Both the position numbers and the translations under genes were made by a program. A DNA stretch of 64,000 bases, taken from Candidatus Acidiferrales bacterium (lineage in GTDB: Bacteria > Acidobacteriota > Terriglobia > Acidiferrales > UBA7541). Below the pieces are notes generated by a model. The model did no database searches and had not been told where the DNA came from. It was given only the letters and a program-made list of their open reading frames with translations. Location of the stretch: positions 26,005 through 90,004 of the forward strand of contig JBOGNO010000006.1 in the NCBI GenBank assembly GCA_050747245.1, read 5' to 3'. Shown one piece after another: positions 1 through 64,000 of this stretch (its first letter is position 1; each line of letters starts with the position of its first letter).

Positions 1-1128
1 GTAGAACGGGCGATATTTACGTTCGAGGTGGCCGCGGAAGAGGCGGGAAGGGCGGCGGGAGAATATCAAGCGCTCGACTGGATGAGCGCGGCGGCAGGCC
101 GTTCCGCGATCTTGAGGAGATTTCCGCTTGGGCCGATCGCCGCGATCACACCATTCAATTTTCCGCTGAACCTGGTGGCTCACAAACTGGCGCCCGCGAT
201 CGCGGCAGGATGCACGATGGTGCTCAAGCCGGCGCCGAAGACGCCGTTCTGCGCGTTGCGGCTGGCGCGCATGGCGGAGGAAGCGGGCTGGCCGAAAGGG
301 GCGCTGAGCGTGCTTTCGCTGGCAAATACGGTGGCGGAGCAGCTCGTCTCCGACGAGCGCATCAAGCTGCTGACGTTTACGGGCAGCGGGACGGTGGGTT
401 GGGAGCTGAGATCGAAGGCGGGGAAGAAGCGCGTGGCGCTGGAACTCGGCGGGAATGCAGGAGTGATTGTGCACCGCGACGCCAATCTGGATTACGCAGC
501 GGAGCGAGTGGTGCAAGGAGGATTTTCGTACGCAGGTCAGAGCTGCATTTCTGTGCAAAGGGTTTTCGTGGAACGCAGCGTGGAAAAACATTTCGTGGAA
601 AAAGCGGCGGCCGGGGTGCGGAAGCTGAAGTTGGGCGATCCGCTTGACGAGAAAACGGATGTGGGGCCGATGATCACCGAAGGGGCCGCGAAGCGCGCGG
701 AAGCATGGATTGAAGAGGCGGTGAACGGAGGGGCGAAACTGATTGCCGGAGGCAAGCGCAAGGGGGCATACGTCGAGCCGACACTGTTGACGCACACGAC
801 GGCAAAAATGAAGGTGAATTGCGAGGAGGTGTTCGCGCCGGTGGTGACAGTGACGCCTTACGAGGACTTTGGAGCGGCGATACGCGCGATCAACGATTCG
901 CCGTGGGGATTGCAGGCGGGCGTCTTCACGCGCGACATGAAATTACTTTTTCAAGCTTACGAGGAACTCGAGGTGGGCGGTGTCATGGCAGGGGATGTGC
1001 CCACGTTTCGCGCGGACCAGATGCCTTATGGCGGAACAAAAGATTCCGGCGTGGGGCGCGAAGGTTTGCGGTACGCGATTGAGGAGATGACGGAGCCGAG
1101 GCTGCTGGTGCTCAATGCGGGTGGGTGA
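1..1128 (+). CDS. aldehyde dehydrogenase family protein, 5' end outside the window
   Basis: The frame is open from base 1 with no upstream stop. Translation carries ALDH hallmarks (FTGSGTVG, ELGGNAG, GQSCISVQRVFVE, and EPTLL followed by PYG). The 366 aa seen correspond to roughly the C-terminal three quarters of a typical 480-500 aa ALDH. Confidence 0.85.
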   Translation, partial: VERAIFTFEVAAEEAGRAAGEYQALDWMSAAAGRSAILRRFPLGPIAAITPFNFPLNLVAHKLAPAIAAGCTMVLKPAPKTPFCALRLARMAEEAGWPKGALSVLSLANTVAEQLVSDERIKLLTFTGSGTVGWELRSKAGKKRVALELGGNAGVIVHRDANLDYAAERVVQGGFSYAGQSCISVQRVFVERSVEKHFVEKAAAGVRKLKLGDPLDEKTDVGPMITEGAAKRAEAWIEEAVNGGAKLIAGGKRKGAYVEPTLLTHTTAKMKVNCEEVFAPVVTVTPYEDFGAAIRAINDSPWGLQAGVFTRDMKLLFQAYEELEVGGVMAGDVPTFRADQMPYGGTKDSGVGREGLRYAIEEMTEPRLLVLNAGG

Positions 1129-1154
1129 GTGTTGTTGCGCTCAGAGCGCGGTTT

Positions 1155-2219
1155 CTACTTGTGCTGAATGGCGGCTGGAGAACGCTGGGCATCGAGGGGC
1201 GTGAGCTGGACGCGCCAAGTGAGCGGGATGGACATTGGGAGATAGCAAACCTTCTTGTCGCAAGCCTGATATTTCAATTCACCGACAATATCGATGGCTT
1301 TTCCCGAGGGCGCGAGCGAATGGATCAGCTCGTCGGAGGAAGCGAATGTCACGTCCTGGGCGATGCGGAATTTGCCTTCGAAGACGGGGACAGTCTCATT
1401 GATGGCCTCGAGATGTAACATTTTAGAGGCGGGATAAGAAGTTGGGCCGGCGTGGAAATCAGGAGCGGGTTGCAGAGAAAGAGATATGGGCTTGTAGCCT
1501 TTGACGCCCGGGGAATAAACGTGGACCTCGGGCGGGAGCTCGGCTTCGACGAGCAAGGTGATGCGGCTGCCGGGAACCGCGGTGAGGTCCGATTGCGCAA
1601 GAGATATTCTCAGGTGAGGGGCGTTGACGCTTGAGACAGTTTGCTCAGCAAGTTGGGGAAACAATTTCAGAATAACGTTGTTGGGAGTGAAGCGGTCGCT
1701 GAAGCGATCTTCGAAATATTTTTCGCGGATCACGCCCGATTCGTCAATAAAGAAGAATCCCGCAAAAGCCATTCCTTTGGTGAAGCCGGGAGCATGTTGG
1801 GCGAGGACGCCGAAACTGCGGATGATTTTCGAATCGGGGTCGGCGAGCAGCGGGAACTCAATCTTTCTCCGGGAGGAGAAGTCCTTCAGGATTTCCGGGG
1901 AGTCGTAGCTGATGGCGGCGAGCTTGAGGCCCTGGTTTTCAATTCTCTGTTTGGCGGCTTGCAGCTGCACGAGCTGCGCTTTGCAGAAGGGTCACCAATC
2001 GGCGGAGCGGACAAACAGCAGGATGGTGCCGCGGCGGCCACGCAATGTTTCATTGCTCTGTTCATGGCCGAATTGATCGCGGACTGAAAACGCAGGCGCT
2101 CTGGCGCCGACGGCCAGTCCGATGGCGGAAGGATGCGCATCTGACGAAGGAGCACCCGATTGCGCGAAGACGATCGCTGCGAAAAAAAGGACCAGAGCGG
2201 CGACGGACAAGGATTTCAT
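1155..2219 (-). CDS. putative secreted selenoprotein: TlpA/ResA-like redoxin domain with a UxxC motif and an in-frame TGA at 1992-1994, fused to a DsbD-alpha-like domain
   Basis: Track ORFs 1992..2219 and 1155..1970 are in the same frame, separated by one TGA and 7 sense codons. The read-through protein is a signal peptide (MKSLSVAALVLFFAAIVFAQS), then ...ILLFVRSADW-U-PFCKAQL..., a redoxin body (LADPDSKIIRSFGVL, FFFIDESGVIREKYF) and a C-terminal YQACDKKVCYLP motif matching DsbD-alpha. U sits where the first Cys of the thioredoxin-fold CxxC normally is. A SECIS-like hairpin follows. Confidence 0.6.
1957..1984 (-). promoter_or_regulatory. candidate bacterial SECIS stem-loop downstream of the in-frame UGA
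   Basis: The mRNA reads UGA CCC UUC UGC AAA GC-GCAGCU-CGUGC-AGCUGC-AAGC. A perfect 6 bp stem, extendable to 7 bp by an adjacent G-C, carries a 5 nt apical loop CGUGC. Its G and U lie at +25/+26 from the UGA U, against +23/+24 for the conserved GU in E. coli fdhF SECIS. Confidence 0.45.
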
Positions 2220-3025
2220 TGTTCAGCACGCGCAGAAGCCGCGCCCCAGATCCTGCCGCCATTTCCTTCCTGAATGAATGCCACTACGCGGTTGCTGGCA
2301 GCCGATCCACCTTTGAGACCGATGGCGACATCGCCTGAAAACGGCGCGGTCCTGTCCACTTTACCGACTTTCTCCAAGTTTCTCAGAACTGCAACGTAGG
2401 AGAGCTTGCGGCCGGAGTTTTCTCCGCCTTGGACTTGCGACTCGTCGCTGTCGTCGGCAACGGCGAGGATGATGCTCGCTTGCCCGACGCCAGCGGAGGC
2501 GGGCAGCGGGCCGGCGTTGAGGTGCATGGCGAAGCGATGTCCGGAGACAAGATGGATGCCGGAGAGAGTGACTGGGGCTTTCTCCGAACCCGAAGCTGTG
2601 GCGATAGCACGGAGGGCAGTGCGTTCGTCGCTGCCGACAAATTCGAAGCGGCCGTCCACGACCATCTGGGGCGTGTAGGCTTCGGGAATCCGCAGGATTG
2701 AAACGTACGCGCGTTGACGCTCGGTGAAATCGTGCGAGGAAAAAGGATCGCGCCAGCCGCCGTCGTCCCAGTAGTCCACATGCTCGCTGAGGACGATGAT
2801 TTCGGCAGCCGGAACGGGCTGGGAGCGATCCAGATCCGCGAGAAATTTATCGGCGGGAGGGCAACTGGAGCAGCCTTCGGAGGTGAAAAGCTCAACGAGG
2901 ACGGGAGTGCGGGTAGTGGCCCCGGGCGCGGGCGGCACAGGCGCAGGCTCCAATTTGGGGAGAAAGAACGCACTAAGAATAAGTAGTGCTGGGACAGAAA
3001 AAATGACAAGTGCGCGAAGTTTCAT
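2216..3025 (-). CDS. DUF1223 family secreted protein with a CxxC motif
   Basis: A signal peptide (MKLRALVIFSVPALLILSA) is followed by ELFTSEGCSSCPPADKF, typical of DUF1223. Its stop overlaps the start of the selenoprotein gene by 4 nt (ATGA), which suggests an operon. Confidence 0.75.
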   Translation of the reverse strand: MKLRALVIFSVPALLILSAFFLPKLEPAPVPPAPGATTRTPVLVELFTSEGCSSCPPADKFLADLDRSQPVPAAEIIVLSEHVDYWDDGGWRDPFSSHDFTERQRAYVSILRIPEAYTPQMVVDGRFEFVGSDERTALRAIATASGSEKAPVTLSGIHLVSGHRFAMHLNAGPLPASAGVGQASIILAVADDSDESQVQGGENSGRKLSYVAVLRNLEKVGKVDRTAPFSGDVAIGLKGGSAASNRVVAFIQEGNGGRIWGAASARAEQ

Positions 3026-3251
3026 AAAATGTATGCCAAGCAGTTGAGGCCGCAACACCAAATTGGCCCTACCCCTTTCGATGAACAGTATAGAGAAAAG
3101 TTTCGGCTAAATGGGAGTTGCGAGCGGGTGGCTAGGGCGGAATGCTAACGCACGAGTGAGGCGCTGACGCACCTCACCGCCCACAGGGGGATCTGCGTCC
3201 TCCGGTGCGGGACGCAGATCACGAGTTGCCGCGGCAAAAAAATCCCGACTG

Positions 3252-3956
3252 CTAATTCTGGTCCGATTTTTGCGCAGCCACCGGCGCAGAATCGGCGCTG
3301 AAAACGGATACCTCCACGCGACGATTGGCGGCGTTGGCCTTTCTACCGGCACCCTCATCGGCCGGGCGCTGTTTGCCCAGGCCGACAATCTGAATGCGGT
3401 AGAGCGGGATGCTCTTCTCGACGACGAGATAGTTCTGCACAGCTTCGGCGCGGCGGCGGCTCAATTCTAGATTGTAGTCGGCCGGGCCGACTCTGTCCGT
3501 GTAGCCCTCAATGGCAATGAAAAAGCGATGCAGGGATTTTACGTTTTGGTCGACCAGGGTATCGAGCTGTTGCTTGTCCTCATCGGTGAGCTTCGAGGAA
3601 TTGAAAGCGAAGTGCACCGCGGCGTCGCCGGCGGTCTTGTAGGCGTCGAGATCGGCAATTCGTTCGCTGAGCTCGTTTTTCAGATCGCTGCGCACCTGGT
3701 CGGCTTTCGACGAAGCAGCGTCGGCGCGATTGATTGCGTCGCCGGCTCGGCTATCGGCGGACTTGGCCGTTTCGGTGGTGGCGCTCAATACCTTTTCATC
3801 GGTATCGAGCTGTTTCTGGGTCTCGGTGGCCTTGGAATCCACCTGGGAAACCCGCGCGTTTACCGGGTCCACCTGAGTCTGCACGTACTTTTTCGTGGCG
3901 CATCCGGCCAGCAGGAGCACTCCCAGGGCAAGAACGGGAAGGGAATAACGATTCAT
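3252..3956 (-). CDS. OmpA family lipoprotein
   Basis: It has a lipobox (LLLAGC) and a coiled-coil region. The C-terminal OmpA-like domain reads FAFNSSKLT...IEGYTDRVGPADYNLELSRRRAEAV...RRVEV. Confidence 0.8.
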   Translation of the reverse strand: MNRYSLPVLALGVLLLAGCATKKYVQTQVDPVNARVSQVDSKATETQKQLDTDEKVLSATTETAKSADSRAGDAINRADAASSKADQVRSDLKNELSERIADLDAYKTAGDAAVHFAFNSSKLTDEDKQQLDTLVDQNVKSLHRFFIAIEGYTDRVGPADYNLELSRRRAEAVQNYLVVEKSIPLYRIQIVGLGKQRPADEGAGRKANAANRRVEVSVFSADSAPVAAQKSDQN

Positions 3957-4185
3957 CGCGTGCCTCCAGTCAAATTAAGAACATGGGTATTACGCAGGCT
4001 GGGACCGGGAGGACTGGGAAACCCGAGGACGCTTCACAGAGCTGCCCTGCAAACTTAGCGAGGCCGCCCCACGAAGATCATCTTAGCGAAGCATGGGACG
4101 AAAATCAAGGAAAGAGACAAAAAACGTCAGGCGGAAGTGTGGAAGAACCAGCGACGGAGTCTTCGATGAATTCCACAGAATACTA

Positions 4186-4214
4186 TTGACATGGTTCATC
4201 CTGCAGCGTAGATT
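4186..4214 (+). promoter_or_regulatory. candidate sigma70-type promoter (TTGACA-17-TAGATT)
   Basis: TTGACA is at 4186-4191, followed by a 17 nt spacer and TAGATT at 4209-4214. It sits in the AT-richer stretch upstream of the 4417 gene, implying a leader of about 200 nt. Confidence 0.3.
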
Positions 4215-4416
4215 GCGCCTGCATCGAGCTTCTGTGTGTGGTGTGGTTAGATAATATGTTAGTTACTGGAATCAAATCTGTTTGCGAAAGGGGGTGAGAG
4301 GCAGTCAGTTTCATCCGGGGATCGCTGTGTGCGTGTGCGCAGGCGGCGCACGGATACGGTGAATGTTACAGGGGACGGACCACTCACAATGGTTCAGATA
4401 GCACAAAGGAGGGAAA

Positions 4417-5901
4417 ATGCGATTGCATGTACGGTCCCGTCGTCGCGTAGCACGGCCCGGAAACGGCATGTTGCGGCTTCTTGCCGCGACAGGTCTTTTC
4501 GTAGTCGCGATCTTTACGATGGCGATGCTGGTAGAAGCTCAGAACGTAACTCTGCATGATCCCGGCGTGCGCGGCGGGACAATTGATTCCGGACAGCCGC
4601 TCTCAACGCTCACAGCCGCACAAGGTCAGTTTTTCGCGGACGGACTCGGCCGGTTTATCCAGGTGGATTCCGTCAGTGGGAATGGCGGATCCATCACCAA
4701 CGAACCGGGGGTAGGTCTGGGGCCGCGATTCAACAACAACTCCTGCGGAGGCTGCCACTCGCAGCCCGATGTCGGCGGGACAAGCCCTCGTGCCGACCAG
4801 TTCCCGTTCATCGGACCCAACCCGCAGACTCAAGTCTTCAACCTCGACGGGGCGCAGAACACGCTGCCCTCATTCATCACCTCGGATGGGCCTGTGCGCG
4901 AAGCGCGGTTCAAGTTTTTTTTGAATCCCGACGGTTCGCTCAGTAGCAATCCGGACGGAGGCGTTCATGACCTGTTTGTGATCGAGGGGCGCTCGGATGC
5001 TGCGAGTTGCGAGCTTGAACAGCCAAAGTTCAGCCACAACCAGGCTCTAAATAACGTGATCTTCCGGATTCCCACGCCCACGTTCGGCGAGGGATTGATT
5101 GAAAATATTCCGGACGAAACCATCCTCGCGAACATGAATGCCAACGCCGCGCAAAAACAGGCGCTCGGCATTTCCGGGCATCCCAACCACAATGGAAACG
5201 ATGGAACGATCTCCCGGTTCGGCTGGAAAGCTCAGAACAAATCGCTCGAGATTTTCGCGGGCGAGGCGTACAACGTCGAAATCGGCGTGACCAATGAGTT
5301 GTTCCAGAATGAGCGGCCGAGCCCTGACGAGGAACAAAAGAACGGCCTTCCGGCAAGTTGTAAGCTGAACCCGACGCCGGAAGACTCGACGAACTTCGCG
5401 CAGGGAACGAACGGAAACGCAAGCATCCCGAGCGATACAGTGCAGTTCGCGATGTTCATGCGGTTCCTCGCTCCGCCCACACCTTCGACCACGAATCCCG
5501 GAGGAGCGACGTCGATCGCGAACGGCCGCGAGGACTTCATCGACATCGGCTGCGCGATGTGCCACACGCCAACGCTGAAGACGGCGCACTCATCGTTCAC
5601 CTCGGGATTGGATAACGTCAACGCAAACCTGTTCTCCGATTTGCTCGACCATCACATGGGCACGAATCTGGCAGACGGCGTCTCGCAAGGAGGCGCGGGA
5701 ACGGACGAATTCCGCTCCGCACCGCTGTGGGGCCTCGGGCAGCGCATTTTCTTCCTGCACGACGGGAGGACACGCGACCTGCTGGATGCGATTGAGGAGC
5801 ACTCCAGCTCCGGATCGGAGGCCAATACAGTAATTCAAAACTTCAACAACCTCACACCACAGCAGCAGCAGGATCTTCTGAACTTCCTGCGGTCGCTGTA
5901 A
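4417..5901 (+). CDS. di-haem oxidoreductase (DHOR/DUF1111-like, putative cytochrome c peroxidase-type)
   Basis: A strong RBS (AAGGAGG, 6 nt spacing) precedes the ATG. It has a signal/TM N-terminus and two CxxCH haem motifs (SCGGCHS and GCAMCHT). The C-terminal FFLHDGRTRDLLDAIEEH is like the DHOR family. Confidence 0.7.
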   Translation: MRLHVRSRRRVARPGNGMLRLLAATGLFVVAIFTMAMLVEAQNVTLHDPGVRGGTIDSGQPLSTLTAAQGQFFADGLGRFIQVDSVSGNGGSITNEPGVGLGPRFNNNSCGGCHSQPDVGGTSPRADQFPFIGPNPQTQVFNLDGAQNTLPSFITSDGPVREARFKFFLNPDGSLSSNPDGGVHDLFVIEGRSDAASCELEQPKFSHNQALNNVIFRIPTPTFGEGLIENIPDETILANMNANAAQKQALGISGHPNHNGNDGTISRFGWKAQNKSLEIFAGEAYNVEIGVTNELFQNERPSPDEEQKNGLPASCKLNPTPEDSTNFAQGTNGNASIPSDTVQFAMFMRFLAPPTPSTTNPGGATSIANGREDFIDIGCAMCHTPTLKTAHSSFTSGLDNVNANLFSDLLDHHMGTNLADGVSQGGAGTDEFRSAPLWGLGQRIFFLHDGRTRDLLDAIEEHSSSGSEANTVIQNFNNLTPQQQQDLLNFLRSL

Positions 5902-5927
5902 TCAACTGTAAACAGAATGTACGCAAG

Positions 5928-5959
5928 CACGCGGGAGTAAAGCTCCCGCGTGTTCTTTT
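5928..5959 (+). terminator. Rho-independent terminator
   Basis: A 10 bp GC stem (CACGCGGGAG / CTCCCGCGTG) with a 5 nt loop is followed by TTCTTTT, 26 nt after the DHOR stop. Confidence 0.55.
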
Positions 5960-6103
5960 CAGGCCAGCGGCGTGCGCCAGATCTGAGCGAGCCATGCGTA
6001 CAATTTCAGACTTTGGGCGATTTATGAGCGATCCGGCAAAGAGATGCGGCAGCCGGGTAACTCATCGTACGCGCAGCAAAGAGCAAGGAATTGTGCAGGG
6101 AGT

Positions 6104-6376
6104 TTATGCCTTGCGCTTAGGGCGCATCACCAACGCCAGCGCCGTCACCAGCGCGAAAATAATCAACAGGATGAGCGCAATCGCTGTGCCTGGATGTTCG
6201 GGTGCCACAGTGCGCATCAGGAAGAGGACCCAGAGGATAGTCACCGCGCAGATTGCCAGCACGCCGAGCATGGTGTAGGCGAATTTCTTCCACGACCACG
6301 TGCCTTCGCGTTTCGCCCGCACGTACGCCTGATATCCGACCATCAGAACGAGCACGGCTAGGATCAGTTGGATCAC
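6104..6376 (-). CDS. small hypothetical membrane protein (two predicted TM helices)
   Basis: The 90 aa ORF has two hydrophobic helices and basic flanks (RAKREG, RPKRKA). No family is recognised. Confidence 0.4.
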   Translation of the reverse strand: MIQLILAVLVLMVGYQAYVRAKREGTWSWKKFAYTMLGVLAICAVTILWVLFLMRTVAPEHPGTAIALILLIIFALVTALALVMRPKRKA

Positions 6377-7095
6377 GGCGATTTCCTTTCTTGAGCACGC
6401 CGAGGATACGCTTCTCGTCGTTCTGTGTCACGATTCCTGGCGCCTCGCACTAAACTTCTCACGAGGTAACGATCTCCTTTGAACTCCGTTCCCTATCATT
6501 CGAGCAGAAACTCAGCAGGCATACTGCGGAAGAGGGCGACCTCACAAACGAGCGCGTTTGTTCCCCCTCCCGTACATCTAAGTTCCGCACGGTTGGAAAT
6601 CAAGGGGCGCGGCACGCATAGCAAAGAAGCGGGCGTTCAGGAGAGCGGTCCGGCTTTTTGGGAATGAACGACCCAACGTGTGGTGAGTGTCCAGGTTTCG
6701 GAGGAGGGATGCGTACCTGCCTGATAGGGCACGGGGGAGGGCGCAGTGCAGGAGCGGAGGAATGGCAAATGATAAAATTCGCAGTGAAGACGTTGGAGGA
6801 GTAAAACAGGACCCCCTCTCGCATCACGGTCCGTGGGATTTATTTCCTCGATTGTAGGGTTTCCAAAATAGTTCCCCTTCCCGAAGCAAAACGCAAGATG
6901 CGGAAGATTGCCGTTCCTCTTGCGGGAAGGGAAGTTTGTGTTTTTGGCCCGACTGAACATCGAAATTGAGGCTGAGCATACCCGAGACGGTGCCTTGGCC
7001 GACCCCTCGCGCGCGAAGCAGTTCGAGAAGACCAGCTACACCGCTCCCTCCCAACGATTCCTGATTCCAAGTGGTGGCATGTTGAGGTGCAAAGA

Positions 7096-9192
7096 ATGAG
7101 AGCTCAAATTGAATACATCATTCCTATGGCCAGCAGCCTATTGAGTCGAGTGATCAAGAGACGACTCTGCATCATTATGGGACGCGGCTGCTTGGGCGTG
7201 GCCGCTGCGCTGCTCGCGGCGTCGCACTCGGCTCAAGCACAAAAACAAAAGCAGGATCCTTCCTCAATGAGCATCGAGCAACTGATGCAGATTGAGGTGA
7301 CTTCGGTTTCGAAGACCAATCAACCACTTGCACACTCTGCCGCGGCAATTTACGTCATCACGGATGAGGACATTCGACGTTCCGGAGCAACGAATATTCC
7401 AGACCTGCTGCGCATGGTGCCCGGTTTGGATGTGGCGCAGATCAACGCGCACACCTGGGCGATATCCGCCCGCGGCTTCAACGGGCGCTTTTCGAACAAG
7501 CTCCTCGTTCTGGTAGATGGGAGGACGGTTTACTCCCCGCTCTTCTCCGGAGTGTATTGGGACATGCAAGACGTGCCGCTGGAGGATATTGACCGGATCG
7601 AAGTGATTCGGGGTCCCGGCGCCGCGCTGTGGGGAGCGAATGCCGTCAACGGGGTCATCAACATCATCATGAAAAAAGCGAAGGACACACAGGGTGGGCT
7701 TGTCAGGGCCCGTGGTGGAAGTAGCGTGCTCGGCGCCGGGACAATCCGGTACGGAGGCGAGATCGGCCCGGACGTGCACTACCGTGTGTATGGAAAATAC
7801 TTCAGAAACAATCACTTTGAACTTGCCGGGGGCGGAAGCGGATTGGATCAATGGCAGATGGAGCGCAGCGGCTTTCGTGTGGATTGGGATTCGACTTCGG
7901 GGGATTCCATTACTCTCGAAGGGGACTTCGGCGGAGGAAGTGAGAGTGAGAAGTTGCTAAAGTTCGTATCTTTCACGCCACCCTTCACACGACTGATTAC
8001 CGACCCGATTGAGGCGACGGAGGAAAACATTTTGGCCCGCTGGAATCACACTCTCTCCGGCGGTTCGAAGCTTTCCTTGCAATTGTATTTCGATCGTACG
8101 AATCGGGGTGAGGCGACTTTTGGAGAAAATCGCAACACCTATGACGCGGATCTCGAGCACAACATCTCGCTGGGGGATCGCCACAATCTAATTTGGGGAC
8201 TCGGCTATCGCTGGACTTCGGACGAGATCGGAGCCAGCTTCGGAGAATCTTTCACACCGCAAGCCCGCGGAATTCAGCTTTTCAGCGCGTTCGCACAGGA
8301 CGAGATCAAGCTGGTCGAAAATCATCTGACGCTGACGCTGGGCTCGAAATTTGAGCGCAACGATTTCACGGGGTTCGAAATCCAGCCCAATGTCCGGGCG
8401 ATGTGGACGGTCAATTCGCGGCATGCACTGTGGGGTTCGATTGCTCGCGCGGTGCGATCTCCGGATCGAGCTGAAGCTGACGTGCAATTCGTGCAGCAGG
8501 CAGTACCACTCGGCGGCGGAGCTGTTGGTTTTGCCACTATCTTCGGCGATCCTGATTTCCTCTCGGAAGATTTGGTGGCGTACGAAGGCGGTTACCGCGT
8601 TCAACTCTTGAAGAACTTGAGCCTGGATTTCGCAGGGTATTTCAATGGCTACACCAACCTAGAAACAACCGAACCCGGAACACCATTCATCCAACAGAAT
8701 CCCGCGCCGCCGCATTTGATTCTTCCTCTGTTCTTTGACAACCGAAAGCACGGGAGTACCCATGGAGTTGAAATCAGCGGCAATTGGTATGTGACAAAGA
8801 AATGGCGGATAAGCCCCAGCTACACTTGGATCGCTGAAGACCTGAGACTCAACGCCGGCTCTTTGGCGTCTCCGCCACCGCGAAACACCGGCGACGACCC
8901 CGGGAATCAATTCCAGGTACGCTCGCTCATCGATCTGCCAAAGCACCTGGAATTCGATAGTTCATTCCAGTATGTTAGCCGGCTTCCAGCGCAGGCCCTC
9001 TCCGGCTACACAAGGTTCGACACGCGCCTCGGCTGGCGTCCCCGTGATTCTTTCGAACTCAGCGCCGTCGTGCAAAACGCATTCAGCGCCCAGCACGCGG
9101 AATTCACGAGGAGCGTGTTAGGCGAAGTTCCCACGCTTGTCCCTCGCAGCGCCTATTTGCAGGTCACATGGCGATTCGAAACGAAGAAATGA
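7096..9192 (+). CDS. TonB-dependent receptor
   Basis: GAGGTG lies 6 nt before the ATG at 7096. A long signal peptide is followed by a plug domain (IEVTSVSK..., DIDRIEVIRGPGAALWGANAVNGVINII) and a beta-barrel region, ending in the terminal aromatic W-R-F. Confidence 0.85.
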   Translation: MRAQIEYIIPMASSLLSRVIKRRLCIIMGRGCLGVAAALLAASHSAQAQKQKQDPSSMSIEQLMQIEVTSVSKTNQPLAHSAAAIYVITDEDIRRSGATNIPDLLRMVPGLDVAQINAHTWAISARGFNGRFSNKLLVLVDGRTVYSPLFSGVYWDMQDVPLEDIDRIEVIRGPGAALWGANAVNGVINIIMKKAKDTQGGLVRARGGSSVLGAGTIRYGGEIGPDVHYRVYGKYFRNNHFELAGGGSGLDQWQMERSGFRVDWDSTSGDSITLEGDFGGGSESEKLLKFVSFTPPFTRLITDPIEATEENILARWNHTLSGGSKLSLQLYFDRTNRGEATFGENRNTYDADLEHNISLGDRHNLIWGLGYRWTSDEIGASFGESFTPQARGIQLFSAFAQDEIKLVENHLTLTLGSKFERNDFTGFEIQPNVRAMWTVNSRHALWGSIARAVRSPDRAEADVQFVQQAVPLGGGAVGFATIFGDPDFLSEDLVAYEGGYRVQLLKNLSLDFAGYFNGYTNLETTEPGTPFIQQNPAPPHLILPLFFDNRKHGSTHGVEISGNWYVTKKWRISPSYTWIAEDLRLNAGSLASPPPRNTGDDPGNQFQVRSLIDLPKHLEFDSSFQYVSRLPAQALSGYTRFDTRLGWRPRDSFELSAVVQNAFSAQHAEFTRSVLGEVPTLVPRSAYLQVTWRFETKK

Positions 9193-9348
9193 CGCACCGC
9201 GAAAATATTGGGATGTGATTGCGCGGCCGGCGCCGTCAACCCGGATCGAGATTTTGCGGCCGCTCCAGTTAGTAGGATTCCGCAGTTGAGAATGAATTTC
9301 GAGCCAAGCGGGCAGGCGAGAGACGTGAGCGGAACGTGTGCCAGGAAA

Positions 9349-9912
9349 ATGGGACTGTGGCCGGCGATGATTGCTGTCTTGCTCGCCTGCACGATTTTCC
9401 CCGTCAGCTCCGGCGCGCAGTCCGAAGACGTTTCCGAGTACCAGGTTAAGGCGGCATTCCTGTATAACTTCGCGAAATTCGTTGACTGGCCGTCGGACGC
9501 TTTTGTGAGCGACACGGCTCCCATCAATCTGTGCGTGATTGGACAAGACCCGTTTGGCGATGCGCTGGATGACGCAGTTCGCGACAAATCCATTGGCAGG
9601 CACAAGTTGGTGATTCGCCGGACCAAAAAGCTCGACGATGAGAAGGCATGCCAGATTATTTTCCTGAGCGATTCGGAAAGCAAGCGGCTTCCCGAAGTTC
9701 TCCGCTCGGTGAGCGGCGCGAGCACGCTGCTGGTTGGCGAAAGGCAGGCATTTGCCGAGCAAGGCGGCGTGATCGCATTCCTTCTGGAGGACAACAAGGT
9801 GCGATTCGCGATCAATGTAGATGCCGCAGAGCGAGCGCGGCTGAAAATCAGCTCCAAACTCCTAGCGCTGGCCACGATTGTTCACGATCCGGCGCCGGGG
9901 AAGAGAAACTAA
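9349..9912 (+). CDS. YfiR-like periplasmic protein (DUF4154)
   Basis: YQVKAAFLYNFAKFVDWP...LCVIG.DPFGDAL...LKISSKLLALA matches the DUF4154/YfiR consensus. The start is chosen at the M that begins the signal peptide (MGLWPAMIAVLLAC...AQS). In-frame upstream ATGs at 9208 and 9292 cannot be excluded. Confidence 0.6.
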   Translation: MGLWPAMIAVLLACTIFPVSSGAQSEDVSEYQVKAAFLYNFAKFVDWPSDAFVSDTAPINLCVIGQDPFGDALDDAVRDKSIGRHKLVIRRTKKLDDEKACQIIFLSDSESKRLPEVLRSVSGASTLLVGERQAFAEQGGVIAFLLEDNKVRFAINVDAAERARLKISSKLLALATIVHDPAPGKRN

Positions 9913-9913
9913 A

Positions 9914-12643
9914 ATGCGGGGATTTCGAAACACCTCCATCCGGACGAAGCTCCAGGCCATCGTAATGCTGACCTGTGGCGCAGCCTTGCTTTTGGCGGCC
10001 TTCATTTTTACCGGCTATGATCGGCTGACATTTCTGCAGTCGGATACACAGGACCTCTCCACGACGGCGAAAATGATCGGGGAGAACAGCACGGCGGCGC
10101 TTACATTTGGCGACGCCGATTCGGCCCGCGAGATTCTCACAGCGCTTCACGCGAAGGGCCACGTGGTCTTCGCCGCCATCTACGGGAAGAACGGGGAAGT
10201 ATTTGCCAAGTACAGCCGGGACCCAGCCCAAGCGGATTTTTCACCGCCCGCACCCGGGCCGGATGGCTCTGCGGTGGCCGGCGAACACAAAATCCTGTTT
10301 CAGAAAATTATTCTCAAAGACGATCCCATCGGCACCATTTATATCGAAGAGGATCTCGGAGAGTTGCATTCACGCCTAGTCCGATTCCTTGAGATCGTCC
10401 TCTTGGCCTTGTTCCTTTCCCTGACCACAGCTTTTTTCTTTTCTTCGAGCCTTCAGAAGGTGATTTCGACGCCGATTCGCGAGCTCGCCGAGACAGCGTC
10501 GTCTGTTTCCGTGCACGAGAATTATTCGATTCGAGCCGTAAAGAAGAATGATGATGAGATCGGGTTTCTCTTCGACCAGTTTAACGGGATGCTCGACCGC
10601 ATTCAGCAACGGGATGTGGCGCTGCAAGAGGCGCACGACCAGCTTGAAACCAGGGTTGCGGAGCGCACTGCATTTCTCAATGCACTGATTGACACCAGCC
10701 CCCTAGCCATCGTCGTTTTGAATCCAGCGAGTGAGGTGCAGCTGTGCAATCCAGCATTCGAAAGGCTATTCCAATACTCGCGCGCAGAGGCCATTGGGCT
10801 CTCCCTGGAGAAACTGATAGCGGACGAGGAGTTGGCCTCGGAAATGCAAACTGCCCATAGCACCATGGCCGAGGACGAAACAGTCATCCTTGTCACGCGC
10901 CGGCGTCGTAAGGACCAAACCGTAGTGGATGTGGAACTTCACGCCGTGCCCCTAATCGTCAACGGCAGAGTCGCGGGCAGCTTCACAATCTATCAGGACG
11001 TGTCCATTCGCAAGCGCACGGAAGCAGAAATGCGGCGCGCCAAGGAAGCCGCCGAAGCCGCCAGCAAGGCGAAGAGCGAGTTCCTGGCAAACATGAGCCA
11101 CGAAATCCGCACGCCGATGAATGGAATCATGGGTATGACGGAACTGGTGTTGGATTCGAAACTCGATTCCGATCAGCGCGATTACCTGAACATGGTGAAG
11201 TCATCGGCAGAGTCCCTTCTTTCGTTGATCAACGACATCTTGGATTATTCAAAGATTGAAGCCGGAAAACTGGAGTTCGAGGCCATCGGCTTCAATCTCG
11301 GCGAGTGTCTAGGCGATACGATGAAATCGCTCAGTTTCCGCGCGCACGAGAAGGGGCTGGAACTCGCCTATTACCTCCAACCGGATGTTCCCGAAGCGCT
11401 CGTCGGCGATCCTGGCCGGCTACGCCAAGTGATGGTCAATTTGGTTGGGAACGCCATCAAGTTCACGGCCAAGGGTGAAGTGGTCGTTTATGGCCAAGTA
11501 GAGTCGAAGACCGAAGCCGACGCCCTGCTGCACTTTACGATCACAGACACGGGCATAGGTATCCCGCAGGAAAAGCAAGCTGCCATCTTCGAGGCGTTCA
11601 CGCAAGTGGACGGCTCGATGAGTCGCACATACGGAGGCACGGGTTTAGGCTTGACCATTTCCTCGCGATTGGTAGATCTGATGCGAGGGAAGATTTGGGT
11701 CGAGAGCGAAGTCGGAAAGGGCAGTCGCTTCCACTTCACGGCCCGCGTAGGAATACAAAAACCGCCGGCGCGATTCGTAGTTCCCAAGGACTCGGCTGTG
11801 TTGCGCGACATGCGGGTGCTGGTAGTTGACGACAACGCCACGAACCGCCATATCCTGCTGAAGATGCTCGAGAGCTGGAGGACGCAACCTACGGGCGTGG
11901 GGAGCGGAGCTGATGCACTCCGGACGCTCCACGAAGCGCAAAGCCTGGGTGGGACATTCCCGCTCATTTTGCTGGACGCCCAGATGCCGGAAATGGATGG
12001 CTTTGCTTTGGCGGATTCCATCAAACGGAACCCGGAATGGAAAACCGCGACCATCATGATGCTCAGTTCGGCTGGGCAGCGCGGAGACGCAAGTCGCTGC
12101 CGAGAGTTGGGTGTTGCCGCCTATCTGACCAAGCCGATCCGGCGAGCGGAACTATTGGATGCGATCCTCACTGCCCTGAGAACCAGCACGGCGGAGGGCG
12201 CGCAAGCCCCCGTCCTGGTCACGCGCCACTGGCTGCGGGAGAATAGCTGCCAACTTCGCATCCTTCTTGTCGAGGACAACAAGGTAAACCAGGTGCTCGC
12301 ACTTCGGTTGCTGGAGCGGCAGGGCCATTCCGTGACCTTGGCCGGGAACGGCAAAGAAGCACTGGCAACCTTGGAAAAGCAATCGTTTGATTTGGCGCTT
12401 ATGGATGTTCAGATGCCGGAGATGGATGGGTTCGAGGCCACAGCCATCATCCGCGAGAAAGAAAGATTATCTGGAGCCCATTTGCCCATCATCGCCATGA
12501 CCGCCCATGCCATGGTCGGCGACCGAGAACGGTGTTTGAAAGCTGGAATGGACGACTACATCACCAAGCCTATCCACGCCCAGAATCTGATGGAATTGCT
12601 GAAGCGTATTTCTCCCACAAGTGAAAAGGAGAAAGTGCTCTAG
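9914..12643 (+). CDS. hybrid sensor histidine kinase with periplasmic domain, HAMP, PAS, HisKA, HATPase_c and two receiver domains
   Basis: The ATG is 2 nt after the YfiR-like stop. The H-box ([11 protein letters not shown]), N/G boxes ([24 protein letters not shown]) and two REC domains ([24 protein letters not shown]) are present. Confidence 0.9.
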
Positions 12644-12700
12644 CGATGCGGCTGCACGCGTGAGTATCGAAGCAGAGGATTCCTGCAGATTCAGATGAAG

Positions 12701-12778
12701 TGGCGGGGCCGACGGGACTCGAACCCGCGACCTCCTGCGTGACAGGCAGGCGTTCTAAACCGACTGAACTACGGCCCC
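12701..12778 (-). tRNA. tRNA-Asp (anticodon GTC)
   Basis: A manual cloverleaf fold gives acceptor GGGGCCG/CGGCCCC, D-stem GUUC/GAAC, anticodon stem CCUGC/GCAGG with loop CUGUCAC, a T-arm with GUUCGAGU, discriminator G and an encoded CCA. Confidence 0.9.
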
Positions 12779-12806
12779 GCGAATTAAAGCTTGCAGCTAA
12801 ACTCTG

Positions 12807-12882
12807 TGGTGGGCGGTCACAGACTTGAACTGTGGACCTTCCCGGTGTAAGCGGGATGCTCTAACCACTGAGCTAACCGCCC
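12807..12882 (-). tRNA. tRNA-Val (anticodon TAC)
   Basis: A manual fold gives acceptor GGGCGGU/ACCGCCC, D-stem GCUC/GAGC, anticodon stem UCCCG/CGGGA with loop CUUACAC, T-stem CACAG/CUGUG with loop UUCAAGU, discriminator A and an encoded CCA. Confidence 0.9.
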
Positions 12883-12888
12883 CAAACC

Positions 12889-12917
12889 ATCGTAACGGAA
12901 GCGAGAAAGGGCGTCAA
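12889..12917 (-). promoter_or_regulatory. candidate sigma70-type promoter for the tRNA-Val/tRNA-Asp operon
   Basis: The minus strand reads TTGACG, then a 17 nt spacer, then TACGAT, with the last base of the -10 hexamer 6 nt upstream of the mature tRNA-Val 5' end. Confidence 0.45.
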
Positions 12918-12992
12918 CGGCGTTGCCTTGACACTTCCGTTCGCGCGCCATTAGACTGAAGTGTTTTAAGATGCGCCGGAGAATAATCAGGG

Positions 12993-13274
12993 ATGCTGCT
13001 GCAACGGGATTTCGTTGGCTACATGGCGAAGGAAGTGGTCAAGCGCCTCGTGGAAGGGCAGATGGTGGAGACGAAAGCCGTGGAAGCCGTTACGCAGCGC
13101 TTGCGGCAGGGGATGGCCGAGGAGCTTTCCATCGAGGACCGCCTCAACGAAGAGGTACGCGAGATTCTGGCGCGGTACTCGGATGAGATGCAGCGCACCG
13201 GCGTTTCCTACCAGGAGATGTACAAGAAGGTGAAAGGGCAATTGGCACGCGAAAGAAAATTGATACTCCGCTGA
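12993..13274 (+). CDS. DUF507-like small protein (paralog 1)
   Basis: The 93 aa acidic helical protein has a KEVVKRLVE ... EEVREIL pattern. The adjacent paralog shares the same architecture. Confidence 0.5.
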   Translation: MLLQRDFVGYMAKEVVKRLVEGQMVETKAVEAVTQRLRQGMAEELSIEDRLNEEVREILARYSDEMQRTGVSYQEMYKKVKGQLARERKLILR

Positions 13275-13313
13275 CATCCGGACCGACGCGGAATCGAGGA
13301 TTGACTCCATCGA

Positions 13314-13610
13314 ATGAGACTGAGCCGGGAAAAAACTGTGCGCCTCTCGCACCGCATGATTGAGACGCTGGTAGCGAGCGAGGACGTGGAATTCGTCGAA
13401 GACCGCGAGACCATCCGCCAAGAAATGGTGAAGATTTTGACGGATCTGTTGAAAGTGGAAGAACAGGTGGACAACGACGCGAGACAGAAGATCGCTTCGC
13501 AGAAGAAAGAGATTCTGGAAGGCAGCGAGGAGTGGGACCTCCTCTACCGGAAATATTACAACGAAGGACTGCGACGCATGGGTGTGGTGGAAGCCTCGGA
13601 ACGCCGGTAG
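13314..13610 (+). CDS. DUF507-like small protein (paralog 2)
   Basis: The 98 aa protein (MIETLVASEDVEFVEDRETIRQEMVKILTDLLKVEE) is similar to the upstream ORF, forming a tandem pair. Confidence 0.5.
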   Translation: MRLSREKTVRLSHRMIETLVASEDVEFVEDRETIRQEMVKILTDLLKVEEQVDNDARQKIASQKKEILEGSEEWDLLYRKYYNEGLRRMGVVEASERR

Positions 13611-13662
13611 TTCTGGGCGATTCTTAGACGAGAATTAATTCCCGAACATGAAATGGGGCCAA

Positions 13663-13692
13663 GGCGATCCGCAGGCTCGCCCTGTTTGTTTT
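13663..13692 (+). terminator. possible Rho-independent terminator after the DUF507 pair
   Basis: A GGCGA/TCGCC stem with a 9 nt loop is followed by TTTGTTTT. It lies between convergent genes. Confidence 0.35.
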
Positions 13693-13708
13693 GGATTCGT
13701 TCAGTAAA

Positions 13709-14809
13709 TTACGGCCGGCGCTTCAAGACGGGCCGGTCGCTGTTATCGTCGCCGCTGCTCTGAGTACCGCCGGTCTTGTTGGGATCGGCTTCGGTCTTCT
13801 TCCGCAGAGTGGGCTTGCCCGGGCCCTTAGTTTCCTGAGCCTTTTGACCTGCCTCGATCATCGCCAGGCGGTGCTTCACGCTATCAAACTCTGAAGTGGT
13901 GACGATGTATTCCTCGCGAGGCGGGAGGATTTCAGCAATTTCCTTCTGCGCCGCCGCGACGCGATCGGGAGTGGGAGGATGCGTGGCGAAGACCTTCGGA
14001 ATGGTTCCCGGACGCTTGCGATCCTCCGCCTCGATCTTTTCAAAAAACGTCACAAACGCGTTGGGGTCGTATCCCGCTTTGTACATGTACTGGAGCCCAA
14101 GATAATCGGCCTCGCGCTCCACGTCGCGGGAAAATTTCAAGTAGGTCAGAGGAATCAGGAAGTTCATGCCCTGGTATATGGCATATCCCGTCCAAGTGTA
14201 GGGGATGAAAATCATGGCGGGGATGCTCGCGAGGTTAATGATCTCGCCTTTGGTTGCATTGCGTGTGCCGTGGCGAGCGCACACATGCGCGGTCTCATGC
14301 GCCATGGCGCCGGCCAGTTCCGCTTCCTCATCAGCGTGCAGGATCAGGCCGCTGTTCACGTAAAAGAAACCACCGGGGAGAGCGAAGGCGTTCACGACAT
14401 CGGAGTCAATGACCTTGATGGTGAAGGGAACCTGACAATCGGAATTGCGGACAATATTCTGTCCCACGCGGTTCACGTATTCGTTGACCACCGGATCCTG
14501 GATGAACTTGGCCTCGCGATCCACTTCCGAGGCGAGTTGCTTACCGAGGGCGATCTCCCTCTCGAGAGAATAGAAATCGGGGCCATGGCCGACTTTGCGG
14601 TTGCCGATGGCGCTGACGTCGGACTCGTTTCCTTTTCCGTTGCCCGGTGTGTCCGGGCTCTGCGTCTGCTGCTGGGACGACTGGGTTGATTGCTGAGTCG
14701 ACTGCTGGCTCGATTGCTGCTGGGACTGTTGCTGTGCCGCCAACCCGGGGGGCAGAACGAGGACCGTTGACAACAGGGCCGCTCCAATTCGCATTGTCCA
14801 AGGATTCAT
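13709..14809 (-). CDS. M48 family metallopeptidase (BepA/YcaL-like), secreted
   Basis: It has an HETAHVCARH zinc motif and a downstream READYLGLQYMYKAGYDP. The signal peptide is followed by a Gln/Ser-rich low-complexity linker. The start may be at 14827. Confidence 0.8.
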   Translation of the reverse strand: MNPWTMRIGAALLSTVLVLPPGLAAQQQSQQQSSQQSTQQSTQSSQQQTQSPDTPGNGKGNESDVSAIGNRKVGHGPDFYSLEREIALGKQLASEVDREAKFIQDPVVNEYVNRVGQNIVRNSDCQVPFTIKVIDSDVVNAFALPGGFFYVNSGLILHADEEAELAGAMAHETAHVCARHGTRNATKGEIINLASIPAMIFIPYTWTGYAIYQGMNFLIPLTYLKFSRDVEREADYLGLQYMYKAGYDPNAFVTFFEKIEAEDRKRPGTIPKVFATHPPTPDRVAAAQKEIAEILPPREEYIVTTSEFDSVKHRLAMIEAGQKAQETKGPGKPTLRKKTEADPNKTGGTQSSGDDNSDRPVLKRRP

Positions 14810-14970
14810 CGGCGCTTCCTCCGCCAAGCCTCGCAGGAGTATACACCCCCTTCAGGCGGGCTTTCGTCAATTCGTTGGATGAGGTGTCGGCAAGAATAGT
14901 TTCCTTTCCGAGAGCGGAGATTGCAGGACCGCGAGCAAAGTTGACGCATGCTGGGAAAGCGTCTAGAGTC

Positions 14971-15201
14971 ATGCAGATGACGGCGCCAGCCAAGATTCAG
15001 CTCGGACAAGTGTGGAAAAAAGACAGCACGCCCGACTCCTACCTAGTGACGAAAATTTACACTGAGGCGCTCGCAACCATAGTGCTCCTGCGCAAGGCAG
15101 GAGCGGAGGACGAGCCTCCGCTGCGAGTTCGCGTGGTCCGCGACGGTAACGCACAAGCGCTTCCCGGATTTACGTTTGCGCAGGAGAGTGGAGAATTCTA
15201 G
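14971..15201 (+). CDS. hypothetical small protein (76 aa)
   Basis: The ATG-initiated ORF occupies an otherwise gene-free 410 bp gap. No recognisable domain is seen, and the coding status is uncertain. Confidence 0.2.
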   Translation: MQMTAPAKIQLGQVWKKDSTPDSYLVTKIYTEALATIVLLRKAGAEDEPPLRVRVVRDGNAQALPGFTFAQESGEF

Positions 15202-15240
15202 AGGAGCGCTTCCTGGACCGAATCCGGGACGATCTCCATG

Positions 15241-15957
15241 CTAGATGGAGCGCACCGGCAATTTCACGACATCGGCGACTTGGATGATTTCCTTAGTAAC
15301 AAACCCTTCCGCGTAGCGCACCCCGATCATGCGCCCATATGACCTGGCGAGGAGGCTCATCCTCTCCTCAAGTTCGTCGAGCGGCAGGTGCACTTTGCCG
15401 CGGCGCTCTCCGGGCTTTGGGTTGAACTGGGATTGATAGGCGAGAATCGCGCGGCGCCGCCGTTCGTATTGCGGCGTGATATCCACTGCAAGTGTGGGAC
15501 GGACGTCGGCGTAACTCGCGGCGTAGAGGAGTTTGAACGGACGGAAGGCCTGGCCAGCAATCGGCAACTGCTTCAGCCCAGCCAGGAAACAACCTTCGTA
15601 AGCAAGGCGCGCCGCATTGTAATGGTCGGGGTGGCGGCCTTCCCAGTAAGGAAGGATAACCGTGTGCGGCTGCCAGGCGCGAATCTTGCGCGCCAGCGCC
15701 AGCTTATTTTCCGCACTCGCCTCGACGTCGGCATCCGGCAATCCCAGATTTTCGCGGAGGGATACGCCCAGTATGCGCGCGGCTTTGGCAGCTTCGCGCA
15801 TTCGGATTTCCGGAGTGCCTCGGGTGCCCATCTCTCCACGCGTCAGGTCGAGAATCCCTACGCGGTAGCCCAACCGCGACATTTTCAGCAGGGTACCACC
15901 GGAGGTGAGCTCCGCGTCGTCGGGATGCGCAGCAATCGCCAGCAAATCGAGCTTCAT
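15241..15957 (-). CDS. PIG-L/LmbE family deacetylase (BshB1-like)
   Basis: LAIAAHPDDAELTSGGT...LTRGEMGTRG...HPDH are family motifs. Confidence 0.75.
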   Translation of the reverse strand: MKLDLLAIAAHPDDAELTSGGTLLKMSRLGYRVGILDLTRGEMGTRGTPEIRMREAAKAARILGVSLRENLGLPDADVEASAENKLALARKIRAWQPHTVILPYWEGRHPDHYNAARLAYEGCFLAGLKQLPIAGQAFRPFKLLYAASYADVRPTLAVDITPQYERRRRAILAYQSQFNPKPGERRGKVHLPLDELEERMSLLARSYGRMIGVRYAEGFVTKEIIQVADVVKLPVRSI

Positions 15958-16050
15958 GTTTCCTCCGATTCGTGAGCCCGTATTATGGCTCAGAAGCAGG
16001 GAATTGAGCGACGACTTGCTGGCGACACAGTGAGGGGTTTGCAGCTACCG

Positions 16051-16293
16051 CTACTTCTTGATGAGCCGGACTATGGCGACGAGAATGATTGCGCCGGCGA
16101 TAGCCACTAGAATTGTGTAGACCAGACCCCCTCCAGCAAACCCGAGCCGCGTCATGATCCATCCGCCGAGGAGCGCGCCGAGGATTCCCAGGATGATGTC
16201 CATGATCACGCCATATCCGCTGCCCTTCATAATTTTGCCGGTGACCCATCCGGCGACCAGTCCAACGAGCGCCCACCACAATAGGTTCATCAT
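16051..16293 (-). CDS. GlsB/YeaQ/YmgE family stress-response membrane protein
   Basis: The approximately 80 aa protein has glycine-zipper TM helices (LVGLVAGWVTGKIMKGSGYG...ILGALLGGW), typical of the transglycosylase-associated family. Confidence 0.7.
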   Translation of the reverse strand: MMNLLWWALVGLVAGWVTGKIMKGSGYGVIMDIILGILGALLGGWIMTRLGFAGGGLVYTILVAIAGAIILVAIVRLIKK

Positions 16294-16441
16294 AAGATCC
16301 TCCTTGAGGTGCACCTAGGGAAGCTGACCTGGGCTTCTATACCACCTTCGATGATGAGTCGCAATCACTCTGGATTGCGCTGAACCCTGCGCTTTGAAAC
16401 GGCCGCCGGGTGTGGTAGGCTCCCGGCCCGGAGGTGTTTCG

Positions 16442-17395
16442 ATGAGAAGGATTCTGTATCTGCTGACGGCTCTCCTGTTGCTTGGCGTGGCTCCTCGCGC
16501 CACTGCACAGGACAATTCACAAGCGCAAACTGCAAAGAAAAAACCGGCCACCAAGGCTCAACATCACGCCGACGAGGCGAAAGAGGCTGAGGCGACGCCG
16601 CCTGAGCACCTGATGGCTACCCCGCCGCCCGTGCTGGTGATGCACACAGAAGAGATCAAGATGGGGAAGGCAATGCAGTATGAGGATCTCTCTGCGAAGT
16701 ACGCGGCACTCTTTGGAAAGTTGAAGCCAGAATTTCACTATATTGGAATGTACTCCATGTCTGGACCGAGTCGCGCAGTGTACCTCGTGCCCTTCGGTTC
16801 GCTTGCGGATATGAGCAGCACGATGCAGGCGGTATTCGGTCAGGAGACCCCAGGAAGCGAATTGGCCCGGCTCGATGCTGAAACAGCCAACACCAACGAA
16901 GAGGCGCGCGACGCTGTATTCCTCCTCCGACCTGATTTGAGCTATGAGCCGGGTGTGGACATCTCCAAACTGCGCTATTTCGCGGTGGAAACTTTCCGCG
17001 TTCGCCCCGGCCATGATCGGGAATTCGATGAGGGCGGAAAACTCTTCCAGGACGCCTACAAGAAGTCTGGAATCGAGGCACACTACGCGATCTTTCAAGC
17101 CCTCTATGGAGCGCCCGAAGGGACATACCTGATCTTCGAGCCGATTGCTTCGCTGGCGGACGTAGATAAGGAATTTTCTCAGATGGGCGCGCTGATGGGC
17201 GCGATGGGAGACGGCGCGAAACGTCTAGATGAAATTTCTTCATCCGCGATCAACAGCGATCAATCTGATTTGTATGGCATCGATCCGCACATCAGCAATC
17301 CGCCGGAGGGCTGGGCGAAGGCCGACCCCGGTTTCTGGCGGCCCAAACCCACCAAGCCAGCGGCGGCGAAAGAGGAGAAGCCGAAGGCGCAGTAG
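16442..17395 (+). CDS. secreted hypothetical protein, internally duplicated (paralog of 51220..52107)
   Basis: The signal peptide (MRRILYLLTALLLLGVAPRATAQ) is followed by two similar halves. It is clearly similar to the ORF at 51220 (RYFAVETFRVRPGHDREF vs RLLRVTVFRVRAGHQNEF; TYLIFEPIASLADVDKEF vs EFIILEPMQSLKEADDSF; DPGFWRP vs DPDFWTP). Confidence 0.6.
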   Translation: MRRILYLLTALLLLGVAPRATAQDNSQAQTAKKKPATKAQHHADEAKEAEATPPEHLMATPPPVLVMHTEEIKMGKAMQYEDLSAKYAALFGKLKPEFHYIGMYSMSGPSRAVYLVPFGSLADMSSTMQAVFGQETPGSELARLDAETANTNEEARDAVFLLRPDLSYEPGVDISKLRYFAVETFRVRPGHDREFDEGGKLFQDAYKKSGIEAHYAIFQALYGAPEGTYLIFEPIASLADVDKEFSQMGALMGAMGDGAKRLDEISSSAINSDQSDLYGIDPHISNPPEGWAKADPGFWRPKPTKPAAAKEEKPKAQ

Positions 17396-17411
17396 TGCTG
17401 AGAAAAGCGCT

Positions 17412-17948
17412 TCAAGCAAACAGGAAGTAACCGGCAAGGCCGAGCGCGGTTCCAAGGAGCGAACCGGCAACGACATCGCTCAAGAAGTGCATCCCGAGGA
17501 GCACTCGAGAGATGGCGATGCTGAGCGCGAGGACCAAGAGCTCGGCCTGCAGGTGCGGGTAATAGAGCCCCACGGACACGGCCACCGCGAAGGCGGTGAT
17601 GGAATGTCCGGAGGGAAATGAAAACTGATCCGGTGGCAGCACCACGGCCCAGCAATGCGGTTCAAGCTCGCAGGGACGCTGCCGCCGGCTAAGATTCTTC
17701 ACGCAGCGGAATATCAGGATTCCGCTGACCACTGCGCACCCGGCAGAGGCCAGGGCGCGAAATCGCTCTGGGCCGCCCGCGAGTGCGAGCACGATTCCGA
17801 GCGCATACCATACCCAGCCATCTCCTAGCCGCGTAGCGAGAAGCGCCCCGATGCGCACCCAACGCGGCGCCCTCCAGCGATGCACGCGCCGCATGATTCG
17901 CCGATCTCGAGTGTCGATAAACGTCCATACCGCACGCGCTAGGGCCAT
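17412..17948 (-). CDS. PAP2 family phosphatase (membrane)
   Basis: SFPSGHS...SRVLLGMHFLSDVVAG are the PAP2 signature motifs, and there are multiple TM helices. Confidence 0.75.
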   Translation of the reverse strand: MALARAVWTFIDTRDRRIMRRVHRWRAPRWVRIGALLATRLGDGWVWYALGIVLALAGGPERFRALASAGCAVVSGILIFRCVKNLSRRQRPCELEPHCWAVVLPPDQFSFPSGHSITAFAVAVSVGLYYPHLQAELLVLALSIAISRVLLGMHFLSDVVAGSLLGTALGLAGYFLFA

Positions 17949-18829
17949 TGGAACGCCTCCGCCGCAGGACCTGGGCTCCAGCGCTCCTGCCGGGTTAAGC
18001 GGGCCGGTATGCCGAACACTTGCGAGCTCCAGCTCCGCAAGAACGCGATTTCATGCAGAGCCGTGGCCATCGTAACCATGGGAACAAACAAGGCCAGGGG
18101 CAGGAGCAGGGCGCTCAGAGGCTTCTCCCGAACCATGGAGGACACAATTGAGATGACGTCGCGTGTGAGCTTGAAATAATTTCCGTGTTCTCCACCCGGG
18201 AAAGCGATTCCGGCACGCAGTTGATTGAGAAATTCGTACTTGTCTCGTGCGCCCGGGGCTTCCGTCCATGCGCAACCCGCGGAACGCAGCGCGTGGGAGT
18301 CGCTTCCGCCGAGGCGGATCTTTCCCTCTCGGCGGGCAAGCCGATCCGCGTGGCGGTTGTGATCCGGCATCATCTGGCCGTTAAAGGTTTCGAACGCCGG
18401 AAAGTACTCCCGGAACCAGTCGAAGTCTTCTAGGAGCCTCGCACCCGTGAGCCCAGAAAAAACGTGATTGACGCTGAAGAAAATGCGCCGCTCGGAGAGA
18501 TAGACCAGCAATGAAATCAGATCTTCGCGCCGGCGCTGAATCTCGAAGTGCTGTCGTTCAGTGATGTCGTACACTCCGATATGAACAAGCGTTCCTCCCG
18601 GCATGCGGCAGGTTGCTTCCTCGCTTAGAAAGAAGTCGGAATGGCGGCGAAGTAATTCCGCGCCGTCAATCGAGTCATGGTCGGTGAGTGTCACCAAATC
18701 CATGCCCCTCCGCTTGAGAGTTGCGTAGAGCTCTTCAGGGTCGTTGTACGATTCTCGGCAAATCCGATTGAGCCCCGGAATGTGGCACATCCCGGAGTGG
18801 ATCGAGTGCACATGGAGGTCGCATCGCAT
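17939..18829 (-). CDS. PHP domain phosphoesterase
   Basis: MRCDLHVHSIHS is the HxH PHP signature at the N-terminus, and TLTDHDSIDG follows. The start is the internal ATG at the PHP motif. The long upstream extension in the track is probably not translated. Confidence 0.6.
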   Translation of the reverse strand: MRCDLHVHSIHSGMCHIPGLNRICRESYNDPEELYATLKRRGMDLVTLTDHDSIDGAELLRRHSDFFLSEEATCRMPGGTLVHIGVYDITERQHFEIQRRREDLISLLVYLSERRIFFSVNHVFSGLTGARLLEDFDWFREYFPAFETFNGQMMPDHNRHADRLARREGKIRLGGSDSHALRSAGCAWTEAPGARDKYEFLNQLRAGIAFPGGEHGNYFKLTRDVISIVSSMVREKPLSALLLPLALFVPMVTMATALHEIAFLRSWSSQVFGIPARLTRQERWSPGPAAEAFQWP

Positions 18830-18973
18830 GATGATAGTTTTCCACAGGAGTGTTACATGCGCGTGAAGCCGGCATGACAGGCCGGAAACGATTACGAATT
18901 GGTCACAGCGTTGCGCACGATTTTCCCGCGGCAAGTGAACGAATTTCTCATTTTGTGCAAGAATTCGCACGGA

Positions 18974-20158
18974 ATGCCGAGGATCGAGTTCGTTTTCTTT
19001 GACGCCGGGGGAGGGCATCGCGCCGCTGCCACGGCGCTACAATCAGTCATCAGTGCGCAGGGCCGTCCATGGGAAATTCAACTGCTCAATCTTCAGGAAC
19101 TGTTGGATTCAATTGATCCTGTTCGCAAGCTGACGGGGATTCGAGTTCAGGATGTGTACAACCAGATGCTGAGGCGCGGCTGGACGCTGGGGAGCGCCAG
19201 CGTTCTGCGTGTTTTGCACGCTGCCATTCGCGTGGCGCACGAAGCGATGGTGAGGAGGCTGGAAACTTACTGGAAGGAATCGCGCCCGGATATGGCTGTG
19301 TCTCTAGTGCCGAATTTCAATCGCGCGCTGCGAGAAAGCTTTGCGCGCGCATTTCCTTCGCGGCCGTTCGTCACCATCCTCACAGACCTTGCTGACTATC
19401 CACCGCATTTCTGGATCGAGCGTGAAGAGCAGTACTTCATTTGTGGCTCACCGCGAGCGGTTGAACAGGCGCGCGCGATAGGCCACAGGGCGTCGCGCGT
19501 CTTTCAAACGTCGGGGATGATTTTGAATCCCGCATTCTATGAAGACGTACGGCTGGATCGCGCGGCGGAGCGGAACAAGTTGGGATTGGATGCCGATAGG
19601 CGCACCGGGCTGTTGCTATTCGGGGGACACGGATCGAACGTGATGTTGGAAATTGCCCGCCGGCTGGATCGCTCCGGGCTGGATATTCAGCTGATTTTGA
19701 TTTGCGGGAAGAATGATGGCCTGTTTCGGGCTCTACGAGCACAAGAGAGCGGGATGCCGCGATTCGTAGAAGGATTTACGACGCAGATTCCCTTTTACAT
19801 GCGACTTTCGGATTTTTTCATCGGGAAGCCCGGTCCGGGAAGTGTTTCGGAAGCGGTGACAATGGGCCTGCCCGTGGTGGTGGAATGCAACGCGGCCACG
19901 CTCCCGCAGGAGCGTTACAACGCGGCCTGGATCCGGGAAAATGGCGCCGGGATCGTCACGCGGAATTTTCGTGAGGTAGCTTCGGCCGTAAGGCAATTGC
20001 TTGAGCCGCAAAATTTTGAGGAACTTCGTCGAAATGCGCGGGCGTTGCAAAGCCGCGCTGTATTCGAAATTCCCGACATACTGGCGAGCTGCTCTGAGGA
20101 AGCACCAACTGAATCGGCGTGGGCAAAAAAGGCAGGCTCCACGGAGCCTGCCCTTTGA
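18974..20158 (+). CDS. MGDG-synthase-like glycosyltransferase (GT28 family, diacylglycerol glycosyltransferase-like)
   Basis: IEFVFFDAGGGHRAAATAL matches the N-terminal motif of MGDG synthase / UgtP-like GT28 enzymes. The C-terminal half has GKPGPGSVSEA...GLPVV. Confidence 0.65.
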   Translation: MPRIEFVFFDAGGGHRAAATALQSVISAQGRPWEIQLLNLQELLDSIDPVRKLTGIRVQDVYNQMLRRGWTLGSASVLRVLHAAIRVAHEAMVRRLETYWKESRPDMAVSLVPNFNRALRESFARAFPSRPFVTILTDLADYPPHFWIEREEQYFICGSPRAVEQARAIGHRASRVFQTSGMILNPAFYEDVRLDRAAERNKLGLDADRRTGLLLFGGHGSNVMLEIARRLDRSGLDIQLILICGKNDGLFRALRAQESGMPRFVEGFTTQIPFYMRLSDFFIGKPGPGSVSEAVTMGLPVVVECNAATLPQERYNAAWIRENGAGIVTRNFREVASAVRQLLEPQNFEELRRNARALQSRAVFEIPDILASCSEEAPTESAWAKKAGSTEPAL

Positions 20159-20176
20159 TCTCTGAGGGGATGGAGT

Positions 20177-20392
20177 TTACTTTGCCTGCGTCTTCGGCTT
20201 GCGGCCGCGGCGGCGCGGGCGCGCGCCCTTCACGGGATCGCCAATAGTCTCTGCCTGCCAGATGCTGGTTACGAATTTCTTCGTTCCAAAGTCGTCGAAG
20301 TCCACGGTCGTGCGCTCGGTATTCGATTCGCGCACTATGCCGAGCCCATATTGATCGTGCTTGATCTGCTGCCCTTCTTCGAGTATCTGCAC
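20177..20392 (-). CDS. hypothetical small protein (71 aa) with a basic tail
   Basis: The ORF is compact, with a Lys/Arg-rich C-terminus (RPRRRGRKPKTQAK). No family is assigned. Confidence 0.35.
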   Translation of the reverse strand: MQILEEGQQIKHDQYGLGIVRESNTERTTVDFDDFGTKKFVTSIWQAETIGDPVKGARPRRRGRKPKTQAK

Positions 20393-20589
20393 CTCGTTCC
20401 TCCTGATTGTGCGGATTGCTAGTTGTGTGGAGAATTCAATGTCTCGACGACCCCTCTGCTGGAGGAGTCTGCAAGCGACTTCAAGCGCACGATTCGGCCC
20501 GACTGACTGCCGATGTAAGCATTTCTCAGAGAAACCGCGCTACCGAGAACGCTGCCCCGAATCCCAAATCGACCCGGCTGTCCTGCAAA

Positions 20590-20793
20590 TTAGAGGCCGA
20601 CGACGTCGGCTGCTTGTAAACCCTTAGGGCCCTGCTTCACTTCGAACTCCACCGCTTGGCCTTCATTGAGTGACTTGTAGCCTTCCCCTTGGATGGCGGA
20701 AAAGTGCACGAAGACGTCCTCACCGCTCTGGCGCTGGATAAAACCGTAACCTTTGCTGGCATTAAACCACTTGACTGTTCCTTGTTCTCGCAC
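20590..20793 (-). CDS. cold-shock protein (CspA family)
   Basis: A GTG start lies 6 nt after a perfect AAGGAG. The product (M)[18 protein letters not shown]...VFVHFSAI is 67 aa. The long N-terminal extension in the track is not supported. Confidence 0.85.
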
Positions 20794-21080
20794 CTCTAAC
20801 TCCTTAAGATTGTTAGTCTTTGCATCGCCTCCGCTCCATCTGGCAAGACACGAGGTTGACTTGGTGCATCCCAGCGACCCTTTATCCCAAACATGGAGCG
20901 ACGATAGAAGCGACACACGCAGAGGAATTCTATCAACTCTTTGCCCGGATTTCCACAGGCTTTTTGAACTTGCCGGCAGGTGCCGCGCAGTGAAGAACAC
21001 GGGTCCGGGTGACGCTGCCGAGGGCATTGCAGAATGAGCGGCGAATGGTATCGTTGCCCCACGTGCAGGGAGGTAAACCG

Positions 21081-21824
21081 ATGGGGGATTTGCCACTAGC
21101 AGGGCAGGTCGCGTTGGTAACCGGCGCTGCGAAACGAATCGGCCGGAGTATTGCTCTGCGTCTCGGTGCCGAAGGGGCCGATGTCGTGGTGAATTACTCG
21201 ACCTCTGAACTGGAAGCGGAGCAGGTTGTGAGTGAAATCCGCAAGCTGGGCCAGCGGGCCCGGGCGATTCGCGCAAACGTCTCGCGCGCAGCTGAAGTCG
21301 AAGCCATGTTCGCAGAGGTCGATCGCGAATTCGGACGTCTCGATATCCTGGTGAACAATGCCGGGAAATTTTTCGCCGCGAACTTTCTCGATCTCACCGA
21401 ATCACAGTGGGACGACATCATGGACACAAACCTGAAATCCCAGTTCCTGTGCGCGCAGACTGCGGCACGGATCATGAATCGCTCGATGAAAGTTGGTGTT
21501 CGCGGCCGAATCGTCAATCTCTCTTCGCTTGGCGGCTTGCTCGCATGGCCGAAGTTTACGCACTACTGCGTTTCGAAAGCAGGTGTGATCATGCTCACGC
21601 GATGTCTGGCGCGCGCCCTGGCGCCGGAGATCCTGGTGAACAGCGTCGCGCCGGGAACGATTCAATTTCCCGGTGAATTGCCGGATGAAGATTACATTCA
21701 CCGCGCGCCGCTTGGACGCACAGGCACGGGCGAAGACATTGCGGAGGCGGTGCTATTTTTCGTGAAAACGGAATTTGTGACCGGCCAGGTGCTCGCCGTA
21801 GATGGCGGCCGAATGCTCACCTGA
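21081..21824 (+). CDS. SDR family oxidoreductase
   Basis: GGGAGGT lies 7 nt before the ATG. It has the TGAAKRIG Rossmann motif, NNAG and the catalytic S...Y..SK signature. Confidence 0.8.
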
Positions 21825-21838
21825 TTGGCAGGTGCGAA

Positions 21839-22825
21839 CTAATAGGCGGCGAGCTGCTCCATGGCGGCGACGACTTTCTCGGTGTTGACGAGCCAGGCCT
21901 TCTCCAGCGTGGGACAGAATGCAATCGCCGGGGCATCGGGCGCAGCGACGCGCATCACCGGCCCGTCGAGATCGTCAAAGACCTCTTCGCTCACAATTGC
22001 GGCAATTTCTGCGCCGATTCCCATGGTTTTCTTGTCTTCGTGGACGATGAGGCATTTGTTGGTTTTACGGACAGAGTCGAGCACCGTCTTCTTGTCGAGA
22101 GGATTGAGCGTCCGCAGGTCAATGACCTCGGCTTCGATGCCATTCTGAGCCATCTTCCCGGCTGCTTCGAGTGCCACGTGAACCATATAGCCGTACGTGA
22201 TGATGCTCAAGTCGCGGCCCTCGCGGCGCACGGCGGCCAGACCGAGTGGCACGGTGTAATCGCCTTCGGGAACTTCACCCTTTATCGTGCGGTAGAGTTT
22301 TTTGTGCTCAAAATAGAGGACGGGGTTTGGGTCGCGGATGGCCGCGAGCAACATGCCCTTGGCATCGTAGGGAGTCGCGGGCATCACGACTTTCAAGCCC
22401 GGCTCGTGAACGAACCATGCGGCGTTTTCCTGCGAGTGATAGAGTCCGCCGTTCACGCCGCCGCCGCAACAAATTCTCACCGTCATTGGACAAGAAAACC
22501 CACCCGCACTGCGATACCGAAGCTTGGACGCTTGCTGTACGATGCTTTCCATTCCCGGCGTGATGAAGTCGGCGAACTGGATCTCCGGCACGGGCCGCCA
22601 TCCCACCATCGAGGCACCGACGGCAGAGGCGATGATATTATTTTCCGCGAGCGGAGTATCCAGCACGCGTTCCTCGCCAAATTTTTCCCACAACCCCGCT
22701 GTGGCTTTAAAAACTCCACCAGATACACCGATGTCTTCGCCCATGATAAAGACCCGCTCATCGCGGCTCATCTCCTGGTGAAGTCCTTCGTTGATTGCGT
22801 CTATGAAGCTCAGCGTGCGTGCCAT
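21839..22825 (-). CDS. 2-oxoacid dehydrogenase E1 component, beta subunit (transketolase-like)
   Basis: RVFIMGEDIG...DTPLAENNI and the C-terminal transketolase domain are present. Confidence 0.9.
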   Translation of the reverse strand: MARTLSFIDAINEGLHQEMSRDERVFIMGEDIGVSGGVFKATAGLWEKFGEERVLDTPLAENNIIASAVGASMVGWRPVPEIQFADFITPGMESIVQQASKLRYRSAGGFSCPMTVRICCGGGVNGGLYHSQENAAWFVHEPGLKVVMPATPYDAKGMLLAAIRDPNPVLYFEHKKLYRTIKGEVPEGDYTVPLGLAAVRREGRDLSIITYGYMVHVALEAAGKMAQNGIEAEVIDLRTLNPLDKKTVLDSVRKTNKCLIVHEDKKTMGIGAEIAAIVSEEVFDDLDGPVMRVAAPDAPAIAFCPTLEKAWLVNTEKVVAAMEQLAAY

Positions 22826-22916
22826 ATGAAGTTTTGCCTTTCCTTGGGGGCCCAGTATCTATGAGCCGATTTGTTGTTCCGTCAGAATGCTCGCAGAATT
22901 GCGATGGTGCCCGGCT

Positions 22917-23927
22917 CTACCCCCAAACGTGCTCCATCAGCTCGGATGCCTCGGGATAGGGGCTCTGCTCCGCAAATTCCACGGCGTCGTTGATCTCTTG
23001 CGTAATCTCTGCAATGATTTCCGTTTTTATTGTGTCGGCGAAAATTTTCTTCTCGGTCAAGAGCTTCTCGAACCGCGGGATAGGATCTTTCTTCTTCCAC
23101 GATTCGAGCTCTTCTTTGGTGCGGTACTTTGCGGGGTCAATTTCGGAGTGGCCGTACCAACGATACGTCTTACATTCGAGGAAGGTCGGGCCTTCGCCCG
23201 CGCGCGCGCGTTCGATCGCTTTTGTCGCGGCTTCATAAACAGCCAGCATATCGTTGCCGTCCACAATCACACCCGGGAACCCGTAAGCTTTCGCGCGGTC
23301 GGCCAGGTCTTTGAGTGCCGTCTGCAGGCGCAGTGGCACGGACTCCGCCCAGAGATTATTCTGGCAGACATAGATGATGGGCAGCCGATGCACGCCTGCG
23401 AAATTCAGGGCTTCATGGAAGCCGCCGATACTGGTGGCGCCATCCCCGAAAAATGAGACGACCACACTATCCTTGCCGAGTTTTTTCAATCCCAGCGCGA
23501 CCCCAGTGCCGACGGCGAGCTGTCCTGCGATGCTGCTGGCGGGAGTGATGACATTGAGCGGCGGATAGCCCATGTGAGCGGGGGAAGAGCGCCCGCGGTC
23601 GGGGCTGGTGGACTTGGCAAAGAGCTGCGCGAAGCAATACTTGAGCGGGGCGCCCTTGATAATGTTCGCGGTCCAGTCGCGGTGCGAAGGGGCGATCCAA
23701 TCCTCCTGCTTCAGCGCGTACGCTGCCCCCACTTCGGTAGCCTCTTGGCCCACTCCGGAATAAAAATTTCCTGCGAACTTGCTTTGCCGAAACAGCACGC
23801 GGGCTTTCTCGTCGCACATACGGCATTTGACGAGCATGCGGTAAAGTCCGAGGAGCAGCTCGCGGGAATATTCCGAAGACTCCTCATCGGGCTCCACAAG
23901 CGCCCGGCTCACCTTCGTTGCCATCAT
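22917..23927 (-). CDS. 2-oxoacid dehydrogenase E1 component, alpha subunit (TPP-dependent)
   Basis: It carries the TPP-binding GDGATSIGGFHEALNFA motif, then YVCQNN and YRWYGHS. Confidence 0.9.
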   Translation of the reverse strand: MMATKVSRALVEPDEESSEYSRELLLGLYRMLVKCRMCDEKARVLFRQSKFAGNFYSGVGQEATEVGAAYALKQEDWIAPSHRDWTANIIKGAPLKYCFAQLFAKSTSPDRGRSSPAHMGYPPLNVITPASSIAGQLAVGTGVALGLKKLGKDSVVVSFFGDGATSIGGFHEALNFAGVHRLPIIYVCQNNLWAESVPLRLQTALKDLADRAKAYGFPGVIVDGNDMLAVYEAATKAIERARAGEGPTFLECKTYRWYGHSEIDPAKYRTKEELESWKKKDPIPRFEKLLTEKKIFADTIKTEIIAEITQEINDAVEFAEQSPYPEASELMEHVWG

Positions 23928-24041
23928 TTCTCCTGATTGCGCGGTGGCGCGTATGAATTTATCGCTCGAATAAATATACCACGAATTGCGGCCGCCAACG
24001 CTGCGGGATCCGTGGATTCGGAACAGGCAACAGCGAATGTC

Positions 24042-24482
24042 TCACAATTTGAGACGTATTTCCCCGCGAGCGAGTTTCTCCACCAGATCACGGTCCGCCG
24101 CGAGAAAATCGTACGATGGCAGCACCGAGGGATCGGCCCATGCAAATTGTTCGAATGCCAGGTTGCGAGGTTCGCCGGCTTCGATGCGTGCTTCGAAGAA
24201 GAGCAACTCGATCTCCTGAGACATTTGTGAGTAGCCGTGGCGTGTGCGGTGCACTTCGCGCCCGATGGTGGATTCGACTCCCAGTTCTTCGCGGAGTTCG
24301 CGCCGCAGGGCTTCGTCGGGCGCTTCGTCCGCTCGCACTTTGCCACCGGGGAATTCCCAGGCAAGTCCAAAGATGTCCCCACGGCGGCGCTGACAGATGA
24401 GAATCTTCCCATCGCGTGCAATGAGGGCCGCGACGACGAGAATATGCTTCGGTTTCAGGCGACGTGATGTGGTTGCGCCCAC
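24042..24482 (-). CDS. NUDIX hydrolase (MutT-like)
   Basis: The Nudix box is GGKVRADEAPDEALRRELREELGV. Confidence 0.8.
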   Translation of the reverse strand: MGATTSRRLKPKHILVVAALIARDGKILICQRRRGDIFGLAWEFPGGKVRADEAPDEALRRELREELGVESTIGREVHRTRHGYSQMSQEIELLFFEARIEAGEPRNLAFEQFAWADPSVLPSYDFLAADRDLVEKLARGEIRLKL

Positions 24483-24483
24483 T

Positions 24484-25257
24484 TCAGTTTTCTTCGTGCA
24501 GAACGCGAAACAGAGCCTCGGCGCCCTTCTCGAGCGGCGGCCCGGGCGTATTTAGCAATTCGTCGCTGATCACGAATACGCGCCGGTTGCGAATCGCCGG
24601 CAGTTCCTGCCATTTTCGATTCTGCAGAACGCTCGAAGGTTTCGCCTTTTTCCCCGTGGCTGTCCAGGCCAGGACAATCACGTCCGGTTTGCCGCGCGCA
24701 ACCTCCTCGTCGCTGACTTTCGCGCCGGCGGGCTCAATGAATTCTCCGCCGGCAATCTTGACCAGCTCTTTTACCCACGGCGGCGAACTGATGCGCGGAC
24801 TTGGCCAAGCTTCGCAATAAACGCGCGGTCGCGAGCGCTTGTTGTTGGCGTGCCGCGAAATCTCCTCAAATGTGCCCTTCATTCGCCGTATCAGTTTTTC
24901 GGCGCTAGCCTGTCGCTGTGTCAGGCTTCCTAGAAGCCAAATGTCTGAGTAGATATCAGCGAGCGATCGAGGGTTGAGAGCGAGAAATTTCCAGGGATGC
25001 AGAAGGATCTGCGAAACTGCGTCCGATGCAAACGGCACGGAACCCACCACTAATTCCGGATGCAGTCTTTCGAGCGGCTTCAAATCGATTCGCCAGCAAT
25101 CGCCGAGCTTTGGCAAGCCTCGCACGTCGGCGACCTCGGAGCACCAGCGGCTCACACCCACGAGTTGTCGCTTCGCCCCGATGGCCACGAGTATGGAAGT
25201 CGCGTTCGGGGCAAGCGACGCGATTTTCAGTCGCAATCCGTGCTTCGGGCGATTCAT
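24484..25257 (-). CDS. periplasmic binding protein, cobalamin/siderophore type (BtuF/TroA-like)
   Basis: The Peripla_BP_2-like layout reads ASLAPNATSILVAIGA...LVG and has the PD(V/L)I pattern. No cognate permease or ATPase is adjacent. Confidence 0.65.
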   Translation of the reverse strand: MNRPKHGLRLKIASLAPNATSILVAIGAKRQLVGVSRWCSEVADVRGLPKLGDCWRIDLKPLERLHPELVVGSVPFASDAVSQILLHPWKFLALNPRSLADIYSDIWLLGSLTQRQASAEKLIRRMKGTFEEISRHANNKRSRPRVYCEAWPSPRISSPPWVKELVKIAGGEFIEPAGAKVSDEEVARGKPDVIVLAWTATGKKAKPSSVLQNRKWQELPAIRNRRVFVISDELLNTPGPPLEKGAEALFRVLHEEN

Positions 25258-25332
25258 GCAACAGCTATTCTATCGCGCTGAACGCGGCAAGTCTCCGCCG
25301 CGTTCACCTGGGAGATTTGGCCGGCCGAGATC

Positions 25333-27435
25333 TCAAATCACTGACTCGGCTTCCACCACGCGACTTCTCCCTTCACTCTTGGCGCGATAGAGTGCGGCAT
25401 CGGCGGTGCGCAGAAGTCCTTGGGGAGAATCTGCGTGAATTGGATAATTCGCCACACCGGCAGAGAAGGAAATCGGCCCAAGCATCTGGCCCTCATAGTG
25501 CAGAATCATGTGCCGACAGAGTTCGCTCAATTCCGCCACACGCCGCAGGGCGATATCGACATTCGCCTCTGGAAGAATAAGCGCGAATTCCTCTCCCCCG
25601 TAGCGGCAGGCGATATCTTCTCCCCGAACGTGCTTTCGCAGGGTCTGCCCCAGCTCGCGCAGCACGAAATCTCCCGCGTCATGTCCGAACGAATCGTTGA
25701 AGGTCTTGAATTGATCGAGATCGAGAAGGATGGCGCTCAGCGGGTGCTTGCCCCTGGCCGCGCGGTAGATTTCGCGTTCCAACGATTCTTCCATGTATCT
25801 GCGGTTATAGAGCCCCGTCAGCGGATCCAATATGGATTGAGTCCGGAGTTTTTCGCGCAGCTCGAGATTTGCAAGCGCGAGCGAGACGCCCTGGGCTATT
25901 TCTGCCGCAAGATCCTGGACAATCTTTTCATCGTCAGCGTTGCGCGGGATTTCGTCCTCCGCAGCATCATTTTCGAGCAACATTACGCCGAGTGTTTCTC
26001 CTTGCGCGGAAACTGGAATGCACGCGGCGGTTCCCTCGAAGACGCCCAAATGGCGGCAGCGCGATGCAGGTTCCGAAGGGCGGCTGAGATGCACGTGTCC
26101 GCGCCGCAACGCCCAACAGTCCCGCAGCGAGAAGACCGGTTCGGTTGTGGGATGGGAACCCCATTTCATGACTGTCTGTACCGCGCTTCTTGACGCCGTG
26201 ATAATCGCAAGTGCCCCCGACCTGCCCGGGAAGATTGTTTCGAAAGATTTGCCGATGATCGGGTAGGCTTCCTCGGATGATTGGCAGGACTGGATCATTT
26301 CGATCAGTTCGCCTTTATGTTTGAGTTCTTCGGCGCGCTTCTTCGCCTCTTCGAACATGCCGGCGAGGTATTCCTGTGCGATCTTCACCCTCTCGGAAGC
26401 TTGAAACTGCTCAGTGACGTCGCGGAAGGCGAGCACGGCGCCACGGAGTTTGCCCCCGAGTCCCAACAGGGGCCGCGCCGAAGCATTGACCAAGATTCCC
26501 TGTGGTTGACGGGGCCCGCGGATGAGCAGCTGAACATTCTCAACCGAGTCTCCCCGTAACGCCCGTGCCAATGGAAGATCATCGGACGAGATTTCTGTCC
26601 TTCCGTGGGGCTGACAAATGCAGAAATCTTTGGGCCACTTCCTGTACGAGCAGCCCAGTGCTCCAGTTCCCAAAATCGCTTCCGCTGCGGGGCTCAGATG
26701 CTGGAACCGGCCGTTTTCGTCGCAGACCACGACTCCATCTCCCATGCCGGATAGAATGGCTCGAAAAGTTTCCGTTTCCTCATGCAATCGCGTCTCCGCC
26801 GCGATTCTTTCTTCGAGTTCGCGTTGCCCTGAGTGGCTGGCCGCGCCAAATAGGAGAATCGCGAGCGCCGTTCCAACGGCGAGCACGATAGTCGTGTTGC
26901 GCGCCGTTGCTTTAGTGCTTGCTTCACTTCGTGCAAGCAGATCTTCATCCTCGTTTTCCATCTCCTTGAAGATGTCTTGTGTACGGACCTGGAATTCATC
27001 ACGCCCCCGAAGTGCTTCGGCTCTGGCGGAAATCGCGACTCCTGTGATCCCTCGTGACCCCTTTAGGGCGTTTACGCGTTCTCGTAATAGCGCTTCAATC
27101 TCAGCGGCATGTCGTTGCTGACCTGGATTTTCCTGGGATAGCATGCCGATCTCAGTCACTTCGGCAACCGTTTGATCGAATTCGATTTGAGCTGCCCGCT
27201 GCGAAGAATCGTCACCATTCACCAGGAAGAGCTCGGCAGCCGACTCGGCCGCACCAAGATGGGCCTGAACCCTTGCAAGCCTGACTTGTACCTGCCGTGC
27301 GTACGACACCCGCGCTGCGGCGTCATCGGCCCGCAGTTTGCTCAGGATGGACGCATAACCTGTGATTCCTAGAAGCAGAAGTCCGGTCAGCAGTCCTGCG
27401 AGCCGGAACCGCGCACGCCGGTTATCCGATTTCAT
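25333..27435 (-). CDS. diguanylate cyclase with an N-terminal TM/CHASE3-like sensor and PAS and GAF domains
   Basis: The C-terminal GGDEF domain includes RYGGEEF. A periplasmic helical sensor between two TM segments is followed by PAS-like and GAF-like regions. Confidence 0.85.
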   Translation of the reverse strand: MKSDNRRARFRLAGLLTGLLLLGITGYASILSKLRADDAAARVSYARQVQVRLARVQAHLGAAESAAELFLVNGDDSSQRAAQIEFDQTVAEVTEIGMLSQENPGQQRHAAEIEALLRERVNALKGSRGITGVAISARAEALRGRDEFQVRTQDIFKEMENEDEDLLARSEASTKATARNTTIVLAVGTALAILLFGAASHSGQRELEERIAAETRLHEETETFRAILSGMGDGVVVCDENGRFQHLSPAAEAILGTGALGCSYRKWPKDFCICQPHGRTEISSDDLPLARALRGDSVENVQLLIRGPRQPQGILVNASARPLLGLGGKLRGAVLAFRDVTEQFQASERVKIAQEYLAGMFEEAKKRAEELKHKGELIEMIQSCQSSEEAYPIIGKSFETIFPGRSGALAIITASRSAVQTVMKWGSHPTTEPVFSLRDCWALRRGHVHLSRPSEPASRCRHLGVFEGTAACIPVSAQGETLGVMLLENDAAEDEIPRNADDEKIVQDLAAEIAQGVSLALANLELREKLRTQSILDPLTGLYNRRYMEESLEREIYRAARGKHPLSAILLDLDQFKTFNDSFGHDAGDFVLRELGQTLRKHVRGEDIACRYGGEEFALILPEANVDIALRRVAELSELCRHMILHYEGQMLGPISFSAGVANYPIHADSPQGLLRTADAALYRAKSEGRSRVVEAESVI

Positions 27436-27708
27436 TCGGGTTTTCTCCGCAAGGCAGCGCTCGCCCATCAATCCGGCCTATTCTCCGGATCGTATGAACG
27501 ATTGCGGGCCGCCTCTTCCAATGATTCCAAAATTCGATTGCTTGCTTTGGAAACGCTTACTGGAACGGGTCAGGAGGGGTAGTTGTACACAAGAAAGAAT
27601 TGAACCCGTTCTAATAACCATTCTTTGACTGCTGTTCAACCATGTCAATGCCTTCATGCCGTATCAGTACCGAGCGGGGGTTCAAGAGCGGGTTTTGCAA
27701 GCGGGTCG

Positions 27709-28745
27709 CTAGGTGCGGATGCCCTCGATAACGCAGGACATCACTTGCGTGGGTATGACGCGCGCCAGCTGAAAACCACAGGCCGCGAGAAGGCTCCGGA
27801 ACTCGGCTTCGGTGCGTTGGCGCCCCCCGGTAAGGACAAGCATATTCACATCGTCTGTCGTGGCCGAACGGCTTGCCGGTGATTGGTCAATTCGCTCCGG
27901 ATAAATACCTTCCACGATGAGCAGCTTGCGGCCGGGCGACATAGCTCGATGGCAGTTGTGAAGAATGGTTGCTGACCTCGTGTCATCCCAATCGTGAATC
28001 ACATGCTTGATGATGTAGACGTCTCCTCCCGTGGGCACGGACACAAAAAAATCTCCCGCCATGAATTCGCATCTGCCTTTGACTCCGGCGGCTTCGAATT
28101 GCCTTTCTGCTGCGCTGGTCAGGCGAGGTAGGTCAAAGACCACGCCGCGGAGTTGGGGTGGGCCTTCAGGATTCCGCTCAAGAGAGTGCCGTTGCCGCCG
28201 CCGATATCTACGATTACCTCCATTCCCGAGAAGTCGTAAGCTCGCGAAACGGCTCCGGCCATTTGCGAAGTGAACCCGGACATTGCTGCGTCGAACTGCG
28301 TGCCTTCTTCGGCATGCTTTTCGAAGTATGCAAAGCTATCCATGCCGAATACGTGTTGAATGGCGGGCTCGCCGGTGAGAACGCTGTGCAGGAGGTCGCC
28401 CCAAGACCGCTGCACCAGCTCGCCTGTCAGAAGCAGCACAGAGCTACGCATTGCTGAGGATTGCAGGCACTCCCCAACCGGCGTCAGCGCAAACCGCCCA
28501 TCTTCCAGTTCGGAGAAAACACCCACGCTAGCGAGCAAGCGCAGCACCCTCGCGAGCGACTCCACATGTGCGTGCGAGAGAGTGGCAATTTCATTCGCCG
28601 TGCGCGGCCCATCCTTGAGAGCGTCGGCAATCCCGAGCTTTGCGGCGACAAAGAGTGCGTTCGAGATGAAGTGGCCCGTCGCCAGTTGGATGAGGAACGA
28701 TGACGGCGGAGGGGCGGGCGGAATTGACTTCTCTTGAGTTGCCAT
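27709..28745 (-). pseudogene. COMT-type SAM-dependent O-methyltransferase, disrupted by a 1-nt frameshift in a G4/C4 homopolymer
   Basis: ORF 28119..28745 encodes the dimerisation domain and the SAM motif (VDIGGGNGTLLSGILKAHPN). ORF 27709..28143 continues in another frame with VFDLPRLTS...RCEFMAGDFF...GDVYIIKHVIHDWDD. Adding one C at CACCCCAAC (plus-strand GGGG at 28155-28158) restores AHPQLRGVVFDLP. Confidence 0.6.
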
Positions 28746-28819
28746 ATTCGATTTCCTCCGTACGATGGCGACAATTCTCGAATTCGCTCGCTAGATTTGC
28801 CATCTAGAAAGCAAGAATC

Positions 28820-29803
28820 TCACATTGCCATGTTTTTGATTCGCTTCGCAATACACCAAATGAAGCCGAACGGGTCTTCCACGATGCCAATGCGATCTCC
28901 ATACGGCGCGTCCTCCATCGGCCTCACAATTCTTGCCCCGGCGCGAATCGCCTGCTCATACAGGGCATCCGCGTCTGGCACGTACATGTGAATCATCGAG
29001 TGCATGGGCTGACAGGGGCCGTGCGCTTCGCTCATTTCCAATATCGAATCGCCGATGCGGATTTTAGCGTGAAGCACTGTGCCCTCCGGCGATTTCGCCA
29101 CCTGGGCTTCTTCCGCGCCAAACGCTGCTCGAAGGAACGCGATGAAATCGGGCGTTCCTTGCGTATGCAAAAACATTGTCACAGATCGCAAGCCTTCCGG
29201 CGCGTGGCGCGTTTCGAGGTTCGTGGCGATGTACCAATCATTTCCGCACATGTCTTTCACGCCGGCTTCGCGGTCTCCGTACGGCTGGTTGACGGGCTCC
29301 GCTGTGGAGGTGGCGCCCGCCTCAATCGCGCGTTTGTAAACCGCGTCCGCGTCCTTCACATAAAGGTGAATTGCCGCTGGCGCGGGAGCCGCGCGGTCTT
29401 CGGGATCGCCAAGTTCCACCATCGAATCCGCAATACGGAGTTCGGCGTGCATGAGTGCGCCACTCGGCGCATTCACGTGCATGATTTCCTCCGCGCCGAA
29501 GGCCTGCTTCATAAATTCCATCAGTTTGTCGGCTCCGCGCACCGCCAAGTATGGCGTGAGTGTATGAAATCCTTCGGGAATGGGATTGACCGCTTTCTCT
29601 GCTTCTGCTGTCATCTCTGTTCTCCTTTCTAGGTCCGCATGGAGTGTCTTGCGAAATTCTTCGCGCGGCAATCCTTGCAGCTCCGCGGCTACCCGCGCGA
29701 GTGCTGAAAGCGCCGCAGCCTTTGATTTCGGCCGTGTCTCGCCGCGAGAGCATAGCGCCTGCACTTCCCTGTCGAGTTGTTCGTATCGCGAAATCTTAGC
29801 CAT
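28820..29803 (-). CDS. protein with two tandem VOC (glyoxalase/bleomycin-resistance) domains and a roughly 60 aa N-terminal extension
   Basis: The start is the internal ATG (MAKISRYEQ...), which overlaps the sigma gene stop by 8 nt. Two VOC repeats begin with PIPEGFHTLTPYLAVRGADKLMEF and RSVTMFLHTQGTPDFIAFL. Confidence 0.65.
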   Translation of the reverse strand: MAKISRYEQLDREVQALCSRGETRPKSKAAALSALARVAAELQGLPREEFRKTLHADLERRTEMTAEAEKAVNPIPEGFHTLTPYLAVRGADKLMEFMKQAFGAEEIMHVNAPSGALMHAELRIADSMVELGDPEDRAAPAPAAIHLYVKDADAVYKRAIEAGATSTAEPVNQPYGDREAGVKDMCGNDWYIATNLETRHAPEGLRSVTMFLHTQGTPDFIAFLRAAFGAEEAQVAKSPEGTVLHAKIRIGDSILEMSEAHGPCQPMHSMIHMYVPDADALYEQAIRAGARIVRPMEDAPYGDRIGIVEDPFGFIWCIAKRIKNMAM

Positions 29804-30344
29804 TGGTCTGACCCATGCGCTCGCGCAAATATTCGAGCGCGCGAAACTGCAACTGCTTGACGGCTCCCTCGGTCTTCCGAAGCTTCTGCGCGATTTCCCG
29901 GATGCTGTTTTCTTCCGCGAATCGCAGCACCACCACGCGGCGTTGCTCGGTCGGCAGCTCGTCAACTGCCCGGTAGAGCGCAGCGCGATCCTCGATTCCT
30001 GTGAGCTCCAGGTTGCTGGGCTCCCCTGATTCCTCCGGTCGCGGATTGCCTGCCTCATTGGCAAAACGCTTCCAGTGGTCCATCATGGCATTTGAGGCGA
30101 TCCGGTAGAGCCAGGAGTGGAATGGAATGCCACGCCATTCGAATTGCGGAAGATTTGCAAGCGCCTGATGAAAGACTTCGGACGTCACATCCTCCGCTTC
30201 CTGGCGATGCCGCACGCGTTTCAGCACAAACGCATACACGCGTTCGAGATTGCGTTCGTAGAGCTCCGCGAAGCAACGCGGATCCTTCTGCGCCGCTTCG
30301 ACAAGTTGCCGATCTCCGGATTCGGCGTTTTCAGGAGACTTCAA
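29796..30344 (-). CDS. RNA polymerase ECF-type sigma-70 factor
   Basis: Region 2 (LVEAAQKDPRCFAELYERNLERVYAFVLKRV) and region 4 (LPTEQRRVVVLRFAEENSIREIAQKLRKTEGAVKQLQFRA) are present. Confidence 0.85.
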   Translation of the reverse strand: MKSPENAESGDRQLVEAAQKDPRCFAELYERNLERVYAFVLKRVRHRQEAEDVTSEVFHQALANLPQFEWRGIPFHSWLYRIASNAMMDHWKRFANEAGNPRPEESGEPSNLELTGIEDRAALYRAVDELPTEQRRVVVLRFAEENSIREIAQKLRKTEGAVKQLQFRALEYLRERMGQTNG

Positions 30345-30466
30345 CCGGTTCTCCCTGACATTCGAATCTCAATAAGGTAAACCGCGCAGCTGTCAATTGG
30401 TTACGCCGAATTCTCGAAGAAATCCACATTTGAGGCGAGCAGTGCGAAATCTTTTCTGTAGTTAAA

Positions 30467-30964
30467 TCAATTGCGGGAATAGGTTTCCACGCCGGACATC
30501 GAAGTTGGTTGTACGCCGGGCATTTCCAGCTTGCGGCGGAGGATCAAAGTCCTCGCGTCATCCGAGAGCGCCCATTCTTCCTTGACGTGAAATTCTGAAC
30601 GCGGTGTCGCCCCTTCTGCGGGCGTTATATAGAGAACATCTGTAAAGAGTTTGCCGCTCTTAAGTTGCTCGGTCGCTTTCCTGAGTTTTCCATCCGCCCC
30701 CGTGTATTCGCCGGCTCCGGTCTTGAGTGAAAACTTGCTAAAACTCTTTTTTCCGCCCTCGACGCGTGTGATTTCCAGGCTATCGGAAGTCTGTTCGACC
30801 TTCAGTGTGGATCCTGCGTCCATGCTTACTGCGAATTGTCCTTCGGTTGCGATCAGCGAATAGTCGCCCGAAAAATTCTTGCCCTGTTTCTGGCTCGTCG
30901 CCGCGACAAATAAAAGCGCGCAAAGAAGAGATACCCTCCCGCTTCGCCGAAACGGCAAATCCAC
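30467..30964 (-). CDS. hypothetical secreted protein
   Basis: A GTG start lies 6 nt after GGAAAGGA. A signal peptide is present, and the gene sits directly downstream of the flotillin gene on the same strand. Confidence 0.45.
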   Translation of the reverse strand: MDLPFRRSGRVSLLCALLFVAATSQKQGKNFSGDYSLIATEGQFAVSMDAGSTLKVEQTSDSLEITRVEGGKKSFSKFSLKTGAGEYTGADGKLRKATEQLKSGKLFTDVLYITPAEGATPRSEFHVKEEWALSDDARTLILRRKLEMPGVQPTSMSGVETYSRN

Positions 30965-31010
30965 TCGCCTATCCTTTCCTCGCTCCAATCCGCATTTCTC
31001 GCGGCGATAG

Positions 31011-32990
31011 TTATTTCTTGTCGCCCGATTCCTTGCCCTTGCCATCGGACGCCCCGCCGCCGAGATATTTCATGGCCGTCGCCGCCAGGCCCTCGAAGGC
31101 TCCGCCGCCATTTGAGCCGCTAGCGACTAGTATTTCCGGCACAAATCTCGCGTGTCCTTCTGAGAGGGCCGTAACGATATTCACCAGCGCTGTCGGAACC
31201 GAACCGAGCGCCTTCACTTGCGCTTCATATCCTCGCGCGCGCGCCAGGCCAACCGCTTCCACTTCCGCACCCTTGGCCGTCCCGGTTTGCTGAATGAATT
31301 GCGCTTCGCCGCGAGCCTCTTCGGTGCGCGCATTAGCGTCGTTGGTTTTGATGTCCACACCCACCTTCGATTTTGCTAGCTCCGCCTGCATTTCGGCCGT
31401 GCCCTTCGCGTTTTCCATCGCGATGCGCTCGTCTTGAGCGGCGCGCTGCTTTTTGAATGTGTCGATCTCCTGGTTGGCGATTTCCCGCTGCGTGAGCACG
31501 CGCACCAGATCCTCCGGCAGGATCACATCCTGAATATAAACGCCGCGCGTCTCCACGTGGTACTGCTCGAGCTGCTCCTTGATGTGGTCGTATGCCACCT
31601 GCTGGACTTGTTGGCGCGTCTCGATAAATCGAATCGCCGGCATAGACTGCAACTTGTCGCGGAAATGATTGCCCACGGCTGCTTGCAAGACTTCGGTGAC
31701 CAGATTGCGCATCGTCCCCACCATCGAAATTACCCGGGGCGCATTCGTATCCGGCACGTGGATCTGCACCTGCAGGTCTATCTTGAAAACGAACCCCTCG
31801 TTGCTCTTCGCCACGATCTGCTGCAGTTGCGCGTCCAGTTTGTGCGCTTCCGAGGTCGCATCGGCCCAGTTCAGTGTGAGGATGAATGTCGGCACGATTT
31901 CTGGTTCGTAAATTCGCGGGTTGAGCGGATATTTCCCCGTGCGTAGCGGCTCTTCCCAAATCCCGCGATGTCCCGGACGCACCAATGATCCGAATTTAAA
32001 TTGCGGCCCGGAAGTATCCTGTGTCGGCAATCCCACGTAAGCCTTGATCACTGCCACCTGGCCTTGCTGCACTACCAGCATCGGCACCAACTCCACGCTT
32101 ACCAGAAAGGGGTTGAGTGCAAACGCGCCATAGAGCAGCGGATCGTGCTGCAATCCGATGTGCCCGCCGTTGTCCAGAAACGCCTGGTAATCCTGATAGT
32201 TGTTGTGCAGGTTGTTCTTGCTGCCCAGCAGGACCTCTATGACTTCTGTATCTGTGGCGTTCTTTTCTTCAAGCGGAGCAATGTCGGAAAACCCGCCCAG
32301 TCGGCTAGCGATGTCGCCAGAAGGCAGCGGGTCGCCTTCGTACGTCGTCACTAGCCCGATCACATCCAGCATCGCGCCGCTGGTGGCGCCGGCTTGCGGT
32401 TCGATACGCACCAGGTCGAGCTGTTGCGGCCTCAAACCAAAGGCCTCTGGCCCAATGCGTCCGTCCTTTCCCGTTTTTGCTCGCATGTCGGGTGACACCG
32501 GCAAGCCGTACACCTGCTGTTTCGTGACCACCAAGAATCCGACGGGATGAATCGGCACCAGCGATCCGGGTGTGAGCGCGGGCCGCTGAACACCCTTCTG
32601 CCCACCTTTGTCGAGAAAGCCGCGCAGGTCCGTGAAATTTCCGAATTCCTTCTTGTACGCTGCTGATTTCGCCCCGATCGGCAGCCGCGTCCCCACTTGG
32701 GCTATCACCACCCCGATTTGTCCAGCAGGAACCTGTACCCAGGGGAATTTGTCGACTCTGTAGAATCCCCACGCCTTCCAGCGCAGCCCGGGCATCAGCA
32801 TGTCCGCTTGATATCCCGCTTCGCCGCGGAGCGCGATGGGATCATCCTGCGTTAGCTTTCGGAACGACACGCGCTTCAGCACCAAGCCCACTTCCGTAGG
32901 CCCTACACGGCGAAATGACAAAATCACGTACACAAGTGCCGCCACAATCAGCACACCCATCCACTGCGCAATAGGAACGTCGAATAGCAT
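31011..32990 (-). CDS. flotillin-like SPFH/Band 7 domain protein
   Basis: An N-terminal TM segment is followed by an SPFH core and a long C-terminal coiled-coil/Ala-Glu-rich flotillin-type tail. Confidence 0.8.
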   Translation of the reverse strand: MLFDVPIAQWMGVLIVAALVYVILSFRRVGPTEVGLVLKRVSFRKLTQDDPIALRGEAGYQADMLMPGLRWKAWGFYRVDKFPWVQVPAGQIGVVIAQVGTRLPIGAKSAAYKKEFGNFTDLRGFLDKGGQKGVQRPALTPGSLVPIHPVGFLVVTKQQVYGLPVSPDMRAKTGKDGRIGPEAFGLRPQQLDLVRIEPQAGATSGAMLDVIGLVTTYEGDPLPSGDIASRLGGFSDIAPLEEKNATDTEVIEVLLGSKNNLHNNYQDYQAFLDNGGHIGLQHDPLLYGAFALNPFLVSVELVPMLVVQQGQVAVIKAYVGLPTQDTSGPQFKFGSLVRPGHRGIWEEPLRTGKYPLNPRIYEPEIVPTFILTLNWADATSEAHKLDAQLQQIVAKSNEGFVFKIDLQVQIHVPDTNAPRVISMVGTMRNLVTEVLQAAVGNHFRDKLQSMPAIRFIETRQQVQQVAYDHIKEQLEQYHVETRGVYIQDVILPEDLVRVLTQREIANQEIDTFKKQRAAQDERIAMENAKGTAEMQAELAKSKVGVDIKTNDANARTEEARGEAQFIQQTGTAKGAEVEAVGLARARGYEAQVKALGSVPTALVNIVTALSEGHARFVPEILVASGSNGGGAFEGLAATAMKYLGGGASDGKGKESGDKK

Positions 32991-33354
32991 GGGAGTAACT
33001 CCTCGCGAGCTTTCTCTTCGCTTTTATCCTGCTCCGCCTGTTCCTGCGAAGTCAAGCTACGTCGGTGCTGACGATTATGGCTGCATGGCCCTAACTTCTA
33101 TGCCCTTGCCACCGAACAGGGATTCAGTTGCGATTTCAACGGTAATTTCTGCCACGGTGCGGTAAGTGGACGAACCAAACACCGTCTCGTGCGTCTATCA
33201 GGATGGTGGGAAGGCTTTTCGTTAGGCGAGCCGATTGACCGCGAATTGCTCTGGCTTTCGCGATTGCGGAATTGTAGAATCCGGCTACCCCGTGCGCTTC
33301 ACCCCCCGCCCCAGACTGGGGTGCGGAATTTTCAACTTTTAAAGGAGGCCTGCT

Positions 33355-33831
33355 ATGGCCAGCTCCGTGAAACCGATTCCTGAAGGCTACCATTCACTCA
33401 TTCCGGCCCTCACTTGCCGCGACGCCGCGCGCGCCATCGACTACTACAAGAATGCGCTCGGTGCCGTGGAGGTGATGCGCATGCCGTCTCCCGATGGAAG
33501 GATCATGCACGCCGAATTGCGCATCGGCGACTCAACGCTGATGCTGGGCGATGAATATCCGGGCATGTCCGTCGCGCCTACCTCCGAACTACCGTCTAGC
33601 TCGCTATTCGTTTACCTGGAAGACGTGGACACGGTTTTCAACCGCGCCATCGCTGCCGGTGGAACCCTGGTCATGCCCGTGCAGAATATGTTCTGGGGTG
33701 ATCGCTACGGCAAGTTCAAGGACCCGTTCGGACATCACTGGGGCCTCGCCACTCACGTCGAAGATGTCGCGCCTGAAGAAATGGGCCGCCGCTCCGCCGA
33801 ATGGATGGCAAAGGCCGCGAAACAGGGATAG
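33355..33831 (+). CDS. VOC family protein (PhnB-like)
   Basis: PIPEGYHSLIPALTCRDAARAIDYY...HAELRIGDS is similar to the VOC domains at 28820. Confidence 0.8.
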   Translation: MASSVKPIPEGYHSLIPALTCRDAARAIDYYKNALGAVEVMRMPSPDGRIMHAELRIGDSTLMLGDEYPGMSVAPTSELPSSSLFVYLEDVDTVFNRAIAAGGTLVMPVQNMFWGDRYGKFKDPFGHHWGLATHVEDVAPEEMGRRSAEWMAKAAKQG

Positions 33832-34044
33832 CCGCAGGCGGATTTCCCGCTCCTTAGTTCGAATCTCCGGTGCGCTCGGGACGCTCGTCGTTCCGGGCGC
33901 TCGACCGCTGTAGCGCACGCAACCCTTCTTTTTCGCCGAAGCAGTAAACCATTGTTTCCGCATCTTTTCATACATTTCCGGCGAGTTTCTCTTTTCGTCC
34001 TGAAGAAGTATGCTTGTCCCCTTCGCGGTGAGGCGGACGACGCG

Positions 34045-34491
34045 ATGAATTCGATGTTCCGTTTTTTTCAAAGACCTCCGCAAGGCCCGGCGAGCATCCT
34101 GTTCATCCGGCTTGCCGTTGGACTAATTTTTTTCACGCAGGGAATTCTCAAATTCACGGATCCGAATATGGGTGTCAATCGCTTCACCAAGATCGGCTTC
34201 CCGCATCCCTCTTTCACCGCGCATTTTGTGGGAACTTTTGAAATCATTTGTGGCGTCCTTGTGTTAATCGGCTTGTGGACCCGCGCCGCGGCTTTTCCGC
34301 TGTTGATCGTAATTTCCACGGCCATCGCCAGCACAAAAATTCCGGAGCTCTTTCGAGCGAATCAGGGATTCTGGTTCATGGTCAGCGACGCTCGCACGGA
34401 TTTTGCCATGTTCTGCTCGCTGCTTTTTTTAATTGCCGCCGGCGGCGGAGCGCTCTCTTGGGATTCACGAAGAAATGCGCCGCCTCGTTAG
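34045..34491 (+). CDS. DoxX family membrane protein
   Basis: FIRLAVGLIFFTQGILKF and several TM helices are present. The start is uncertain (34045 or 34054). Confidence 0.65.
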   Translation: MNSMFRFFQRPPQGPASILFIRLAVGLIFFTQGILKFTDPNMGVNRFTKIGFPHPSFTAHFVGTFEIICGVLVLIGLWTRAAAFPLLIVISTAIASTKIPELFRANQGFWFMVSDARTDFAMFCSLLFLIAAGGGALSWDSRRNAPPR

Positions 34492-34501
34492 TGTGAATTG
34501 A

Positions 34502-36019
34502 ATGAAGCTGCTCGCGGAATCGCGCCGGCGTTTTCTGAAGGCTGCAGGTCTCGCCGCCGGAGCATATTTGTTTTCGGCGATCGATATTATCTCTGAAGCG
34601 AACTCCGCTACGCCGCGCAACGTATCCTCCGCTTTGAAAAACGAAACGGAGGCGGCGGATTACACCCTGCACATCAATGCGTCTCCCATAGAAATCGCAC
34701 CGCAGCGAATCATCTCCCTCACAACCTACAACGAGCAATTTCCGGGGCCGTTGCTGCGCTTCCAGGAAGGCAAGCGGGTCATCGTGGACGTGCACAACGA
34801 TTCGGATTCTCCCGAACAATTGCACTGGCATGGCCAGAAAGTGCCCGCGAATGTGGACGGCGCCTCGGAGGAAGGCACACCCTTCATTCCTGCGCACGGC
34901 AAAAGAAGGATCGAGTTTACTCCCCGTCCCGCGGGCTTTCGTTTTTATCACACGCACAGTCGCGCAGGTGCGAATCTGGCCGCGGGAATGTACGGCGGAC
35001 AAGTCGGCCCCGTGTACATCGAGCCTAAAAATGAACCCGGGAGATATGATCGCGAACTCTTTCTGCTGCTCAAAGAATTTGAGCCCACATTCAGCCGCGG
35101 CGGCGACATGGCCCAGGATTTTCTCTCCCCTGCGACGCGCGTCAAAGCGCTGGAAGACTCCGGCGAGTCGGCGATGAAAGTTTCGCTTGCAAAGGGCATG
35201 CCGCATGGCTACGAAGTCGGCTATGCGTCGTTCACGATCAATGGACGCATGCTCGGCCACGGAGAACCGATACGCGTGAAACAGGGCGAGCGCATGCTCT
35301 TTCACATCTTGAATGCCAGCGCGACGGAAATTCGCAGCCTGGCGTTGCCGGGCCATTTGTTTGAAGTCCTCGCGCTGGATGGCAATCCAGTGCCGAATCC
35401 TTGGCGTGTTCCAGTGCTCTGGCTGGGCACCGCGGAACGAATCTCTGCTGTTGTTGAGATGAATCATCCTGGCATTTGGATCCTCGGAGATCTCGATAAC
35501 GATGATCGCCATCATGGCATGGGCATCATCGTCGAATATGCGGGGCGCAAAGGCAAAGCAGAATGGATTGCGCCTCCGCCCTATCGGTGGAATTATGCGC
35601 ACTTTGCGAAAGCGGGCGCGGTTGCTGCTCCGCCGGACGACACGATTGAGATGATGATCGCGAAGGACAATGCCGCCGAAGAAGGATTCAACCGCTGGAC
35701 GATCAACGGGGTCGCCTTTTCGATGAGCGGTGAAACGGTTCCGGCGTCCTTCCATCTGAAGCAGGGCAAGCGCTATCGCATCCACATGCGCAATGCCAGC
35801 GACGACATTCATCCCATTCACCTGCACCGTCACAGTTTCGAGCTGACAAATCTGGCGGGAATGCCGACAGCGGGAATCATGAAAGATGTCGTGATGCTCG
35901 GCGGTTATCAGGAAGCCGAGATAGATTTCGTTGCCGACAATCCGGGGCTGACGCTCTTCCATTGTCACCAGCAGCTGCACATGGACTTCGGTTTCATGAC
36001 GCTCTTCGATTACGTGTAG
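34502..36019 (+). CDS. multicopper oxidase, Tat-secreted
   Basis: It has a twin-arginine signal (SRRRFLKAAGLAAGA). Copper sites are HWHG, HTHS, HPIHLHRH and HCHQQLHMDFGFM. Confidence 0.85.
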   Translation: MKLLAESRRRFLKAAGLAAGAYLFSAIDIISEANSATPRNVSSALKNETEAADYTLHINASPIEIAPQRIISLTTYNEQFPGPLLRFQEGKRVIVDVHNDSDSPEQLHWHGQKVPANVDGASEEGTPFIPAHGKRRIEFTPRPAGFRFYHTHSRAGANLAAGMYGGQVGPVYIEPKNEPGRYDRELFLLLKEFEPTFSRGGDMAQDFLSPATRVKALEDSGESAMKVSLAKGMPHGYEVGYASFTINGRMLGHGEPIRVKQGERMLFHILNASATEIRSLALPGHLFEVLALDGNPVPNPWRVPVLWLGTAERISAVVEMNHPGIWILGDLDNDDRHHGMGIIVEYAGRKGKAEWIAPPPYRWNYAHFAKAGAVAAPPDDTIEMMIAKDNAAEEGFNRWTINGVAFSMSGETVPASFHLKQGKRYRIHMRNASDDIHPIHLHRHSFELTNLAGMPTAGIMKDVVMLGGYQEAEIDFVADNPGLTLFHCHQQLHMDFGFMTLFDYV

Positions 36020-36072
36020 AAATCGCTGCCGTAGACGTTGCAGTCGCATCTCCGGTTTGAAATACTGGCCGA

Positions 36073-36429
36073 ATGTTCAGCGAAGCAGTCCTCGATCACT
36101 TCAAAAATCCGCGCAACGCGGGCGACTTGCCAAATGCATCGGCGACTGTGGAGGTTTCGAATCCCGTGTGCGGCGACATTCTTCGCTTAGCGGCTCGAAT
36201 TGAAAACGGAATCATCGCGGAAGTGCGGTTCAAAGCGCAGGGGTGCGTCACTTCGATTGCATCGAGTTCGATCGTCACGGAATTGATCCGTGGCAAGTCG
36301 CTTTCTGAAGTTCGCGGATTCACCGCGAAAGAAATTTCCGAAGCTCTCGGCGGATTGCCGGCAGCGACATTTCATGGCGCGCAACTCGCGGCCGATGCCG
36401 TTGCAGCGCTCGTCGCGCAACTGCGTTAA
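36073..36429 (+). CDS. NifU/IscU-like Fe-S scaffold domain protein (degenerate)
   Basis: Two of the three usual cluster-ligating Cys are present (NPVCGD, AQGCVTS). The third position reads ATFHGAQLA. Confidence 0.65.
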   Translation: MFSEAVLDHFKNPRNAGDLPNASATVEVSNPVCGDILRLAARIENGIIAEVRFKAQGCVTSIASSSIVTELIRGKSLSEVRGFTAKEISEALGGLPAATFHGAQLAADAVAALVAQLR

Positions 36430-37028
36430 GGCTTGACGACATCGGCGAGCGCGCGGCGCAGCGTTTCAGGATCGTTCAAATTCAGCAGGACTCCTTCTTC
36501 TTCTGTCGCGACCGCGAGAATTTCGTCCGGATGATTCCAGACAACTGCGCGAGCGCCGAGTTCGAGAGGCGCGGAGAGCAATTCTTCGTACAGCGTGCTG
36601 CGAAAAATCACCGGATGCCCGCGCTTGGCGCGATGCACAGGAAGGGTGACCGATTTTCCGCTCGCGTCGAACTGCTCGATCAGCTGCGCGACGAGTTCAG
36701 CGGTGATGAGCGGCTGATCCACGAGGCAGAGAAGCAGCCCTTCCGTTGCGTCGCGCGGCAGAGAACGAATCGCGGCTTGAATTGAGGAAAGCTGACCGTT
36801 CTCCCAATCCTCGTTCACGACGACCGCGGCGGGATCGAGTTTCGCTTCGCGCGCGATCAAATCCGCGTGGGCGCCGAGGACGACGCGAACGAATTCGATG
36901 CGCGGGTGGCGAACGACCTCGAGCAGATGCCCGAGGAACGTCGAGCTCCGGTAGGGCAGCAGCGCCTTGGGGCGGCCCATGCGGCGCGATTCGCCTCCGG
37001 AAAGAATCGCAGCAGCGAGCGGCCTCAA
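36426..37028 (-). CDS. molybdenum cofactor nucleotidyltransferase (MocA/MobA-like)
   Basis: The N-terminal nucleotide-binding motif is AAAILSGGESRRMGRPKALL. Confidence 0.75.
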   Translation of the reverse strand: MRPLAAAILSGGESRRMGRPKALLPYRSSTFLGHLLEVVRHPRIEFVRVVLGAHADLIAREAKLDPAAVVVNEDWENGQLSSIQAAIRSLPRDATEGLLLCLVDQPLITAELVAQLIEQFDASGKSVTLPVHRAKRGHPVIFRSTLYEELLSAPLELGARAVVWNHPDEILAVATEEEGVLLNLNDPETLRRALADVVKP

Positions 37029-37029
37029 A

Positions 37030-37860
37030 TCAGCGCCGCGTGACGCTGGAGATTTGGCCGACCTGCAGCAGCTTCGAAGGCGCGGCCGTTTGCGCGTTGC
37101 GGCGCACGGCGATCAATTCCGAAGCGATGCTGACGGCGATTTCTTCCGGCGTGAGCGCTCCGATTTCGAGTCCAACGGGCGCGTGCACGCGCTCGAATTT
37201 CTCGAGAGGGATGCCGGTTTTTTCGAGGGCCTTATAAATTTCGATGACTTTGCGTTTGCTGCCGATCATGCCGATGTACCGCGCTCCGGTTTTCACGGCC
37301 CATTCGAGGACGTGCATGTCCTCTTTGTGGCCGCGAGTGACGATGAGAAGATACGTCCACGCGCCGGGATGAATTTCCGCGTAGGCTTTTTCGAAGCTGG
37401 TGAAAATTTCGCTGGCCATGGGGAAGCGCTCGGCGTTGGCGAAACTTTCGCGATCGTCAACGACGCCGATTTCAAATCCGGCCTGGTGCGCGACGCGAGC
37501 CGTGGCCACGGAGACGTGTCCGCCGCCAAATAGATAAAGGCGCGGAGAAGGCAGGATAGGCTCTACGAAAATTTCCAGCGTGCCGCCGCAGATGAGTCCG
37601 GTGTCGAAAGTTGGTTCGTTATTCAGATTGAAAACCATTTTGCGCGAGGCTTCGCCGGAGATTACTTCCTTCGCGGCGGCCCAGACTTCGGCTTCGACGC
37701 ATCCGCCGCCGATGGTTCCGGCAATGGAGCCATCTTCGCGAACCAACATGCGCGAGCTTTCGAAGCTGGGGATGGAGCCGTTGACGTGGACGATGGTCGC
37801 GAGGGCTCCGCGCTGGCCGGCGCGCCGCATGCGAACGATTTCCTCAAAGATGTCCATCAC
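37030..37860 (-). CDS. XdhC/CoxI family molybdoenzyme maturation protein
   Basis: The XdhC N-terminal domain (LATIVHVNGSIPSFESSRMLV) is followed by a Rossmann-like domain (LYLFGGGHVSVA). Confidence 0.8.
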   Translation of the reverse strand: MMDIFEEIVRMRRAGQRGALATIVHVNGSIPSFESSRMLVREDGSIAGTIGGGCVEAEVWAAAKEVISGEASRKMVFNLNNEPTFDTGLICGGTLEIFVEPILPSPRLYLFGGGHVSVATARVAHQAGFEIGVVDDRESFANAERFPMASEIFTSFEKAYAEIHPGAWTYLLIVTRGHKEDMHVLEWAVKTGARYIGMIGSKRKVIEIYKALEKTGIPLEKFERVHAPVGLEIGALTPEEIAVSIASELIAVRRNAQTAAPSKLLQVGQISSVTRR

Positions 37861-38079
37861 GCTGCCTTCTTGATAGCGTAGGCCCGCCGGGGCGCTGCGT
37901 CAACCGGCTGGGGGCCAGAGATCGCGGGGCGAGAGCGGGGGCGGTTTGTGATTGATCTCCTCCAGGGATACTTGAGTACCAGAACCTGATTTGAAAATGA
38001 CTGTTTTGTACCGATTGATTTTTTGGATGTTGTTGATTTGTGGTGATTTAACGATGCAATCAATATTCTGGTGTAGCGA

Positions 38080-38295
38080 TTGATTTCTGCTAGAGGTCGG
38101 AGGTTCGAGATTGGAGATTGGAAAGCGATGCCCCATGTGAGCGGAGCACGATTGGTAGAGCTGGAATTCTTAATTCGCATAAGTGTCTCGATTAGAATTT
38201 GCTCCGATCGTTTGTTTTCAGTGAGTTAGCTCCAATGTTGTTTCCGAGAGTGTCTCGATTAGAGATTGCCTCCCGGGCATGAAATCCGATCGCGG
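38080..38295. repeat. cluster of short direct repeats in an AT-rich divergent intergenic region
   Basis: AGTGTCTCGATTAGA(A/G)(T/A)TTGC(-/C)TCC occurs at 38182 and 38249. GATTGATTT occurs at 38004 and 38088. GAGATTGGAGATTGG is a tandem 7-mer. The region 37970-38350 is visibly lower in GC than its surroundings. Confidence 0.4.
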
Positions 38296-38576
38296 AGGGG
38301 GCGTCTCTGCGGCCCCTGCTTAATCCGCTAGTTGGATTTGGCACGTTAAAAGCAGTAGAGCACAGGCTAACGGGGAAGTAAAGTACCGGGACTAGGTATT
38401 TTGTAGGTGCCGGGCAGCGTGCTCGGCGGCAGCAACAGCTATACTTCGGATGCGGAAAGCCAAATCAAGGCGGCTGTGGGCTGAAGCGCGTTTGAAGGGC
38501 AAAGCGTGCACACTGTATCTGGTCCTTACGTTTTATTATCGAAATGCATTTACATCGTACCCCACTGTGCAGAGCA

Positions 38577-39080
38577 ATGAGAAAACAAACAATCGCTGTA
38601 ATCTTTTTCTTAGCCTCGACGGTCCCGTGTCTAGGGCGATTCAAAGCCGGCCAAAAGGTGGTTAGCACTGCGCGTTTCGGGAATGTGCTGTACTGTCTCC
38701 AGACGAAAGCATCGTCCTTTGGATACGCTCCCCCTCGCTTTGACGCGCATTCTTTCCGTGTCCGTTACGTCTACGGGAAATGGTCTTCAGTCGACGAGGA
38801 TGACGAGCTCCACATGGTGGTGTATGGGCCACGCGAGGCATCGGCGACACTTTTCGAGGTATACCTTCGAACGGTGGAGGGTAAGGAGGAAATATTCATC
38901 GGAGATGCAGCAACGCTCAAGAGGGAAAATGGGCGGCTGGTAACGGGCGAAATCCCAGGGGGACAGGCTACGCTTCGGCGGATAGAAAAACTGCTAGTCG
39001 CCATCTCGCATCGACCGGCGATCACGATCACAGAAGGCGAAGTGAGGCAGGGTCAAGGGGCCTGTGTGTACCAACCTTAG
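38577..39080 (+). CDS. hypothetical secreted protein
   Basis: A signal peptide (MRKQTIAVIFFLASTVPCLG) is present. No family is recognised. Confidence 0.4.
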   Translation: MRKQTIAVIFFLASTVPCLGRFKAGQKVVSTARFGNVLYCLQTKASSFGYAPPRFDAHSFRVRYVYGKWSSVDEDDELHMVVYGPREASATLFEVYLRTVEGKEEIFIGDAATLKRENGRLVTGEIPGGQATLRRIEKLLVAISHRPAITITEGEVRQGQGACVYQP

Positions 39081-39510
39081 GCGCAAGGGCAGCAGTTAAG
39101 CGCCTAAGGCCTCGATTTTATATCGCGTCACGAGGCCAAGCCCGACGGACAGCCCGCCTAGGGAAAAACGGAAAGGCAAATGGGCTAGGGTTCAGGTGCG
39201 AGGGGAACTATAATTCGCGACGTGATGAGGGTGGGGCGATGACGCTGCTCGAAGAGTTCTGCTTTGAGAGCATGGGGATCAATCGAAAAAGGTTCGGTGC
39301 GTGTGTAAAGCAGATCCCTCGGCTTCGCTCGGGATGACGGCTAGGCGGGAAGACGAAGAAGGAATGCCAGATAGGAACCGGTCGAATCCACACGCGCAAG
39401 GGGGGTGCATGGGACACCCATTTGAAATGAGAGAATCCCCACCCTCGCCGCGGCGAGGATGGGGCACCCGGCGAAGAGAAGAATTGTATTTTTAATGAGA
39501 GGGAAGTGAC

Positions 39511-42222
39511 GTGAGTCTCGGGGCGGGGACGAAGCTGGGGCCGTACGAGATCGTGGCGCCGGTAGGCGCGGGCGGGATGGGAGAGGTGTACCGCGCGCGG
39601 GATACGCGGCTCGACCGCACGGTCGCAATCAAAGTGCTGCCCAAGCACCTGGCCGACACTCCCGAGGCACGGCAAAGATTTGAGCGCGAGGCGCGCGCGG
39701 TTTCCTCGCTGAATCATCCGCATATCTGCACGCTGCATGACGTCGGTCACGAGGGCGGCACGGATTTTCTGGTGATGGAATATCTCGAAGGCGAGACGCT
39801 CGCGAAGCGCATCGTGAAGGGCGCGCTCGCGACGCCGGAATTGCTGCGCACAGCGATTGAGATTGCGGACGCGCTCGAAAAAGCGCATCGCCAGGGCGTA
39901 ATTCACCGCGATTTGAAGCCGGGCAACATCATGCTGACGAAGTCCGGGGCGAAGCTGATGGACTTCGGGCTGGCGAAGGCTGCGAGCGCGGGAGGGGCGG
40001 CGCCTTCATCGACCTTGACGATGTCGCTGAATCAAGCCGCGGCCACAACGGAGCCGCTGACGGCGAAGGGAACGATCGTCGGCACGTTCCAATACATGGC
40101 GCCGGAACAAGTGGAAGGCAAAGAATCTGACGCGCGCGCGGACATCTTCGCATTCGGCGCGGTATTGTATGAAATGGCGACAGGGAAGCGAGCGTTCGAA
40201 GGCAAGTCGCAGGCGAGCGTGATTGCCGCAATTCTCGCCGCGGAGCCGCCGCCGATTTCGACGTTGCAGCCGATGTCGCCGCCGGCGCTTGACCGCGTGG
40301 TGAGAATTTGCCTAGCGAAAGATCCGGACGAGCGGTTTCAGAGCGCGCACGACTTGAAATTGCAACTGGAATGGATTCGCGATGCGGGTTCGCAGGCAGG
40401 GGTTCCCGCGCCGGTGATTGCGCGGCGCAAGCATCGCGAGCTGAGTCTTGCGGTGGCGGCTGCGCTAGCTATTATCGCCGCGACTGTCTTCGCAGTCTCG
40501 TATTTCACGCGTGGGTCGGCGGAGCGGCAGCCAATTCGCGCCTTTATCAAGCCAGCACAGAATTCGAGCATCGCTAGTTACAATGGCGGGTCCGCGGGGT
40601 TTGCAGTCTCGCCGGACGGACTTCGTTTGGCCTATGTGGCGACTACGCCGAAGGGAAAATCCGTCTTGTGGGTCCGTGCTCTCGACTCGTTGCAAGCCCA
40701 GCCGCTCGACGACACCGAAGGAGCAGTTCTGCCATTTTGGTCCCCAGACAGCCGCTTTATCGGATTTTTTGCGGACGGAAAACTGAAGAAAATCGAAGCG
40801 TCTGGCGGACCGTCATTGACTCTTTGCGATGCACCAGGAGGACGCGGCGGCACCTGGAATGGGGACGGGACCATTGTTTTTTCGCCGTTTTTTAGCACGC
40901 CGCTCTATCGCGTTTCAGCCGCAGGCGGCGTGGCCGCTCAGGTGACAATTCTCGACCGCGGAAAGAATGAATCCACACACCGCTGGCCGTGGTTCCTGCC
41001 TGACGGGCGGCACTTTCTCTACTTGGCAGGCAATCCGCTTACGCCCGCGGGTGTTCCAACCAACTCCATCATGGTTGGTTCACTCGACTCCAAGGAAACC
41101 AAATTCCTTTTCCATTGCCATTCCAATGCCATCTTCAGCTCGGGCTACATTCTCTTTCTTCGGCAGAACACACTCATGGCACAGCCCTTCGATCCAAAGA
41201 GTCTCGAATTGACAGGCGATGCCGGGCCAGTAGCGGAACAAGTGGAAGACGCTGTACCACGAGTGCAGGGCGAATTTTCTGCGTCCCACAACGGAGTGCT
41301 TGCTTATCTGGAGATGGGGAGCGCCGGCCGACAATTGACCTGGTTTGACAGGAGCGGGAAACAGCTCGGGACGGTGCCTGGCGCAGATAGCTACGCCGAC
41401 CCGCACATCTCACCTAACGGAAAGGAGCTGGTTTTTCAGCTTGAGACTCCTGGCAGCGACATCTGGCTTTACGATATGGCGCGCAGTGTGAAGACGCGAT
41501 TCAGCTTCGGCTCAGGGAATATGTCTCCGATATGGTCGCCTGACGGTAGCCGCATCGCGTACACCTCCGTACGCAACGGCGGGTTTGGGATTTATGGGAA
41601 AGCTGCCGACGGCTCGGAGCGAGAAGAGGTTCTTGTCCAGCCCGGTCCAGATCAGTTGTACCCCGTGGATTGGTCTCCCGATGGCAAATTCATTGCCTAT
41701 CTGGACTGGCAGCCTGGCGGAACGGTGTTGATGATGCTTCCGCTGCAAGGCGACCACAAGCCACACGCTCTCAATCTACTCCAGCAGTCCGAGTCCCCGT
41801 ACTTTTCCTTTCAGACCGTTGCTTTCTTTTCACCGGACGGAAAATGGCTGGCCTATAGTTCGGCCGAATCGGGCAGGTGGGAGGTTTATGTCAGCCCCTT
41901 CCCAGGACCGGGAGGAAAGTGGCAGGTATCGACCGGGGGTGGATGGTTTCCACGATGGCGACACGATGGCAGAGAGCTTTTTTATGTTTCGCCTGACAAT
42001 AAAATTATGTCCGCCGAAGTGAAAACAAGCGGCTCGAGTTTTGTAGTTGGCGCCGTCCAGCCGCTTTTCGAGACCAAGCCATATTTCGGGCTGTTCACCG
42101 CCAACCTATTCGATGTCACAGCGGACGGCCAGAAGTTCGTTGTTCCTTACGAGACTGGTCAACCGGACAGAACGTTCGCCCTGGTCGTCAACTGGCCGGC
42201 GGTGCTGAAGAAACAGCCATGA
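39511..42222 (+). CDS. Ser/Thr protein kinase fused to a TolB-like beta-propeller domain
   Basis: A GTG start follows GAGGGAAG. Kinase subdomains include GAGGMGEVYRA, AIK, HRDLKPGNIM, DFGLA and GT.QYMAPE. A TM segment is followed by PD/WSPDG repeat blades. Confidence 0.85.
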   Translation: MSLGAGTKLGPYEIVAPVGAGGMGEVYRARDTRLDRTVAIKVLPKHLADTPEARQRFEREARAVSSLNHPHICTLHDVGHEGGTDFLVMEYLEGETLAKRIVKGALATPELLRTAIEIADALEKAHRQGVIHRDLKPGNIMLTKSGAKLMDFGLAKAASAGGAAPSSTLTMSLNQAAATTEPLTAKGTIVGTFQYMAPEQVEGKESDARADIFAFGAVLYEMATGKRAFEGKSQASVIAAILAAEPPPISTLQPMSPPALDRVVRICLAKDPDERFQSAHDLKLQLEWIRDAGSQAGVPAPVIARRKHRELSLAVAAALAIIAATVFAVSYFTRGSAERQPIRAFIKPAQNSSIASYNGGSAGFAVSPDGLRLAYVATTPKGKSVLWVRALDSLQAQPLDDTEGAVLPFWSPDSRFIGFFADGKLKKIEASGGPSLTLCDAPGGRGGTWNGDGTIVFSPFFSTPLYRVSAAGGVAAQVTILDRGKNESTHRWPWFLPDGRHFLYLAGNPLTPAGVPTNSIMVGSLDSKETKFLFHCHSNAIFSSGYILFLRQNTLMAQPFDPKSLELTGDAGPVAEQVEDAVPRVQGEFSASHNGVLAYLEMGSAGRQLTWFDRSGKQLGTVPGADSYADPHISPNGKELVFQLETPGSDIWLYDMARSVKTRFSFGSGNMSPIWSPDGSRIAYTSVRNGGFGIYGKAADGSEREEVLVQPGPDQLYPVDWSPDGKFIAYLDWQPGGTVLMMLPLQGDHKPHALNLLQQSESPYFSFQTVAFFSPDGKWLAYSSAESGRWEVYVSPFPGPGGKWQVSTGGGWFPRWRHDGRELFYVSPDNKIMSAEVKTSGSSFVVGAVQPLFETKPYFGLFTANLFDVTADGQKFVVPYETGQPDRTFALVVNWPAVLKKQP

Positions 42223-42286
42223 CGCTGGGGCGCGACGTGGCGCTGAAGGTTGTGCCTGAAACTTTCGCGCGCGACGGAGGGGAAGG

Positions 42287-43315
42287 ATGAAGGCGATTGT
42301 ATTTGCGCGGCACGGCGGGCCGGAGGTACTCGACTACAAAGATGTAGCCGACCCGGGAATCAAAGCCAATGAAGTGCTGGTGCGAGTGCGAGCGTGCGCG
42401 CTGAATCATCTGGACCTGTGGGTGCGCGGCGGGCTTCCGGGAGTGAAGATATCGCTGCCGCACATTCCGGGGAGCGACATCGCGGGCGAGATCGCCGCGG
42501 TGGGCGAACTGGTAACGCATGTGAAGGCAGGCGAGCGCGTGCTGCTTGCGCCCGGGATTTCCTGCGGGCACTGTGCGGCGTGCCTTGCGGGACAGGACAG
42601 CCTTTGCCGGCAGTACACGCTCTTCGGATACATGGTGGATGGAGGATGTGCGGAATACGTGAAGTCTCCCGCGGCGAATGTGATTGTGATTCCCGAGAAG
42701 GTCACGTTCGAAGAAGCGGCGGCGGTGCCGCTGGTGTTCCTGACCGCGTGGCACATGCTGGTGACGCGCGCGGCGCTGCGGCCCGGAGAAGATGTGCTGG
42801 TGCTCGGGGCAGGAAGCGGAGTGGGCAGCGCGGCAATCCAAATCGCGAAGGTGATGGGAGCGCAGGTTATTTCGACCGTTGGGAGCGAAGACAAAATTGA
42901 GAAGGCGCGCGCGCTGGGGTCGGACGAGGTGATCGTGCATTCGAAGCAGGATATTTCTGCGGAAGTGAAGCGGCTGACCGCCCGGCGAGGCGTGGATGTT
43001 GTCTTCGAGCACGTGGGCGAGGCCACGTGGGCGAAGAGCATCGCGAGCCTCGTGCCGGGCGGGCGGCTGGTGACTTGCGGCGCGACAACAGGTTATGACG
43101 GGCGCGTGGACATCCGGTATTTATTTAGTCGACAGATTTCGCTCCTCGGGTCGTTCATGGGCGGAAAAGCGGAACTTCACGAGGTGCTGAAGCTGGTGTG
43201 GCGAGGTCAATTGCACGCGGTAATTGACCGCGTGTTGCCGCTTGCGGAATGCCGCAAGGCGCACGAGTTGCTCGAATCGCGAGCGCAATTCGGGAAGATT
43301 GTGCTTACGCCGTAG
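42287..43315 (+). CDS. zinc-binding alcohol dehydrogenase / MDR superfamily oxidoreductase
   Basis: It has a GroES-like N-terminus with a GHE-type motif (PGSDIAGEI), the Cys cluster CGHCAAC and the Rossmann motif GAGSGVGSAAIQ. Confidence 0.85.
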   Translation: MKAIVFARHGGPEVLDYKDVADPGIKANEVLVRVRACALNHLDLWVRGGLPGVKISLPHIPGSDIAGEIAAVGELVTHVKAGERVLLAPGISCGHCAACLAGQDSLCRQYTLFGYMVDGGCAEYVKSPAANVIVIPEKVTFEEAAAVPLVFLTAWHMLVTRAALRPGEDVLVLGAGSGVGSAAIQIAKVMGAQVISTVGSEDKIEKARALGSDEVIVHSKQDISAEVKRLTARRGVDVVFEHVGEATWAKSIASLVPGGRLVTCGATTGYDGRVDIRYLFSRQISLLGSFMGGKAELHEVLKLVWRGQLHAVIDRVLPLAECRKAHELLESRAQFGKIVLTP

Positions 43316-43446
43316 TCCCCCCCCTCGATAATCTTCCAAAAGAGTGGTGACAAAACAGGGATTTCTACGTCTATTCGAGGCATGGACCTTGACGGATGGG
43401 CATCTCAAGGAGATTATCTACTTGAGCAAGAGGAATCGAGGAGACC

Positions 43447-43800
43447 ATGCCAAAACGAGGGGCGGCACCGCTGGGAGGGGAAATCCTGCAGGGAACTCTG
43501 GACCTGCTGATACTGAAGACGCTGGTGCTGGGTCCGGCGCACGGACACACGATTGCGAACGCGATCGAGCACCGCTCCGAGGAGGTGCTGCAGGTGGAGC
43601 ACGGGTCGCTCTATCCGGCGCTTCATCGCCTCGAAGATCGCGAATGGATTTCGTCGTTCTGGGGAACTTCGGAGAACAACCGCAAGGCGCGGTATTACAT
43701 GTTGACGCCGAAGGGGCGGAAGCAACTGGTGGCGCAGGCGAGCCGCTGGGATGCGCTGGTGCGTGCCATTAACCGGATCGTACGTCCCGTGACGGAGTAG
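43447..43800 (+). CDS. PadR family transcriptional regulator
   Basis: LDLLILKTLVLGPAHGHTIANAIE...GSLYPALHRLEDREWI is the PadR winged helix-turn-helix. Confidence 0.85.
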   Translation: MPKRGAAPLGGEILQGTLDLLILKTLVLGPAHGHTIANAIEHRSEEVLQVEHGSLYPALHRLEDREWISSFWGTSENNRKARYYMLTPKGRKQLVAQASRWDALVRAINRIVRPVTE

Positions 43801-43804
43801 GGGA

Positions 43805-46591
43805 ATGAGCTGGCGGCGATTTTTACACCGGCGTGAGTGGGGCGCGGAGCGCGCGCGGGAAATCGACTCGTACGTGGAGATGGAGACGCAAGAGAACCTG
43901 GCTCGGGGAATGAGCGCGGAGGAAGCGCGGTACGCGGCGCTGAGGAAATTCGGGAATCGGAGGCGGGTGCGCGAGGAGATCTACGCAATGAACAGTCTTG
44001 GATTCTTGGAAACGCTGTGGCAGGACGTGCGATACGGGGTGCGGATGCTCGCGAAAACTCCGGGATTTGCGCTGGTGGCCGTACTCACGCTGGCGCTGGG
44101 GATTGGAGCGAACACGGCGATATTCAGTTTCCTCGACGCCGCGCTGCTGCAGTCGCTTCCGGTGAAAGATGCGAGTCATCTTGTGGTCTTGCAATGGAGC
44201 GCGCACAAGAGGCCGAAGCGGAACAGCTCTTCGAGTTACGGAGACTGCCCGGAGAAATGGGGCGGAGAAAACCCCACCGGCTGCTCGCTCTCGCTGCCAT
44301 TTCTGCACGACGTACGGACAGAGACAAACGTTTTTTCGGGGATGGCGGCGTTTGCTTCCGCGGGCCAACTGAATCTGAGCGGCCACGGGAATGCGGCGCT
44401 GGAGCGCGGGCAATACGTTTCGGGGGATTTTTTCCAGACGCTGGGAGTTCGCGCCGCGCTGGGGAGGACCATTACACCGAGCGATGACTTAGCGACAGCT
44501 TCTCCTGCCGTGGTGCTCGGATATGGGTACTGGAAGCGTGAATTCGGAGCGCAGGCTTCGGCGGTGGGGAAGACGATCCAATTAAATGGCGTGCCTTTCA
44601 CGATTGTGGGCGTGGTCCAGCCAGAATTCTACGGCGTCTCGCCGGGGAGCGATTTTGAATTGTGGGTGCCGCTGGCGATTCGCCCACGGATGGACGCCCG
44701 GCACTGGGAGGCCAACAAGCTGGACAGTGAATCTTCGTGGTGGATTGTGATGGTGGGCCATCTGAAGCCGGAGGTGAAGCTCGCGCAAGCCCAAGCGGCG
44801 GTCAGCTTGCTCTTCCGCAACGATATGCTGCGCGGAGCCAAGCCACTGCTGACGGCGGAGGACGATCCGCGCATCCAGTTGATTCCCATACAGGCGGGGC
44901 TTACGGGGGAACGGGGACAGCTCGCCGCTGCGCTCTTCGCGATCATGGCCGGCGTGGGAATTATTTTGCTGATTGCCTGCGCGAATGTCGCCGGGCTGTT
45001 GCTGGCGCGTTCAACGACGAGGCACAAAGAAATGGCGGTCCGGCTGGCGCTGGGCGCCGGACGGTTGCGGCTGATCCGGCAACTACTGACAGAAAGCGTT
45101 CTGCTTTCACTGATCGGAGGCACGCTGGGAGTGCTGCTGGCGTACTGGGGGATTCGAGCGCTCGTGGCATTCATCGCGGGCGTGACCGATGAGCCCATTC
45201 CGTTTCAACCGGGGATCGATCTGGCAGTGCTGGGATTCACATTTGGAGTGTCGATCCTGACGGGAATTCTGTTTGGCCTGGCGCCGGCGCTGCGCGCGAC
45301 CCGGCAGGACTTGACGCCCGCACTAAAGCTGAGTTCGGGAGATGCGTGGGGAGGGACGCATGTGCGGCGAAGTTTCTTCGGACTTGGCAACGTGCTGGTA
45401 GTAACGCAAGTGGCGCTGAGCGTGGTGGTGCTGGCGGGGGCGGGGCTATTGGTACGCACGCTGAGGAATCTGCGAAGCGTGGACCCCGGGTTCGACACGA
45501 GCAATGTGCTGCTCTTCGGGATGCAGCCAACTTTAGCGGGTTATAAAGGAGCACAGATAGACGGCCTATACCGCGATCTCTACGCGCGGATCTCGGCGCT
45601 GCCGGGGGTAGTGTCGGTGAGCTATTCAGACTCGCCATTGCTGAGCGGAAGCCAGAGCAGCATGACCACGCAGTATGTTCGCCCGGGTGCGTCCGAAAAG
45701 AGCGATATCGAGTTTGACCTTCTTCCCGTGAGCGCGAAGTTTTTCGAGACGTTGCGGATTCCTTTCCTCGCAGGAAGGGATTTGATTCTCGAGGATTTTG
45801 TCATCCAGGAAGCGTACGAGGCTTCTCCGCACACGGCGACAACGCCCACACCGGTGGTTGTGAACGAGATTTTTGCCAAGCGCTACTACCCGAGTGTGAA
45901 TCCGCTGGGACAGATCTTTGGAGTCAACGACGGGAAAAAGGAAGGCGAGGACAAAGACGCGGGGTTTCAAATTGTAGGTGTGGTGGGCGACGCAAAGTAC
46001 AGCAATCTGCGCCGGGAACTGGCGGCGACGGCGTACATTCCTCTGGCAGCTTCGGACGCTCATTTCGAGGTGCGCACCGCGATGCCGCCCGAGTCACTGA
46101 TACCCGCGGTGCGAAGCGTGGTGAACCAGCGCGACGCGAACTTGCCGCTCTTCGATATTCGCACGGAAAGACAGCAGATTGACCAGCAGCTTGTGGCGGA
46201 GCGCATCGTGGTGCGCATCTCAAGTTCGGTAGGCGTGCTGGCGCTGCTGCTAGCGTGCGTGGGGCTTTACGGTTTGCTGGCATATGAGGTGGCACGGCGG
46301 ACTCGGGAGATCGGTATCCGCATAGCATTGGGGGCGCAAGGGCGGGACGTGTTGCGGCTCGTCGTGGGTCAGGGAATTGCGCTGGCGTTCGTGGGCACGC
46401 TGCTGGGGATTGCCGCGGCACTGGGAGTGACGCGATTAATGGCCAGCGTTCTCTACGGCGTGCGCCCGGGTGATCCCGTGACGTTCGTGGCCGTGGCGGC
46501 GCTGCTGATGATCATCGCTTTTGCGGCGTGCTGGATTCCGGCGCGGCGGGCCATGCATGTGGACCCGATTGTGGCGCTGCGGTACGAGTGA
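43805..46591 (+). CDS. ADOP-family duplicated FtsX permease (MacB-like ABC permease)
   Basis: The ATG is 4 nt after the PadR stop. A characteristic N-terminal extension (ARYAALRKFGNRRRVREE...WQDVRYGVRML) precedes two MacB-periplasmic/FtsX repeats. Confidence 0.85.
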   Translation: MSWRRFLHRREWGAERAREIDSYVEMETQENLARGMSAEEARYAALRKFGNRRRVREEIYAMNSLGFLETLWQDVRYGVRMLAKTPGFALVAVLTLALGIGANTAIFSFLDAALLQSLPVKDASHLVVLQWSAHKRPKRNSSSSYGDCPEKWGGENPTGCSLSLPFLHDVRTETNVFSGMAAFASAGQLNLSGHGNAALERGQYVSGDFFQTLGVRAALGRTITPSDDLATASPAVVLGYGYWKREFGAQASAVGKTIQLNGVPFTIVGVVQPEFYGVSPGSDFELWVPLAIRPRMDARHWEANKLDSESSWWIVMVGHLKPEVKLAQAQAAVSLLFRNDMLRGAKPLLTAEDDPRIQLIPIQAGLTGERGQLAAALFAIMAGVGIILLIACANVAGLLLARSTTRHKEMAVRLALGAGRLRLIRQLLTESVLLSLIGGTLGVLLAYWGIRALVAFIAGVTDEPIPFQPGIDLAVLGFTFGVSILTGILFGLAPALRATRQDLTPALKLSSGDAWGGTHVRRSFFGLGNVLVVTQVALSVVVLAGAGLLVRTLRNLRSVDPGFDTSNVLLFGMQPTLAGYKGAQIDGLYRDLYARISALPGVVSVSYSDSPLLSGSQSSMTTQYVRPGASEKSDIEFDLLPVSAKFFETLRIPFLAGRDLILEDFVIQEAYEASPHTATTPTPVVVNEIFAKRYYPSVNPLGQIFGVNDGKKEGEDKDAGFQIVGVVGDAKYSNLRRELAATAYIPLAASDAHFEVRTAMPPESLIPAVRSVVNQRDANLPLFDIRTERQQIDQQLVAERIVVRISSSVGVLALLLACVGLYGLLAYEVARRTREIGIRIALGAQGRDVLRLVVGQGIALAFVGTLLGIAAALGVTRLMASVLYGVRPGDPVTFVAVAALLMIIAFAACWIPARRAMHVDPIVALRYE

Positions 46592-46803
46592 ACTTGGGCT
46601 TACGTGAATGCGATAACAGATGAAATTGAGCGATCCGCGGCAGCGTCCGGCGACGCAACCTGAAAATCCAAAAAGCGGTCAGTGGATGCTTAACTATTGG
46701 GCTTTCCCGCGTCTAACCGCCTGAGCTGAATGATGCTGCTCGCAATTGAACCTGGCACTCGCGGTGCAGTCATGCATCACATCGGTGTCCCGGAGGTGCG
46801 GAA

Positions 46804-49296
46804 ATGGGATCGTTCTGGCAGGACGTGCGCTATGGATTGCGACAACTTCGACTGAGCCCGGGCTTCGCCGTGGTGGCCGTACTTTCGCTGGCGCTGGGGA
46901 TTGGTGCGAACACCTCCATCTTCCAGCTCATTGACGCCATTCGTTTGCGCACGATTCCGGCAAAGCATCCCGAGCAGCTTGCCACCATCCGCATTGCAGA
47001 CAGACACTGGGCCTCGGGCAATTTTTCGAGCAATTATCCGCAGCTTTCGTACCCCATGTGGCAGCAGATCCGCCAGCGGCAGGAGGCACTCTCTCCCATC
47101 GCTGTGTGGAGCAACACTACATTCAATCTTTCCACGGGCGGCGAAGCACACTATGCCCAGGGAATCTGGGTTAGCGGCGATTTTTTCAATGTGCTGGGAG
47201 TGCAGCCGTTCATTGGAAGGCTGATTTCGCCTGCCGAGGACGTTGCAGGCTGCGGTTCGGCGGGAGTGGATATCAGTTACTCGTTCTGGCAGCGGCAGTA
47301 CGGCGGCCAAGCTTCCGCCGTGGGGAAGCAAATTACCCTCGACGGGCACCCGTTTGTGATCCTCGGAGTCGCGCCGCCCGGGTTTCGCGGAATTTCCGTA
47401 GGGGATTATTTCGATGTGGCCGTGCCGGTTTGTTCGGAGCCGGTGGACCAGGGAGAAGATTCAAGACTCAACATGCGCTGGGGATGGTGGCTCGCTTCGA
47501 TAGGGCGGCTGAAGCCGGGGTGGACGTTGGAGAAGGCGAATGCGCAGTTGAAGGTGATCACGCCCGCGGTGCTTCAAGAGACGATTCCGCCGCAGTATGA
47601 CGCGCAAGGCGTGAAACACTATCTTGAATACCAGCTCGCCGCATATCCGGCGGCGACGGGGTTTTCCAACATGCGTGAGCAATCGGAGACTCCTTTGTAC
47701 CTGCTGCTGGGAATTTCAGGGCTAGTGCTGCTGATCGCCTGCGCCAACATCGCTAACTTGATGCTGGCGCGGGCTAGTGTGCGCGAGCGCGAGATTGCCG
47801 TGCGGCTGGCGCTCGGAGCCTCGCGCGGGAGGCTGATCCGGCAGTTGCTCTCGGAAAGCCTGCTGCTGGCCGTGGCAGGTGCAATTTGCGGCGCGCTCCT
47901 GGCCGGGGTGATGAGTCAATCGCTCATCTCGTTCCTAAGCACGACCAACAACCCGGTCTTCTTGGACCTGGGCCTCGACTGGCGCGTGCTGGGTTTCGCG
48001 ACCGGGCTGGCGTTTCTCACGACGATTCTTTTCGGGCTGATGCCCGCCGTGCGCGCCACAGGCACGTCTCCGGCTGAGGTCTTAAAAGCGGGCAGCCGGG
48101 GCATGACTGCTTCGCCCGAACGATTCGGTCTGCGACGAATTCTAGTGACTTCGCAAGTGGCTCTTTCACTGGTGCTGCTGGTGGGTGCGCTACTGTTCGT
48201 GCGCAGCCTGCGGAATCTAATGACGCTGGACGCAGGATTTCAGCAGAACGGGATTCTGATAGCCAACCTGGATTTCACGCGGATGAATTTGGCGAGCGAG
48301 CGACGATTCGATTTCAAGCACACTTTACTCGAGCATCTTCGCGCGATTCCGGGTGTGGAATCCGCGGCGGAATCGCAGACGACGCCCGTGAGCGGAAATT
48401 CATGGAACCGGACGGTTCTGGGCGATACGCCCGAAAAAGGGCTCGGCAATGTGTGGCTCATCTACGCCAGCCCCGAGTATTTCAAAACATACGGGATTCC
48501 TATCCTGGCGGGGAGAGACATCGCGGAAAGCGATACAGCGACCTCGCCGAAAGTCGCCGTCGTCAATCAGGCGTTCGTCGCCAAGTATTTTGGCGGACAG
48601 AGCCCGGTGGGAAAGACGTTCCGGATTCAGCCGTTTGCGGGAGAGCAACCTCCCGTTTATGAAATCATCGGCGTGGTAAAAAATGCGATTTATCAGGACA
48701 TGCATGAAGAATTTCTGCCGACAGCGTACTTCCCGGAATCGCAGCGATCCAAGCCGGACTCATTTACCAACGTAACGATGCGCTCGAACGTGGCGCTCGC
48801 CGGGCTGATCAATTCAGTTAAGGGCGCCGTGGGGGACGTCAACCCGGATATTGATATTGATTTTCGTGTGTTTAAGACGCAAATCCGCGAATCACTGTTG
48901 CAGGACGAGCTGATGGCCACGCTCTCCGGCTTCTTCGGATTTCTAGCGGCGCTGCTCGCGGCCATCGGGCTTTACGGAGTGATTTCCTACATGGTGGCGC
49001 AGCGCAGGAACGAAATCGGAATCCGCATGGCGCTCGGGGCGCAACGCGGCGACGTGGTGGGCATGATGATGCGCGAGGCGGGGCTTCTGGTGGGCATCGG
49101 GCTGGTGGTGGGGAGCGTGCTGGGGCTCGTGGCCGCGAAGGAAGCGGCATCGCTGCTCTTCGGGCTGAAGCCACGAGACCCGGTGACGTTTGTGATGGCG
49201 GTCGTCGCGCTCGCCGTGGTGGCGGCGCTCGCGAGCTTCCTGCCAGCGCGTCGCGCCGCGGCGCTCGACCCCTGGACGGCGCTCCGCGACGAATAA
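46804..49296 (+). CDS. ADOP-family duplicated FtsX permease, second copy
   Basis: It begins directly at MGSFWQDVRYGLRQL with two FtsX repeats. The N-terminal extension seen in the upstream paralog is absent. Confidence 0.85.
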   Translation: MGSFWQDVRYGLRQLRLSPGFAVVAVLSLALGIGANTSIFQLIDAIRLRTIPAKHPEQLATIRIADRHWASGNFSSNYPQLSYPMWQQIRQRQEALSPIAVWSNTTFNLSTGGEAHYAQGIWVSGDFFNVLGVQPFIGRLISPAEDVAGCGSAGVDISYSFWQRQYGGQASAVGKQITLDGHPFVILGVAPPGFRGISVGDYFDVAVPVCSEPVDQGEDSRLNMRWGWWLASIGRLKPGWTLEKANAQLKVITPAVLQETIPPQYDAQGVKHYLEYQLAAYPAATGFSNMREQSETPLYLLLGISGLVLLIACANIANLMLARASVREREIAVRLALGASRGRLIRQLLSESLLLAVAGAICGALLAGVMSQSLISFLSTTNNPVFLDLGLDWRVLGFATGLAFLTTILFGLMPAVRATGTSPAEVLKAGSRGMTASPERFGLRRILVTSQVALSLVLLVGALLFVRSLRNLMTLDAGFQQNGILIANLDFTRMNLASERRFDFKHTLLEHLRAIPGVESAAESQTTPVSGNSWNRTVLGDTPEKGLGNVWLIYASPEYFKTYGIPILAGRDIAESDTATSPKVAVVNQAFVAKYFGGQSPVGKTFRIQPFAGEQPPVYEIIGVVKNAIYQDMHEEFLPTAYFPESQRSKPDSFTNVTMRSNVALAGLINSVKGAVGDVNPDIDIDFRVFKTQIRESLLQDELMATLSGFFGFLAALLAAIGLYGVISYMVAQRRNEIGIRMALGAQRGDVVGMMMREAGLLVGIGLVVGSVLGLVAAKEAASLLFGLKPRDPVTFVMAVVALAVVAALASFLPARRAAALDPWTALRDE

Positions 49297-49372
49297 TCAC
49301 GCTCGCAAACGGCAAGCGATTTGCTTCGAACTGTGCGAAGTGAGAATATAGGTTCGGAGCGCAACACGCAGA

Positions 49373-49918
49373 ATGCCCATCGAAGTTTCGTCCGGCGTGA
49401 CACTCGAAAGGCCCGGCGAGGAATCGAATTTCCTCAAGGAAGAGGGGATTCTATTCGCGCAACTGGACAAGCTGGTCAATTGGGCGCGAAAGAGCTCGAT
49501 CTGGCCGATGTCGTTTGGCCTGGCGTGCTGCGCGATCGAGATGATGTCCATGGCGGCGTCGCGCTTCGACGTGGCGCGATTCGGCGCGGAAGTTTTTCGC
49601 GGCTCGCCTCGGCAGTCGGACCTGATGATTATCGCCGGACGCGTCTCCGTGAAAATGGCGCCCGTGATCCGCCAGCTCTATGAGCAGATGCCGGAGCCAA
49701 AGTGGGTGATTTCCATGGGCGCGTGCGCCACCTCGGGCGGAGTCTTCAATAATTACGCCATCGTGCAAGGCGTCAATCAGGTGATTCCCGTGGACGTATA
49801 CGTTCCGGGCTGCCCGCCGCGGCCGGAAGCGCTGATCTTCGCTATCATGCAACTGCAGCGCAAGATCGAAAGCGAAAAGGGCAGTTTCCGCAGGTCGCTG
49901 AATTTCCTCAAGTCTTAG
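49373..49918 (+). CDS. nuoB: NADH-quinone oxidoreductase subunit B-like (NuoB/20 kDa) protein, isolated
   Basis: [12 protein letters not shown]...GACATSGG...VPGCPPRPE are the N2 cluster ligands. The protein is full length, but no other nuo genes are adjacent. Confidence 0.75.
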
Positions 49919-49964
49919 TCAGTTTCTTTTTCGTCGCCAACACAACTCAGGGAGAGTGTCCGCT

Positions 49965-51047
49965 TTAGGCGAGCTTTGTCCGGAGCGGCAACTCAATTAC
50001 GCGGGCGCGGCCGCCGGGATATTCGACTTCGCTGCCGGGAGAATTTTGCTCACGGCGTACATAGCCCATGCCGATAAACGCTCTTGCCGCTGGGGAATAG
50101 GCCGCGCTGGTCACGCGGCCGACGCTTACGCCACTTGCGAATAATTCCACGCCGTGCGCGGGCTCCGTGGAACCGTGGAACTCCAGTCCGACGCGGCGGC
50201 GGTTGACGTGGCCGCGCGAGCGCACGCGCTCCACAATTTCCTGACCGGTGTAGCAGCCCTTGTTGAAATTCACGTGGGTAGATTCGAGCGCGGCTTCGTG
50301 CGGGATCACCGTCTCGTCAAAATCGTATCCGAACCAGGGGATTCCGGCTTCCAGGCGCAGACAATTCAAGGCCTCATATCCCACGGGAGCGCCCCCCGCA
50401 TCGCTCACGGCTTCGAAGAGTTCGGTCCAAAGACGGGCAAGGTCTTCGCGCGCGACGAGGATTTCCGCGCCCGCAGCGCCAAAATGCGAGCGGCGAAATA
50501 GCCGAAGATCGATGCTGCCAAGATTCGACAGTGCGTGCGCAAATTCCGGCATGGATGGCAGCTTGATCTGGAAGAGCGAATGCGCAAGCTCGGGTGCGTG
50601 CGGGCCTTCGAAGGCGATGGTGGAAAAATCGGAAGTGATATCCTCCATGGTCACGTCGTCCATAATGATGTACTTGTCGAGCGCAGCGAGGGTGTGTTCG
50701 CGTTCGGAAACATGCGTGAAGACAATGATCTCGTCTTCGCTCGCATAACATTCGAGTTCCGCGAGAATGTGGCCTTGCGGATTTAGCAGGAGCGCCGGCG
50801 TTCCTGTGCCGGGCGCGAGCTGTTTGATGTCCGCAGTGAGAATCGCGTTCAAGTAGCGCACGCTATCCGGGCCGGTGAAGCGAAGGACGGCGCGATAACT
50901 GGTGTCCAGCAGGGCCACGCTCTTCTGCGCGATTTCATACTCGGCGGCAAAATCCGTGAAGCGGCTGGGCAAGAGACACCCAAGCCAGTTTCCGAGCGAT
51001 GCGTGGAGATTCTCATGCTGTTCGCGGAGAGGGGTCTCGAATGACAT
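49965..51047 (-). CDS. YgfZ/CAF17-type folate-binding protein (GcvT-like)
   Basis: The aminomethyltransferase fold carries the C-terminal KGCYTGQEIVERV motif. Confidence 0.8.
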   Translation of the reverse strand: MSFETPLREQHENLHASLGNWLGCLLPSRFTDFAAEYEIAQKSVALLDTSYRAVLRFTGPDSVRYLNAILTADIKQLAPGTGTPALLLNPQGHILAELECYASEDEIIVFTHVSEREHTLAALDKYIIMDDVTMEDITSDFSTIAFEGPHAPELAHSLFQIKLPSMPEFAHALSNLGSIDLRLFRRSHFGAAGAEILVAREDLARLWTELFEAVSDAGGAPVGYEALNCLRLEAGIPWFGYDFDETVIPHEAALESTHVNFNKGCYTGQEIVERVRSRGHVNRRRVGLEFHGSTEPAHGVELFASGVSVGRVTSAAYSPAARAFIGMGYVRREQNSPGSEVEYPGGRARVIELPLRTKLA

Positions 51048-51219
51048 GGCATTGGCGCCTAAAAATTCATCTTAACAGACTCCGCCTGCGGCAGCGGCGC
51101 CCGCCTGGGGCAACAAGATGAATCAGGCTGTCGCCGGAATGCCTTCGGGGCTAAGCTTTCGTGCCGGGGAATTCAGGATGCGTAGGTTCAAATCTGACCT
51201 TCACTGAGGAGGGCATTCC

Positions 51220-52107
51220 ATGCATGCCAGACAGGTTGCGCTTTGGATAATTCTTTTCTCGCTGGCCTCCGGTTCGCTCGGAGCGGGTCAAGAAGTCAAA
51301 TCCTCGGGCCGGCCCGGGGCGCCCAAGCTACTGAATATCGTGCACGAGAGGCTTAAACCCGGGCAGGAAGGCGCATACGCAGCCCTTCTAGCGGAAATCA
51401 CTCGTGACTATAATGGGGTCAAGGACCCGGTCAATTGGCTCGAATTCTCCTCCATCAGCGGCCCTTCGGAAAGTTTTAGCCTGAATTTTCTCGATTCATT
51501 CGCACAGGGCGAGGAGTTTGGCTCCGCGTTGAACGCGTGGATATCGGCTCATCCCGGGCTTCTCAGATCGCAGAGCCTTCTTCTGAGCTTCACGACCGAG
51601 GTGACGAATCAGTTCGTGGTTCGTCGCGATGACTTGGGATACCGCGTGGACAACATTGACTTTTCAAAATCGCGCCTGCTGCGCGTGACGGTTTTCCGTG
51701 TTCGCGCCGGCCACCAAAATGAGTTTATCGAAGCGGCCAAAATGTTGAAAGAGTCCTTTGAGAAGGCCCACTCCGGGGATGCCTGGGTAGTCTATGAATT
51801 GAATTCGGGCGCGCCGGGACCGGAATTCATCATCCTTGAGCCCATGCAGTCGTTGAAGGAGGCGGATGATTCATTTGCCAGGGGCACATCCTTGCAGGAG
51901 GGAAGGGACATGGAGGTTACGCCCGAGCTTCGACAGATCGCGCGTGAAGCATTCATCTCGGTTGAAAGCACGCTTTATGTCGTGAACGCGCCTCAGTCGC
52001 ATGTGTCCAAGGAGTTCGCGGCCGGAGATCCAGACTTTTGGACACCGGCAACGCGACCAGCAGCCCGCGCCCGCAAAAAGCCCGCAGGTTCTAGAAGAGC
52101 CCCGTAG
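51220..52107 (+). CDS. secreted hypothetical protein, internally duplicated (paralog of 16442..17395)
   Basis: It has a signal peptide (MHARQVALWIILFSLASGSLGAGQ) and shares motifs with the 16442 protein. See the finding at 16442. Confidence 0.6.
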   Translation: MHARQVALWIILFSLASGSLGAGQEVKSSGRPGAPKLLNIVHERLKPGQEGAYAALLAEITRDYNGVKDPVNWLEFSSISGPSESFSLNFLDSFAQGEEFGSALNAWISAHPGLLRSQSLLLSFTTEVTNQFVVRRDDLGYRVDNIDFSKSRLLRVTVFRVRAGHQNEFIEAAKMLKESFEKAHSGDAWVVYELNSGAPGPEFIILEPMQSLKEADDSFARGTSLQEGRDMEVTPELRQIAREAFISVESTLYVVNAPQSHVSKEFAAGDPDFWTPATRPAARARKKPAGSRRAP

Positions 52108-52133
52108 TTCGAGCGAAATGCTAAACTGCCTCT

Positions 52134-52805
52134 GTGACCAAACAATTGATACACGAAGTTCTTCCAGTGGGGATGCTGCAGTGCAATTGTTCGATTCTCG
52201 GAGATCCCGAGACGCGCGAAGCCATCGTGCTCGACCCCGGCGATGAAGTGGAGCGCATCGCAGCGGTTTTGAAGCGGCACAATTTGAAAGTCATGGCTAT
52301 CGTGAGCACGCACACGCACATTGACCACGTGGGCGGGCTCGCGAAGCTGCACCGGCTCACCGGAGCGCCGGTCTTCATCCACGAAGATGATCTCGAGCTC
52401 TATCGTGCGCTCGATACGCAGGCGCAGTGGCTGGGCGTGCCACCCCCAGAAAAAACTGAGCTTGCCGATTTCCTCCGCGAAGGCGACAGCGTGCGCTGGG
52501 GAGGATACACGGCAAACGTGTTGCACACGCCGGGTCACACGCCCGGGAGCATTTCACTGTATCTGCCGAACGCCGCCGGTGCGGCAGCACCAGGGAAGGG
52601 AAGTGCGGCGTGGCTCTTCGCCGGGGACACGCTTTTTGCCGGCAGCATCGGGCGCACGGATTTGTGGGGAGGGTCGTTCCCGGATATCATTCGCTCAATC
52701 CAAGGGAAACTGCTTGTTCTTCCCGATGAGACGATCGTGTTTCCTGGGCACGGGCCTGCTTCGACCATCGGGAGCGAGCGCGCCTCGAATCCATTCCTCA
52801 GGTAG
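52134..52805 (+). CDS. MBL-fold metallo-hydrolase (glyoxalase II-like)
   Basis: THTHIDHVGG...HTPGHTPGS...GDTLF are the metal-binding motifs. Confidence 0.8.
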   Translation: MTKQLIHEVLPVGMLQCNCSILGDPETREAIVLDPGDEVERIAAVLKRHNLKVMAIVSTHTHIDHVGGLAKLHRLTGAPVFIHEDDLELYRALDTQAQWLGVPPPEKTELADFLREGDSVRWGGYTANVLHTPGHTPGSISLYLPNAAGAAAPGKGSAAWLFAGDTLFAGSIGRTDLWGGSFPDIIRSIQGKLLVLPDETIVFPGHGPASTIGSERASNPFLR

Positions 52806-52874
52806 CCTCTCGATTTTCCGCACCAAGACCGAAGAACTTATGTTCGTTAAAGAAAATTCGCGAATTTCCGAGGG

Positions 52875-53477
52875 CTACCGGCCGCCGGAGAGATATTTCG
52901 GCGGCACACTGTGCGCGTCGTCTTCGCCTTCCCAGTAAATCGTCATAATCCACCAGCGTTTGCCATCGTTGAATAGTTGAAAACTGTTGATGCCGCGCTC
53001 GAAGGGCTTTTCGCCCGCGGCGTGGCGCGATTCGTACGTGCTCCAGACGTGCGCGATCAAGTCCCATGACTCGGTGCGGTTGGCGACGGAATTTTCGAAG
53101 AAGCCCTGCTTCGTAAAATAGTCCTGCGCCAACTTCGCATATTCGTCCACGGTGACGCCGCGCGCTCCGATTGCTCCACTGGGAGCGCGGCCGCTGGAAA
53201 TCAGGCGCGCGCCGGAATAGAAGAGAGATCGAAAGCGATTCCAATCGCGCGGACCGGCTGGCCCCGAAATGCAGTCATAAACTGCGGCAAGAATGTGTTC
53301 GGGCGTGTCCATATCCTGCGGACGAGCCTGTGGCGTGGGGGCTGGCGCTGGCTGCGTCGAGGCGGGAGACTGATCGGAAGTTTTCGGCTGCGGCTTCTGC
53401 TCCTGGCCCGATGCAGCAAAAGGCATCGCAGTGAACAGGCAGCAAATCATTGTGACCCTGCAAAATTGTGCGTTCAT
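52875..53477 (-). CDS. hypothetical secreted protein (NTF2-like fold suspected)
   Basis: A signal peptide is followed by a Pro/Gln-rich linker. The C-terminal roughly 120 aa resemble SnoaL/DUF4440-like proteins only weakly. Confidence 0.4.
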   Translation of the reverse strand: MNAQFCRVTMICCLFTAMPFAASGQEQKPQPKTSDQSPASTQPAPAPTPQARPQDMDTPEHILAAVYDCISGPAGPRDWNRFRSLFYSGARLISSGRAPSGAIGARGVTVDEYAKLAQDYFTKQGFFENSVANRTESWDLIAHVWSTYESRHAAGEKPFERGINSFQLFNDGKRWWIMTIYWEGEDDAHSVPPKYLSGGR

Positions 53478-53578
53478 ATTGGCTCCAAGTCAGACGGCCG
53501 TAGGATTGGGAGATCACCCGCCACAGCATATAGACGCGAGCAAAGTGAAAAGGTCGTGCGGCGCACACGTTTCAAACT

Positions 53579-53869
53579 CTAAGTGAGCGGAAATTGCTTC
53601 TGCGAGCCCTTCCCTTCGCGCTCGGCGCGCAACTGTTCCATCACCGATTGAATCAATTCCTTCGCGCCGCGGAGTTCGCGGGTGATGAGCTGAATATCCA
53701 TGACCGGAATTTCTGGATCGCGCTGGCTGTGGCAGTATACTCCGTGCTGCCCGACGAGAATCATGGCGTTGGTGACCAGGTCGAGGGTGACGGCGAGTTT
53801 GCCGCGATGCGCGCCCATCATGGTCGCGTAGTGCTCGAGCTCCGCCTTGTAATCTTCAAATGCCGACAT
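53579..53869 (-). CDS. hypothetical protein
   Basis: The approximately 96 aa ORF has no recognisable domain, and its coding status is uncertain. Confidence 0.3.
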   Translation of the reverse strand: MSAFEDYKAELEHYATMMGAHRGKLAVTLDLVTNAMILVGQHGVYCHSQRDPEIPVMDIQLITRELRGAKELIQSVMEQLRAEREGKGSQKQFPLT

Positions 53870-53960
53870 TAAGTTCCTCCTCACACATCATACGCGCAGC
53901 GGGGCCAGCGAAGCGTTCTTGTGTATCATGGACGAGGGAGTAGCGGGAGAGAACAGGGCG

Positions 53961-55178
53961 ATGGTCTGGTCGGAGACATGGAGCCTGGCGCTGCAATCGC
54001 TGCGCGCGCACAAGATGCGCGCAATGCTGGCGATGCTGAGCGTCGTGATCGGCAGCGCGTGCATCGTGCTGGTGGTCACCGTAGCCCTTGCGGGAAGACG
54101 TTACGTGCTCTCGCAAATCGAAGCAGTGGGCTCCAATATCGTTTTTGCAGACTTGGTGGAATCGTCGGCGGCGCAGAGCACCACGCTTTCGGATTATATC
54201 TCGCTCGATGACCTCGCGGCCGTGCGCGAAAACGTTCCGCGAGCGATCGAGGTAGCTGGAACGCGCAACATGCCCATGACCGTGGTAGCCGGCGGCAATG
54301 CCTGGCCCGTGAGTCTGGTTGGCGCTACGCCGGGCTTTCAGAAAATCCGCAACCTGGTCATCGTGAGCGGGCGTTACCTCGATGACGGCGACTTCTTGAC
54401 GCGCAGCAAGGTGTGCGTGGTGAGCGAGCACTTGGCTGCATTGGCGTTTCCGCATGAGTCTGCCCTCGGCCATGATCTCCACGTGGGCGAGCTGAGTTTC
54501 AGCGTCGTGGGAATTTTTCGCGAGCGCGTGGCGACGTTTGGCCAGTCGGAAATTTCCCTGGATTCCGTGATCATTCCATTTCCGCTCTTCCGGTATTACA
54601 CCGGAGATGAATTCATCGAGACGTTTTACGCGCAGGCAGCTACGCCCGCGGACGTGCCCGTGGTGACGAGCGAGGTGGCGGAAATTCTGAAGGGCCGCCA
54701 TCGCCCGCAGGCGGAGTACAACGTGCAAAACCTTATCGCCATCCTGGCCGCGACGCGGCGCATCTCTCTAGCCATGACCGCGGTGCTGCTGCTCTTGGCG
54801 CTGACGGCGCTCGTCGTGAGCGGCGTGGGTATCATGAACATCATGCTCGCGAGCGTAACGGAGCGGACCATGGAGATCGGCATTCGCAAGGCCATCGGCG
54901 CGAGGCGGCGTGAAATTCTGGCGCAGTTTTTGCTTGAAGGAACGCTCATAAGCGCTGCCGGAGCGCTTATCGGCATCGGCGTGGCCGTGTTTCTGCCGGT
55001 TTCGATTCGCGCCTTGATGCGGCTCCTTCCCGTGCCCGGAGACATCACCGTTCCGATCTCGTGGCTTTCGGTGGTGCTGGCCTTTGTAGTATCCTGCGTT
55101 TCGGGCATATTATTCGGCTACCTTCCGGCAAGAAGGGCCGCCAGACTCGAGCCCGTAGAATCGCTACATTATGAATAG
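53961..55178 (+). CDS. ABC transporter permease, MacB-like (FtsX family), orphan
   Basis: An N-terminal TM helix, a MacB periplasmic domain, and a C-terminal FtsX 4-TM domain (GIRKAIGARRREIL) are present. No ATPase or MFP gene is adjacent. Confidence 0.75.
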   Translation: MVWSETWSLALQSLRAHKMRAMLAMLSVVIGSACIVLVVTVALAGRRYVLSQIEAVGSNIVFADLVESSAAQSTTLSDYISLDDLAAVRENVPRAIEVAGTRNMPMTVVAGGNAWPVSLVGATPGFQKIRNLVIVSGRYLDDGDFLTRSKVCVVSEHLAALAFPHESALGHDLHVGELSFSVVGIFRERVATFGQSEISLDSVIIPFPLFRYYTGDEFIETFYAQAATPADVPVVTSEVAEILKGRHRPQAEYNVQNLIAILAATRRISLAMTAVLLLLALTALVVSGVGIMNIMLASVTERTMEIGIRKAIGARRREILAQFLLEGTLISAAGALIGIGVAVFLPVSIRALMRLLPVPGDITVPISWLSVVLAFVVSCVSGILFGYLPARRAARLEPVESLHYE

Positions 55179-55269
55179 TGCCGCTTCGCAAGCTCGGCGA
55201 AGCGCAATCGGCCGTGCGCGGGCATGATATCTCCTGCGGTCTGTGCCGCGGCATCAGGAGTCCTGGAAC

Positions 55270-57192
55270 TTGTGCGGGATAGCAGGTTTCACTCGTAAAA
55301 ACTTCTCACCGCCCGCTGGCCGCATCCGCGAAGCCGGTGCGACGCTTCTCCATCGCGGTCCGGATCAGCAGGGAGAGTTCGAATCTGCGCACGTAGCCCT
55401 CGCCGCGACACGATTGAAAATCCTCGATCTCGCCGGCGGCGATCAGCCTATCTATTCCGAAGACGGGGGCACGGTTATCGTCTTTAATGGCGAAATCTAT
55501 AACCATCTCGATTTGCGCAAGGAGCTCGAATCGCTCGGCCACCGGTTTTACTCCCACTGCGATACGGAGACTGTGCTGCACGCCTTTCTCGAATGGGATA
55601 TCGAAAGTTTTTCGCGGCTGCGTGGGATGTTTGCCGCGGCTCTTTGGACGGAATCCGAGAAAAGGCTGATGCTTGTGCGCGACCGTATGGGCATAAAGCC
55701 GCTCTATATCGCGCGTCGCGGAGAAGATGTGCTTTTCGGATCCGAGCTCAAGGCGATTCTTGTTCATCCGGAGATTGAACGCCGCGTGAGCTTGGCCGGC
55801 CTTGATTGCTATCTGTCGCTCAACTACGTACCTTGCCCTTGGACGCTGATTGAGGGAATCGAGAAACTTCCTCCTGGCCAGTGGCTCGAATGGCGGGACG
55901 GGCGGATCACCACGGGCTCGTACTGGAGGCTACCCGCAGGGCCTGCGCACGATCGGACGCTCGAGGAAGCAAAGGAAGAGCTCGACGCGCTCATGAGGCA
56001 ATCCGTGCGCGAGCATTTGCTTTCGGATGTGCCTTTGGGCATGTGGCTGAGCGGTGGAATCGATTCTTCGACCATCTTGCATTACGCCGCAAGTGCGTCG
56101 AGTGCGCCGCTCAAGACCTTCTCGATTTCGTTTCGCGGCCGGAGTTTCGATGAATCGAAATACATTCACGAAGTCGCCGCGCGTTATGGCACAGATCATC
56201 AGGAGCTGGACCTGAATCCAGCCGAGGATCTGGCCGGCGCGATCGAGGAATTCGCGTATTACGCCGACGAGCCATGCGCCGATGCGGGCGCTCTGCCGGT
56301 GTGGTTCCTTGCGCGCCTGAGCAAGAAATCCGTCACCGTGGCCCTCAGCGGCGAAGGCGCGGACGAGCTCTTCGGCGGCTATCTCACGTATCGCGCGAAT
56401 GTGCTGGCGGAGCGCATGCGGCATTTGCCATCGAGCTTTTTGCGAGCGGCGCGTGCTGCCGTACATCTCTGGCCGGCGTCGGATGAAAAAATCAGCACGG
56501 AATACATGCTCAAACGATTTTTCAGCGGCGCGTTGATGGATTCTGCCCGCGCCCACGTTTATTGGAACGGGACTTTTTCCGAGGAAGGGAAGCGGGCGCT
56601 GGCCGCGGGGCTCCCCGCAGCGCTCGACGGCCTGCTGGGCGAACTGCGCGATGCGGCGCGTTCGGGCGATGGCTATGCGCCGTACCTTTGGTTCGATCAG
56701 AAATACTTTCTACCTGACGACATCCTCAATAAAGTGGACCGCATGAGCATGGCGCATTCGCTCGAAATCCGTCCGCCGTTCCTGGACCATCGCATTGTGG
56801 AGTTCGCGGCATCGCTGCCTTCTTCGCTAAAGTTTCGCGGTTCGCGGCAGAAAATTATTCTAAAGGAGTTGATGAAAGATAGGCTGCCGCCTTCGATTCC
56901 GCGGCGTAAGAAAATCGGGTTTGATATTCCGGCGCACGAATGGCTCCGCGGGCCACTGCGTGCCCTGCTGCAAGACGCGCTTGCGGAGGGCGCCGCCGCG
57001 CACAACGGACTTTTTCGTCCCGCGGCCATCGAAACCTGCCTGCGCCAGCACCTCGCGCGCCGCGCCAATCTGGGCTACCACTTGTGGGGCCTGATGATAC
57101 TTTTCCTGTGGATGAAGAAATGGCGAGTGCAAACAACGCACCTCTCCGCGCCGGTTCCTCCGGTGGCGGAAAGCGTTCTTACCTCTACCTGA
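55270..57192 (+). CDS. asparagine synthase (glutamine-hydrolysing) family amidotransferase
   Basis: A TTG start places the catalytic Cys at position 2 ((M)CGIAGF). AGGAG lies 9 nt upstream. SGGIDSS is the PP-loop. Confidence 0.75.
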   Translation: MCGIAGFTRKNFSPPAGRIREAGATLLHRGPDQQGEFESAHVALAATRLKILDLAGGDQPIYSEDGGTVIVFNGEIYNHLDLRKELESLGHRFYSHCDTETVLHAFLEWDIESFSRLRGMFAAALWTESEKRLMLVRDRMGIKPLYIARRGEDVLFGSELKAILVHPEIERRVSLAGLDCYLSLNYVPCPWTLIEGIEKLPPGQWLEWRDGRITTGSYWRLPAGPAHDRTLEEAKEELDALMRQSVREHLLSDVPLGMWLSGGIDSSTILHYAASASSAPLKTFSISFRGRSFDESKYIHEVAARYGTDHQELDLNPAEDLAGAIEEFAYYADEPCADAGALPVWFLARLSKKSVTVALSGEGADELFGGYLTYRANVLAERMRHLPSSFLRAARAAVHLWPASDEKISTEYMLKRFFSGALMDSARAHVYWNGTFSEEGKRALAAGLPAALDGLLGELRDAARSGDGYAPYLWFDQKYFLPDDILNKVDRMSMAHSLEIRPPFLDHRIVEFAASLPSSLKFRGSRQKIILKELMKDRLPPSIPRRKKIGFDIPAHEWLRGPLRALLQDALAEGAAAHNGLFRPAAIETCLRQHLARRANLGYHLWGLMILFLWMKKWRVQTTHLSAPVPPVAESVLTST

Positions 57193-59024
57193 TCGTACTG
57201 CTCTTTGCGAGCGCCGTGTATCTCGCATGCATCGTTTCTCCGCCGTCGCTGATGGACGACGTGGATGCCGTGCAGGCGCAGATCGCGCGCAATATGCTGA
57301 CGTCGGGCGATTGGACGACGGCGCGTCTCGACGGCGTCGTCTATCTTGAAAAGCCACCGCTGATTTACTGGATGATCGCGGGATCGTACAAAATCTTCGG
57401 CGTCCACGATTGGTCCGCGCGAATTCCTGTGGCGCTCACGGCCATCGCGCTGTGCCTGATCGTCGCCGCGTTCGCTGCATGGGCGTTCGGTGAGCGCGCC
57501 GGCCTGTGCGCGGGACTGTGCATGTCCACTTGCATCGGACTGTTTCTTTTTACGCGGATTCTGATCCCCGACGTCATGTTGACCCTTACCGTGGCATTGG
57601 CCATGTGGGCGTTCCTGCGCGCGTTGGAAGAAAACGAGCCTCACTCACGATTGTGGGCCTTTGTCCTGGCCGCGTGTCTCGGCGCTGGGCTGCTCCTCAA
57701 GAGTTTGATCGGGGTATTGTTTCCGTTTGCTGCGGCGCTGGTTTATCTTCTTCTCACCCGGCAATTATTTGTTGCCCGCACCTGGAAACGCCTTCGACCC
57801 TTCAGCGGCGCGGCCGTCGCACTGCTCATCGCCGCGCCCTGGCATGTGCTCGCCACACTGCGCAATCCGCCGTACTTCGCATGGACACTTCACAGCGGCC
57901 CTGGCGAATATCACGGCTTCCTGTGGTTTTTCTTTATCAACGAGCAATTGCTGCGCTTTCTGAATCTCCGCTATCCGCACGATTACAACACCGTCCCGCG
58001 GCTTTATTTCTGGCTTTTTCATCTCCTGTGGCTGTTTCCGTGGAGCGTGTATCTCCCGGCGGTCGCGAAACTCTCCTTCAAGCCTGCCGATCGCGCCGGC
58101 CGCGCGCGGCTTCTGGCGCTCTGCTGGATTGGCTTTGTTCTGTTGTTCTTCACCTTCTCAACGACTCAGGAATACTATTCGATGCCGTGCTATCCGGCGT
58201 TTGCGCTGTTGCTGGGTTCGGCGATGGCCGCCGAGGGGAAATGGATCGGCCGCGGAACACGCGTCCTTTGCGCCATCTCCGCTTGTGTCTCGATCGTGTT
58301 GCTCGGGATTTTCTTCATGGTTCGTCACATTCCCGCACCGGGAGACATTTCGTCCGCGCTTTCGCATCATCCGGGCGCTTACACGCTTTCGCTCGGACAC
58401 ATGGAGGACCTCACTTTTCAATCCTTCGCCTATCTCCGCGTTCCATTAGCCGCCGCGGGGATTGCGTTCCTCCTCGGAGCCCTGGGAACTCTGCTCTGGC
58501 GTGGGCGGCGTGCCATTCTGGCAGCCGCGTTGATCATGGTGCTCTTCTTTCAAGCCACGCGTCTCGCCATGGTGGTATTCGACCCGTACATGTCGTCGCG
58601 TCCGCTGGGCGAAGCCCTGCTGCGCGCGCCCGCAGGCAAACTCATCGTCGACCATCATTACTACACGTATTCCTCCGTATTTTTCTATGCGGATTGCACG
58701 GCGCTACTCTTGAACGGACGTTTCAACACCTTCGCGTACGGCGCGTATGCGCCGGGAGTTCCTCCCGTCTTCATCAGCGACGGGGATTTTGCGAATCTTT
58801 GGCGACAGCCGCAACGCTGGTACATGGTTGCCGATCGCTCTGCCATTCCGCATTTTGAGACCCTCGTGGGAGCCTCCAGCCTGAATGTGGTCCTTGAGAG
58901 TGGCGGGAAAGTCTTGCTCACTAATCTGCCGTTGTCCGTGACCACCATGCAGCAACCGCCGTTTGTGCATAGAGGCGCTGTGTTCCTCGCCGATGTTTCG
59001 CCGGAGTTCCGTGCCGCTCGCTGA
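57120..59024 (+). CDS. GT39/ArnT-like (PMT_2) polyprenyl-phosphate-sugar-dependent glycosyltransferase
   Basis: The multi-TM protein has a periplasmic loop motif (DDVDAVQAQIARNM...YLEKPPLIYW) characteristic of the ArnT/PMT family. The chosen start overlaps the asnB-like end by 73 nt and is uncertain. Confidence 0.65.
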   Translation: MASANNAPLRAGSSGGGKRSYLYLIVLLFASAVYLACIVSPPSLMDDVDAVQAQIARNMLTSGDWTTARLDGVVYLEKPPLIYWMIAGSYKIFGVHDWSARIPVALTAIALCLIVAAFAAWAFGERAGLCAGLCMSTCIGLFLFTRILIPDVMLTLTVALAMWAFLRALEENEPHSRLWAFVLAACLGAGLLLKSLIGVLFPFAAALVYLLLTRQLFVARTWKRLRPFSGAAVALLIAAPWHVLATLRNPPYFAWTLHSGPGEYHGFLWFFFINEQLLRFLNLRYPHDYNTVPRLYFWLFHLLWLFPWSVYLPAVAKLSFKPADRAGRARLLALCWIGFVLLFFTFSTTQEYYSMPCYPAFALLLGSAMAAEGKWIGRGTRVLCAISACVSIVLLGIFFMVRHIPAPGDISSALSHHPGAYTLSLGHMEDLTFQSFAYLRVPLAAAGIAFLLGALGTLLWRGRRAILAAALIMVLFFQATRLAMVVFDPYMSSRPLGEALLRAPAGKLIVDHHYYTYSSVFFYADCTALLLNGRFNTFAYGAYAPGVPPVFISDGDFANLWRQPQRWYMVADRSAIPHFETLVGASSLNVVLESGGKVLLTNLPLSVTTMQQPPFVHRGAVFLADVSPEFRAAR

Positions 59025-60090
59025 TTCTCAAATTCCGCTCGCCGTCGTGCCATCCCAGCACCCGCTGCGCCGTCTCGTGCTGGCGATTCTCCGGATAGCC
59101 ATCGGCGCGGGGCTTCTGGTCTGGCTGGCGAAATCCGGGATCATCGATTTCCGCGAACTTTCAAAACTCTTCACGGCATGGCCCATCACCCTGGCCGCTG
59201 TGGCGTTGCTGCTATTCGATATCGCTTTCATGTCCTTGCGGCTCAGGTGGCTATTTCGCGTCCAGGATCTGCAGCTTTCGTTCGGGGATTCCGCGAAGCT
59301 GACGCTCATCAGTTTCTTCTTCGGGACGTTCTTGCCCGGAGCGGCGGGCGGCGACATCGCGAAAATCTTTTATGCCGTGCGCGGCAACGCGTCCCGGCGC
59401 ACGGAAATCATCACAGTCGCGCTCCTGGATCGTGCGTTTGGGCTGTTTTCCCTGCTCCTATTGCCGCTGATTTTCGCGCCGATGTTTCTGGACCTTCTTC
59501 GAGCCGTACCCGCGCTGCGCATTTTGCTATACCTAGTTGCGTGGCTTGCGCTCGCCATTTTGCTCGCCTTTTTTTTGTGTCTTTCGAATCGCCAGTCGGT
59601 GAAAAGCTTGCTCCACTACCTGTTGGGCATTATTCCGTGGAGGGCGCAGTCGGACCGAATGATGGAGACCATTCGCGCCTACCGGCGTTTTCCGGGAGTT
59701 CTTTTTGCCGCCCTCGCGGCCTCTCTTGCCGCGAATTTATTTCTCGTGGGAGTGACCGCGCTTGCGGTGATGCTCCTCGACCCTGCGGCGCTTTCCGCCG
59801 GGCTGTGCCTGGTGATTCCACTCGGACACGTCATCAACGCCGTGCCGCTTACGCCCGGTGGCCTTGGAGTGGGCGAGGCTGCTTTCAATGCGCTCTTTAA
59901 AATCGCCGGTCTCACCGGCGGCGCCGAGGTGCTGCTTTCCTGGCGCGTATGGAATACCCTGGTCAGCTTGTTTGGGTTGGGATTCTATGTTCGAGGACTG
60001 GGCGCTCCGTTTTCCATCGCGGCTCCGAGCAGAATGGCGAATCTTCGGGCGAAACACATGCACAGAGCGAAGCCGGCCGCCTGCCGATAG
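58993..60090 (+). CDS. lysylphosphatidylglycerol-synthase-TM-like (flippase-like) membrane protein
   Basis: It has about 8 TM helices and a FFGTFLPGAAGGD motif, similar to the TIGR00374/UPF0104 family. The start is uncertain (58963 or 58993). Confidence 0.55.
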   Translation: MFRRSSVPLADSQIPLAVVPSQHPLRRLVLAILRIAIGAGLLVWLAKSGIIDFRELSKLFTAWPITLAAVALLLFDIAFMSLRLRWLFRVQDLQLSFGDSAKLTLISFFFGTFLPGAAGGDIAKIFYAVRGNASRRTEIITVALLDRAFGLFSLLLLPLIFAPMFLDLLRAVPALRILLYLVAWLALAILLAFFLCLSNRQSVKSLLHYLLGIIPWRAQSDRMMETIRAYRRFPGVLFAALAASLAANLFLVGVTALAVMLLDPAALSAGLCLVIPLGHVINAVPLTPGGLGVGEAAFNALFKIAGLTGGAEVLLSWRVWNTLVSLFGLGFYVRGLGAPFSIAAPSRMANLRAKHMHRAKPAACR

Positions 60091-60239
60091 ACGAGCGCCG
60101 CCCCAAATGAGGACGCCCGGAAAAGTTTCGCAAGCGAGCGCGTTGGCCTTCGCCGGGTGGGCTGAAAAATCCCCCTTGCGTTCGATTGGCTATGGATGAA
60201 AAAATTATCACGGTTTTCGCGGCAAGAAATCGGCGCTAA

Positions 60240-61508
<1,269 letters not shown>

Positions 61509-61531
61509 ACTAATCGAGAGAACGAGTCGGA

Positions 61532-62719
61532 TTACTTCTGCGGTGTGCTCTGCGCGATCGGCACAAGTGCACCGTCGCGGATGTAATATTGGCCATCGCG
61601 CCAGCGGATGCTTCTGCGGAAGAAGCTCACGAGCCAAACTCCAAACGCCAGCGCGTCCCATAGGGGAATCAGCACGAATTTCCTCCACATGCCGCGCTGT
61701 TTCAGGATGCCGCTGCCGATCAGCCACGTCATGGCCATGCGGAGCACCATGTACGCGCCGAAATAGCCCGCCGCCACGGGCCACACCGGCAGCATCGCCA
61801 CCGCCGCCACCGACCACGCCAGGCCCTGCGTGAAGACCAATCCCACATGCCCCCACGGGCGCATGTGCCGCATCACCACCAGCCATCGCATGCGCTTGTG
61901 TACCAGGCCGCTGAACTCTTGAAAATCGGCTACGGTCAGAACCGTGTGCGGCAGTAGCACCACTTCGTAGCCCTGCTCGGCTATAAACCGTCCGACCAGC
62001 AAATCGTCCCCCGGTTTCTCCGCAATCGAATCGTAGCCGCCGAACGCAGCGAGGTGTTTCTTCGTCGTCCCAATCGAAGTTCCGAGAGCGAATTTCACTC
62101 CATCGAGTAGCCGCGCCACCAGGATGCCCGGATAAAAATCGGAGACCATTCCAATCGTCTGCAAGCGGTCCACAAACGTCTTTTCATCCGCTGGAGCATA
62201 TAAGCACGTCACCGCGCCTACTTTGGAATTAGCCAGCGGCGCGACCATCGTGCGCAAGTAATCGCGGGCCACGCGCACGTCGCTGTCGCTGATGACCAGG
62301 GTGTCGTACGCCGCCTCGCGCACGAGTCGCGCCAGCTTGAGCACTTTGTCGTTCGCGGCTTGCCGGTCCACACCGTAAAAGACGCGAATCCGCCGCTCGG
62401 GAAAATCGCGCTGCAGTTTTTCCACCACCGGCAGCACCGGGTCCGCGCGGTCTCCCACGCAGAATAAGATTTCGTATTCCGGATAATCTTGCTGACAGAA
62501 AGTCGCGAAATTCTCGTAGCAATCAGGGTCGAGGCCGCGAATTGGCTTCAGATTGCTGACCGGCGGCGTGAAATCAGAGTGGGAAGCCTGCAACGCGGCG
62601 GAATCGCGAATGAATCTCCATGAGCTGTACAGCACCAGCAAATAGTAGACGAAGGGGAATGTCGCGACCGCGAGAATTAAATACGTCAGCAGTTTCAAAT
62701 TCCCTGCACCTTTTGCCAA
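61532..62719 (-). CDS. GT2 glycosyltransferase of the GT21/ceramide-glucosyltransferase-like subgroup (HpnI/Pgt-like)
   Basis: An N-terminal TM is followed by a catalytic domain with DSD and HKRMRW (a Q/RxxRW-like motif) and C-terminal TM helices. Confidence 0.7.
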   Translation of the reverse strand: MAKGAGNLKLLTYLILAVATFPFVYYLLVLYSSWRFIRDSAALQASHSDFTPPVSNLKPIRGLDPDCYENFATFCQQDYPEYEILFCVGDRADPVLPVVEKLQRDFPERRIRVFYGVDRQAANDKVLKLARLVREAAYDTLVISDSDVRVARDYLRTMVAPLANSKVGAVTCLYAPADEKTFVDRLQTIGMVSDFYPGILVARLLDGVKFALGTSIGTTKKHLAAFGGYDSIAEKPGDDLLVGRFIAEQGYEVVLLPHTVLTVADFQEFSGLVHKRMRWLVVMRHMRPWGHVGLVFTQGLAWSVAAVAMLPVWPVAAGYFGAYMVLRMAMTWLIGSGILKQRGMWRKFVLIPLWDALAFGVWLVSFFRRSIRWRDGQYYIRDGALVPIAQSTPQK

Positions 62720-62930
62720 ACAGACAGCGTCGAAGAATAATTTCTATGTGGGAAGCGTGCGCCGGCCGGAATCCCCCCGGGCCAGCGTTCAGAGAATACC
62801 AAATTCATTTGCCGTTGGCTTTGAAGAAGACGGGCGCGATGTTCCTGGCGCGCCGCAAAAAACTCGGAGGCGGCACGTTACGTCCGCCGCCTCCGCTTGA
62901 AAATGTGACCGAATTGAGTGCGTTATCTTC

Positions 62931-63917
62931 CTAGTGTGTGCGTTTCACATTGTCGATCGCTAGATCGTTGATCTCCTGGTCGGGAAACCATCCCAGAAAA
63001 TTGAAACCGGCGGCCGCAAACGGCAGCGGCGCTCCGTTGGCGCACAGGCTTTCGGTCACCTGCGTTCCCATACAAGTTGGGTGCAGTTGCCAGCTACCCA
63101 CCACGGTGTTTCCGGGTATGGCCTCGATGGTCATGTCCACTTCGAGATTGCCGGATTTGTCCTTCCTGAAGATGTGCGTGAACCGGTACCACCCGGATGA
63201 CGAGATGCACACCTGCGGCGGGTTCGGCGGAGTCGGATTGTGCGCGTTCGCTCCTGTCCGCTGCGAATTTGTCGAAGCCTCGGCCACAAAAAAGCCGCCG
63301 CTTGCCGGCGCACAGGAATCTGTCGCCAGGCCGGTTGCCATGTTAAAAAGGTAGTCCTGAAGGAACACTCCCTGGCTGTCGAGCAGGTCGGAATCCCAGT
63401 CGAATCGAAAGTCCTTTCCTCCGGTCTCAGCGGTCGCTGCAAATGCCGTATCCAGATAGATGTCAATCGAAGTTTGCACTCCGTCCTTGTCGAGCGGGAT
63501 TCCCGTGTCAAAATTGCCGTCAAATCCTCCAAAGGGTAGGCCCCACTCTGTGAACGGCCCGCCGCAGCTGAAGTTGTTGGCGTTCAATACTCCCGGCGCG
63601 CAGGTTCCGATGAATTGATCGTTGTTGATGTTATTCACGGGCTGCACCAGCAGCCGCGCGTAGGCGTCTCCGCTCGCTGCCGCGATTCCCGGAGCATAAT
63701 CGGTCTCCGCCGTTGATTTCGATTGCCGTATATGCAGGACTCCCACGCCATCGTCAAAGAATAAGCCTCCCTTTTCGAATCCCTCGTTATATTCATCCGG
63801 TGCCTTCCCATTGTCAAAATCCGCCAGGACCTCCGGAATCGCCGCCAGTAAACAAATCACCGCGGCAGTGAATAATCCGGCGCCCAGGCCTCTCTTCATT
63901 GACCAGATTGTTTTCAT
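62931..63917 (-). CDS. hypothetical secreted protein
   Basis: A signal peptide (MKTIWSMKRGLGAGLFTAAVICLLAAIP) is followed by Gly/Asp/Asn-rich sequence. No family is recognised. Confidence 0.5.
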   Translation of the reverse strand: MKTIWSMKRGLGAGLFTAAVICLLAAIPEVLADFDNGKAPDEYNEGFEKGGLFFDDGVGVLHIRQSKSTAETDYAPGIAAASGDAYARLLVQPVNNINNDQFIGTCAPGVLNANNFSCGGPFTEWGLPFGGFDGNFDTGIPLDKDGVQTSIDIYLDTAFAATAETGGKDFRFDWDSDLLDSQGVFLQDYLFNMATGLATDSCAPASGGFFVAEASTNSQRTGANAHNPTPPNPPQVCISSSGWYRFTHIFRKDKSGNLEVDMTIEAIPGNTVVGSWQLHPTCMGTQVTESLCANGAPLPFAAAGFNFLGWFPDQEINDLAIDNVKRTH

Positions 63918-64000
63918 CTTGATTTTTCTCCTTTCTCATTTTCGAAAGCCGCCCGAGGGATCCTGCGGTGTGAGGCTGCTACGCGTGAGCGGCTGGGCCG

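What the first reader, a model, noticed from the sequence alone, without database searches (positions are those of the whole stretch)
1155..2219. Candidate secreted selenoprotein: TlpA-like redoxin with UxxC fused to a DsbD-alpha-like domain
Two ORFs share one reading frame and are split by a single TGA. Each alone would be truncated. The upstream piece is only a signal peptide plus ...LLFVRSADW. The downstream piece is a redoxin fold that lacks its active site. Read-through places U exactly at the first Cys of the thioredoxin-fold motif (WUPFC, compare WCGPC in TlpA/ResA). The C-terminus carries YQACDKKVCYLP, the redox-active Cys pair of the DsbD N-terminal domain. A selenocysteine redoxin covalently linked to its likely electron-relay partner in one periplasmic protein is not an architecture I know of.
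Basis: partly seen in the sequence, partly recalled or inferred. Interest (0 to 1): 0.85.

Follow-up and report, generated by a model that had tools for sequence, protein, structure and literature searches.

The report
Secreted selenocysteine redoxin with DsbD-alpha domain
The in-frame TGA is a real selenocysteine codon in a secreted two-domain redox protein of soil Acidobacteriota; the selenocysteine form is widespread, public annotation splits or mistranslates it, and it is a new variant of a known kind of selenoprotein, not a new kind.

Summary
Observation confirmed. One 354-codon frame on the minus strand (2219..1155) carries a single TGA at 1992-1994. It sits at the first position of an xxC redox motif, SADW-U-PFC.

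The TGA codes for selenocysteine:
- TGA occupies this codon in 24 other species-representative Acidobacteriota genomes and in at least 4 metagenome loci. TGC/TGT occupies it in 57 genome loci.
- A 6-7 bp hairpin lies 14 nt downstream. It meets all four published bacterial SECIS criteria and shows compensatory changes.
- Synonymous codons are constrained in TGA forms only.
- In one TGA-form MAG, tRNA-Sec, selD, selA and selB follow the gene directly.

Domains: the N-terminal domain is AhpC/TSA (Prx-like, closest solved structure M. tuberculosis AhpE), not TlpA proper. It lacks the Prx Pro/Thr/Arg catalytic residues. The C-terminal domain is DsbD-alpha-like by Pfam and by predicted fold, with an invariant C-x4-C pair.

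The fusion itself is common, with about 2000 protein clusters, mostly Cys forms. Some members sit beside a CcdA-type DsbD_TM gene and a TlpA-like gene.

Likely role: an envelope reductase fed by a split DsbD-like relay. This is inferred.

Novelty: a new variant of the known "Prx-like thiol:disulfide oxidoreductase (UxxC)" selenoproteins. Sec machinery could not be checked in the window's own genome.

The parts
1155..2219 (-). Complete read-through coding sequence: 354 codons plus stop, with one internal UGA
   Evidence: Single frame. Pfam domains span the TGA. Full-length Cys homologs of 350-360 aa align end to end.
2163..2219 (-). Predicted Sec-type signal peptide, MKSLSVAALVLFFAAIVFA|QS
   Evidence: Read from the sequence. 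The hydrophobic N-terminus is kept in homologs. No signal-peptide predictor was run.
1992..1994 (-). UGA codon 76, read as selenocysteine
   Evidence: TGA in 24 other species genomes, TGC/TGT in 57 loci, CGA in 1. Also TGA in the distant metagenome forms L090 and L091.
1983..1994 (-). U-P-F-C redox motif (codons 76-79)
   Evidence: C79 is invariant. In the alignment to AhpE, U76 pairs with the Prx Thr and C79 with the peroxidatic Cys.
1961..1977 (-). Bacterial SECIS-type hairpin GCAGCU-CGUGC-AGCUGC, starting 14 nt after the UGA
   Evidence: Criteria taken from PMC13188914: 6 bp stem, 5 nt loop with G then U at positions 2-3, 20 nt from the UGA to the loop, about -9 to -10 kcal/mol.
1722..2111 (-). 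AhpC/TSA (Prx-like, thioredoxin-fold) domain, aa 37-166
   Evidence: Pfam PF00578, E 3.4e-26. The fold of the homolog P0009 is closest to AhpE, TM 0.85.
1233..1580 (-). DsbD-alpha-like (DsbD_N) beta-sandwich domain, aa 214-329
   Evidence: Pfam PF11412, 36.2 bits against a cut-off of 25. AF2 model of the window's own C-terminal 165 aa has pLDDT 88.7. Its ten best PDB matches are all DsbD-alpha or ScsB-alpha.
1245..1262 (-). Conserved Cys pair C320-x4-C325 (YQACDKKVCY)
   Evidence: Invariant in 44 aligned homologs. C-x4-C in 119 of 120 clusters.
2216..3061 (-). Upstream DUF1223 gene (thioredoxin-fold, CSSC motif). Its stop overlaps the selenoprotein start (ATGA), so it is probably co-transcribed
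   Evidence: Pfam PF06764, E 1e-54. The same neighbour is present in 11 TGA-form loci. DUF1223 is classed as thioredoxin fold, PDB 2axo, in PMC3091736. The start codon is uncertain: public calls give 240 or 280 aa.

Best explanation
The region is one gene for a secreted, two-domain selenoprotein. During translation, UGA at codon 76 is read as selenocysteine. A short hairpin 14 nt downstream, lying inside the coding sequence for helix alpha-1, acts as a bacterial SECIS for SelB and Sec-tRNA(Sec). The product has a signal peptide, then an AhpC/TSA-type thioredoxin-fold domain with active site W-U-P-F-C, a roughly 25-residue linker, and a DsbD-alpha-like beta-sandwich domain with a C-x4-C pair.

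Shown here:
- the Sec/Cys pairing across homologs;
- the conserved and covarying hairpin;
- the identity of both domains;
- invariance of all four redox residues;
- the sel locus and a CcdA/TlpA-like pair lying next to members of the family.

Inferred: the protein works in the cell envelope as a reductase. Electrons would come from the cytoplasm through a CcdA-type DsbD_TM protein and a TlpA-like lipoprotein, which together stand in for DsbD-beta and DsbD-gamma. They would pass to the alpha-like Cys pair and then to the fused U/C centre. The exposed selenolate would then attack an oxidised substrate, such as a protein disulfide, a sulfenic acid or possibly a peroxide. The neighbouring Trx-fold DUF1223 protein is a candidate partner.

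I put about 0.93 on 'genuine selenoprotein' and about 0.5 on this particular order of electron flow.
For: 1. Sec/Cys pair. At the aligned codon, 24 further species-representative Acidobacteriota genomes have TGA, 57 loci have TGC/TGT and 1 has CGA. Protein sequence is conserved on both sides of the codon. The distant metagenome forms L090 and L091 also have SADW-TGA-P[FY]CK. At least 20 of 149 50%-identity cluster representatives start just after the motif, as truncated gene calls would.
2. SECIS. All 23 distinct TGA-form sequences form 6-7 of 7 pairs, mean -9.9 kcal/mol. The 51 Cys-form sequences average 4.1 of 7 pairs and -2.9 kcal/mol. In the hairpin, 89.8% of cells are paired, against 8-50% when the partner strand is slid. 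Three pairs carry double changes, a value reached by 3 of 500 shuffles. Examples are G-C to A-U in L018 and G-C to C-G in L029 and L091. All four bSECIS criteria from PMC13188914 are met. Synonymous sites are constrained only in TGA forms: Gln82 is CAG in 21 of 22 against 24 of 48 (p = 1.4e-4), and Leu86 is NTG in 22 of 22 against 27 of 53 (p = 1e-5).
3. Machinery. In L022 the TGA-form gene is followed within 75 nt by tRNA-Sec (ARAGORN; Rfam RF01852, 62.7 bits). Next come selD, itself with an in-frame UGA, then selA and selB, all above their NCBIfam cut-offs.
4. Domains..
5. Relay context. The Cys forms P0009 and P0016 (L087) lie in the operon redoxin-DsbD_N / DsbD_TM / TlpA-like lipoprotein. 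The Sec form L022 has the same two genes upstream.
6. Precedent. The alpha domain of ScsB keeps a periplasmic Prx-like protein (PrxL) reduced in Caulobacter (PMC3322552).
Against: No tRNA-Sec, selA, selB or selD lies in the 64 kb window (and the Pfam/NCBIfam surveys). The Sec trait of this particular genome is therefore inferred from relatives. Rfam has no model that detects this hairpin.

Four of the seven stem pairs never vary, and the palindrome CAGCTG is partly imposed by the Gln-Leu coding. Covariation is real but modest, and the sequences are phylogenetically related.

No DsbD_TM or TlpA-like gene lies near the gene in the window or in most loci. The relay is documented by gene neighbourhood in only a few members. 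I could not read model coordinates, so whether the two redox centres can meet within one chain is untested. There is no experimental evidence of selenium incorporation or of any activity.
Confidence: 0.85

Rival explanations
1. The gene is a real selenoprotein, but the relay runs the other way. The U/CxxC redoxin domain would be the DsbD-gamma equivalent that takes electrons from the membrane protein CcdA. The fused alpha-like domain would be the output module that reduces separate partners, such as the DUF1223 protein, the TlpA-like lipoprotein or DsbC/G-like proteins.
For: In DsbD the thioredoxin-like gamma domain reduces alpha, and alpha then serves the external substrates (background in PMC3322552). 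The operon redoxin-DsbD_N / DsbD_TM / TlpA-like fits this order equally well. A Trx-fold DUF1223 gene is translationally coupled upstream in the window's clade.
Against: The redoxin is Prx-like (nearest AhpE and BCP), not a DsbD-gamma or TlpA type. CcdA proteins are known to reduce TlpA/ResA-type partners, and exactly such a gene is present in these operons. Prx-like proteins are known as acceptors from alpha domains (PrxL). Sec at the exposed first position is typical of a terminal nucleophile.
Confidence: 0.25
2. The gene is a real selenoprotein that acts as a true peroxidase, that is, a periplasmic selenoperoxiredoxin recycled by its own DsbD-alpha-like domain. It would not be a disulfide or sulfenate reductase.
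For: The best Pfam and fold matches are peroxiredoxins. Public sources name the homologs 'peroxiredoxin'. A periplasmic Prx fed by a DsbD-family protein exists: PprX. Selenolates react quickly with peroxides even without the Prx triad (general knowledge of GPx-type enzymes). Neighbours include OsmC in relatives and a di-haem peroxidase-like gene in the window.
Against: The defining Prx motif PxxxTxxC plus Arg is not met. The sequence here is S-A-D-W-U-P-F-C, and the Arg position is A, H, Y or F in the Sec clade. Sec occupies the thioredoxin-type first position, not the peroxidatic position. The Caulobacter Prx-like protein that lacks these residues had no detectable peroxidase activity.
Confidence: 0.25
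3. The TGA is a nonsense mutation, a sequencing or assembly error, or marks a decaying pseudogene. Alternatively, the two ORFs are separate genes.
For: Public gene calls split the locus into a 75-aa ORF and a later ORF. One relative has CGA at the site (L001). One locus holds a truncated copy (L028).
Against: The TGA recurs at the same codon in 24 other species and in independent assemblies. Both flanks are under protein-level conservation. One Pfam domain spans the stop. Neither piece alone would have a complete fold or a complete active site.
Confidence: 0.02
4. TGA is a sense codon in this organism (genetic code 4 or 25, giving Trp or Gly), as the JGI translations with W at this site imply.
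For: 18 of the top 120 protein clusters show W at the site.
Against: Their DNA has TGA and they do not translate to the stored protein under table 11. The W therefore comes from the gene caller picking code 4 on short contigs. In the window, 12 of 30 long ORFs end in TGA. The position is a catalytic Cys in homologs. tRNA-Sec and selABD lie next to an ortholog.
Confidence: 0.01

Closest known systems
Prx-like thiol:disulfide oxidoreductase selenoproteins (PF00578 with UxxC/UxxU; Kryukov & Gladyshev 2004; listed in PMC1794560 and PMC13188914)
   Same: AhpC/TSA-family thioredoxin fold. Sec at the first position of a UxxC motif. Cys-containing homologs exist. The bSECIS lies directly downstream within the coding region.
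   Different: The prototypes were reported mainly from Deltaproteobacteria and Clostridia, and the sources I read do not mention a DsbD-alpha domain. This one is secreted, carries a C-terminal DsbD_N domain with its own Cys pair, and is from Acidobacteriota. I did not test direct homology to the Geobacter prototype.
DsbD / ScsB alpha domains and their periplasmic clients (E. coli DsbD; Caulobacter ScsB with PrxL and TlpA-PprX, PMC3322552)
   Same: An immunoglobulin-like alpha domain with a redox Cys pair in a YQ(A/G)C...CY context. It delivers electrons to thioredoxin-fold or Prx-like proteins in the envelope. Members of this family have a DsbD_TM gene and a TlpA-like gene next to them.
   Different: Here the alpha-like domain is not attached to the membrane transporter. 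It is fused to the presumed client. The Cys spacing is C-x4-C rather than C-x5-C. The client uses Sec.
Cys-containing 'peroxiredoxin family / redoxin domain-containing' proteins of Acidobacteriota (e.g. P0059, P0061, P0009)
   Same: The same two-domain architecture at 52-59% identity, with the same four redox positions. These are direct homologs.
   Different: They have TGC/TGT in place of TGA and lack the downstream hairpin. Some carry an N-terminal extension of about 75 aa.
M. tuberculosis AhpE (1-Cys peroxiredoxin; PDB 1xvw, 4x0x)
   Same: The closest solved structure to the redoxin domain (TM 0.81-0.86, 31% identity to P0009).
   Different: AhpE has the Prx Pro, Thr, peroxidatic Cys and Arg. 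This protein has Ser, Sec and Cys at the first three positions, and no conserved Arg in the Sec clade.
SelL-related redox proteins (NF040769) and ResA-like WAxxUGC selenoproteins (NF041054)
   Same: Thioredoxin-fold or Prx-like redox proteins with Sec-containing members. Both give weak NCBIfam hits.
   Different: Scores are far below the cut-offs (48.7 against 120, and 25.1 against 300), so this protein is not a member.

Membership tests
Bacterial selenoprotein (Sec decoded at UGA) | In-frame UGA at a position that is Cys in homologs | tested here: met
   TGA aligns with TGC/TGT in 57 loci and with C in 99 of 120 protein clusters.
Bacterial selenoprotein (Sec decoded at UGA) | UGA conserved in orthologs of other species, with coding conservation on both sides | tested here: met
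   24 further species-representative genomes plus metagenome loci. Alignment.
Bacterial selenoprotein (Sec decoded at UGA) | [quoted passage not shown] | tested here: met
   6 bp stem, CGUGC loop, 20 nt spacing, about -9 to -10 kcal/mol. Covariation, contrast with Cys forms and synonymous-site constraint.
Bacterial selenoprotein (Sec decoded at UGA) | tRNA-Sec, SelA, SelB and SelD encoded in the same genome | not testable with these tools
   None lies in the 64 kb window. The feature is met in an ortholog-bearing MAG, where selC-selD-selA-selB directly follow the gene (L022). The window's full genome could not be read.
Bacterial selenoprotein (Sec decoded at UGA) | Selenium physically incorporated into the protein | not testable with these tools
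   This needs 75Se labelling or mass spectrometry.
Peroxiredoxin proper (catalytic Prx) | PxxxTxxC active-site motif plus the conserved Arg | tested here: not met
   The alignment to AhpE gives S72 for Pro, U76 for Thr and C79 for the peroxidatic Cys. The Arg position is A in the window and H, Y or F in the Sec clade. All NCBIfam Prx models score far below their cut-offs.
Prx-like thiol:disulfide oxidoreductase selenoprotein family | PF00578 domain with a UxxC motif | tested here: met
   PF00578, 92 bits against a cut-off of 26, with U-P-F-C. Family definition taken from PMC13188914.
Prx-like thiol:disulfide oxidoreductase selenoprotein family | Direct sequence relationship to the prototype (Geobacter WP_010940744.1) | not tested
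TlpA/ResA/CcmG thiol-disulfide oxidoreductases | Match to the family models above their cut-offs | tested here: not met
   ResA NF002854 scores 43.4 against 170. DsbE TIGR00385 scores 15.5 against 123. Pfam Redoxin (61 bits) is weaker than AhpC-TSA (92 bits). The ResA fold match, TM 0.74-0.79, is below AhpE at 0.85.
DsbD alpha (DsbD_N, PF11412) domain | Sequence match above the Pfam gathering score | tested here: met
   36.2 bits against a cut-off of 25, aa 214-329.
DsbD alpha (DsbD_N, PF11412) domain | Immunoglobulin-like fold of DsbD-alpha | tested here: met
   AF2 model of window aa 190-354 has pLDDT 88.7. Its top ten PDB matches are DsbD-alpha from E. coli and Neisseria, and ScsB-alpha, at E 3e-5 to 2.5e-4. 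A sequence-profile search of the PDB found nothing.
DsbD alpha (DsbD_N, PF11412) domain | Redox Cys pair at the position of C103/C109 | tested here: inconclusive
   hhalign puts YQAC-DKKVCYLP on YQGCADAGFCYPP with a one-residue gap (probability 61%). The pair is invariant in the family.
DsbD/ScsB electron transporter (whole protein) | Alpha domain joined to the DsbD_TM membrane domain and a gamma thioredoxin domain in one polypeptide | tested here: not met
   No TM domain is in this protein. In some relatives DsbD_TM and a TlpA-like protein are separate neighbouring genes. None lies in the window.
SelL-related redox protein (NF040769) | Score above the curated cut-off | tested here: not met
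   48.7 bits against a cut-off of 120.

The most novel reading that the evidence does not exclude
The fusion would be a self-contained periplasmic selenoenzyme. A DsbD-alpha-like relay domain would be tethered to a Sec-based Prx-like centre, so that the selenylsulfide is recycled within the same chain from a split CcdA/TlpA pathway. It would be a major client of the Sec machinery in many soil Acidobacteriota. In one MAG it sits directly in front of selC-selD-selA-selB. It could define an uncharacterised envelope defence against oxidative or copper stress, given its neighbours: bufferin-like DUF692/DUF2063/DoxX clusters, ECF sigma factors, OsmC and DUF1223.
Probability: 0.3. Interest if true: 0.6.

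Novelty: new variant of a known kind. Interest (0 to 1): 0.45.

Why it matters
It adds a widespread selenoprotein that is currently mis-annotated to the Acidobacteriota, an abundant soil phylum. Public records split the gene at the TGA into 75-aa and roughly 270-aa ORFs, or translate the TGA as Trp. Sec forms are therefore invisible in protein databases, although they account for at least 20 of the 149 nearest 50%-identity clusters.

It is also a natural fusion of an electron-relay domain with its presumed client. That makes the order of electron transfer in DsbD-type pathways, and the benefit of Sec over Cys in an oxidising compartment, testable within a single polypeptide that has natural Cys counterparts.

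It is not a new principle. Thioredoxin-fold UxxC selenoproteins and alpha-domain relays are both established.

Tried and rejected
- Rfam at gathering thresholds found only two tRNAs in the window and no SECIS family. I relied on comparative analysis instead.
- The whole-segment MFE fold of the 73 nt after the UGA is no better than shuffles (z = +1.56). Only the local hairpin is meaningful, so single-sequence folding was not used as evidence.
- A generic scan of the window for other ORF pairs split by one TGA gave 139 candidates in this 58% GC sequence. It was too noisy to use.
- Motif searches for SelB and SelD in the window found nothing. They found selB in L022 by luck.
- PDB sequence searches found no DsbD match for the C-terminal domain, neither with the single protein nor with the C-domain profile. 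Only a fold comparison did.
I modelled the Cys homolog P0009 and the window's own C-terminal domain instead. The tools return no model coordinates, so the distance between the two redox centres could not be measured.
- The afdb50 fold library was unavailable.
- I looked for DsbD_TM and TlpA-like genes in all fetched loci. They were found only in L087 and L022, plus the gene tables for P0009. The relay context is therefore not universal.
- I considered and rejected genetic code 4 (the JGI 'W'), a pseudogene, and two separate genes (see the rival explanations).
- Literature searches for a redoxin-DsbD_N selenoprotein, or for DUF1223 together with selenoproteins, found no description.
Full report
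**What is in the sequence.** The feature lies on the minus strand. Reading 2219 to 1155 in one frame gives 354 codons with a single internal stop, TGA at 1992-1994 (codon 76). The local sequence is ...GTILLFVRSADW-TGA-PFCKAQLVQLQ.... The ORF lister reports the two halves separately: 75 aa, then 271 aa starting at a GTG. With Cys placed at codon 76, Pfam finds AhpC-TSA across the stop (aa 37-166, E 3.4e-26, stronger than Redoxin at 1.4e-16). It also finds DsbD_N at aa 214-329 (36.2 bits, cut-off 25). The N-terminus, MKSLSVAALVLFFAAIVFA|QS, looks like a Sec-type signal peptide.

**The TGA is not an error and not chance.**
- A protein search returned 1969 matching clusters. The best 120 are nearly all the same two-domain fusion.
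- The more distant of these have W-C-P-Y-C at the site. The closest JGI entries show 'W', and one shows 'R'.
- Fetching their DNA showed that the 'W' entries carry TGA and do not translate to the stored protein under table 11. The gene caller had evidently used code 4. The 'R' entry is a true CGA.
- A scan of one genome per GTDB species returned 80 loci. All but one (a Rhizomicrobium MAG) are Acidobacteriota: Terriglobia, Acidoferrales, Bryobacterales and Acidobacteriaceae. At the aligned codon, 24 have TGA and 57 loci have TGC or TGT.
- Two much more distant metagenome members also read SADW-TGA-P[FY]CK.
- At least 20 of the 149 nearest 50%-identity cluster representatives begin with M/V-(Q/E)-L just after the motif. 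This is the signature of a gene call restarted after an internal stop.
- An independent Logan assembly is identical to the window across the TGA, and an NCBI MAG contig carries it too. Their public gene calls split the gene.
- TGA still terminates 12 of 30 long ORFs in the window, so the codon has not been reassigned.
- On a neighbour-joining tree the Sec forms make one large clade with two Cys forms nested inside it. Two further Sec forms sit among Cys relatives. That implies repeated Sec/Cys interconversion.

**SECIS element.** Fourteen nucleotides after the UGA lies GCAGCU-CGUGC-AGCUGC (window 1977..1961).

[quoted passage not shown] Here the values are a 6 bp stem, a 5 nt loop with GU, 20 nt spacing, and about -9 to -10 kcal/mol.

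| Measure | TGA forms | Cys forms |
|---|---|---|
| Distinct sequences | 23 | 51 |
| Pairs formed, of 7 | 6-7 in all | mean 4.1 |
| Mean hairpin energy (kcal/mol) | -9.9 | -2.9 |
| Gln82 codon CAG | 21 of 22 | 24 of 48 (p = 1.4e-4) |
| Leu86 codon CTG/TTG | 22 of 22 | 27 of 53 (p = 1e-5) |

The single CAA at Gln82 among the TGA forms is paired with UUG at Leu86.

In the 21-sequence alignment, 89.8% of cells are paired, against 8-50% when the 3' arm is slid. Three of seven pairs show changes on both sides, a value reached by 3 of 500 shuffles. Examples are GCAACU...AGUUGC in L018 and CCAGCUC...GAGCUGG in L029 and L091.

Three caveats apply. Four pairs never vary. The Gln-Leu coding favours the CAGCTG palindrome. 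The sequences are related to one another. The covariation is supportive but not overwhelming; the contrast between Sec and Cys forms is the stronger argument.

**Sec machinery.** None is in the window (domain surveys). That is unsurprising for 64 kb. In the TGA-form locus L022 (MAG MFD10064.bin.2.73) the layout is as follows.
- The gene ends at 10660.
- tRNA-Sec follows at 10732-10830 (ARAGORN; Rfam RF01852, 62.7 bits).
- selD comes next (TIGR00476, E 5e-101). It has its own in-frame UGA, SSCAG-U-ASKL.
- selA (E 1.7e-136) and selB (E 3.4e-94) complete the set.

This shows that an ortholog with the same TGA and hairpin sits in a Sec-decoding genome and is physically linked to the sel locus. For the window's own genome the trait remains an inference.

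**What kind of redoxin.**
- The closest solved sequences and structures are peroxiredoxins. M. tuberculosis AhpE gives phmmer E 2.6e-11 and Foldseek TM 0.81-0.86 for the AF2 model of the Cys homolog P0009 (pLDDT 81.8, pTM 0.70). ResA and other TlpA-type proteins come lower.
- In the AhpE alignment the Prx motif P-x-x-x-T-x-x-C corresponds to S72-A-D-W-U76-P-F-C79. Sec therefore takes the place of the Prx Thr, which is the first Cys of a thioredoxin CxxC. C79 takes the place of the peroxidatic Cys. The Prx Arg is not conserved in the Sec clade.
- No NCBIfam model reaches its cut-off. The best are BCP at 54.6 against 140, SelL-related at 48.7 against 120, and ResA at 43.4 against 170.
- The domain is thus a Prx-like CxxC/UxxC thiol-disulfide oxidoreductase. 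It is neither a catalytic Prx nor a TlpA proper.
- This matches the long-known predicted selenoprotein class 'Prx-like thiol:disulfide oxidoreductase (PF00578; UxxC, UxxU)'.

**The C-terminal domain.**
- Pfam DsbD_N is above threshold.
- An AF2 model of the window's own last 165 residues (pLDDT 88.7) has ten best PDB matches. All are DsbD-alpha from E. coli or Neisseria, or ScsB-alpha.
- The Cys pair is invariant, and it is C-x4-C in 119 of 120 clusters.
- hhalign lays YQAC-DKKVCYLP on YQGCADAGFCYPP of E. coli DsbD-alpha.
- The same alpha-like domain also occurs as roughly 190-aa stand-alone secreted proteins.

**Context and mechanism.**
- In the window, a DUF1223 gene (thioredoxin fold per PMC3091736, CSSC motif) lies directly upstream. 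Its stop overlaps the start of the selenoprotein gene (ATGA). The pair is kept in 11 TGA-form loci.
- In the Cys forms P0009 and P0016 the gene is followed by a DsbD_TM (CcdA-type) gene and a TlpA-like lipoprotein gene. The Sec form L022 has the same two genes upstream.
- Many Acidobacteriaceae Cys forms, and the Sec form L090, lie downstream of a DUF692/DUF2063/DoxX cluster, ECF sigma and anti-sigma genes, and OsmC.
- Published work shows that alpha domains of DsbD-family proteins keep periplasmic Prx-like proteins reduced. An example is ScsB acting on PrxL, which has no detectable peroxidase activity.

My preferred model is cytoplasmic thioredoxin, then CcdA, then the TlpA-like protein, then the alpha-like Cys pair, then the fused U/C centre, then an oxidised envelope substrate. 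The reverse order, with the redoxin acting as a gamma equivalent and alpha as the output, fits the gene neighbourhoods equally well. A true peroxidase role is also not excluded. These steps are inferences. Only the parts list and the gene neighbourhoods are shown.

**Comparison and novelty.** The fusion is common in Cys form, and Prx-like UxxC selenoproteins are established. This is therefore not a new category. I did not find the following described in the searched literature or captured by any NCBIfam model: the Sec form of this two-domain, secreted architecture; its breadth in Acidobacteriota; and its linkage to a sel locus in one MAG. I rate it a new variant of a known kind, of moderate interest. 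Its sense of architectural uniqueness was not.

Noticed in passing
L001 10229-10231 (JGI Ga0672923_0000291): One close homolog has CGA (Arg) where the others have TGA, while the SECIS hairpin downstream is still intact. It is either a recent inactivating or altering mutation, or a base-call error.
   Followed up: partly
L002, L003, L004 and 18 of the top 120 protein clusters (P0001-P0004 etc.): JGI protein records show Trp at the Sec site. Their DNA has TGA and fails to translate to the record under table 11, so the gene caller used code 4 on these short contigs. This is an annotation artefact that hides Sec forms.
   Followed up: yes
L088 11738-12719 (NCBI GCA_975256005.1, contig CDHSYF010000038.1), against window 1155-2219: This MAG contig is identical to the window from far upstream to gene nt 240, just past the TGA. 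It then switches to a different homolog at about 65% identity. That is either a chimeric join or a strain switch inside the conserved TGA-SECIS stretch. Which assembly, if either, is chimeric was not resolved.
   Followed up: partly
L022 10891-11946: The selD gene next to the ortholog itself has an in-frame TGA (SSCAG-U-ASKL), so SelD is a selenoprotein in that MAG.
   Followed up: partly
L028 about 14700-15050: A second, truncated TGA-containing copy lies 5 kb from a full Cys copy. It has the N-terminal extension, SAEW-TGA-PYCK and the hairpin, then breaks off. It looks like a pseudogene remnant.
   Followed up: partly
L024 about 2960: A one-base insertion inside the hairpin region (CAACTTGGTCGAG against CAACTGGTCGAG in L018) shifts the frame. 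It is probably an assembly error in that MAG.
   Followed up: no
L038-L084 (upstream 1-3 kb), L001 2693-4476, L090 104-2045: Many family members lie downstream of a DUF692 (MbnB/TglH-like) / DUF2063 (HvfC) / DoxX cluster. In some loci there is also a small Cys-rich CKG-repeat peptide gene. From memory this resembles bufferin-type RiPP metallophore clusters, and it hints at a link with copper or metal stress.
   Followed up: partly
P0106 and P0121 (616-617 aa): These are tandem duplications of the whole redoxin plus DsbD_N unit. One copy has a degenerate active site (SADWDFYS or SADWSSYC).
   Followed up: no
window 4417-5901 (+): A di-haem oxidoreductase / putative peroxidase (PF06537 DHOR, two CxxCH motifs) lies two genes from the selenoprotein, after an OmpA-like lipoprotein gene (3252-3956, minus strand). 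The arrangement is the same in L088 and L089.
   Followed up: partly
window 43805-46591, 46804-49296, 53919-55178 (+): Three MacB_PCD/FtsX-type permease genes lie within 12 kb. The window also holds a Ser/Thr kinase with PD40 repeats (39511-42222) and a CHASE8-PAS hybrid histidine kinase (9878-12643) next to a TonB-dependent receptor.
   Followed up: no
window 12701-12882 (-): tRNA-Asp(GTC) and tRNA-Val(TAC) are the only RNA genes detected in the window.
   Followed up: yes

Follow-up and report, generated by a model that had tools for sequence, protein, structure and literature searches.

The hairpin formed by positions 1977-1961 of the minus strand is very probably a bSECIS, serving the in-frame UGA at 1994-1992 within the coding sequence of a Prx-like UxxC protein with a DsbD_N-like domain. 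Since the hairpin is conserved and of the bSECIS type, the UGA is predicted, almost with certainty, to be read as selenocysteine (Sec). The original prediction, which favoured SelB-dependent recoding over termination, is thereby supported on four grounds, namely, covariation of the stem, agreement with the bSECIS model, loss of the perfect stem in all 13 Cys forms and linkage of orthologues to sel genes, the participation of SelB itself being argued by analogy. The features concerned are listed in Table 1, with positions referring to the window, that is, the whole stretch of 64,000 nucleotides (64 kb) that was analysed.

Table 1. Features of the putative selenoprotein locus. Offsets are counted from the U of the UGA, taken as +1.
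Feature	Position	Strand	Description	Basis
DUF1223 gene (CSSC motif)	2216..3061	(-)	Upstream of the putative selenoprotein gene	Pfam DUF1223, E 1e-54
Putative selenoprotein gene	1155..2219	(-)	355 codons including stop; ATG 2219 to TAG 1155	Translation
In-frame UGA, predicted to be read as Sec	1992..1994	(-)	Codon 76; first residue of UxxC	
Spacer between UGA and hairpin	1978..1991	(-)	14 nt, +4 to +17; encodes P-F-C-K-A (first two positions of the Ala codon)	
Stem, 5' arm GCAGCU	1972..1977	(-)	+18 to +23	
Apical loop CGUGC	1967..1971	(-)	+24 to +28; G25 (1970) and U26 (1969) open a Val codon	
Stem, 3' arm AGCUGC	1961..1966	(-)	+29 to +34	

Translation of the reading frame from 2219 to 1155 showed that it is broken only once, by the TGA at codon 76. 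Two Pfam domains could be assigned to the read-through product, namely, AhpC-TSA at residues 37-166 (E 3e-26), which includes the TGA codon, and DsbD_N at residues 214-329 (E 7e-9), in the C-terminal part. The AhpC-TSA domain contains the redox motif W-U-P-F-C at residues 75-79, the partner Cys of the UxxC motif being encoded at 1983-1985, and the DsbD_N-like domain contains a C-x4-C motif. The protein has full-length homologues with 55-64% identity, and its hydrophobic N-terminus, MKSLSVAALVLFFAAIVFAQ, is a probable signal peptide. Judging from these sequence features, the gene product combines a Prx-like thiol:disulfide oxidoreductase (UxxC) with a fused DsbD_N-like domain and is probably exported. 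A search of NCBIfam returned no model at cut-off for this protein, the best score being 54.6 bits against a cut-off of 140.

That the TGA might be a true stop, leaving either a pseudogene or two small genes to which the hairpin is irrelevant, is suggested by mechanical ORF calling, which splits the gene into ORFs of 75 aa and 271 aa, and by the lack of sel genes in the 64-kb window. We regard this as extremely unlikely, because one Pfam domain spans the TGA, and because over 190 loci, belonging to many species, retain the TGA at the catalytic position and have the frame open before and after it, which is incompatible with decay. The two ORFs would thus be one 354-residue selenoprotein with Sec in its UxxC redox centre, which would settle the annotation of the locus.

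The context of the gene is conserved as well. The TGA stop of the DUF1223 gene overlaps the ATG of the putative selenoprotein gene (ATGA, 2216-2219), from which we take the two genes to form, probably, one operon. Likewise, 33 retrieved loci have a DUF1223 gene directly before the orthologue, which points to a conserved pair or operon.

The position of the UGA within the family was established from both proteins and DNA. In 99 of 120 database homologues codon 76 is aligned with Cys, within the motif WCP[YF]C; this alignment with the redox Cys, together with the AhpC-TSA domain that runs through the TGA, was counted in favour of the Sec reading. A further 18 of the 120 (proteins P0001-P0030 and others) show a 'W' at the Sec position, which represents mistranslated TGA, since the corresponding codon in locus L201 is TGA and public gene calls have evidently translated it as Trp. 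A reading of TGA as Trp in the organism itself was rejected on the same codon, and on the Cys that true homologues carry at this position. A search for the TGA-specific pattern D-W-TGA-P-[FY]-C-K retrieved at least 120 metagenomic loci, all from the same family and all with the frame open on both sides of the TGA. Moreover, when each GTDB species was represented by a single genome and searched with a profile, the best 80 loci came mostly from Acidobacteriota/Terriglobia MAGs, with TGA in 71 and TGC or TGT in nine. One close orthologue (L202:728, protein P0006) has CGA (Arg) in place of TGA and keeps five of the six hairpin pairs, which is due either to a sequencing error or to a T-to-C change by which Sec was recently lost. 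The complete Acidobacteriota chromosome OY969555.1 carries two TGA paralogues (L121 and L151), about 4.5 Mb apart. A motif scan for TGA readthrough revealed no second selenoprotein gene in the 64-kb window.

The hairpin itself can be read directly from the minus-strand RNA, which around the UGA runs UGG UGA CCC UUC UGC AAA GCG CAG CUC GUG CAG CUG CAA GCC. It comprises 17 nt, with a 6-bp stem and a 5-nt loop, and is encoded by the residues A-Q-L-V-Q-L-Q. Much of the anatomy originally predicted is therefore found in the sequence, namely, the perfect stem GCAGCU/AGCUGC with its five-nucleotide loop, and the loop GU at +25/+26 from the UGA. Three details had to be amended. First, the spacer, given as 15 nt, has 14 nt. 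Second, the proposed extension of the stem by an adjacent seventh G-C pair is absent, as neither C17/A35 nor C24/C28 pair in the window. Third, the lower UGC/GCA helix is not conserved among 72 types of orthologue. The minimum free energy (MFE) structure of the window sequence does add the pairs G16-C38 and C17-G37 across an A35A36 bulge, plus 11-41 and 12-40, but pairs 16-38, 17-37, 11-41 and 12-40 are formed in only 7, 17, 35 and 29 of the 72 types, respectively, so that lower-stem extensions were rejected as a conserved feature.

When folded alone, the 28-nt region adopts exactly the hairpin described, at -9.0 kcal/mol. For contexts beginning with the UGA or downstream of it, as with the ribosome on the UGA, the probability of the six stem pairs is 0.82-0.99, and for the context from -15 to +60 it is 0.63-0.70; in a 58-nt context the MFE structure is in an alternative register, which has no comparative support. 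The folding energy is not significant in comparison with shuffled controls, which is formally the first of the two outcomes that the original prediction had named as refuting it: dinucleotide shuffles give structures no less stable than the native one (z of +0.49 with the 28-nt region and +0.93 with the 58-nt context). Resampling of synonymous codons for AQLVQLQ, with the codon usage of the window, gave all six Watson-Crick pairs in 7.4% of draws, and in 12% when G-U was allowed. Thus, in this single sequence the hairpin is no better than chance and on its own it is weak evidence, although the shuffle z-score is in turn a weak test for a GC-rich palindrome of 17 nt within a coding region. In Rfam, no match at gathering score was obtained in the window, and nothing relevant appeared at E <= 10 between 1900 and 2050.

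These single-sequence results are what would be expected if the hairpin were a by-product of the Q-L-V-Q-L repeat and a GC-rich codon bias, with no role in decoding. The codons CAG and CUG are self-complementary, the perfect stem arises in some of the synonymous draws, shuffling does not weaken the fold, and Cys-form orthologues with QLIQL keep three to five of the six pairs. We nevertheless consider such an origin very unlikely, given the behaviour of the stem across orthologues: synonymous and non-synonymous sites covary in a manner that keeps Watson-Crick pairs, and the perfect core and the residues encoded by the loop separate TGA forms from Cys forms, as detailed below.

For this comparison we used 179 distinct TGA orthologues from soil and marine metagenomes and from 71 GTDB species, mostly Acidobacteriota. 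The hairpin proved to be conserved in orthologues that keep the TGA, so that the second refuting outcome named in the original prediction is decisively contradicted, with all six Watson-Crick pairs present in 163 of the 179 and compensatory changes at three pairs. These changes were scored in an alignment (A2) with one representative per distinct 21-nt core, amounting to 72 TGA sequences, as follows: pair 18-34 (GC 45, CG 13, UG 4, UA 2, AU 1), pair 21-31 (GC 55, AU 14, GU 2) and pair 22-30 (CG 68, UA 4). Among these 72 core types 92.9% of the cells are paired, versus 82.8% in column shuffles, none of 500 of which reached 92.9%; controls with slid partners had 11-42% of cells paired. Fisher 2x2 tests gave 6e-12 for pair 21/31 and 1e-6 for 22/30, values to be read with the relatedness of the orthologues in mind, as the counts are not independent events. 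RNAalifold on 75 columns (-15 to +60) returned the hairpin of 6 bp with a 5-nt loop as the sole consensus structure.

The covariation can be followed at the level of codons, with CAG/CUG replaced by CAA/UUG and by UUG/CAA, and with the third position of the Ala codon changing together with the first position of a Gln or Glu codon. The latter is pair 18-34, in which the partner of a synonymous third position is the first base of a codon (+34, Gln CAA/CAG versus Glu GAA/GAG); its covariation across that first codon position indicates that the RNA constraint reaches into the protein sequence. Among the matches listed, unique metagenomic TGA orthologues have G25 in 116 of 116 cases and U26 in 115 of 116. 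The distance from the UGA to the loop, of 20 nt (+4 to +23), is invariant in orthologues and without indels. Synonymous sites in the spacer vary freely (at +6, C46/G45/A14/T11), and therefore no extra RNA constraint was detected there. Positions +24 and +28 (N1/N2) pair in 46 of the 72 types, which yields 7 bp and a GUN triloop, and are C/C in the window.

Two further patterns were noticed in the alignment. Loop positions +24 and +27 (A2 columns 39 and 42; window positions 1971 and 1968) are correlated, with C..G in 30, G..C in 23 and G..U in 6 of the 72 types; the two positions are too close for pairing within the loop. Four marine members (L051, L052, L056 and L067) are divergent, with the motif SRSFDW-U-PFCK. 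In these a Thr, Ile or Val codon replaces the Gln/Glu codon after the stem, and the codon before the stem ends in U, so that pair 18-34 becomes U-A or U-G.

The covariation is confined to TGA orthologues. The control consisted of only 13 DNAs of Cys-codon orthologues (nine from genomes and four from metagenome contigs), none of which has an all-Watson-Crick six-pair stem, G-U wobbles and mismatches being found instead. The five core pairs are all Watson-Crick in 173 of 179 TGA forms versus 0 of 13 Cys forms (Fisher 5e-16). In terms of energy, the fixed hairpin has a median of -7.5 kcal/mol in TGA forms and of -2.9 kcal/mol in Cys forms, and a local MFE of -7.5 kcal/mol or lower is reached by 92% of the former (n=179) versus 8% of the latter (n=13). 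The Cys forms do keep a degraded helix, which implies that the Q-L-x-Q-L peptide accounts for some of the capacity to pair.

The peptide encoded by the loop and the 3' arm differs in the same direction. It is V[Q/E] in 18 of 18 database TGA forms, whereas the 99 database Cys forms have IQ (78), MD (18), VD (2) or TQ (1); that is, Val is invariant in Sec forms, and Ile, Met or Thr occupies this position in 97 of 99 Cys forms. Since Val (GUN) followed by Gln or Glu occurs only with TGA, the presence of the UGA is linked both with the loop G-U, which opens the Val codon, and with the G/A at +30. Such coupling of Val to UGA is a prediction of a SECIS, and a purely protein-level constraint does not predict it. 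The same comparison bears on other RNA roles that could be proposed for the hairpin, such as ribosome pausing, mRNA stability or attenuation, all of them unrelated to SelB. Any stable hairpin in a coding region can slow ribosomes, but this one has neither a U-tract nor terminator features, is strictly coupled to a TGA 14 nt upstream and lost in Cys forms, and has an invariant loop G-U, as in SECIS loops bound by SelB; hence, we give these roles next to no chance.

The genes needed for Sec insertion were then sought in the window and in orthologous loci. Within the 64-kb window neither a tRNA-Sec (ARAGORN, Rfam) nor selA, selB or selD, among 30 large ORFs (Pfam), could be found, and the sel genes presumably lie elsewhere in the source genome. 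The orthologues, on the other hand, are linked to such genes. In loci L177 (7043-11634) and L176 (6123-10711) the orthologue is directly followed by selB, selA and selD. The selB genes score 321-332 bits with TIGR00475, versus a cut-off of 242, and their products carry a C-terminal SelB-wing_3 domain; selA scores 466 bits and selD 321-347 bits. A tRNA-Sec was identified in both loci by ARAGORN and by Rfam RF01852 (57-63 bits), so that the sel operon there is complete. In L040 the orthologue is immediately preceded by a tRNA-Sec of 72 bits (1871-1966). In contig DATNIO010000217.1 the sel operon is flanked by two TGA paralogues. Use of Sec in Acidobacteria is documented (PMC1794560, Table 2; PMC12013277, Table 2).

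The identity of these tRNAs is also relevant to whether the UGA could be recoded to an amino acid other than Sec, either to Cys, by SelB and a tRNA(Sec)-like tRNA-Cys, or to Trp or another residue, by an allo-tRNA suppressor. Acidobacteria have allo-tRNAs that are possible nonsense suppressors, and selC* tRNA-Cys genes occur in other phyla (PMC5389517). In that study, however, selC* genes were not found in Acidobacteria, and the tRNAs adjacent to orthologues score as tRNA-Sec in Rfam and stand beside selA and selD, which are needed only for Sec. In addition, Trp at the position of the redox-active Cys would inactivate UxxC. Non-Sec recoding is left, in our view, with a very slender chance, and decoding of the UGA as Sec is the reading adopted in what follows.

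In E. coli and Moorella, SelB-GTP-Sec-tRNA(Sec) binds the loop G-U via its last winged-helix domain. By analogy with these systems, we infer that SelB binds the present hairpin and that Sec is inserted at the UGA. As the UGA nears the ribosomal A site, the hairpin, starting 14 nt downstream, would still be folded and would stand just outside the mRNA entry channel. Its apical loop would expose G25 and U26, to which SelB, carrying GTP and Sec-tRNA(Sec), may then bind through its C-terminal winged-helix domain. The ternary complex tethered in this way at the ribosome would allow the UGA to be decoded as Sec, and not by release factor 2.

One close counterpart is the SECIS of E. coli fdhF, a SelB-binding hairpin with loop G23/U24 and a bulged U17, the literature on which is said to be that of Bock, Huttenhofer and Engelberg-Kulka. 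Both are minimal elements, with an upper stem-loop of some 17 nt at a fixed short distance 3' of the UGA, with an exposed loop G-U, at +25/+26 here and at +23/+24 in fdhF. Unlike in fdhF, the stem here is a continuous 6-bp helix without a bulged U and of unrelated sequence, the spacer has 14 nt as against 11 nt, and the UGA is not part of an extended lower helix. The hairpin would thus do the work of the fdhF SECIS with a stem of another sequence type.

A more general reference is the consensus bSECIS model, reportedly that of Zhang and Gladyshev (bSECISearch). As drawn in a paper that summarises it, the model has an apical loop of 3-9 nt and an upper stem of 4-16 bp (PMC13188914, Fig. 2A), with G as the first or second loop nucleotide, often in the pattern N1-G-[G/U]-N-N2 with N1/N2 able to pair, a distance from the UGA to the loop of 16-37 nt and an MFE of -7.5 kcal/mol or lower (PMC13188914). 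The hairpin fits this model in all four respects, with a 5-nt loop (C-G-U-G-C), a 6-bp stem, a distance of 20 nt and -9.0 kcal/mol. It also lies, as the model has it, in the coding region just 3' of a UGA that is aligned with the Cys of homologues, and its structure is kept in TGA orthologues and lost in Cys orthologues. It departs from the model in that N1/N2 are C/C in the window, giving a pentaloop and not a triloop, and in that there is no conserved lower stem; nothing essential differs.

The protein, for its part, belongs to a class of selenoproteins, the Prx-like thiol:disulfide oxidoreductases, that reportedly goes back to work by Kryukov and Gladyshev in 2004. This family (PF00578, UxxC) is listed in PMC1794560 and PMC13188914. 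Shared with it are the AhpC/TSA fold, Sec as the first residue of UxxC and abundant Cys homologues, membership being assigned by PF00578 and UxxC. The present proteins differ from it by their probable signal peptide and C-terminal DsbD_N-like domain, by the DUF1223 gene partner and by their occurrence mainly in soil Acidobacteriota.

The proposed mechanism is that of textbook SelB/SECIS recoding, and the protein class has long been known, as has the use of Sec in Acidobacteria, since 2006. What is new is modest, namely, a probably exported subfamily with a fused DsbD_N domain, its DUF1223 operon partner, its abundance in soil Acidobacteriota and the lack of an NCBIfam model at cut-off. It is tempting to go further and to speculate, although we would sooner doubt this than assert it, that these proteins are an uncatalogued and very widespread subfamily of exported selenoproteins (signal peptide, Prx-like UxxC, DsbD-alpha-like C-x4-C, DUF1223 operon), typical of largely aerobic soil Acidobacteriota, in which the minimal N-G-U-N-N hairpin imposes the peptide QLV[QE]L. 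If this were true, the subfamily, which flanks the selB-selA-selD-selC operon in some genomes, could be a principal reason why the Sec trait is kept in these bacteria, and the +24/+27 loop correlation might reflect a lineage-specific rule of recognition by SelB.

The family has practical interest as well. It is systematically mis-called in public data, either truncated or with its TGA translated as Trp. Furthermore, the more than 170 Sec forms, set against the Cys forms, amount to a clean natural experiment on how a SECIS within a coding region constrains synonymous sites and amino acids, with Val-Gln/Glu obligatory in the Sec forms.

Some other features of the window were recorded. An ORF at 4417-5901 of the plus strand encodes 494 aa with two CxxCH haem-binding motifs (SCGGCH and GCAMCH), and from these motifs a di-haem c-type cytochrome, or else a peroxidase-like protein, is the probable product. 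Apart from the adjacent tRNA-Asp(GTC) and tRNA-Val(TAC), at 12701-12882 of the minus strand, the window has no tRNA genes. Finally, three MacB/FtsX-type ABC permease genes are situated on the plus strand at 43805-49296 and 53919-55178, two of them being tandem paralogues whose long products have 928 and 830 aa.

Follow-up and report, generated by a model that had tools for sequence, protein, structure and literature searches.

Organization of the locus

The window analyzed here is a 64-kb stretch of DNA from a soil acidobacterium. Its minus strand carries genes for an OmpA-family lipoprotein, a DUF1223 protein and a redoxin with a predicted selenocysteine, all three as listed in a preliminary description of the region. 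That description gave their position as 2216-3956; this range contains the OmpA and DUF1223 genes, but the selenoprotein gene falls outside it, at 1155-2219. The genes and the junctions between them are as follows.

3956..3252, minus strand: OmpA-family lipoprotein gene (PF00691 match, E=1.3e-20)
3150..3251, minus strand: two stable RNA hairpins in the intergenic region after the OmpA stop (folding compared with shuffles)
3025..2216, minus strand: DUF1223 gene with an ATG start (PF06764 match, E=9e-55)
2216..2219, minus strand: ATGA overlap between the DUF1223 stop TGA (2218..2216) and the selenoprotein ATG (2219..2217)
2219..1155, minus strand: selenoprotein (redoxin) gene of 354 codons (translation across the TGA, Pfam matches and homologues)

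At the core of the locus are two genes that form a unit, first DUF1223 and then the selenoprotein gene. The ATGA overlap, from which translational coupling had been proposed, is indeed present, but it occurs in this genome only and is not a feature of the family: in relatives, 65-80 nt separate DUF1223 from the redoxin gene.

The OmpA-family lipoprotein, which has the lipobox LLAG/C as read from the sequence, had been suggested as the envelope anchor of the module. We rejected it as a member because it is not conserved beside the pair and strong hairpins intervene. At no other DUF1223-linked locus does it adjoin the pair, and the sole same-strand upstream OmpA match lies ~2.6 kb off in a long-form locus (L054) that has no DUF1223. 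The RNA that follows the OmpA stop has an MFE of -51.4 kcal/mol (z=-3.5, with 1 of 200 shuffles as stable); no canonical T-tract terminator was found in 3150..3251, and the structure is probably punctuation between transcription units. The lipoprotein is an unrelated neighbor of the pair.

A predicted in-frame selenocysteine codon

Public records and gene callers split the selenoprotein gene into two ORFs. Several features surround the in-frame TGA.

1994..1992, minus strand: in-frame TGA at the N-terminal position of UxxC, motif ADW-U-PFC, read as selenocysteine
1953..1985, minus strand: bSECIS-like element (stem and loop conservation, TGA versus Cys genes)
1977..1972 with 1966..1961, minus strand: upper stem of this element, GCAGCU/AGCUGC
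1970..1969, minus strand: apical loop with an invariant GU
1985..1983 with 1955..1953, minus strand: possible 3-bp lower helix of the element

Cysteine occupies the TGA position across hundreds of homologues, and of 80 related Terriglobia genome loci, 72 have TGA itself at this catalytic position and the others Cys; this is more than chance would produce. Among 120 homologues listed, the residue opposite the TGA is Cys in 99 and "W", a TGA that was read through, in 18. One relative (L002) has TGA at the DNA level. An alternative genetic code was considered and rejected, because DUF1223 in the same operon ends with TGA and the W of JGI proteins is a read-through artefact. The reading frame is kept on both sides of the TGA. 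On these sequence comparisons the TGA is almost certainly a selenocysteine codon, in agreement with the preliminary call of a selenoprotein.

A small hairpin begins 14 nt after the UGA, with its loop G 21 nt after the UGA. The bSECISearch model of Zhang and Gladyshev reportedly expects a stem-loop about 16-37 nt from the UGA with a G (GU) in the apical loop; the element here likewise has its stem-loop soon after the UGA and GU in its apical loop. The exact stem occurs in 65 of 67 distinct TGA sequences versus none of 7 Cys sequences (Fisher p=2e-8), and the loop GU in 67/67 versus 0/7. In L002 the 30 nt 3' of the TGA are identical to those of the window, yet the two proteins are only ~62% identical. 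Covariation of stem base pairs was uninformative over the 67 sequences because the stem is nearly invariant, and the synonymous sites of TGA and Cys genes were compared in its place. Synonymous sites are fixed within the stem and variable outside it, and the stem is fixed only in TGA genes. This contrast indicates that the hairpin helps the UGA to be read through as selenocysteine. An Rfam scan gave no SECIS or other RNA match.

It is extremely improbable that the TGA is a true stop or a pseudogene lesion, so that the locus would code for two products, a peptide of 75 aa and a protein of 271 aa, in line with the public annotation. The splitting of the gene by gene callers agrees with a stop, as do two negative results: the 70 nt that follow the UGA, folded as a single sequence, are no more stable than shuffles (z=+0.75), and neither Sec machinery nor tRNA-Sec was found within the 64-kb window, whose tRNAs are tRNA-Asp and tRNA-Val only. 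A stop would nevertheless have to fall, in 72 loci, exactly where the catalytic Cys lies, with the frame kept on either side and a hairpin preserved at synonymous sites in TGA genes only, and the split product would lack the first active-site residue and half of the redoxin fold.

Domains of the two proteins

The following features were identified in the coding regions of the pair.

2160..2219, minus strand: predicted Sec-type signal peptide, MKSLSVAALVLFFAAIVFA/Q (read from the sequence)
1707..2111, minus strand: Prx-fold redoxin domain, residues 37-171 (Pfam, AF2 model and fold comparison)
1233..1580, minus strand: DsbD-alpha-like domain, residues 214-329 (PF11412), with the Cys pair C320/C325 in YQACDKKVCY
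2872..2861, minus strand: CSSC motif of DUF1223 (read from the sequence)

The selenoprotein appears to be an exported protein that joins a Prx-fold domain bearing U-P-F-C to a DsbD-alpha (immunoglobulin-like) domain. Its start lies 75 codons before the Sec, as in most relatives, and relatives have hydrophobic N-termini of similar kind. Pfam matches to the protein are AhpC-TSA (PF00578; E=3.4e-26, 92 bits against a gathering cutoff of 26), Redoxin (PF08534; E=1.4e-16, 61 bits against 26.6) and DsbD_N (PF11412; E=6.8e-9, 36.2 bits against 25). The last of these bears out the earlier assignment of a DsbD-alpha domain, whose C320 and C325 (Cys-x4-Cys) are invariant in two alignments. Pfam found no DsbD_TM domain in the selenoprotein, which thus does not have the full DsbD/ScsB architecture.

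The selenoprotein has 1959 homologues. Its fold was assessed with an AF2 model of a natural Cys homologue (P0012) that is 60% identical to it. The model (pTM 0.76) has Bcp4, AhpE and AhpC as its nearest solved folds in the PDB (E ~1e-10, target-normalized TM ~0.8), and this places the redoxin domain in the peroxiredoxin-type fold. Its redoxin center is a thioredoxin-style UxxC, U76-P-F-C79. The peroxidatic signature P-x3-T-x2-C is absent; the selenoprotein reads R-S-A-D-W-U-P-F-C, with Sec where Thr would be. No NCBIfam model reached its cutoff, the peroxiredoxin equivalog models all being far under theirs; the best similarity was to thiol peroxidase.

The DUF1223 gene product (PF06764, 186 bits with the cutoff at 30.7) matches PDB 2AXO with E=1.3e-24, and an NCBI "Candidatus Acidiferrales" protein, for which a later start is called, is 100% identical to it. 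Across phyla the family keeps the motif ELF-S-x-GCSSCPPA and a hydrophobic N-terminus; its CxxC has an invariant first Cys and an almost invariant second one. These features indicate that the protein is an exported thioredoxin-fold CSSC protein. For the DUF1223 family, a crystal structure (available since 2005) and a single genetic phenotype are on record, but no mechanism. The earlier statement that its function is unknown is thus nearly right. It overlooks one member, SrlA, with published stress phenotypes: the srlA mutant of Sinorhizobium meliloti is sensitive to H2O2, cumene hydroperoxide and salt (PMC9561847). A C61S variant of SrlA was nonetheless able to complement the salt phenotype (PMC9561847), which implies that the CxxC is dispensable for some DUF1223 functions.

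Gene neighborhoods in Terriglobia

The acidobacterial sample comprised the 80 closest related loci. The preliminary description had made the association depend on its recurrence in other genomes, and DUF1223 does recur directly upstream of the redoxin gene, in 30 of 49 short-form loci versus none of 33 long-form loci. Seen from the DUF1223 side, the pair occurs in 2 of 3 long contigs. The pairing is facultative, since DUF1223 is missing at 19 of the 49 short-form loci and at all 33 long-form loci; the long-form paralogues retain Sec without any DUF1223. Where both genes are present, they remain co-directional neighbors even when the proteins are ~50-60% identical and the flanks on either side differ. 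All the acidobacterial loci belong to one class, Terriglobia, and some of the synteny may reflect common descent.

In all three Cys short-form contigs the fusion gene, a DsbD_TM gene and a Trx-like gene (a TlpA-like lipoprotein) lie in a row, and the DsbD_TM and Trx-like pair also adjoins TGA genes in two loci (L051 and L066). Gene order indicates that the fusion family belongs to a split DsbD-type system. Other flanking genes in relatives encode an ECF sigma factor, a Sec-containing OsmC-like protein, DoxX and a DUF2282-DUF692-DUF2063 metallophore operon. A search of the 64-kb window found no OsmC-Sec, DoxX, Hvf/MbnB, EthD, CcdA/DsbD_TM or TlpA-like gene near the pair; its ECF-sigma and DoxX matches are weak and distant, at ~30 and 34 kb. 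No CcdA/DsbD_TM gene was found anywhere in the window.

DUF1223 neighborhoods in Proteobacteria

We also examined DUF1223 loci on 25 proteobacterial replicons, screening five unannotated plasmid records by local tblastn. DsbD/ScsB or CcdA+Trx genes lie beside DUF1223 on 6 of the 25. A full DsbD/ScsB gene, with the domains DsbD_N+DsbD_TM+Thioredoxin_7, is directly downstream in four (two replicons of Burkholderia, one each of Paraburkholderia and Methylobacterium), and CcdA+Trx adjoins DUF1223 in two (Sphingomonas and Rhizobium). At least 19 of the 25 loci have no DsbD/CcdA neighbor, and in four loci DUF1223 has an acnA housekeeping context. By gene order, then, DUF1223 adjoins DsbD-alpha or CcdA+thioredoxin genes both in Terriglobia and, as an independent case, in alpha- and beta-Proteobacteria. 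Such recurrence in unrelated bacteria suggests that the periplasmic reducing pathway has DUF1223 proteins as clients.

The proteobacterial flanks also hold ECF sigma/NrsF, MsrPQ-like and DUF692-operon genes; DUF2282-DUF692-DUF2063-DoxX or sigmaF-type genes flank DUF1223 in Sphingomonas, Paraburkholderia and Rhizobium. The ECF sigma/NrsF, MsrPQ-like and DUF692-operon neighbors match the Caulobacter sigmaF regulon (PMC3511200).

A possible envelope relay

We lean, with modest confidence, towards an envelope thiol/selenol relay in which the DsbD-alpha-bearing selenoprotein services DUF1223 under oxidative or metal stress. Cytoplasmic thioredoxin would supply electrons, which a CcdA/DsbD_TM protein encoded at another site in the genome would carry across the membrane. 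From there they would pass, probably by way of a TlpA-like protein, to the selenoprotein's DsbD-alpha domain. The DsbD-alpha domain would hand them in cis to the selenol/thiol center and in trans to DUF1223, which would thereby be kept reduced within the oxidizing envelope. The pair would act in repair of the envelope or in detoxification when the cell meets oxidative or metal (copper-type) stress, as suggested by the conserved neighbors in relatives (ECF sigma, OsmC-like, DoxX, metallophore operon) and by the SrlA phenotype. Electron exchange between DUF1223 and the selenoprotein, and its direction, we infer. The evidence linking the two proteins is that of gene adjacency. Counting against the relay are the facultative pairing, the proteobacterial DUF1223 loci that lack a DsbD/CcdA neighbor, the origin of all acidobacterial loci in one class, the absence of a CcdA/DsbD_TM gene from the window and the C61S result for SrlA.

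The selenoprotein might instead be a self-contained periplasmic selenoperoxidase, recycled by its own DsbD-alpha domain, with DUF1223 working alongside it as a co-regulated stress protein and no electrons passing between the two. Its nearest folds are true peroxiredoxins and its best NCBIfam similarity is to thiol peroxidase; the Sec-containing OsmC-like neighbor in relatives belongs to a hydroperoxide-reductase family; long-form paralogues do without DUF1223; and peroxide reduction in the envelope has a precedent in the feeding of PprX by ScsB (PMC3322552). The active site, however, is a Trx-style U-x-x-C in place of the Prx signature, and no peroxidase activity could be detected for PrxL of Caulobacter, a comparable protein (PMC3322552). 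Such an enzyme would also leave unexplained why DUF1223 stands beside DsbD/ScsB and CcdA in Proteobacteria, where the Prx fusion is absent, and we regard this reading as unlikely. The substrates of a selenoperoxidase of this kind would be peroxides, or sulfenic acids on proteins.

Quite improbable, in our judgment, is that the pair is inherited synteny lacking any functional coupling and that the proteobacterial DsbD/CcdA neighbors reflect a coincidence of envelope-stress islands. The restriction of all 80 loci to one class, the loss of the pairing at 19 of 49 short-form loci, the fluid neighborhoods (the OsmC and Hvf partner genes being absent from the window) and the many proteobacterial DUF1223 loci without DsbD/CcdA would fit such a history. 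It accounts poorly for a pair that remains adjacent and co-directional at ~50-60% identity while both flanks change, and for the recurrence of a DsbD_N-bearing or CcdA-type reductase beside DUF1223 in four proteobacterial genera and in varied arrangements, a frequency far above the ~0.5% that we roughly estimate for a random gene (an enrichment, on that rough estimate, of about 50-fold).

The relay could be part of a broader pattern. DUF1223 may be a widespread, unrecognized client class of DsbD-alpha-type reductases in copper or oxidant defense, beside a sigmaF/NrsF-type regulon (bufferin operon, MsrPQ, ScsB), for which Terriglobia built a dedicated soluble reductase arm, the Prx-fold selenol/thiol domain joined to DsbD-alpha, co-encoded with a second selenoprotein that is OsmC-like. 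We offer this as a tentative and somewhat doubtful extension. If it is true, selenium supply would directly tune the envelope stress resistance of abundant soil Acidobacteria.

Relation to known systems

E. coli DsbD, composed of alpha, beta and gamma domains, has DsbC, DsbG and CcmG as clients; we know of no report of DUF1223 as a DsbD substrate. Like DsbD, the selenoprotein has a DsbD-alpha domain that carries a redox Cys pair and lies, in the periplasm, beside a partner of thioredoxin fold, and the electron-import logic would be the same, a DsbD_TM gene being linked in Cys-type orthologues of the fusion. Here, unlike in DsbD, alpha is separate from the membrane transporter domain and is fused C-terminally to a Sec-bearing Prx-fold domain, which is a new architecture for periplasmic reduction.

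Caulobacter ScsB reduces the periplasmic Prx-type proteins PprX and PrxL as well as ScsC (PMC3322552). Together with TlpA, these proteins form a closely comparable system, in that a DsbD-class reductase feeds Prx-type and thioredoxin-fold clients in envelope stress (PMC3322552), and ScsB/DsbD-type genes directly follow DUF1223 in Burkholderiaceae and Methylobacterium. In the window, by contrast, the alpha domain and the Prx-like client form a single Sec polypeptide with no adjacent membrane component. DUF1223 is not among the ScsB substrates reported (PMC3322552).

SrlA, like Atu2684 (PDB 2AXO), shares with the DUF1223 protein of the window its Pfam family and an exported thioredoxin fold with CxxC, and has a role in envelope stress (PMC9561847). 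It differs in its acnA context, with no DsbD-type neighbor. SrlA is under CenK-CenR control, and no reductant was proposed for it (PMC9561847). The links to DsbD-alpha, ScsB and CcdA pathways give DUF1223 a testable biochemical partner. Genes of the sigmaF/NrsF regulon and of bufferin (DUF2282-DUF692-DUF2063-DoxX) operons (PMC3511200, PMC11626156) flank the pair in relatives; DUF1223 and the Sec-redoxin are not reported members of either, and the window lacks these genes near the pair. The neighborhoods thus connect DUF1223 with a set of genes for metal and oxidative stress, of which the bufferin metallophore operons, described only recently, are a part.

Predicted selenoprotein families include a "Prx-like thiol:disulfide oxidoreductase" (PF00578, UxxC) and a "Redoxin family protein" (PF08534, UxxC) (PMC13188914). 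These are likewise AhpC-TSA/Redoxin proteins with U-x-x-C for which Cys homologues are commoner overall; the DsbD_N fusion, the export and the DUF1223 partner are not described in that review, although its example HEU0032618.1 may belong to the present family. UxxC Prx-like selenoproteins are thus already known, and what is new is the DsbD-alpha fusion, the link to DUF1223 and the missing annotation. Because public annotation splits the gene into two ORFs, an abundant and presumably exported selenoprotein of soil Acidobacteria has been missed by selenoproteome surveys and proteomics databases.

Organization of the locus

The OmpA-family lipoprotein, DUF1223 and redoxin genes share one strand:

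3956..3252, minus strand, OmpA-family lipoprotein (PF00691, E=1.3e-20; lipobox LLAG|C)
3025..2216, minus strand, DUF1223 gene from its ATG (PF06764, E=9e-55)
2872..2861, minus strand, CSSC motif of DUF1223
2219 to 1155, minus strand, redoxin gene, given read-through of the in-frame TGA at 1994..1992

The span of the preliminary description, 2216-3956, contains the first two genes and leaves the redoxin gene outside. A gap of 226 nt separates OmpA from DUF1223. Directly 3' of the OmpA stop are two hairpins (3150-3251, minus strand; -51.4 kcal/mol, z=-3.5); they have no T-tract, which rules out a canonical intrinsic terminator. At 2219..2216 the sequence ATGA joins the TGA stop of DUF1223 to the redoxin ATG. 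The redoxin product begins with a signal peptide, and its AhpC-TSA/Redoxin domain (E=3.4e-26 and 1.4e-16) contains the motif ADW-U-PFC.

Divergent from OmpA are genes for a di-haem oxidoreductase/putative peroxidase (PF06537 DHOR; 4417-5901, plus strand) and a TonB-dependent receptor (7087-9192, plus strand). Both are also found in the sister assembly, L099, and do not adjoin the DUF1223-redoxin pair in other genomes. Apart from tRNA-Asp(GTC) and tRNA-Val(TAC), at 12701-12882 (minus strand), no RNA gene was detected in the window.

Selenocysteine at the in-frame TGA

A protein search with the redoxin product returned 1959 homologues, and the residue at the TGA position was read for the 120 listed: Cys in 99, "W" in 18 (P0001-P0005, P0007, P0019 and others) and "R" in 1. 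The "W" is the gene callers' rendering of TGA as Trp. DNA of one such contig, L002, has TGA at this position, and the next 30 nt are the same as in the window, though the proteins are only ~62% identical. A one-genome-per-species scan yielded 588 relatives; among the best 80 loci, all from Terriglobia-type MAGs, the codon is TGA in 72 and TGC or TGT in 8.

A hairpin, GCAGCU-NGUNN-AGCUGC, begins 14 nt past the UGA. Taken singly it is no more stable than shuffled sequences, an Rfam search gave no match to it, and a covariation count was uninformative because the stem scarcely varies. The informative test is a synonymous-site contrast: the exact stem occurs in 65/67 distinct TGA sequences and the loop GU in 67/67, with flanking third positions varying freely, whereas neither occurs in any of 7 distinct Cys sequences (0/7 for each; Fisher p=2e-8). 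DUF1223, in the same operon, ends at an ordinary TGA stop, which excludes an alternative genetic code. The absence of tRNA-Sec and Sec machinery from the window is neutral for or against selenocysteine. The TGA of the redoxin gene thus almost certainly encodes selenocysteine, as first proposed, given its recurrence across loci, Cys in homologues and a hairpin kept only in TGA genes; a real stop codon here is highly improbable.

In one metagenome contig, L001, CGA (Arg) replaces TGA (8229-8231) with the hairpin intact, and the DUF1223 gene is frameshifted (7120-7933); either the two genes have decayed together or the contig is misassembled.

Protein class and the DsbD system

The redoxin domain lacks the Prx P-x3-T-x2-C signature and has a thioredoxin-style U-x-x-C in its place, in agreement with the selenoprotein classes "Prx-like thiol:disulfide oxidoreductase" and "Redoxin family protein" predicted previously (PMC13188914). 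In the AlphaFold model of P0012, the closest natural Cys form (60% identical), both domains are confident (pTM 0.76), and the N-terminal one is nearest to true peroxiredoxins (Bcp4, AhpE, AhpC). The C-terminal domain was correctly assigned as DsbD-alpha: DsbD_N scores 36.2 bits vs a gathering score of 25, and the C-x4-C pair C320/C325 is invariant in alignments.

Cys-type short-form orthologues on three independent contigs stand in the row fusion, (sometimes DUF3179), DsbD_TM, TlpA-like lipoprotein, CyaY; this DsbD_TM/TlpA-like pair (74-77% identical) also comes after the TGA-type gene in L051 and L066. These rows place the family in a split DsbD-type reducing system. No CcdA/DsbD_TM gene lies within the 64-kb window.

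Pairing with DUF1223 in Terriglobia

ORFs around the best 80 loci were clustered and the outcome mapped on a tree of redoxin proteins. Short-form genes, including that of the window, have ~75 residues before Sec, and in 30/49 loci DUF1223 lies immediately upstream on the same strand, bearing out the proposed recurrence; long forms, with an N-terminal extension, have it in 0/33. Viewed from DUF1223, 2/3 acidobacterial homologues on long contigs have a split redoxin gene downstream. Outer flanks vary: an EthD or deoxyribosyltransferase-like gene on the upstream side and, on the other, DoxX, an OsmC-like gene, ApbA, or a DUF2282-DUF692-DUF2063-DoxX operon, in many cases accompanied by an ECF sigma factor. 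The DUF1223-redoxin spacer is mostly 65-80 nt and the ATGA overlap occurs only in the window, so the suggested translational coupling is a local feature and not one of the family. An OmpA gene stands beside the pair nowhere else among the loci compared, and stable hairpins follow its stop; its proposed role as module anchor is accordingly dropped.

The long-form paralogue (P0024; loci L040-L082; ~431 aa) is longer at its N terminus by ~75 residues, which match DUF5818 weakly. Most copies keep Sec, and none has conserved neighbours or an adjacent DUF1223. In relatives, an OsmC-family gene following the redoxin gene has a conserved in-frame TGA (…ISATAG-U-MMGTFGG…; L003:9316-9600, L001:9118-9612 and 30+ other loci) and is called as ORFs of 67 aa and 93 aa; lying outside the window, it is a second selenoprotein of the array, without a signal peptide.

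DUF1223 outside Acidobacteria

Among plasmids and chromids, 42 records matched DUF1223 by tblastn, and 25 of these were examined. In two Burkholderia replicons, Paraburkholderia largidicola and Methylobacterium bullatum, the gene immediately after DUF1223 encodes a full DsbD/ScsB-type protein (DsbD_N, DsbD_TM and Thioredoxin_7); in Sphingomonas hankookensis and Rhizobium leguminosarum, thioredoxin and CcdA genes adjoin it. Neighbours at other loci are ECF sigma/NrsF (7 loci), CopD (5), Prx-like genes (4), MsrQ/P-like pairs (2) and DsbA genes; the context is acnA in 4 loci, and nothing recognisable lies nearby in 7. A DUF692-DUF2063 (bufferin-type) operon on a Sphingomonas paeninsulae plasmid (L096:2335-4609) ends with DUF1223, which shares 10 nt with the DUF2063 gene and has an ECF sigma/DUF1109 pair upstream of it. 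These proteobacterial neighbours match genes of the Caulobacter sigmaF/NrsF regulon (PMC3511200) and of bufferin operons (PMC11626156). The ELF-S-x-GCSSCPPA site and export signal are kept throughout.

On Rhizobiaceae replicons (L093, L098, L101, L112, L113) a CopD-family copper-resistance gene recurs within ~1-3 kb of DUF1223, with Prx-like and YghU/GST genes.

A possible reducing relay

Tolerance of salt, H2O2 and cumene hydroperoxide depends on SrlA (PMC9561847), a DUF1223 member with structural homologue 2AXO, and ScsB holds periplasmic Prx-type proteins and ScsC in the reduced state (PMC3322552). We suggest that a CcdA/DsbD_TM protein would import electrons to the DsbD-alpha domain, which may pass them to the fused selenol/thiol centre and DUF1223, helping to defend the envelope against oxidative or metal stress. 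The reductant of DUF1223 might be the alpha domain or the U-x-x-C centre, and the Prx-fold domain might act as a gamma-like relay or as terminal catalyst.

A self-contained selenoperoxidase, with DUF1223 working in parallel, is a rather unlikely reading. Synteny inherited without functional coupling seems more doubtful still; adjacency of DUF1223 to DsbD-type or redoxin genes recurs in two phyla.

UxxC Prx-like selenoproteins and DsbD-to-client relays are of known kinds; the searchable literature holds no description of the alpha-Prx(Sec) fusion, its Terriglobia abundance, its missing annotation or the DUF1223-DsbD link.

Annotation of the selenoprotein gene

Public annotations (NCBI, ENA and JGI gene calls) cut the redoxin gene into ORFs of 75 aa and ~270-273 aa, as in these related contigs:

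L099:10001-11694, split gene call (sister assembly)
L109:4887-5957, split gene call
L111:4995-6065, split gene call

No NCBIfam model attains its cutoff with the redoxin product, and the NCBI start of DUF1223 is 29 codons late, so that the signal peptide is lost. Hidden selenoproteins in JGI data can conveniently be spotted by a "W" at the Sec position.

Follow-up and report, generated by a model that had tools for sequence, protein, structure and literature searches.

Organization of the locus

The window analysed here is a 64,000-nucleotide stretch of a Candidatus Acidiferrales MAG, in which the positions of all five genes of the locus were confirmed. The first gene (55270–57192, plus strand) encodes a 640-residue AsnB-family glutamine-dependent amidotransferase, a conserved member of the module described below. 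It is followed on the same strand by a gene (57120–59024) for an ArnT-like GT-C glycosyltransferase of 634 residues with about ten or more transmembrane (TM) segments; read from the ATG at 57120, this gene overlaps the 3' end of asnB by 73 nt. The MAG annotation starts it at 57252, with which TM1 would be lost; homologues are 600–660 residues long and conserve an N-terminus with TM1 and the position of the methionine. The third plus-strand gene (58993–60090) encodes a 365-residue ‘flippase-like’ membrane protein of the LPG_synthase_TM/TIGR00374 type. Its start may be the ATG at 58993 or a GTG at 59011, giving an overlap with the GT-C gene of 32 or 14 nt. The fourth, sqdB (60291–61508, plus strand), encodes a 405-residue UDP-sulfoquinovose synthase with similarity to SQD1. 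A sequence-only reading of this DNA had described four co-directional genes with overlapping junctions; the first two overlaps stand, whereas sqdB is separated from the gene upstream by about 200 nt and has no overlapping junction.

The fifth gene lies on the minus strand (61532–62698) and encodes a GT21 lipid glycosyltransferase of 388 residues. Its stop codon is 23 nt from that of sqdB, the two genes being convergent as earlier described. The RMRW motif noted at that time is found at residues 269–272 (codons at 61883–61894, minus strand); (Q/R)xxRW is a signature of GT21 and of cellulose-synthase-like GT2 enzymes.

No gene for a GT4 or GT8 enzyme was detected in the window among 20 mid-sized ORFs and seven locus proteins scanned with Pfam and the seven largest ORFs, which were checked by motif only. 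Genes of the ArnA, ArnB, ArnC or ArnD type were likewise missing from the locus according to Pfam.

SqdB

The window SqdB aligns with Arabidopsis SQD1 (1qrr) at 631 bits, with 68% identity over 383 ungapped residues. It retains GGDGYCG, GTMGEYG (T145) and YHLSK (Y182/H183/K186), so that all of the catalytic residues are kept; we take T145, Y182 and K186 to be catalytic in SQD1, H183 to be specific to SQD1 and the glycine motif to be that for NAD+. The score on the NCBIfam model NF041015 is 497.1, under the cutoff of 575. Because the next-best families score less than 50 bits, this shortfall reflects a strict model and not a different function. Judged by its sequence, the protein is an unambiguous SQD1 orthologue, in line with the earlier description of a convincing UDP-sulfoquinovose synthase. 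With this identity, and with no sugar aminotransferase in the module, the aminosugar product that had also been entertained finds no support.

Recurrence of the module in Acidobacteria

The locus was compared with 80 related sqdB loci (81 with the window), of which 56 are species-level acidobacterial loci with full flanks. Beside sqdB in these 56 stand GT21 in 45, the ArnT-like enzyme in 40 and the AsnB-like protein in 30, and 31 have a small EamA pair there, which the window lacks. Over the whole set, homologues of GT21, GT-C and AsnB flank sqdB in 60, 57 and 43 of the 81 loci, respectively, the GT-C homologues sharing 56–78% identity. Gene order varies, with at least six orders found across the orders of Terriglobia, among them sqdB><GT21, sqdB-GT21-GT39, sqdB-GT39-GT21 and sqdB-asnB-GT39-GT21. 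For ten further ORFs that flank the module, none of the other loci has a homologue. Because the partners recur to this extent whereas the ten other ORFs never do, the sqdB/GT21/GT-C/AsnB arrangement is far beyond chance. The co-occurrence of sqdB with GT21 and GT39 genes, which had been put forward as a check, is seen in these loci, and the notion that the genes are linked in function, as a locus for a sulfosugar and membrane lipids, is borne out by the recurrence of these partners.

The 80 related loci contain no recurrent family of GT4 or GT8 sulfolipid synthases or of ArnC-type GT2 enzymes, and no recurrent ArnA, ArnB, ArnC or ArnD-type genes. Thus the earlier remark that no canonical SqdX or SqdD lies nearby holds for the window ORFs scanned and, as regards recurrent families, for the related loci.

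A MacB/FtsX-type permease gene (53919–55178, plus strand; 419 residues, Pfam MacB_PCD and FtsX, without an ATPase domain) precedes asnB in the window. Of the 81 loci, 30 have a homologue no more than 10 kb from sqdB, in one orientation or the other; the permease is a frequent neighbour whose membership of the module is uncertain.

Other settings of sqdB were also encountered. On actinobacterial plasmids it is paired with membrane enzymes of the GT2 clan, not with GT4 or GT8, and a Microbulbifer plasmid carrying a canonical sqdB and GT4 pair serves as a comparison case. At one locus, L081, sqdB lies inside a Wzx/Wzy polysaccharide cluster, which makes it probable that the surface glycans of some Acidobacteria receive sulfoquinovose. 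The acidobacterium carrying the present module is a soil organism.

The GT21 enzyme and its relationship to HpnI

The GT21 protein scores 113.6 bits on Pfam Glyco_transf_21 (gathering score 21.7), and its alignment with the human ceramide glucosyltransferase UGCG (26qf), at 107 bits, spans the full length. In addition to RMRW it contains the motifs DSD (138) and GDD (230), with TM segments at both termini. Its best family match is the HpnI model TIGR03472, on which it scores 286.6 bits, under the cutoff of 310; five other sqdB-linked orthologues score 272–293, compared with 319–340 for neighbouring paralogues and 452 for a true HpnI. Identity to proteobacterial HpnI is only about 32%. The sqdB-linked orthologues form a single clade, the sister clade of which contains paralogues that pass the HpnI cutoff. 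Only the sqdB-linked clade has the pair K268-R269, in place of which the paralogues and HpnI carry H or R followed by Q or E; these clade-specific basic residues sit near the D3 and RxxRW motifs. The ceramide-GT-like GT21 of Gemmobacter stands much further away, at 25% identity and with an HpnI-model score of 186 bits. A Foldseek search with a low-confidence model of GT21 gave TMq values of 0.5–0.6 for UGCG, PcManGT and hyaluronan synthases and about 0.33 for GtrB, ArnC and DPMS, which ranked well below the cellulose-synthase-like GT2 enzymes. By sequence, GT21 is a diverged HpnI paralogue.

A polyprenyl-phosphate glycosyltransferase of the GtrB, ArnC or DPMS type was not found, and GT21 is the sole cytoplasmic glycosyltransferase of the module. 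As it is also the most persistent partner of sqdB, present in 45 of the 56 full-flank loci and in several gene orders, it is the best candidate for the user of UDP-sulfoquinovose.

Small membrane proteins and possible links to hopanoids

The window LPG_synthase_TM protein scores 111.5 on PF03706 (cutoff 33.4) and 41.7 on TIGR00374, slightly under the cutoff of 43.2. Only six of the 81 loci carry a homologue, and the gene is therefore regarded as accessory and lineage-restricted and not as a core component. HpnL, too, is a PF03706 protein. The window protein was considered as an HpnL orthologue and rejected, as it has no match to TIGR03476, on which the HpnL of Mycetohabitans scores 327.7.

The EamA proteins of the related loci reach 19 bits on the ArnE model (E about 1e-3), for which the cutoff is 92. 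They are 43–55% identical to EamA pairs found, in the same order and immediately upstream of GT21, on four short metagenome contigs with unassigned taxonomy. These read HpnJ-EamA-EamA-HpnI (L091), HpnJ-EamA-EamA::HpnI, in which the second EamA is fused to HpnI (L089; HpnJ 650.7 against a cutoff of 577.6, fused HpnI 336 against 310), YdjC/HpnK-like-EamA-EamA::HpnI (L090) and EamA-EamA-GT21 (L093). The module pair is orthologous to pairs that adjoin genuine HpnI, or form a fusion with it, in the neighbourhood of HpnJ or HpnK. As GT21 is a diverged HpnI paralogue that keeps company with the accessory membrane proteins of HpnI, HpnJ and HpnK, its acceptor is likely to be a hopanoid polyol and not diacylglycerol. 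The earlier suggestion of a lipid sulfoquinovosyltransferase is in this way retained for the enzyme and altered for the acceptor.

In two acidobacterial MAGs (L039 and L048) HpnJ directly precedes the module. The two HpnJ proteins are 67–68% identical to that of L091 and 49% identical to that of Mycetohabitans. L039 reads HpnJ-EamA-EamA-AsnB-SqdB, the gaps being about 13, -4 and 53 nt, and this genome has a sqdB-type GT21 and then two HpnI-scoring paralogues. These are the only two of the 80 loci with hpnJ beside the module; the genomes are similar to one another and neither has a GT-C gene within 10 kb. Ten loci carry an accessory SDR whose best match is HpnA. The operon of Burkholderiales reads hpnI-hpnJ-hpnK-hpnL, with hpnL following hpnI-hpnJ-hpnK in Mycetohabitans. 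In the window itself, none of the reading frames encodes the SHC motif DxDDTA, and homologues of HpnJ, HpnK and HpnL are missing.

Literature searches turned up no work on a sqdB-GT21 module and no sulfur-containing biohopanoid; to our knowledge, none of the latter has been described. In BLAST surveys of Acidobacteria, ‘hpnI’ and hpnJ are present and hpnK is absent in the hopanoid-producing subdivisions 1 and 3, while groups without shc have no hpnI (PMC5462960). The hpnK gap of subdivisions 1 and 3 would be consistent with a sugar for which de-N-acetylation is unnecessary. Phylogeny is a confounder in the correlation with hopanoid producers.

The ArnT-like and AsnB-like proteins

The GT-C protein had been labelled GT39, for which there is a basis in a match to the broad PMT_2 family (84.5 bits), the only Pfam match of the window protein; some orthologues have a precomputed PF02366 match. 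Its sole solved relative is ArnT (5ezm, 85.8 bits), and neither PMT1 nor PMT2 is matched. In the alignment with 5ezm, YLEKPP (E84/K85), FFFINEQLLRF (R270) and EYYSMP (Y345) are kept, and a DDVD loop follows TM1. In ArnT, from whose structure the numbering is taken, these residues bind polyprenyl phosphate. The ArnT equivalog model PRK13279 gives 91.9, far under its cutoff of 567, and an AF2 model was poor (pLDDT 55) and added nothing. The protein is best described as an ArnT-like GT-C enzyme, closest to ArnT (CAZy GT83).

The AsnB-like protein, when begun at a TTG codon, opens with MCGIAG and so has the Cys2 nucleophile; the PPi loop SGGIDS is at residue 261. It matches Pfam Asn_synthase (323 bits) and GATase_7/6, scores 452.6 on TIGR01536 (cutoff 267.1) and 527.5 on TIGR03108, the XrtA/PEP-CTERM amidotransferase model, under the cutoff of 816.9. 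Its best solved relatives are the hydroxyamidotransferase 7ylz (234.6 bits) and E. coli AsnB (149.7 bits). It belongs to the asparagine synthase family, in which a class II glutamine amidotransferase is combined with a PP-loop ATPase; this is an assignment of family membership only.

A model for the module

The best explanation of these data is an acidobacterial module that diverts UDP-sulfoquinovose to a hopanoid-type membrane glycolipid, not to classical SQDG. UDP-sulfoquinovose would be supplied by SqdB, as its orthology implies. The convergent GT21 would then add sulfoquinovose, at the cytoplasmic face, onto a hydroxyl of a membrane polyol, most likely bacteriohopanetetrol. GT21 enzymes are inverting, and therefore a sulfoquinovosyl hopanoid with a beta linkage would result. 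A small membrane partner may handle or translocate the glycolipid: the EamA half-transporter pair in most relatives and, in the window, the LPG_synthase_TM protein of the HpnL/MprF/AglD superfamily. Finally, the translationally coupled AsnB-like and ArnT-like proteins would most likely tailor the product or an envelope target, the GT-C enzyme taking its sugar from a polyprenyl-phosphate donor at the periplasmic face. We give the transfer of sulfoquinovose by GT21 to a hopanoid polyol about an even chance; the link to hopanoids is drawn from homology and gene neighbourhood only, and the model accounts neither for AsnB nor for the tightly conserved ArnT-like enzyme with its polyprenyl-phosphate-binding residues. 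Recurrence of the module over dozens of acidobacterial species points to an undescribed sulfonated membrane lipid.

The main rival, which we consider rather unlikely, is a three-component periplasmic sulfoquinovosylation like that of the Arn, Rgt and Gtr systems. Here GT21 would load polyprenyl phosphate, the ArnE/F-like EamA pair or the AglD/MprF-like LPG_synthase_TM protein would flip the carrier, and the ArnT-like GT-C would pass sulfoquinovose on to a periplasmic acceptor such as LPS, lipid A or a protein. The GT-C gene is beside sqdB almost as often as GT21 (40 of 56), co-directional runs with both occur, and the E84, K85, R270 and Y345 of ArnT are kept. That the module has a single nucleotide-sugar enzyme and a single cytoplasmic glycosyltransferase would also suit such a scheme, as would the weak ArnE match of the EamA proteins and the Wzx/Wzy setting of sqdB in L081. 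The scheme has a precedent in Rhizobium, where RgtE with RgtA-D puts an anionic sugar (GalA) on LPS in an Arn-like way. However, we know of no GT21 that glycosylates a polyprenyl phosphate, and this one is nearer in sequence and in the low-confidence model to UGCG, PcManGT and hyaluronan synthases than to GtrB, ArnC or DPMS. The orthology of the EamA pair to HpnI partners near HpnJ and HpnK provides a non-Arn context, several loci combine sqdB, GT21 and EamA with no GT-C gene within 10 kb, and both donor and acceptor must change from those of the HpnI ancestor. Of the two routes originally envisaged, the one through polyprenyl phosphate to the ArnT-like enzyme is weakened accordingly, as the EamA pair that lent the module its Arn-like look is a partner of HpnI; nothing speaks for lipid A specifically as the target.

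Alternatively, GT21 may make a non-hopanoid sulfolipid, such as beta-sulfoquinovosyl diacylglycerol, a ceramide or an iso-diabolic acid-based glycerol lipid, as a phosphate-sparing anionic membrane lipid; this was the first of the options named in the sequence-only reading. The family includes UGCG, which acts on ceramide, and rhizobial Pgt, which acts on diacylglycerol; SqdX and SqdD are absent near sqdB, and the actinobacterial-plasmid sqdB is likewise found with GT2-clan membrane enzymes in place of GT4 or GT8. Yet the closest relatives of GT21, together with the EamA pair, HpnJ, the HpnL-family protein and the HpnA-like SDR, point to the hopanoid branch of GT21, from which the Gemmobacter ceramide-GT-like protein is far removed, making this alternative improbable. 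We regard as very improbable the absence of any shared pathway, with GT21 an ordinary HpnI using UDP-GlcNAc, the AsnB-like and ArnT-like proteins serving an unrelated envelope function and SqdB feeding a canonical SQDG synthase elsewhere. In its favour, the acidobacterial gene has been named ‘hpnI’ by BLAST in surveys (PMC5462960), and the search for sqdX and sqdD covered window ORFs and related loci, not whole genomes. Nevertheless, the linkage survives at least six gene orders across Terriglobia orders while the ten other flanking ORFs never recur; the sqdB-linked clade stands apart from the paralogues passing the HpnI cutoff, with its own basic residues near D3 and RxxRW; and HpnK is reported absent from these groups (PMC5462960).

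Comparison with known systems

The proposed sulfoquinovosyl hopanoid pathway shares its first enzyme with SQDG synthesis, in which SqdB/SQD1 works with a GT4 (SqdX/SQD2) or GT8 (SqdD) enzyme. In the module the partner is instead an inverting GT21, with no GT4 or GT8, and therefore a beta linkage would result, probably to an acceptor other than diacylglycerol. The Agl3-dependent system of Sulfolobus, which is archaeal and builds a sulfoquinovose-containing N-glycan through a dolichol-linked oligosaccharide and the oligosaccharyltransferase AglB, also directs UDP-sulfoquinovose into a conjugate other than SQDG, although it has no transferase in common with the module. UGCG resembles the window GT21 in its N-terminal TM helix, GT-A domain, C-terminal TM helices and D1/D2/D3 and (Q/R)xxRW motifs, whereas the window enzyme is bacterial and distant, and differs in donor and acceptor.

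The aminoarabinose (Arn, PmrHFIJKLM) and Rhizobium RgtE/RgtA-D systems are similar in having an ArnT-like GT-C with phosphate-binding residues, small EamA or SMR-like pairs resembling ArnE/ArnF and one dedicated nucleotide-sugar enzyme. The module differs in lacking an ArnC/RgtE-type GT2, ArnA, ArnB and ArnD, in the orthology of its EamA pair to HpnI partners, and in the low score of its GT-C on the ArnT equivalog. The HpnI-HpnK-HpnJ(-HpnL) pathway to bacteriohopanetetrol glucosamine and cyclitol ether has in common with the module a GT21 of the HpnI lineage and an EamA pair or HpnL-family partner, and hpnJ directly adjoins the module in two of the acidobacterial genomes. Unlike HpnI, the module GT21 falls under the HpnI cutoff and in its own clade, and is linked to SqdB, not to a GlcNAc route; HpnK is missing, AsnB-like and ArnT-like proteins are added, and the predicted sugar is sulfoquinovose.

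Gene content of the locus

The source of the locus is a metagenome-assembled Candidatus Acidiferrales bacterium (Acidobacteriota), in which a sequence-only reading had described five adjacent genes. ORF listing, Pfam and NCBIfam searches confirm all five within 55270-62698. The first, on the forward strand (55270-57192), encodes an AsnB-like amidotransferase with an SGGIDS loop; its TTG start leads into MCGIAG, which supplies the Cys2 nucleophile expected of a class II amidotransferase. It is followed on the same strand by genes for an ArnT-like, multi-transmembrane PMT_2 protein (start at ATG 57120), an LPG_synthase_TM protein (start at ATG 58993 or GTG 59011), both assigned by Pfam, and SqdB (60291-61508; Pfam and a match to SQD1). 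The gene for a GT21 enzyme lies on the reverse strand (61532-62698), convergent with sqdB, the two stop codons being 23 nt apart. One NCBI MAG protein has exactly the SqdB sequence, and contig CDHSYF010000048.1 of assembly GCA_975256005.1 carries this locus too.

The 73-nt overlap proposed between asnB and the ArnT-like gene holds if the latter begins at ATG 57120. In the public MAG annotation this gene (P0241, 590 aa) starts at 57252, which is 132 nt too late, and the protein thereby loses its first transmembrane helix (window 57120-57251). ArnT itself has a helix at that position, and homologues of 600-660 aa share the N-terminus and the position of its methionine. The LPG_synthase_TM gene, as had been noted, also overlaps its upstream neighbour, by 32 nt from ATG 58993 or 14 nt from GTG 59011, but the run of overlapping junctions does not extend to sqdB, which follows after a gap of ~200 nt.

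A 439-aa ORF antisense to sqdB (59985-61304, reverse strand) was rejected as spurious; it is absent from the gene calls made on the contig and is typical of the spurious ORFs of GC-rich DNA. An Rfam scan of 52000-64000 found nothing, and a promoter and terminator scan gave background levels only, such that no regulatory signal can be claimed. Some 40 kb upstream of the module are a PIG-L family deacetylase (15241-15957, reverse strand) and a glycosyltransferase with a GT28-C domain (18899-20158, forward strand).

Conservation of the module around sqdB

Loci around the closest SqdB homologues were retrieved from 80 species-representative genomes, nearly all of them Acidobacteriota (Terriglobales, Bryobacterales, Acidoferrales), and compared by tblastn and clustering of all ORFs. 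Counting the window, a GT21 gene is present in 60 of the 81 loci (45 of the 56 with full flanks), an ArnT-like GT-C gene in 57 (40 of 56), an AsnB-like gene in 43 (30 of 56) and a pair of small, four-transmembrane EamA proteins in 40 (31 of 56). A MacB/FtsX-type permease recurs in 30 loci (24 of 56), and the LPG_synthase_TM gene in six (three of 56). Of the 11 other ORFs that flank the module in the window genome, ten lack homologues in all the other loci and the eleventh is the spurious ORF opposite sqdB; background synteny is thus essentially zero at this divergence. Gene order varies, and includes EamA-EamA-asnB-GTC-sqdB><GT21, sqdB-GTC-GT21, sqdB-GT21-GTC, sqdB-asnB-GTC-GT21 and sqdB><GT21-asnB-GTC. 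Genes called independently on a 2.3-Mb contig agree with this. Such linkage, kept through repeated rearrangements, is good evidence that the module genes share a function.

The absence of SqdX (GT4) and SqdD (GT8) reported previously is upheld, as neither occurs among the Pfam-scanned ORFs of the window and no GT4, GT8 or ArnC-like GT2 family recurs in the related loci. The genes lying between sqdB and GT21 vary (for example at 3446-5222 in locus L015, 11310-13122 in L039 and 13592-14578 in L057). They include a DAO-type FAD oxidoreductase (16 loci), a weakly matching Gfo/Idh/MocA-like protein (12 loci) and an SDR whose top match is HpnA (10 loci), all of which may modify either the sugar or the lipid; the HpnA match of the SDR also suits a hopanoid context. 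In loci L003 (8622-9956) and L013 (502-1836) a 444-aa ORF stands immediately upstream of sqdB, and is only ~25% identical to HpnJ across roughly 250 residues.

A search for cultured strains showed that all members of the SqdB cluster are MAG or metagenome sequences. Two MAGs assigned elsewhere, Candidatus Binatus (L073) and Deferrimicrobiaceae (L074), carry the module with SqdB 79-82% and GT-C 69-73% identical. These identities are typical of Acidobacteria, which suggests mis-binned acidobacterial contigs or recent transfer.

SqdB and the ArnT-like enzyme

SqdB matches Arabidopsis SQD1 (1qrr) with 631 bits and 68% identity across 383 ungapped residues, and it retains an intact glycine motif, T145 and the stretch Y182-H183-x-x-K186. 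It scores below the strict NF041015 cutoff (497 against 575), with no other NCBIfam family near. This strong orthology predicts UDP-sulfoquinovose as its product.

The sole solved relative of the ArnT-like protein is ArnT (5ezm, 85.8 bits). Alignment to 5ezm shows that it retains YLEKPP (E84/K85), the arginine of FFFINEQLLRF (R270) and the tyrosine of EYYSMP (Y345), the residues with which ArnT binds undecaprenyl phosphate. Its score against the ArnT equivalog model is 91.9, far under the cutoff of 567. The label GT39, under which the gene was first described, has not been substantiated, and with ArnT the only solved relative, the binding residues kept and the equivalog cutoff far missed, ArnT-like GT-C enzyme is the accurate name. 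The retained residues suggest that, in the periplasm, the enzyme draws on a polyprenyl-phosphate sugar as donor. The AsnB-like and ArnT-like genes form a tightly conserved and translationally coupled pair, the substrates of which are not explained by the main model set out below.

A GT21 enzyme related to HpnI

The GT21 enzyme can be aligned over its full length to the human ceramide glucosyltransferase (26qf, 107 bits) and contains the DSD, GDD and RMRW motifs. Its top NCBIfam match is the hopanoid enzyme HpnI (TIGR03472), at 286.6 bits against a cutoff of 310. By the same model, a true HpnI from the Mycetohabitans hpnI-hpnJ-hpnK-hpnL operon scores 452 bits, the window enzyme together with five further acidobacterial orthologues linked to sqdB 272-293 bits, additional GT21 paralogues from three loci 319-340 bits, and a Gemmobacter 'ceramide glucosyltransferase' 186 bits. 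A neighbour-joining tree unites the sqdB-linked GT21 enzymes in a single clade, with the HpnI-scoring paralogues as sister group and proteobacterial HpnI outside. R237, K268, R269 and R361 are residues specific to the sqdB-linked clade. AlphaFold models built from 30-sequence alignments were poor (mean pLDDT 61.7 for GT21 and 55.1 for GT-C) and hence unusable for arguments about pockets or topology; only a rough Foldseek ranking of GT21 was taken from them, with caution, the UGCG entries being outside the compared PDB set.

A GT21 fragment on the Nostoc punctiforme plasmid pNPUN02 (L082:8067-8633) is closer to the window enzyme (43% identical) than proteobacterial HpnI. It has a PIG-L deacetylase and an RND efflux system close by, and was rejected as a bridge since an IS630 transposase truncates it and no sqdB accompanies it. 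GT21 also occurs in fusion proteins: P0470, P0480, P0487, P0491, P0529, P0543 and P0450 comprise five GT21-YkoP fusions, one YdjC(HpnK-type)-GT21-YkoP protein of 866 aa and one GT21 fused to an M20 peptidase.

The EamA pair and hopanoid genes

An exhaustive HMMER search of 1.8 billion representatives recovered proteins that fuse an EamA domain to GT21. A cassette recurs on the short, taxonomically unassigned soil metagenome contigs that encode them and on related ones. One (L089:2-3392) encodes HpnJ (650.7 bits, cutoff 577.6), an EamA protein and an EamA::HpnI fusion (336 bits), and another (L090:572-3658) a YdjC (HpnK-type) protein, an EamA protein and an EamA::HpnI fusion (367.6 bits). The third (L091:583-4060) has separate genes for a B12-binding radical-SAM protein, two EamA proteins and HpnI (369.9 bits), and a fourth (L093:2-1786) for two EamA proteins and GT21; a further contig, L092, gave no informative context. 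The radical-SAM protein of L091 is called HpnJ by identity, not by HpnJ model score: it is 67-68% identical to a protein of two acidobacterial MAG loci, L039 and L048, which itself matches Mycetohabitans HpnJ at 49%. The EamA proteins of the four cassettes are 43-55% identical to those of the sqdB module and keep the same order. On this homology, the EamA pair goes with HpnI-type enzymes in a hopanoid setting and does not mark an Arn-type pathway.

HpnJ is encoded immediately upstream of the module itself in those two MAGs (L039:5296-18488 and L048:5266-18485). The order in L039 is HpnJ-EamA-EamA-AsnB-SqdB, with gaps of ~13, -4 and 53 nt. Beyond sqdB there follow a weakly matching Gfo/Idh/MocA-like gene and an FAD oxidoreductase gene, encoded on the opposite strand, then the GT21 of the sqdB type, more EamA genes and a pair of GT21 paralogues; in L039 both paralogues exceed the HpnI cutoff. 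This adjacency is limited to two similar genomes, and in both the ArnT-like gene is absent within 10 kb.

The EamA pair is missing from the window and its contig, and from four of the six loci with an LPG_synthase_TM gene, which hints that the two replace one another. The LPG_synthase_TM protein belongs to the Pfam family of HpnL, which closes the Burkholderiales hpnIJKL operon; it was rejected as an HpnL orthologue, as the BLASTP match spans only 48 residues and TIGR03476 is not matched.

For subdivisions 1 and 3, the hopanoid-producing Acidobacteria, a published survey records 'hpnI' and hpnJ but finds hpnK absent; in acidobacterial groups without shc, it found no hpnI (PMC5462960). The missing hpnK would fit a sugar that needs no deacetylation.

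Proposed function of the module

The best-supported reading, to which we give an even chance, is that the module makes a sulfoquinovosyl hopanoid. UDP-sulfoquinovose would be made by SqdB, as its strong orthology predicts, and a diverged HpnI paralogue would move the sulfoquinovose onto a polyol of the membrane, bacteriohopanetetrol being the likeliest acceptor. As GT21 enzymes are inverting, the sulfoquinovosyl linkage would be beta. The EamA pair, or the LPG_synthase_TM protein in the window, would then handle or translocate the product. For the transfer and translocation steps we draw on gene neighbourhood, fusions and family chemistry. Of the hopanoid genes sought in the window none appeared: the SHC DxDDTA motif occurs in no reading frame, and no homologue of HpnJ, HpnK or HpnL is present. 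In its fuller form, to which we lean slightly less than evenly, the proposal is that Terriglobia make a beta-sulfoquinovosyl bacteriohopanepolyol through an HpnI paralogue switched to UDP-sulfoquinovose, with the conserved ArnT-like/AsnB-like pair performing a further, undescribed envelope step. The sequence-only reading finds partial support and is sharpened by the addition of an HpnI-type, probably hopanoid-directed GT21. Genes of the lpx or LPS-core type do not recur near the module, and nothing supports lipid A in particular as the target.

The main alternative is that the module constitutes an Arn-like periplasmic route: GT21 would attach sulfoquinovose to polyprenyl phosphate, from which the ArnT-like enzyme would pass it on to LPS or some other acceptor. 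The inventory resembles such a route in having one nucleotide-sugar enzyme, one cytoplasmic glycosyltransferase, an EamA pair weakly resembling ArnE, and an ArnT-like enzyme. It is kept alive by the GT-C enzyme, which seems to need a polyprenyl-phosphate sugar for which the module encodes no conventional donor synthase. In this reading GT21 would have to change both donor and acceptor, and no GT21 is known to load a sugar onto polyprenyl phosphate; the EamA pair, moreover, points towards HpnI-type partners. We consider this route unlikely. A sulfolipid other than a hopanoid strikes us as more doubtful again. That the genes share no pathway at all is highly improbable given their persistent linkage.

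Other contexts of sqdB and wider significance

Elsewhere, sqdB occurs apart from the module. In an Acidobacteriaceae MAG (CAVPVE010000001.1; L081:8583-19807) it lies within a Wzx/Wzy-type polysaccharide cluster, in the order Wzz/GNVR, sqdB, a Wzx-like Polysacc_synt protein, a polymerase-like multi-transmembrane protein and two GT2 enzymes, followed by a radical SAM protein, a methyltransferase, a DegT aminotransferase and Bac_transf; this suggests that sulfoquinovose is part of a surface polysaccharide in that species. Actinobacterial homologues pair with large membrane GT2 enzymes and not with GT4 or GT8. On a Rhodococcus qingshengii plasmid (L086:9001-15945; 47% identical) sqdB is accompanied by a 639-aa protein with a weak BcsB match, a 624-aa cellulose/chitin synthase-like GT2 and an alkyl sulfatase. 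On a Pseudonocardia autotrophica plasmid (L085:2970-10149; 61% identical) a 416-aa GT2 is divergent from sqdB, and MurJ is nearby. These plasmid loci may represent further non-SQDG uses of UDP-sulfoquinovose.

Literature searches combining sulfoquinovose or sqdB with Acidobacteria, HpnI, ArnT or undecaprenyl found nothing relevant and, as far as they reach, the module is undescribed. Sulfoquinovose is among the most abundant organosulfur compounds and is usually credited to the SQDG of phototrophs; Terriglobia are among the most abundant bacteria of soil and peat. If true, the hopanoid reading would add a new biohopanoid class and, in soils, a source of sulfoquinovose that does not depend on photosynthesis. 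Such a second outlet in dominant heterotrophic bacteria would alter the presumed origin of soil sulfoquinovose and, with it, the view of what feeds sulfoquinovose-degrading microbes. Were a hopanoid the acceptor, the outcome would be a novel anionic biohopanoid that stays charged even at low pH; this would bear on how the envelope tolerates acid and on the use of hopanoids as biomarkers in peat and soil. It would also explain the puzzle of 'hpnI' and hpnJ without hpnK in subdivisions 1 and 3 (PMC5462960). The EamA-HpnI cassettes and fusions also make the EamA half-transporter pair a candidate for a membrane component so far overlooked in the ordinary pathway of hopanoid glycosylation, which leads to hopanoid glucosamine and cyclitol ether. 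What sets the module apart from known systems is its combination of HpnI-type lipid glycosylation with SqdB.
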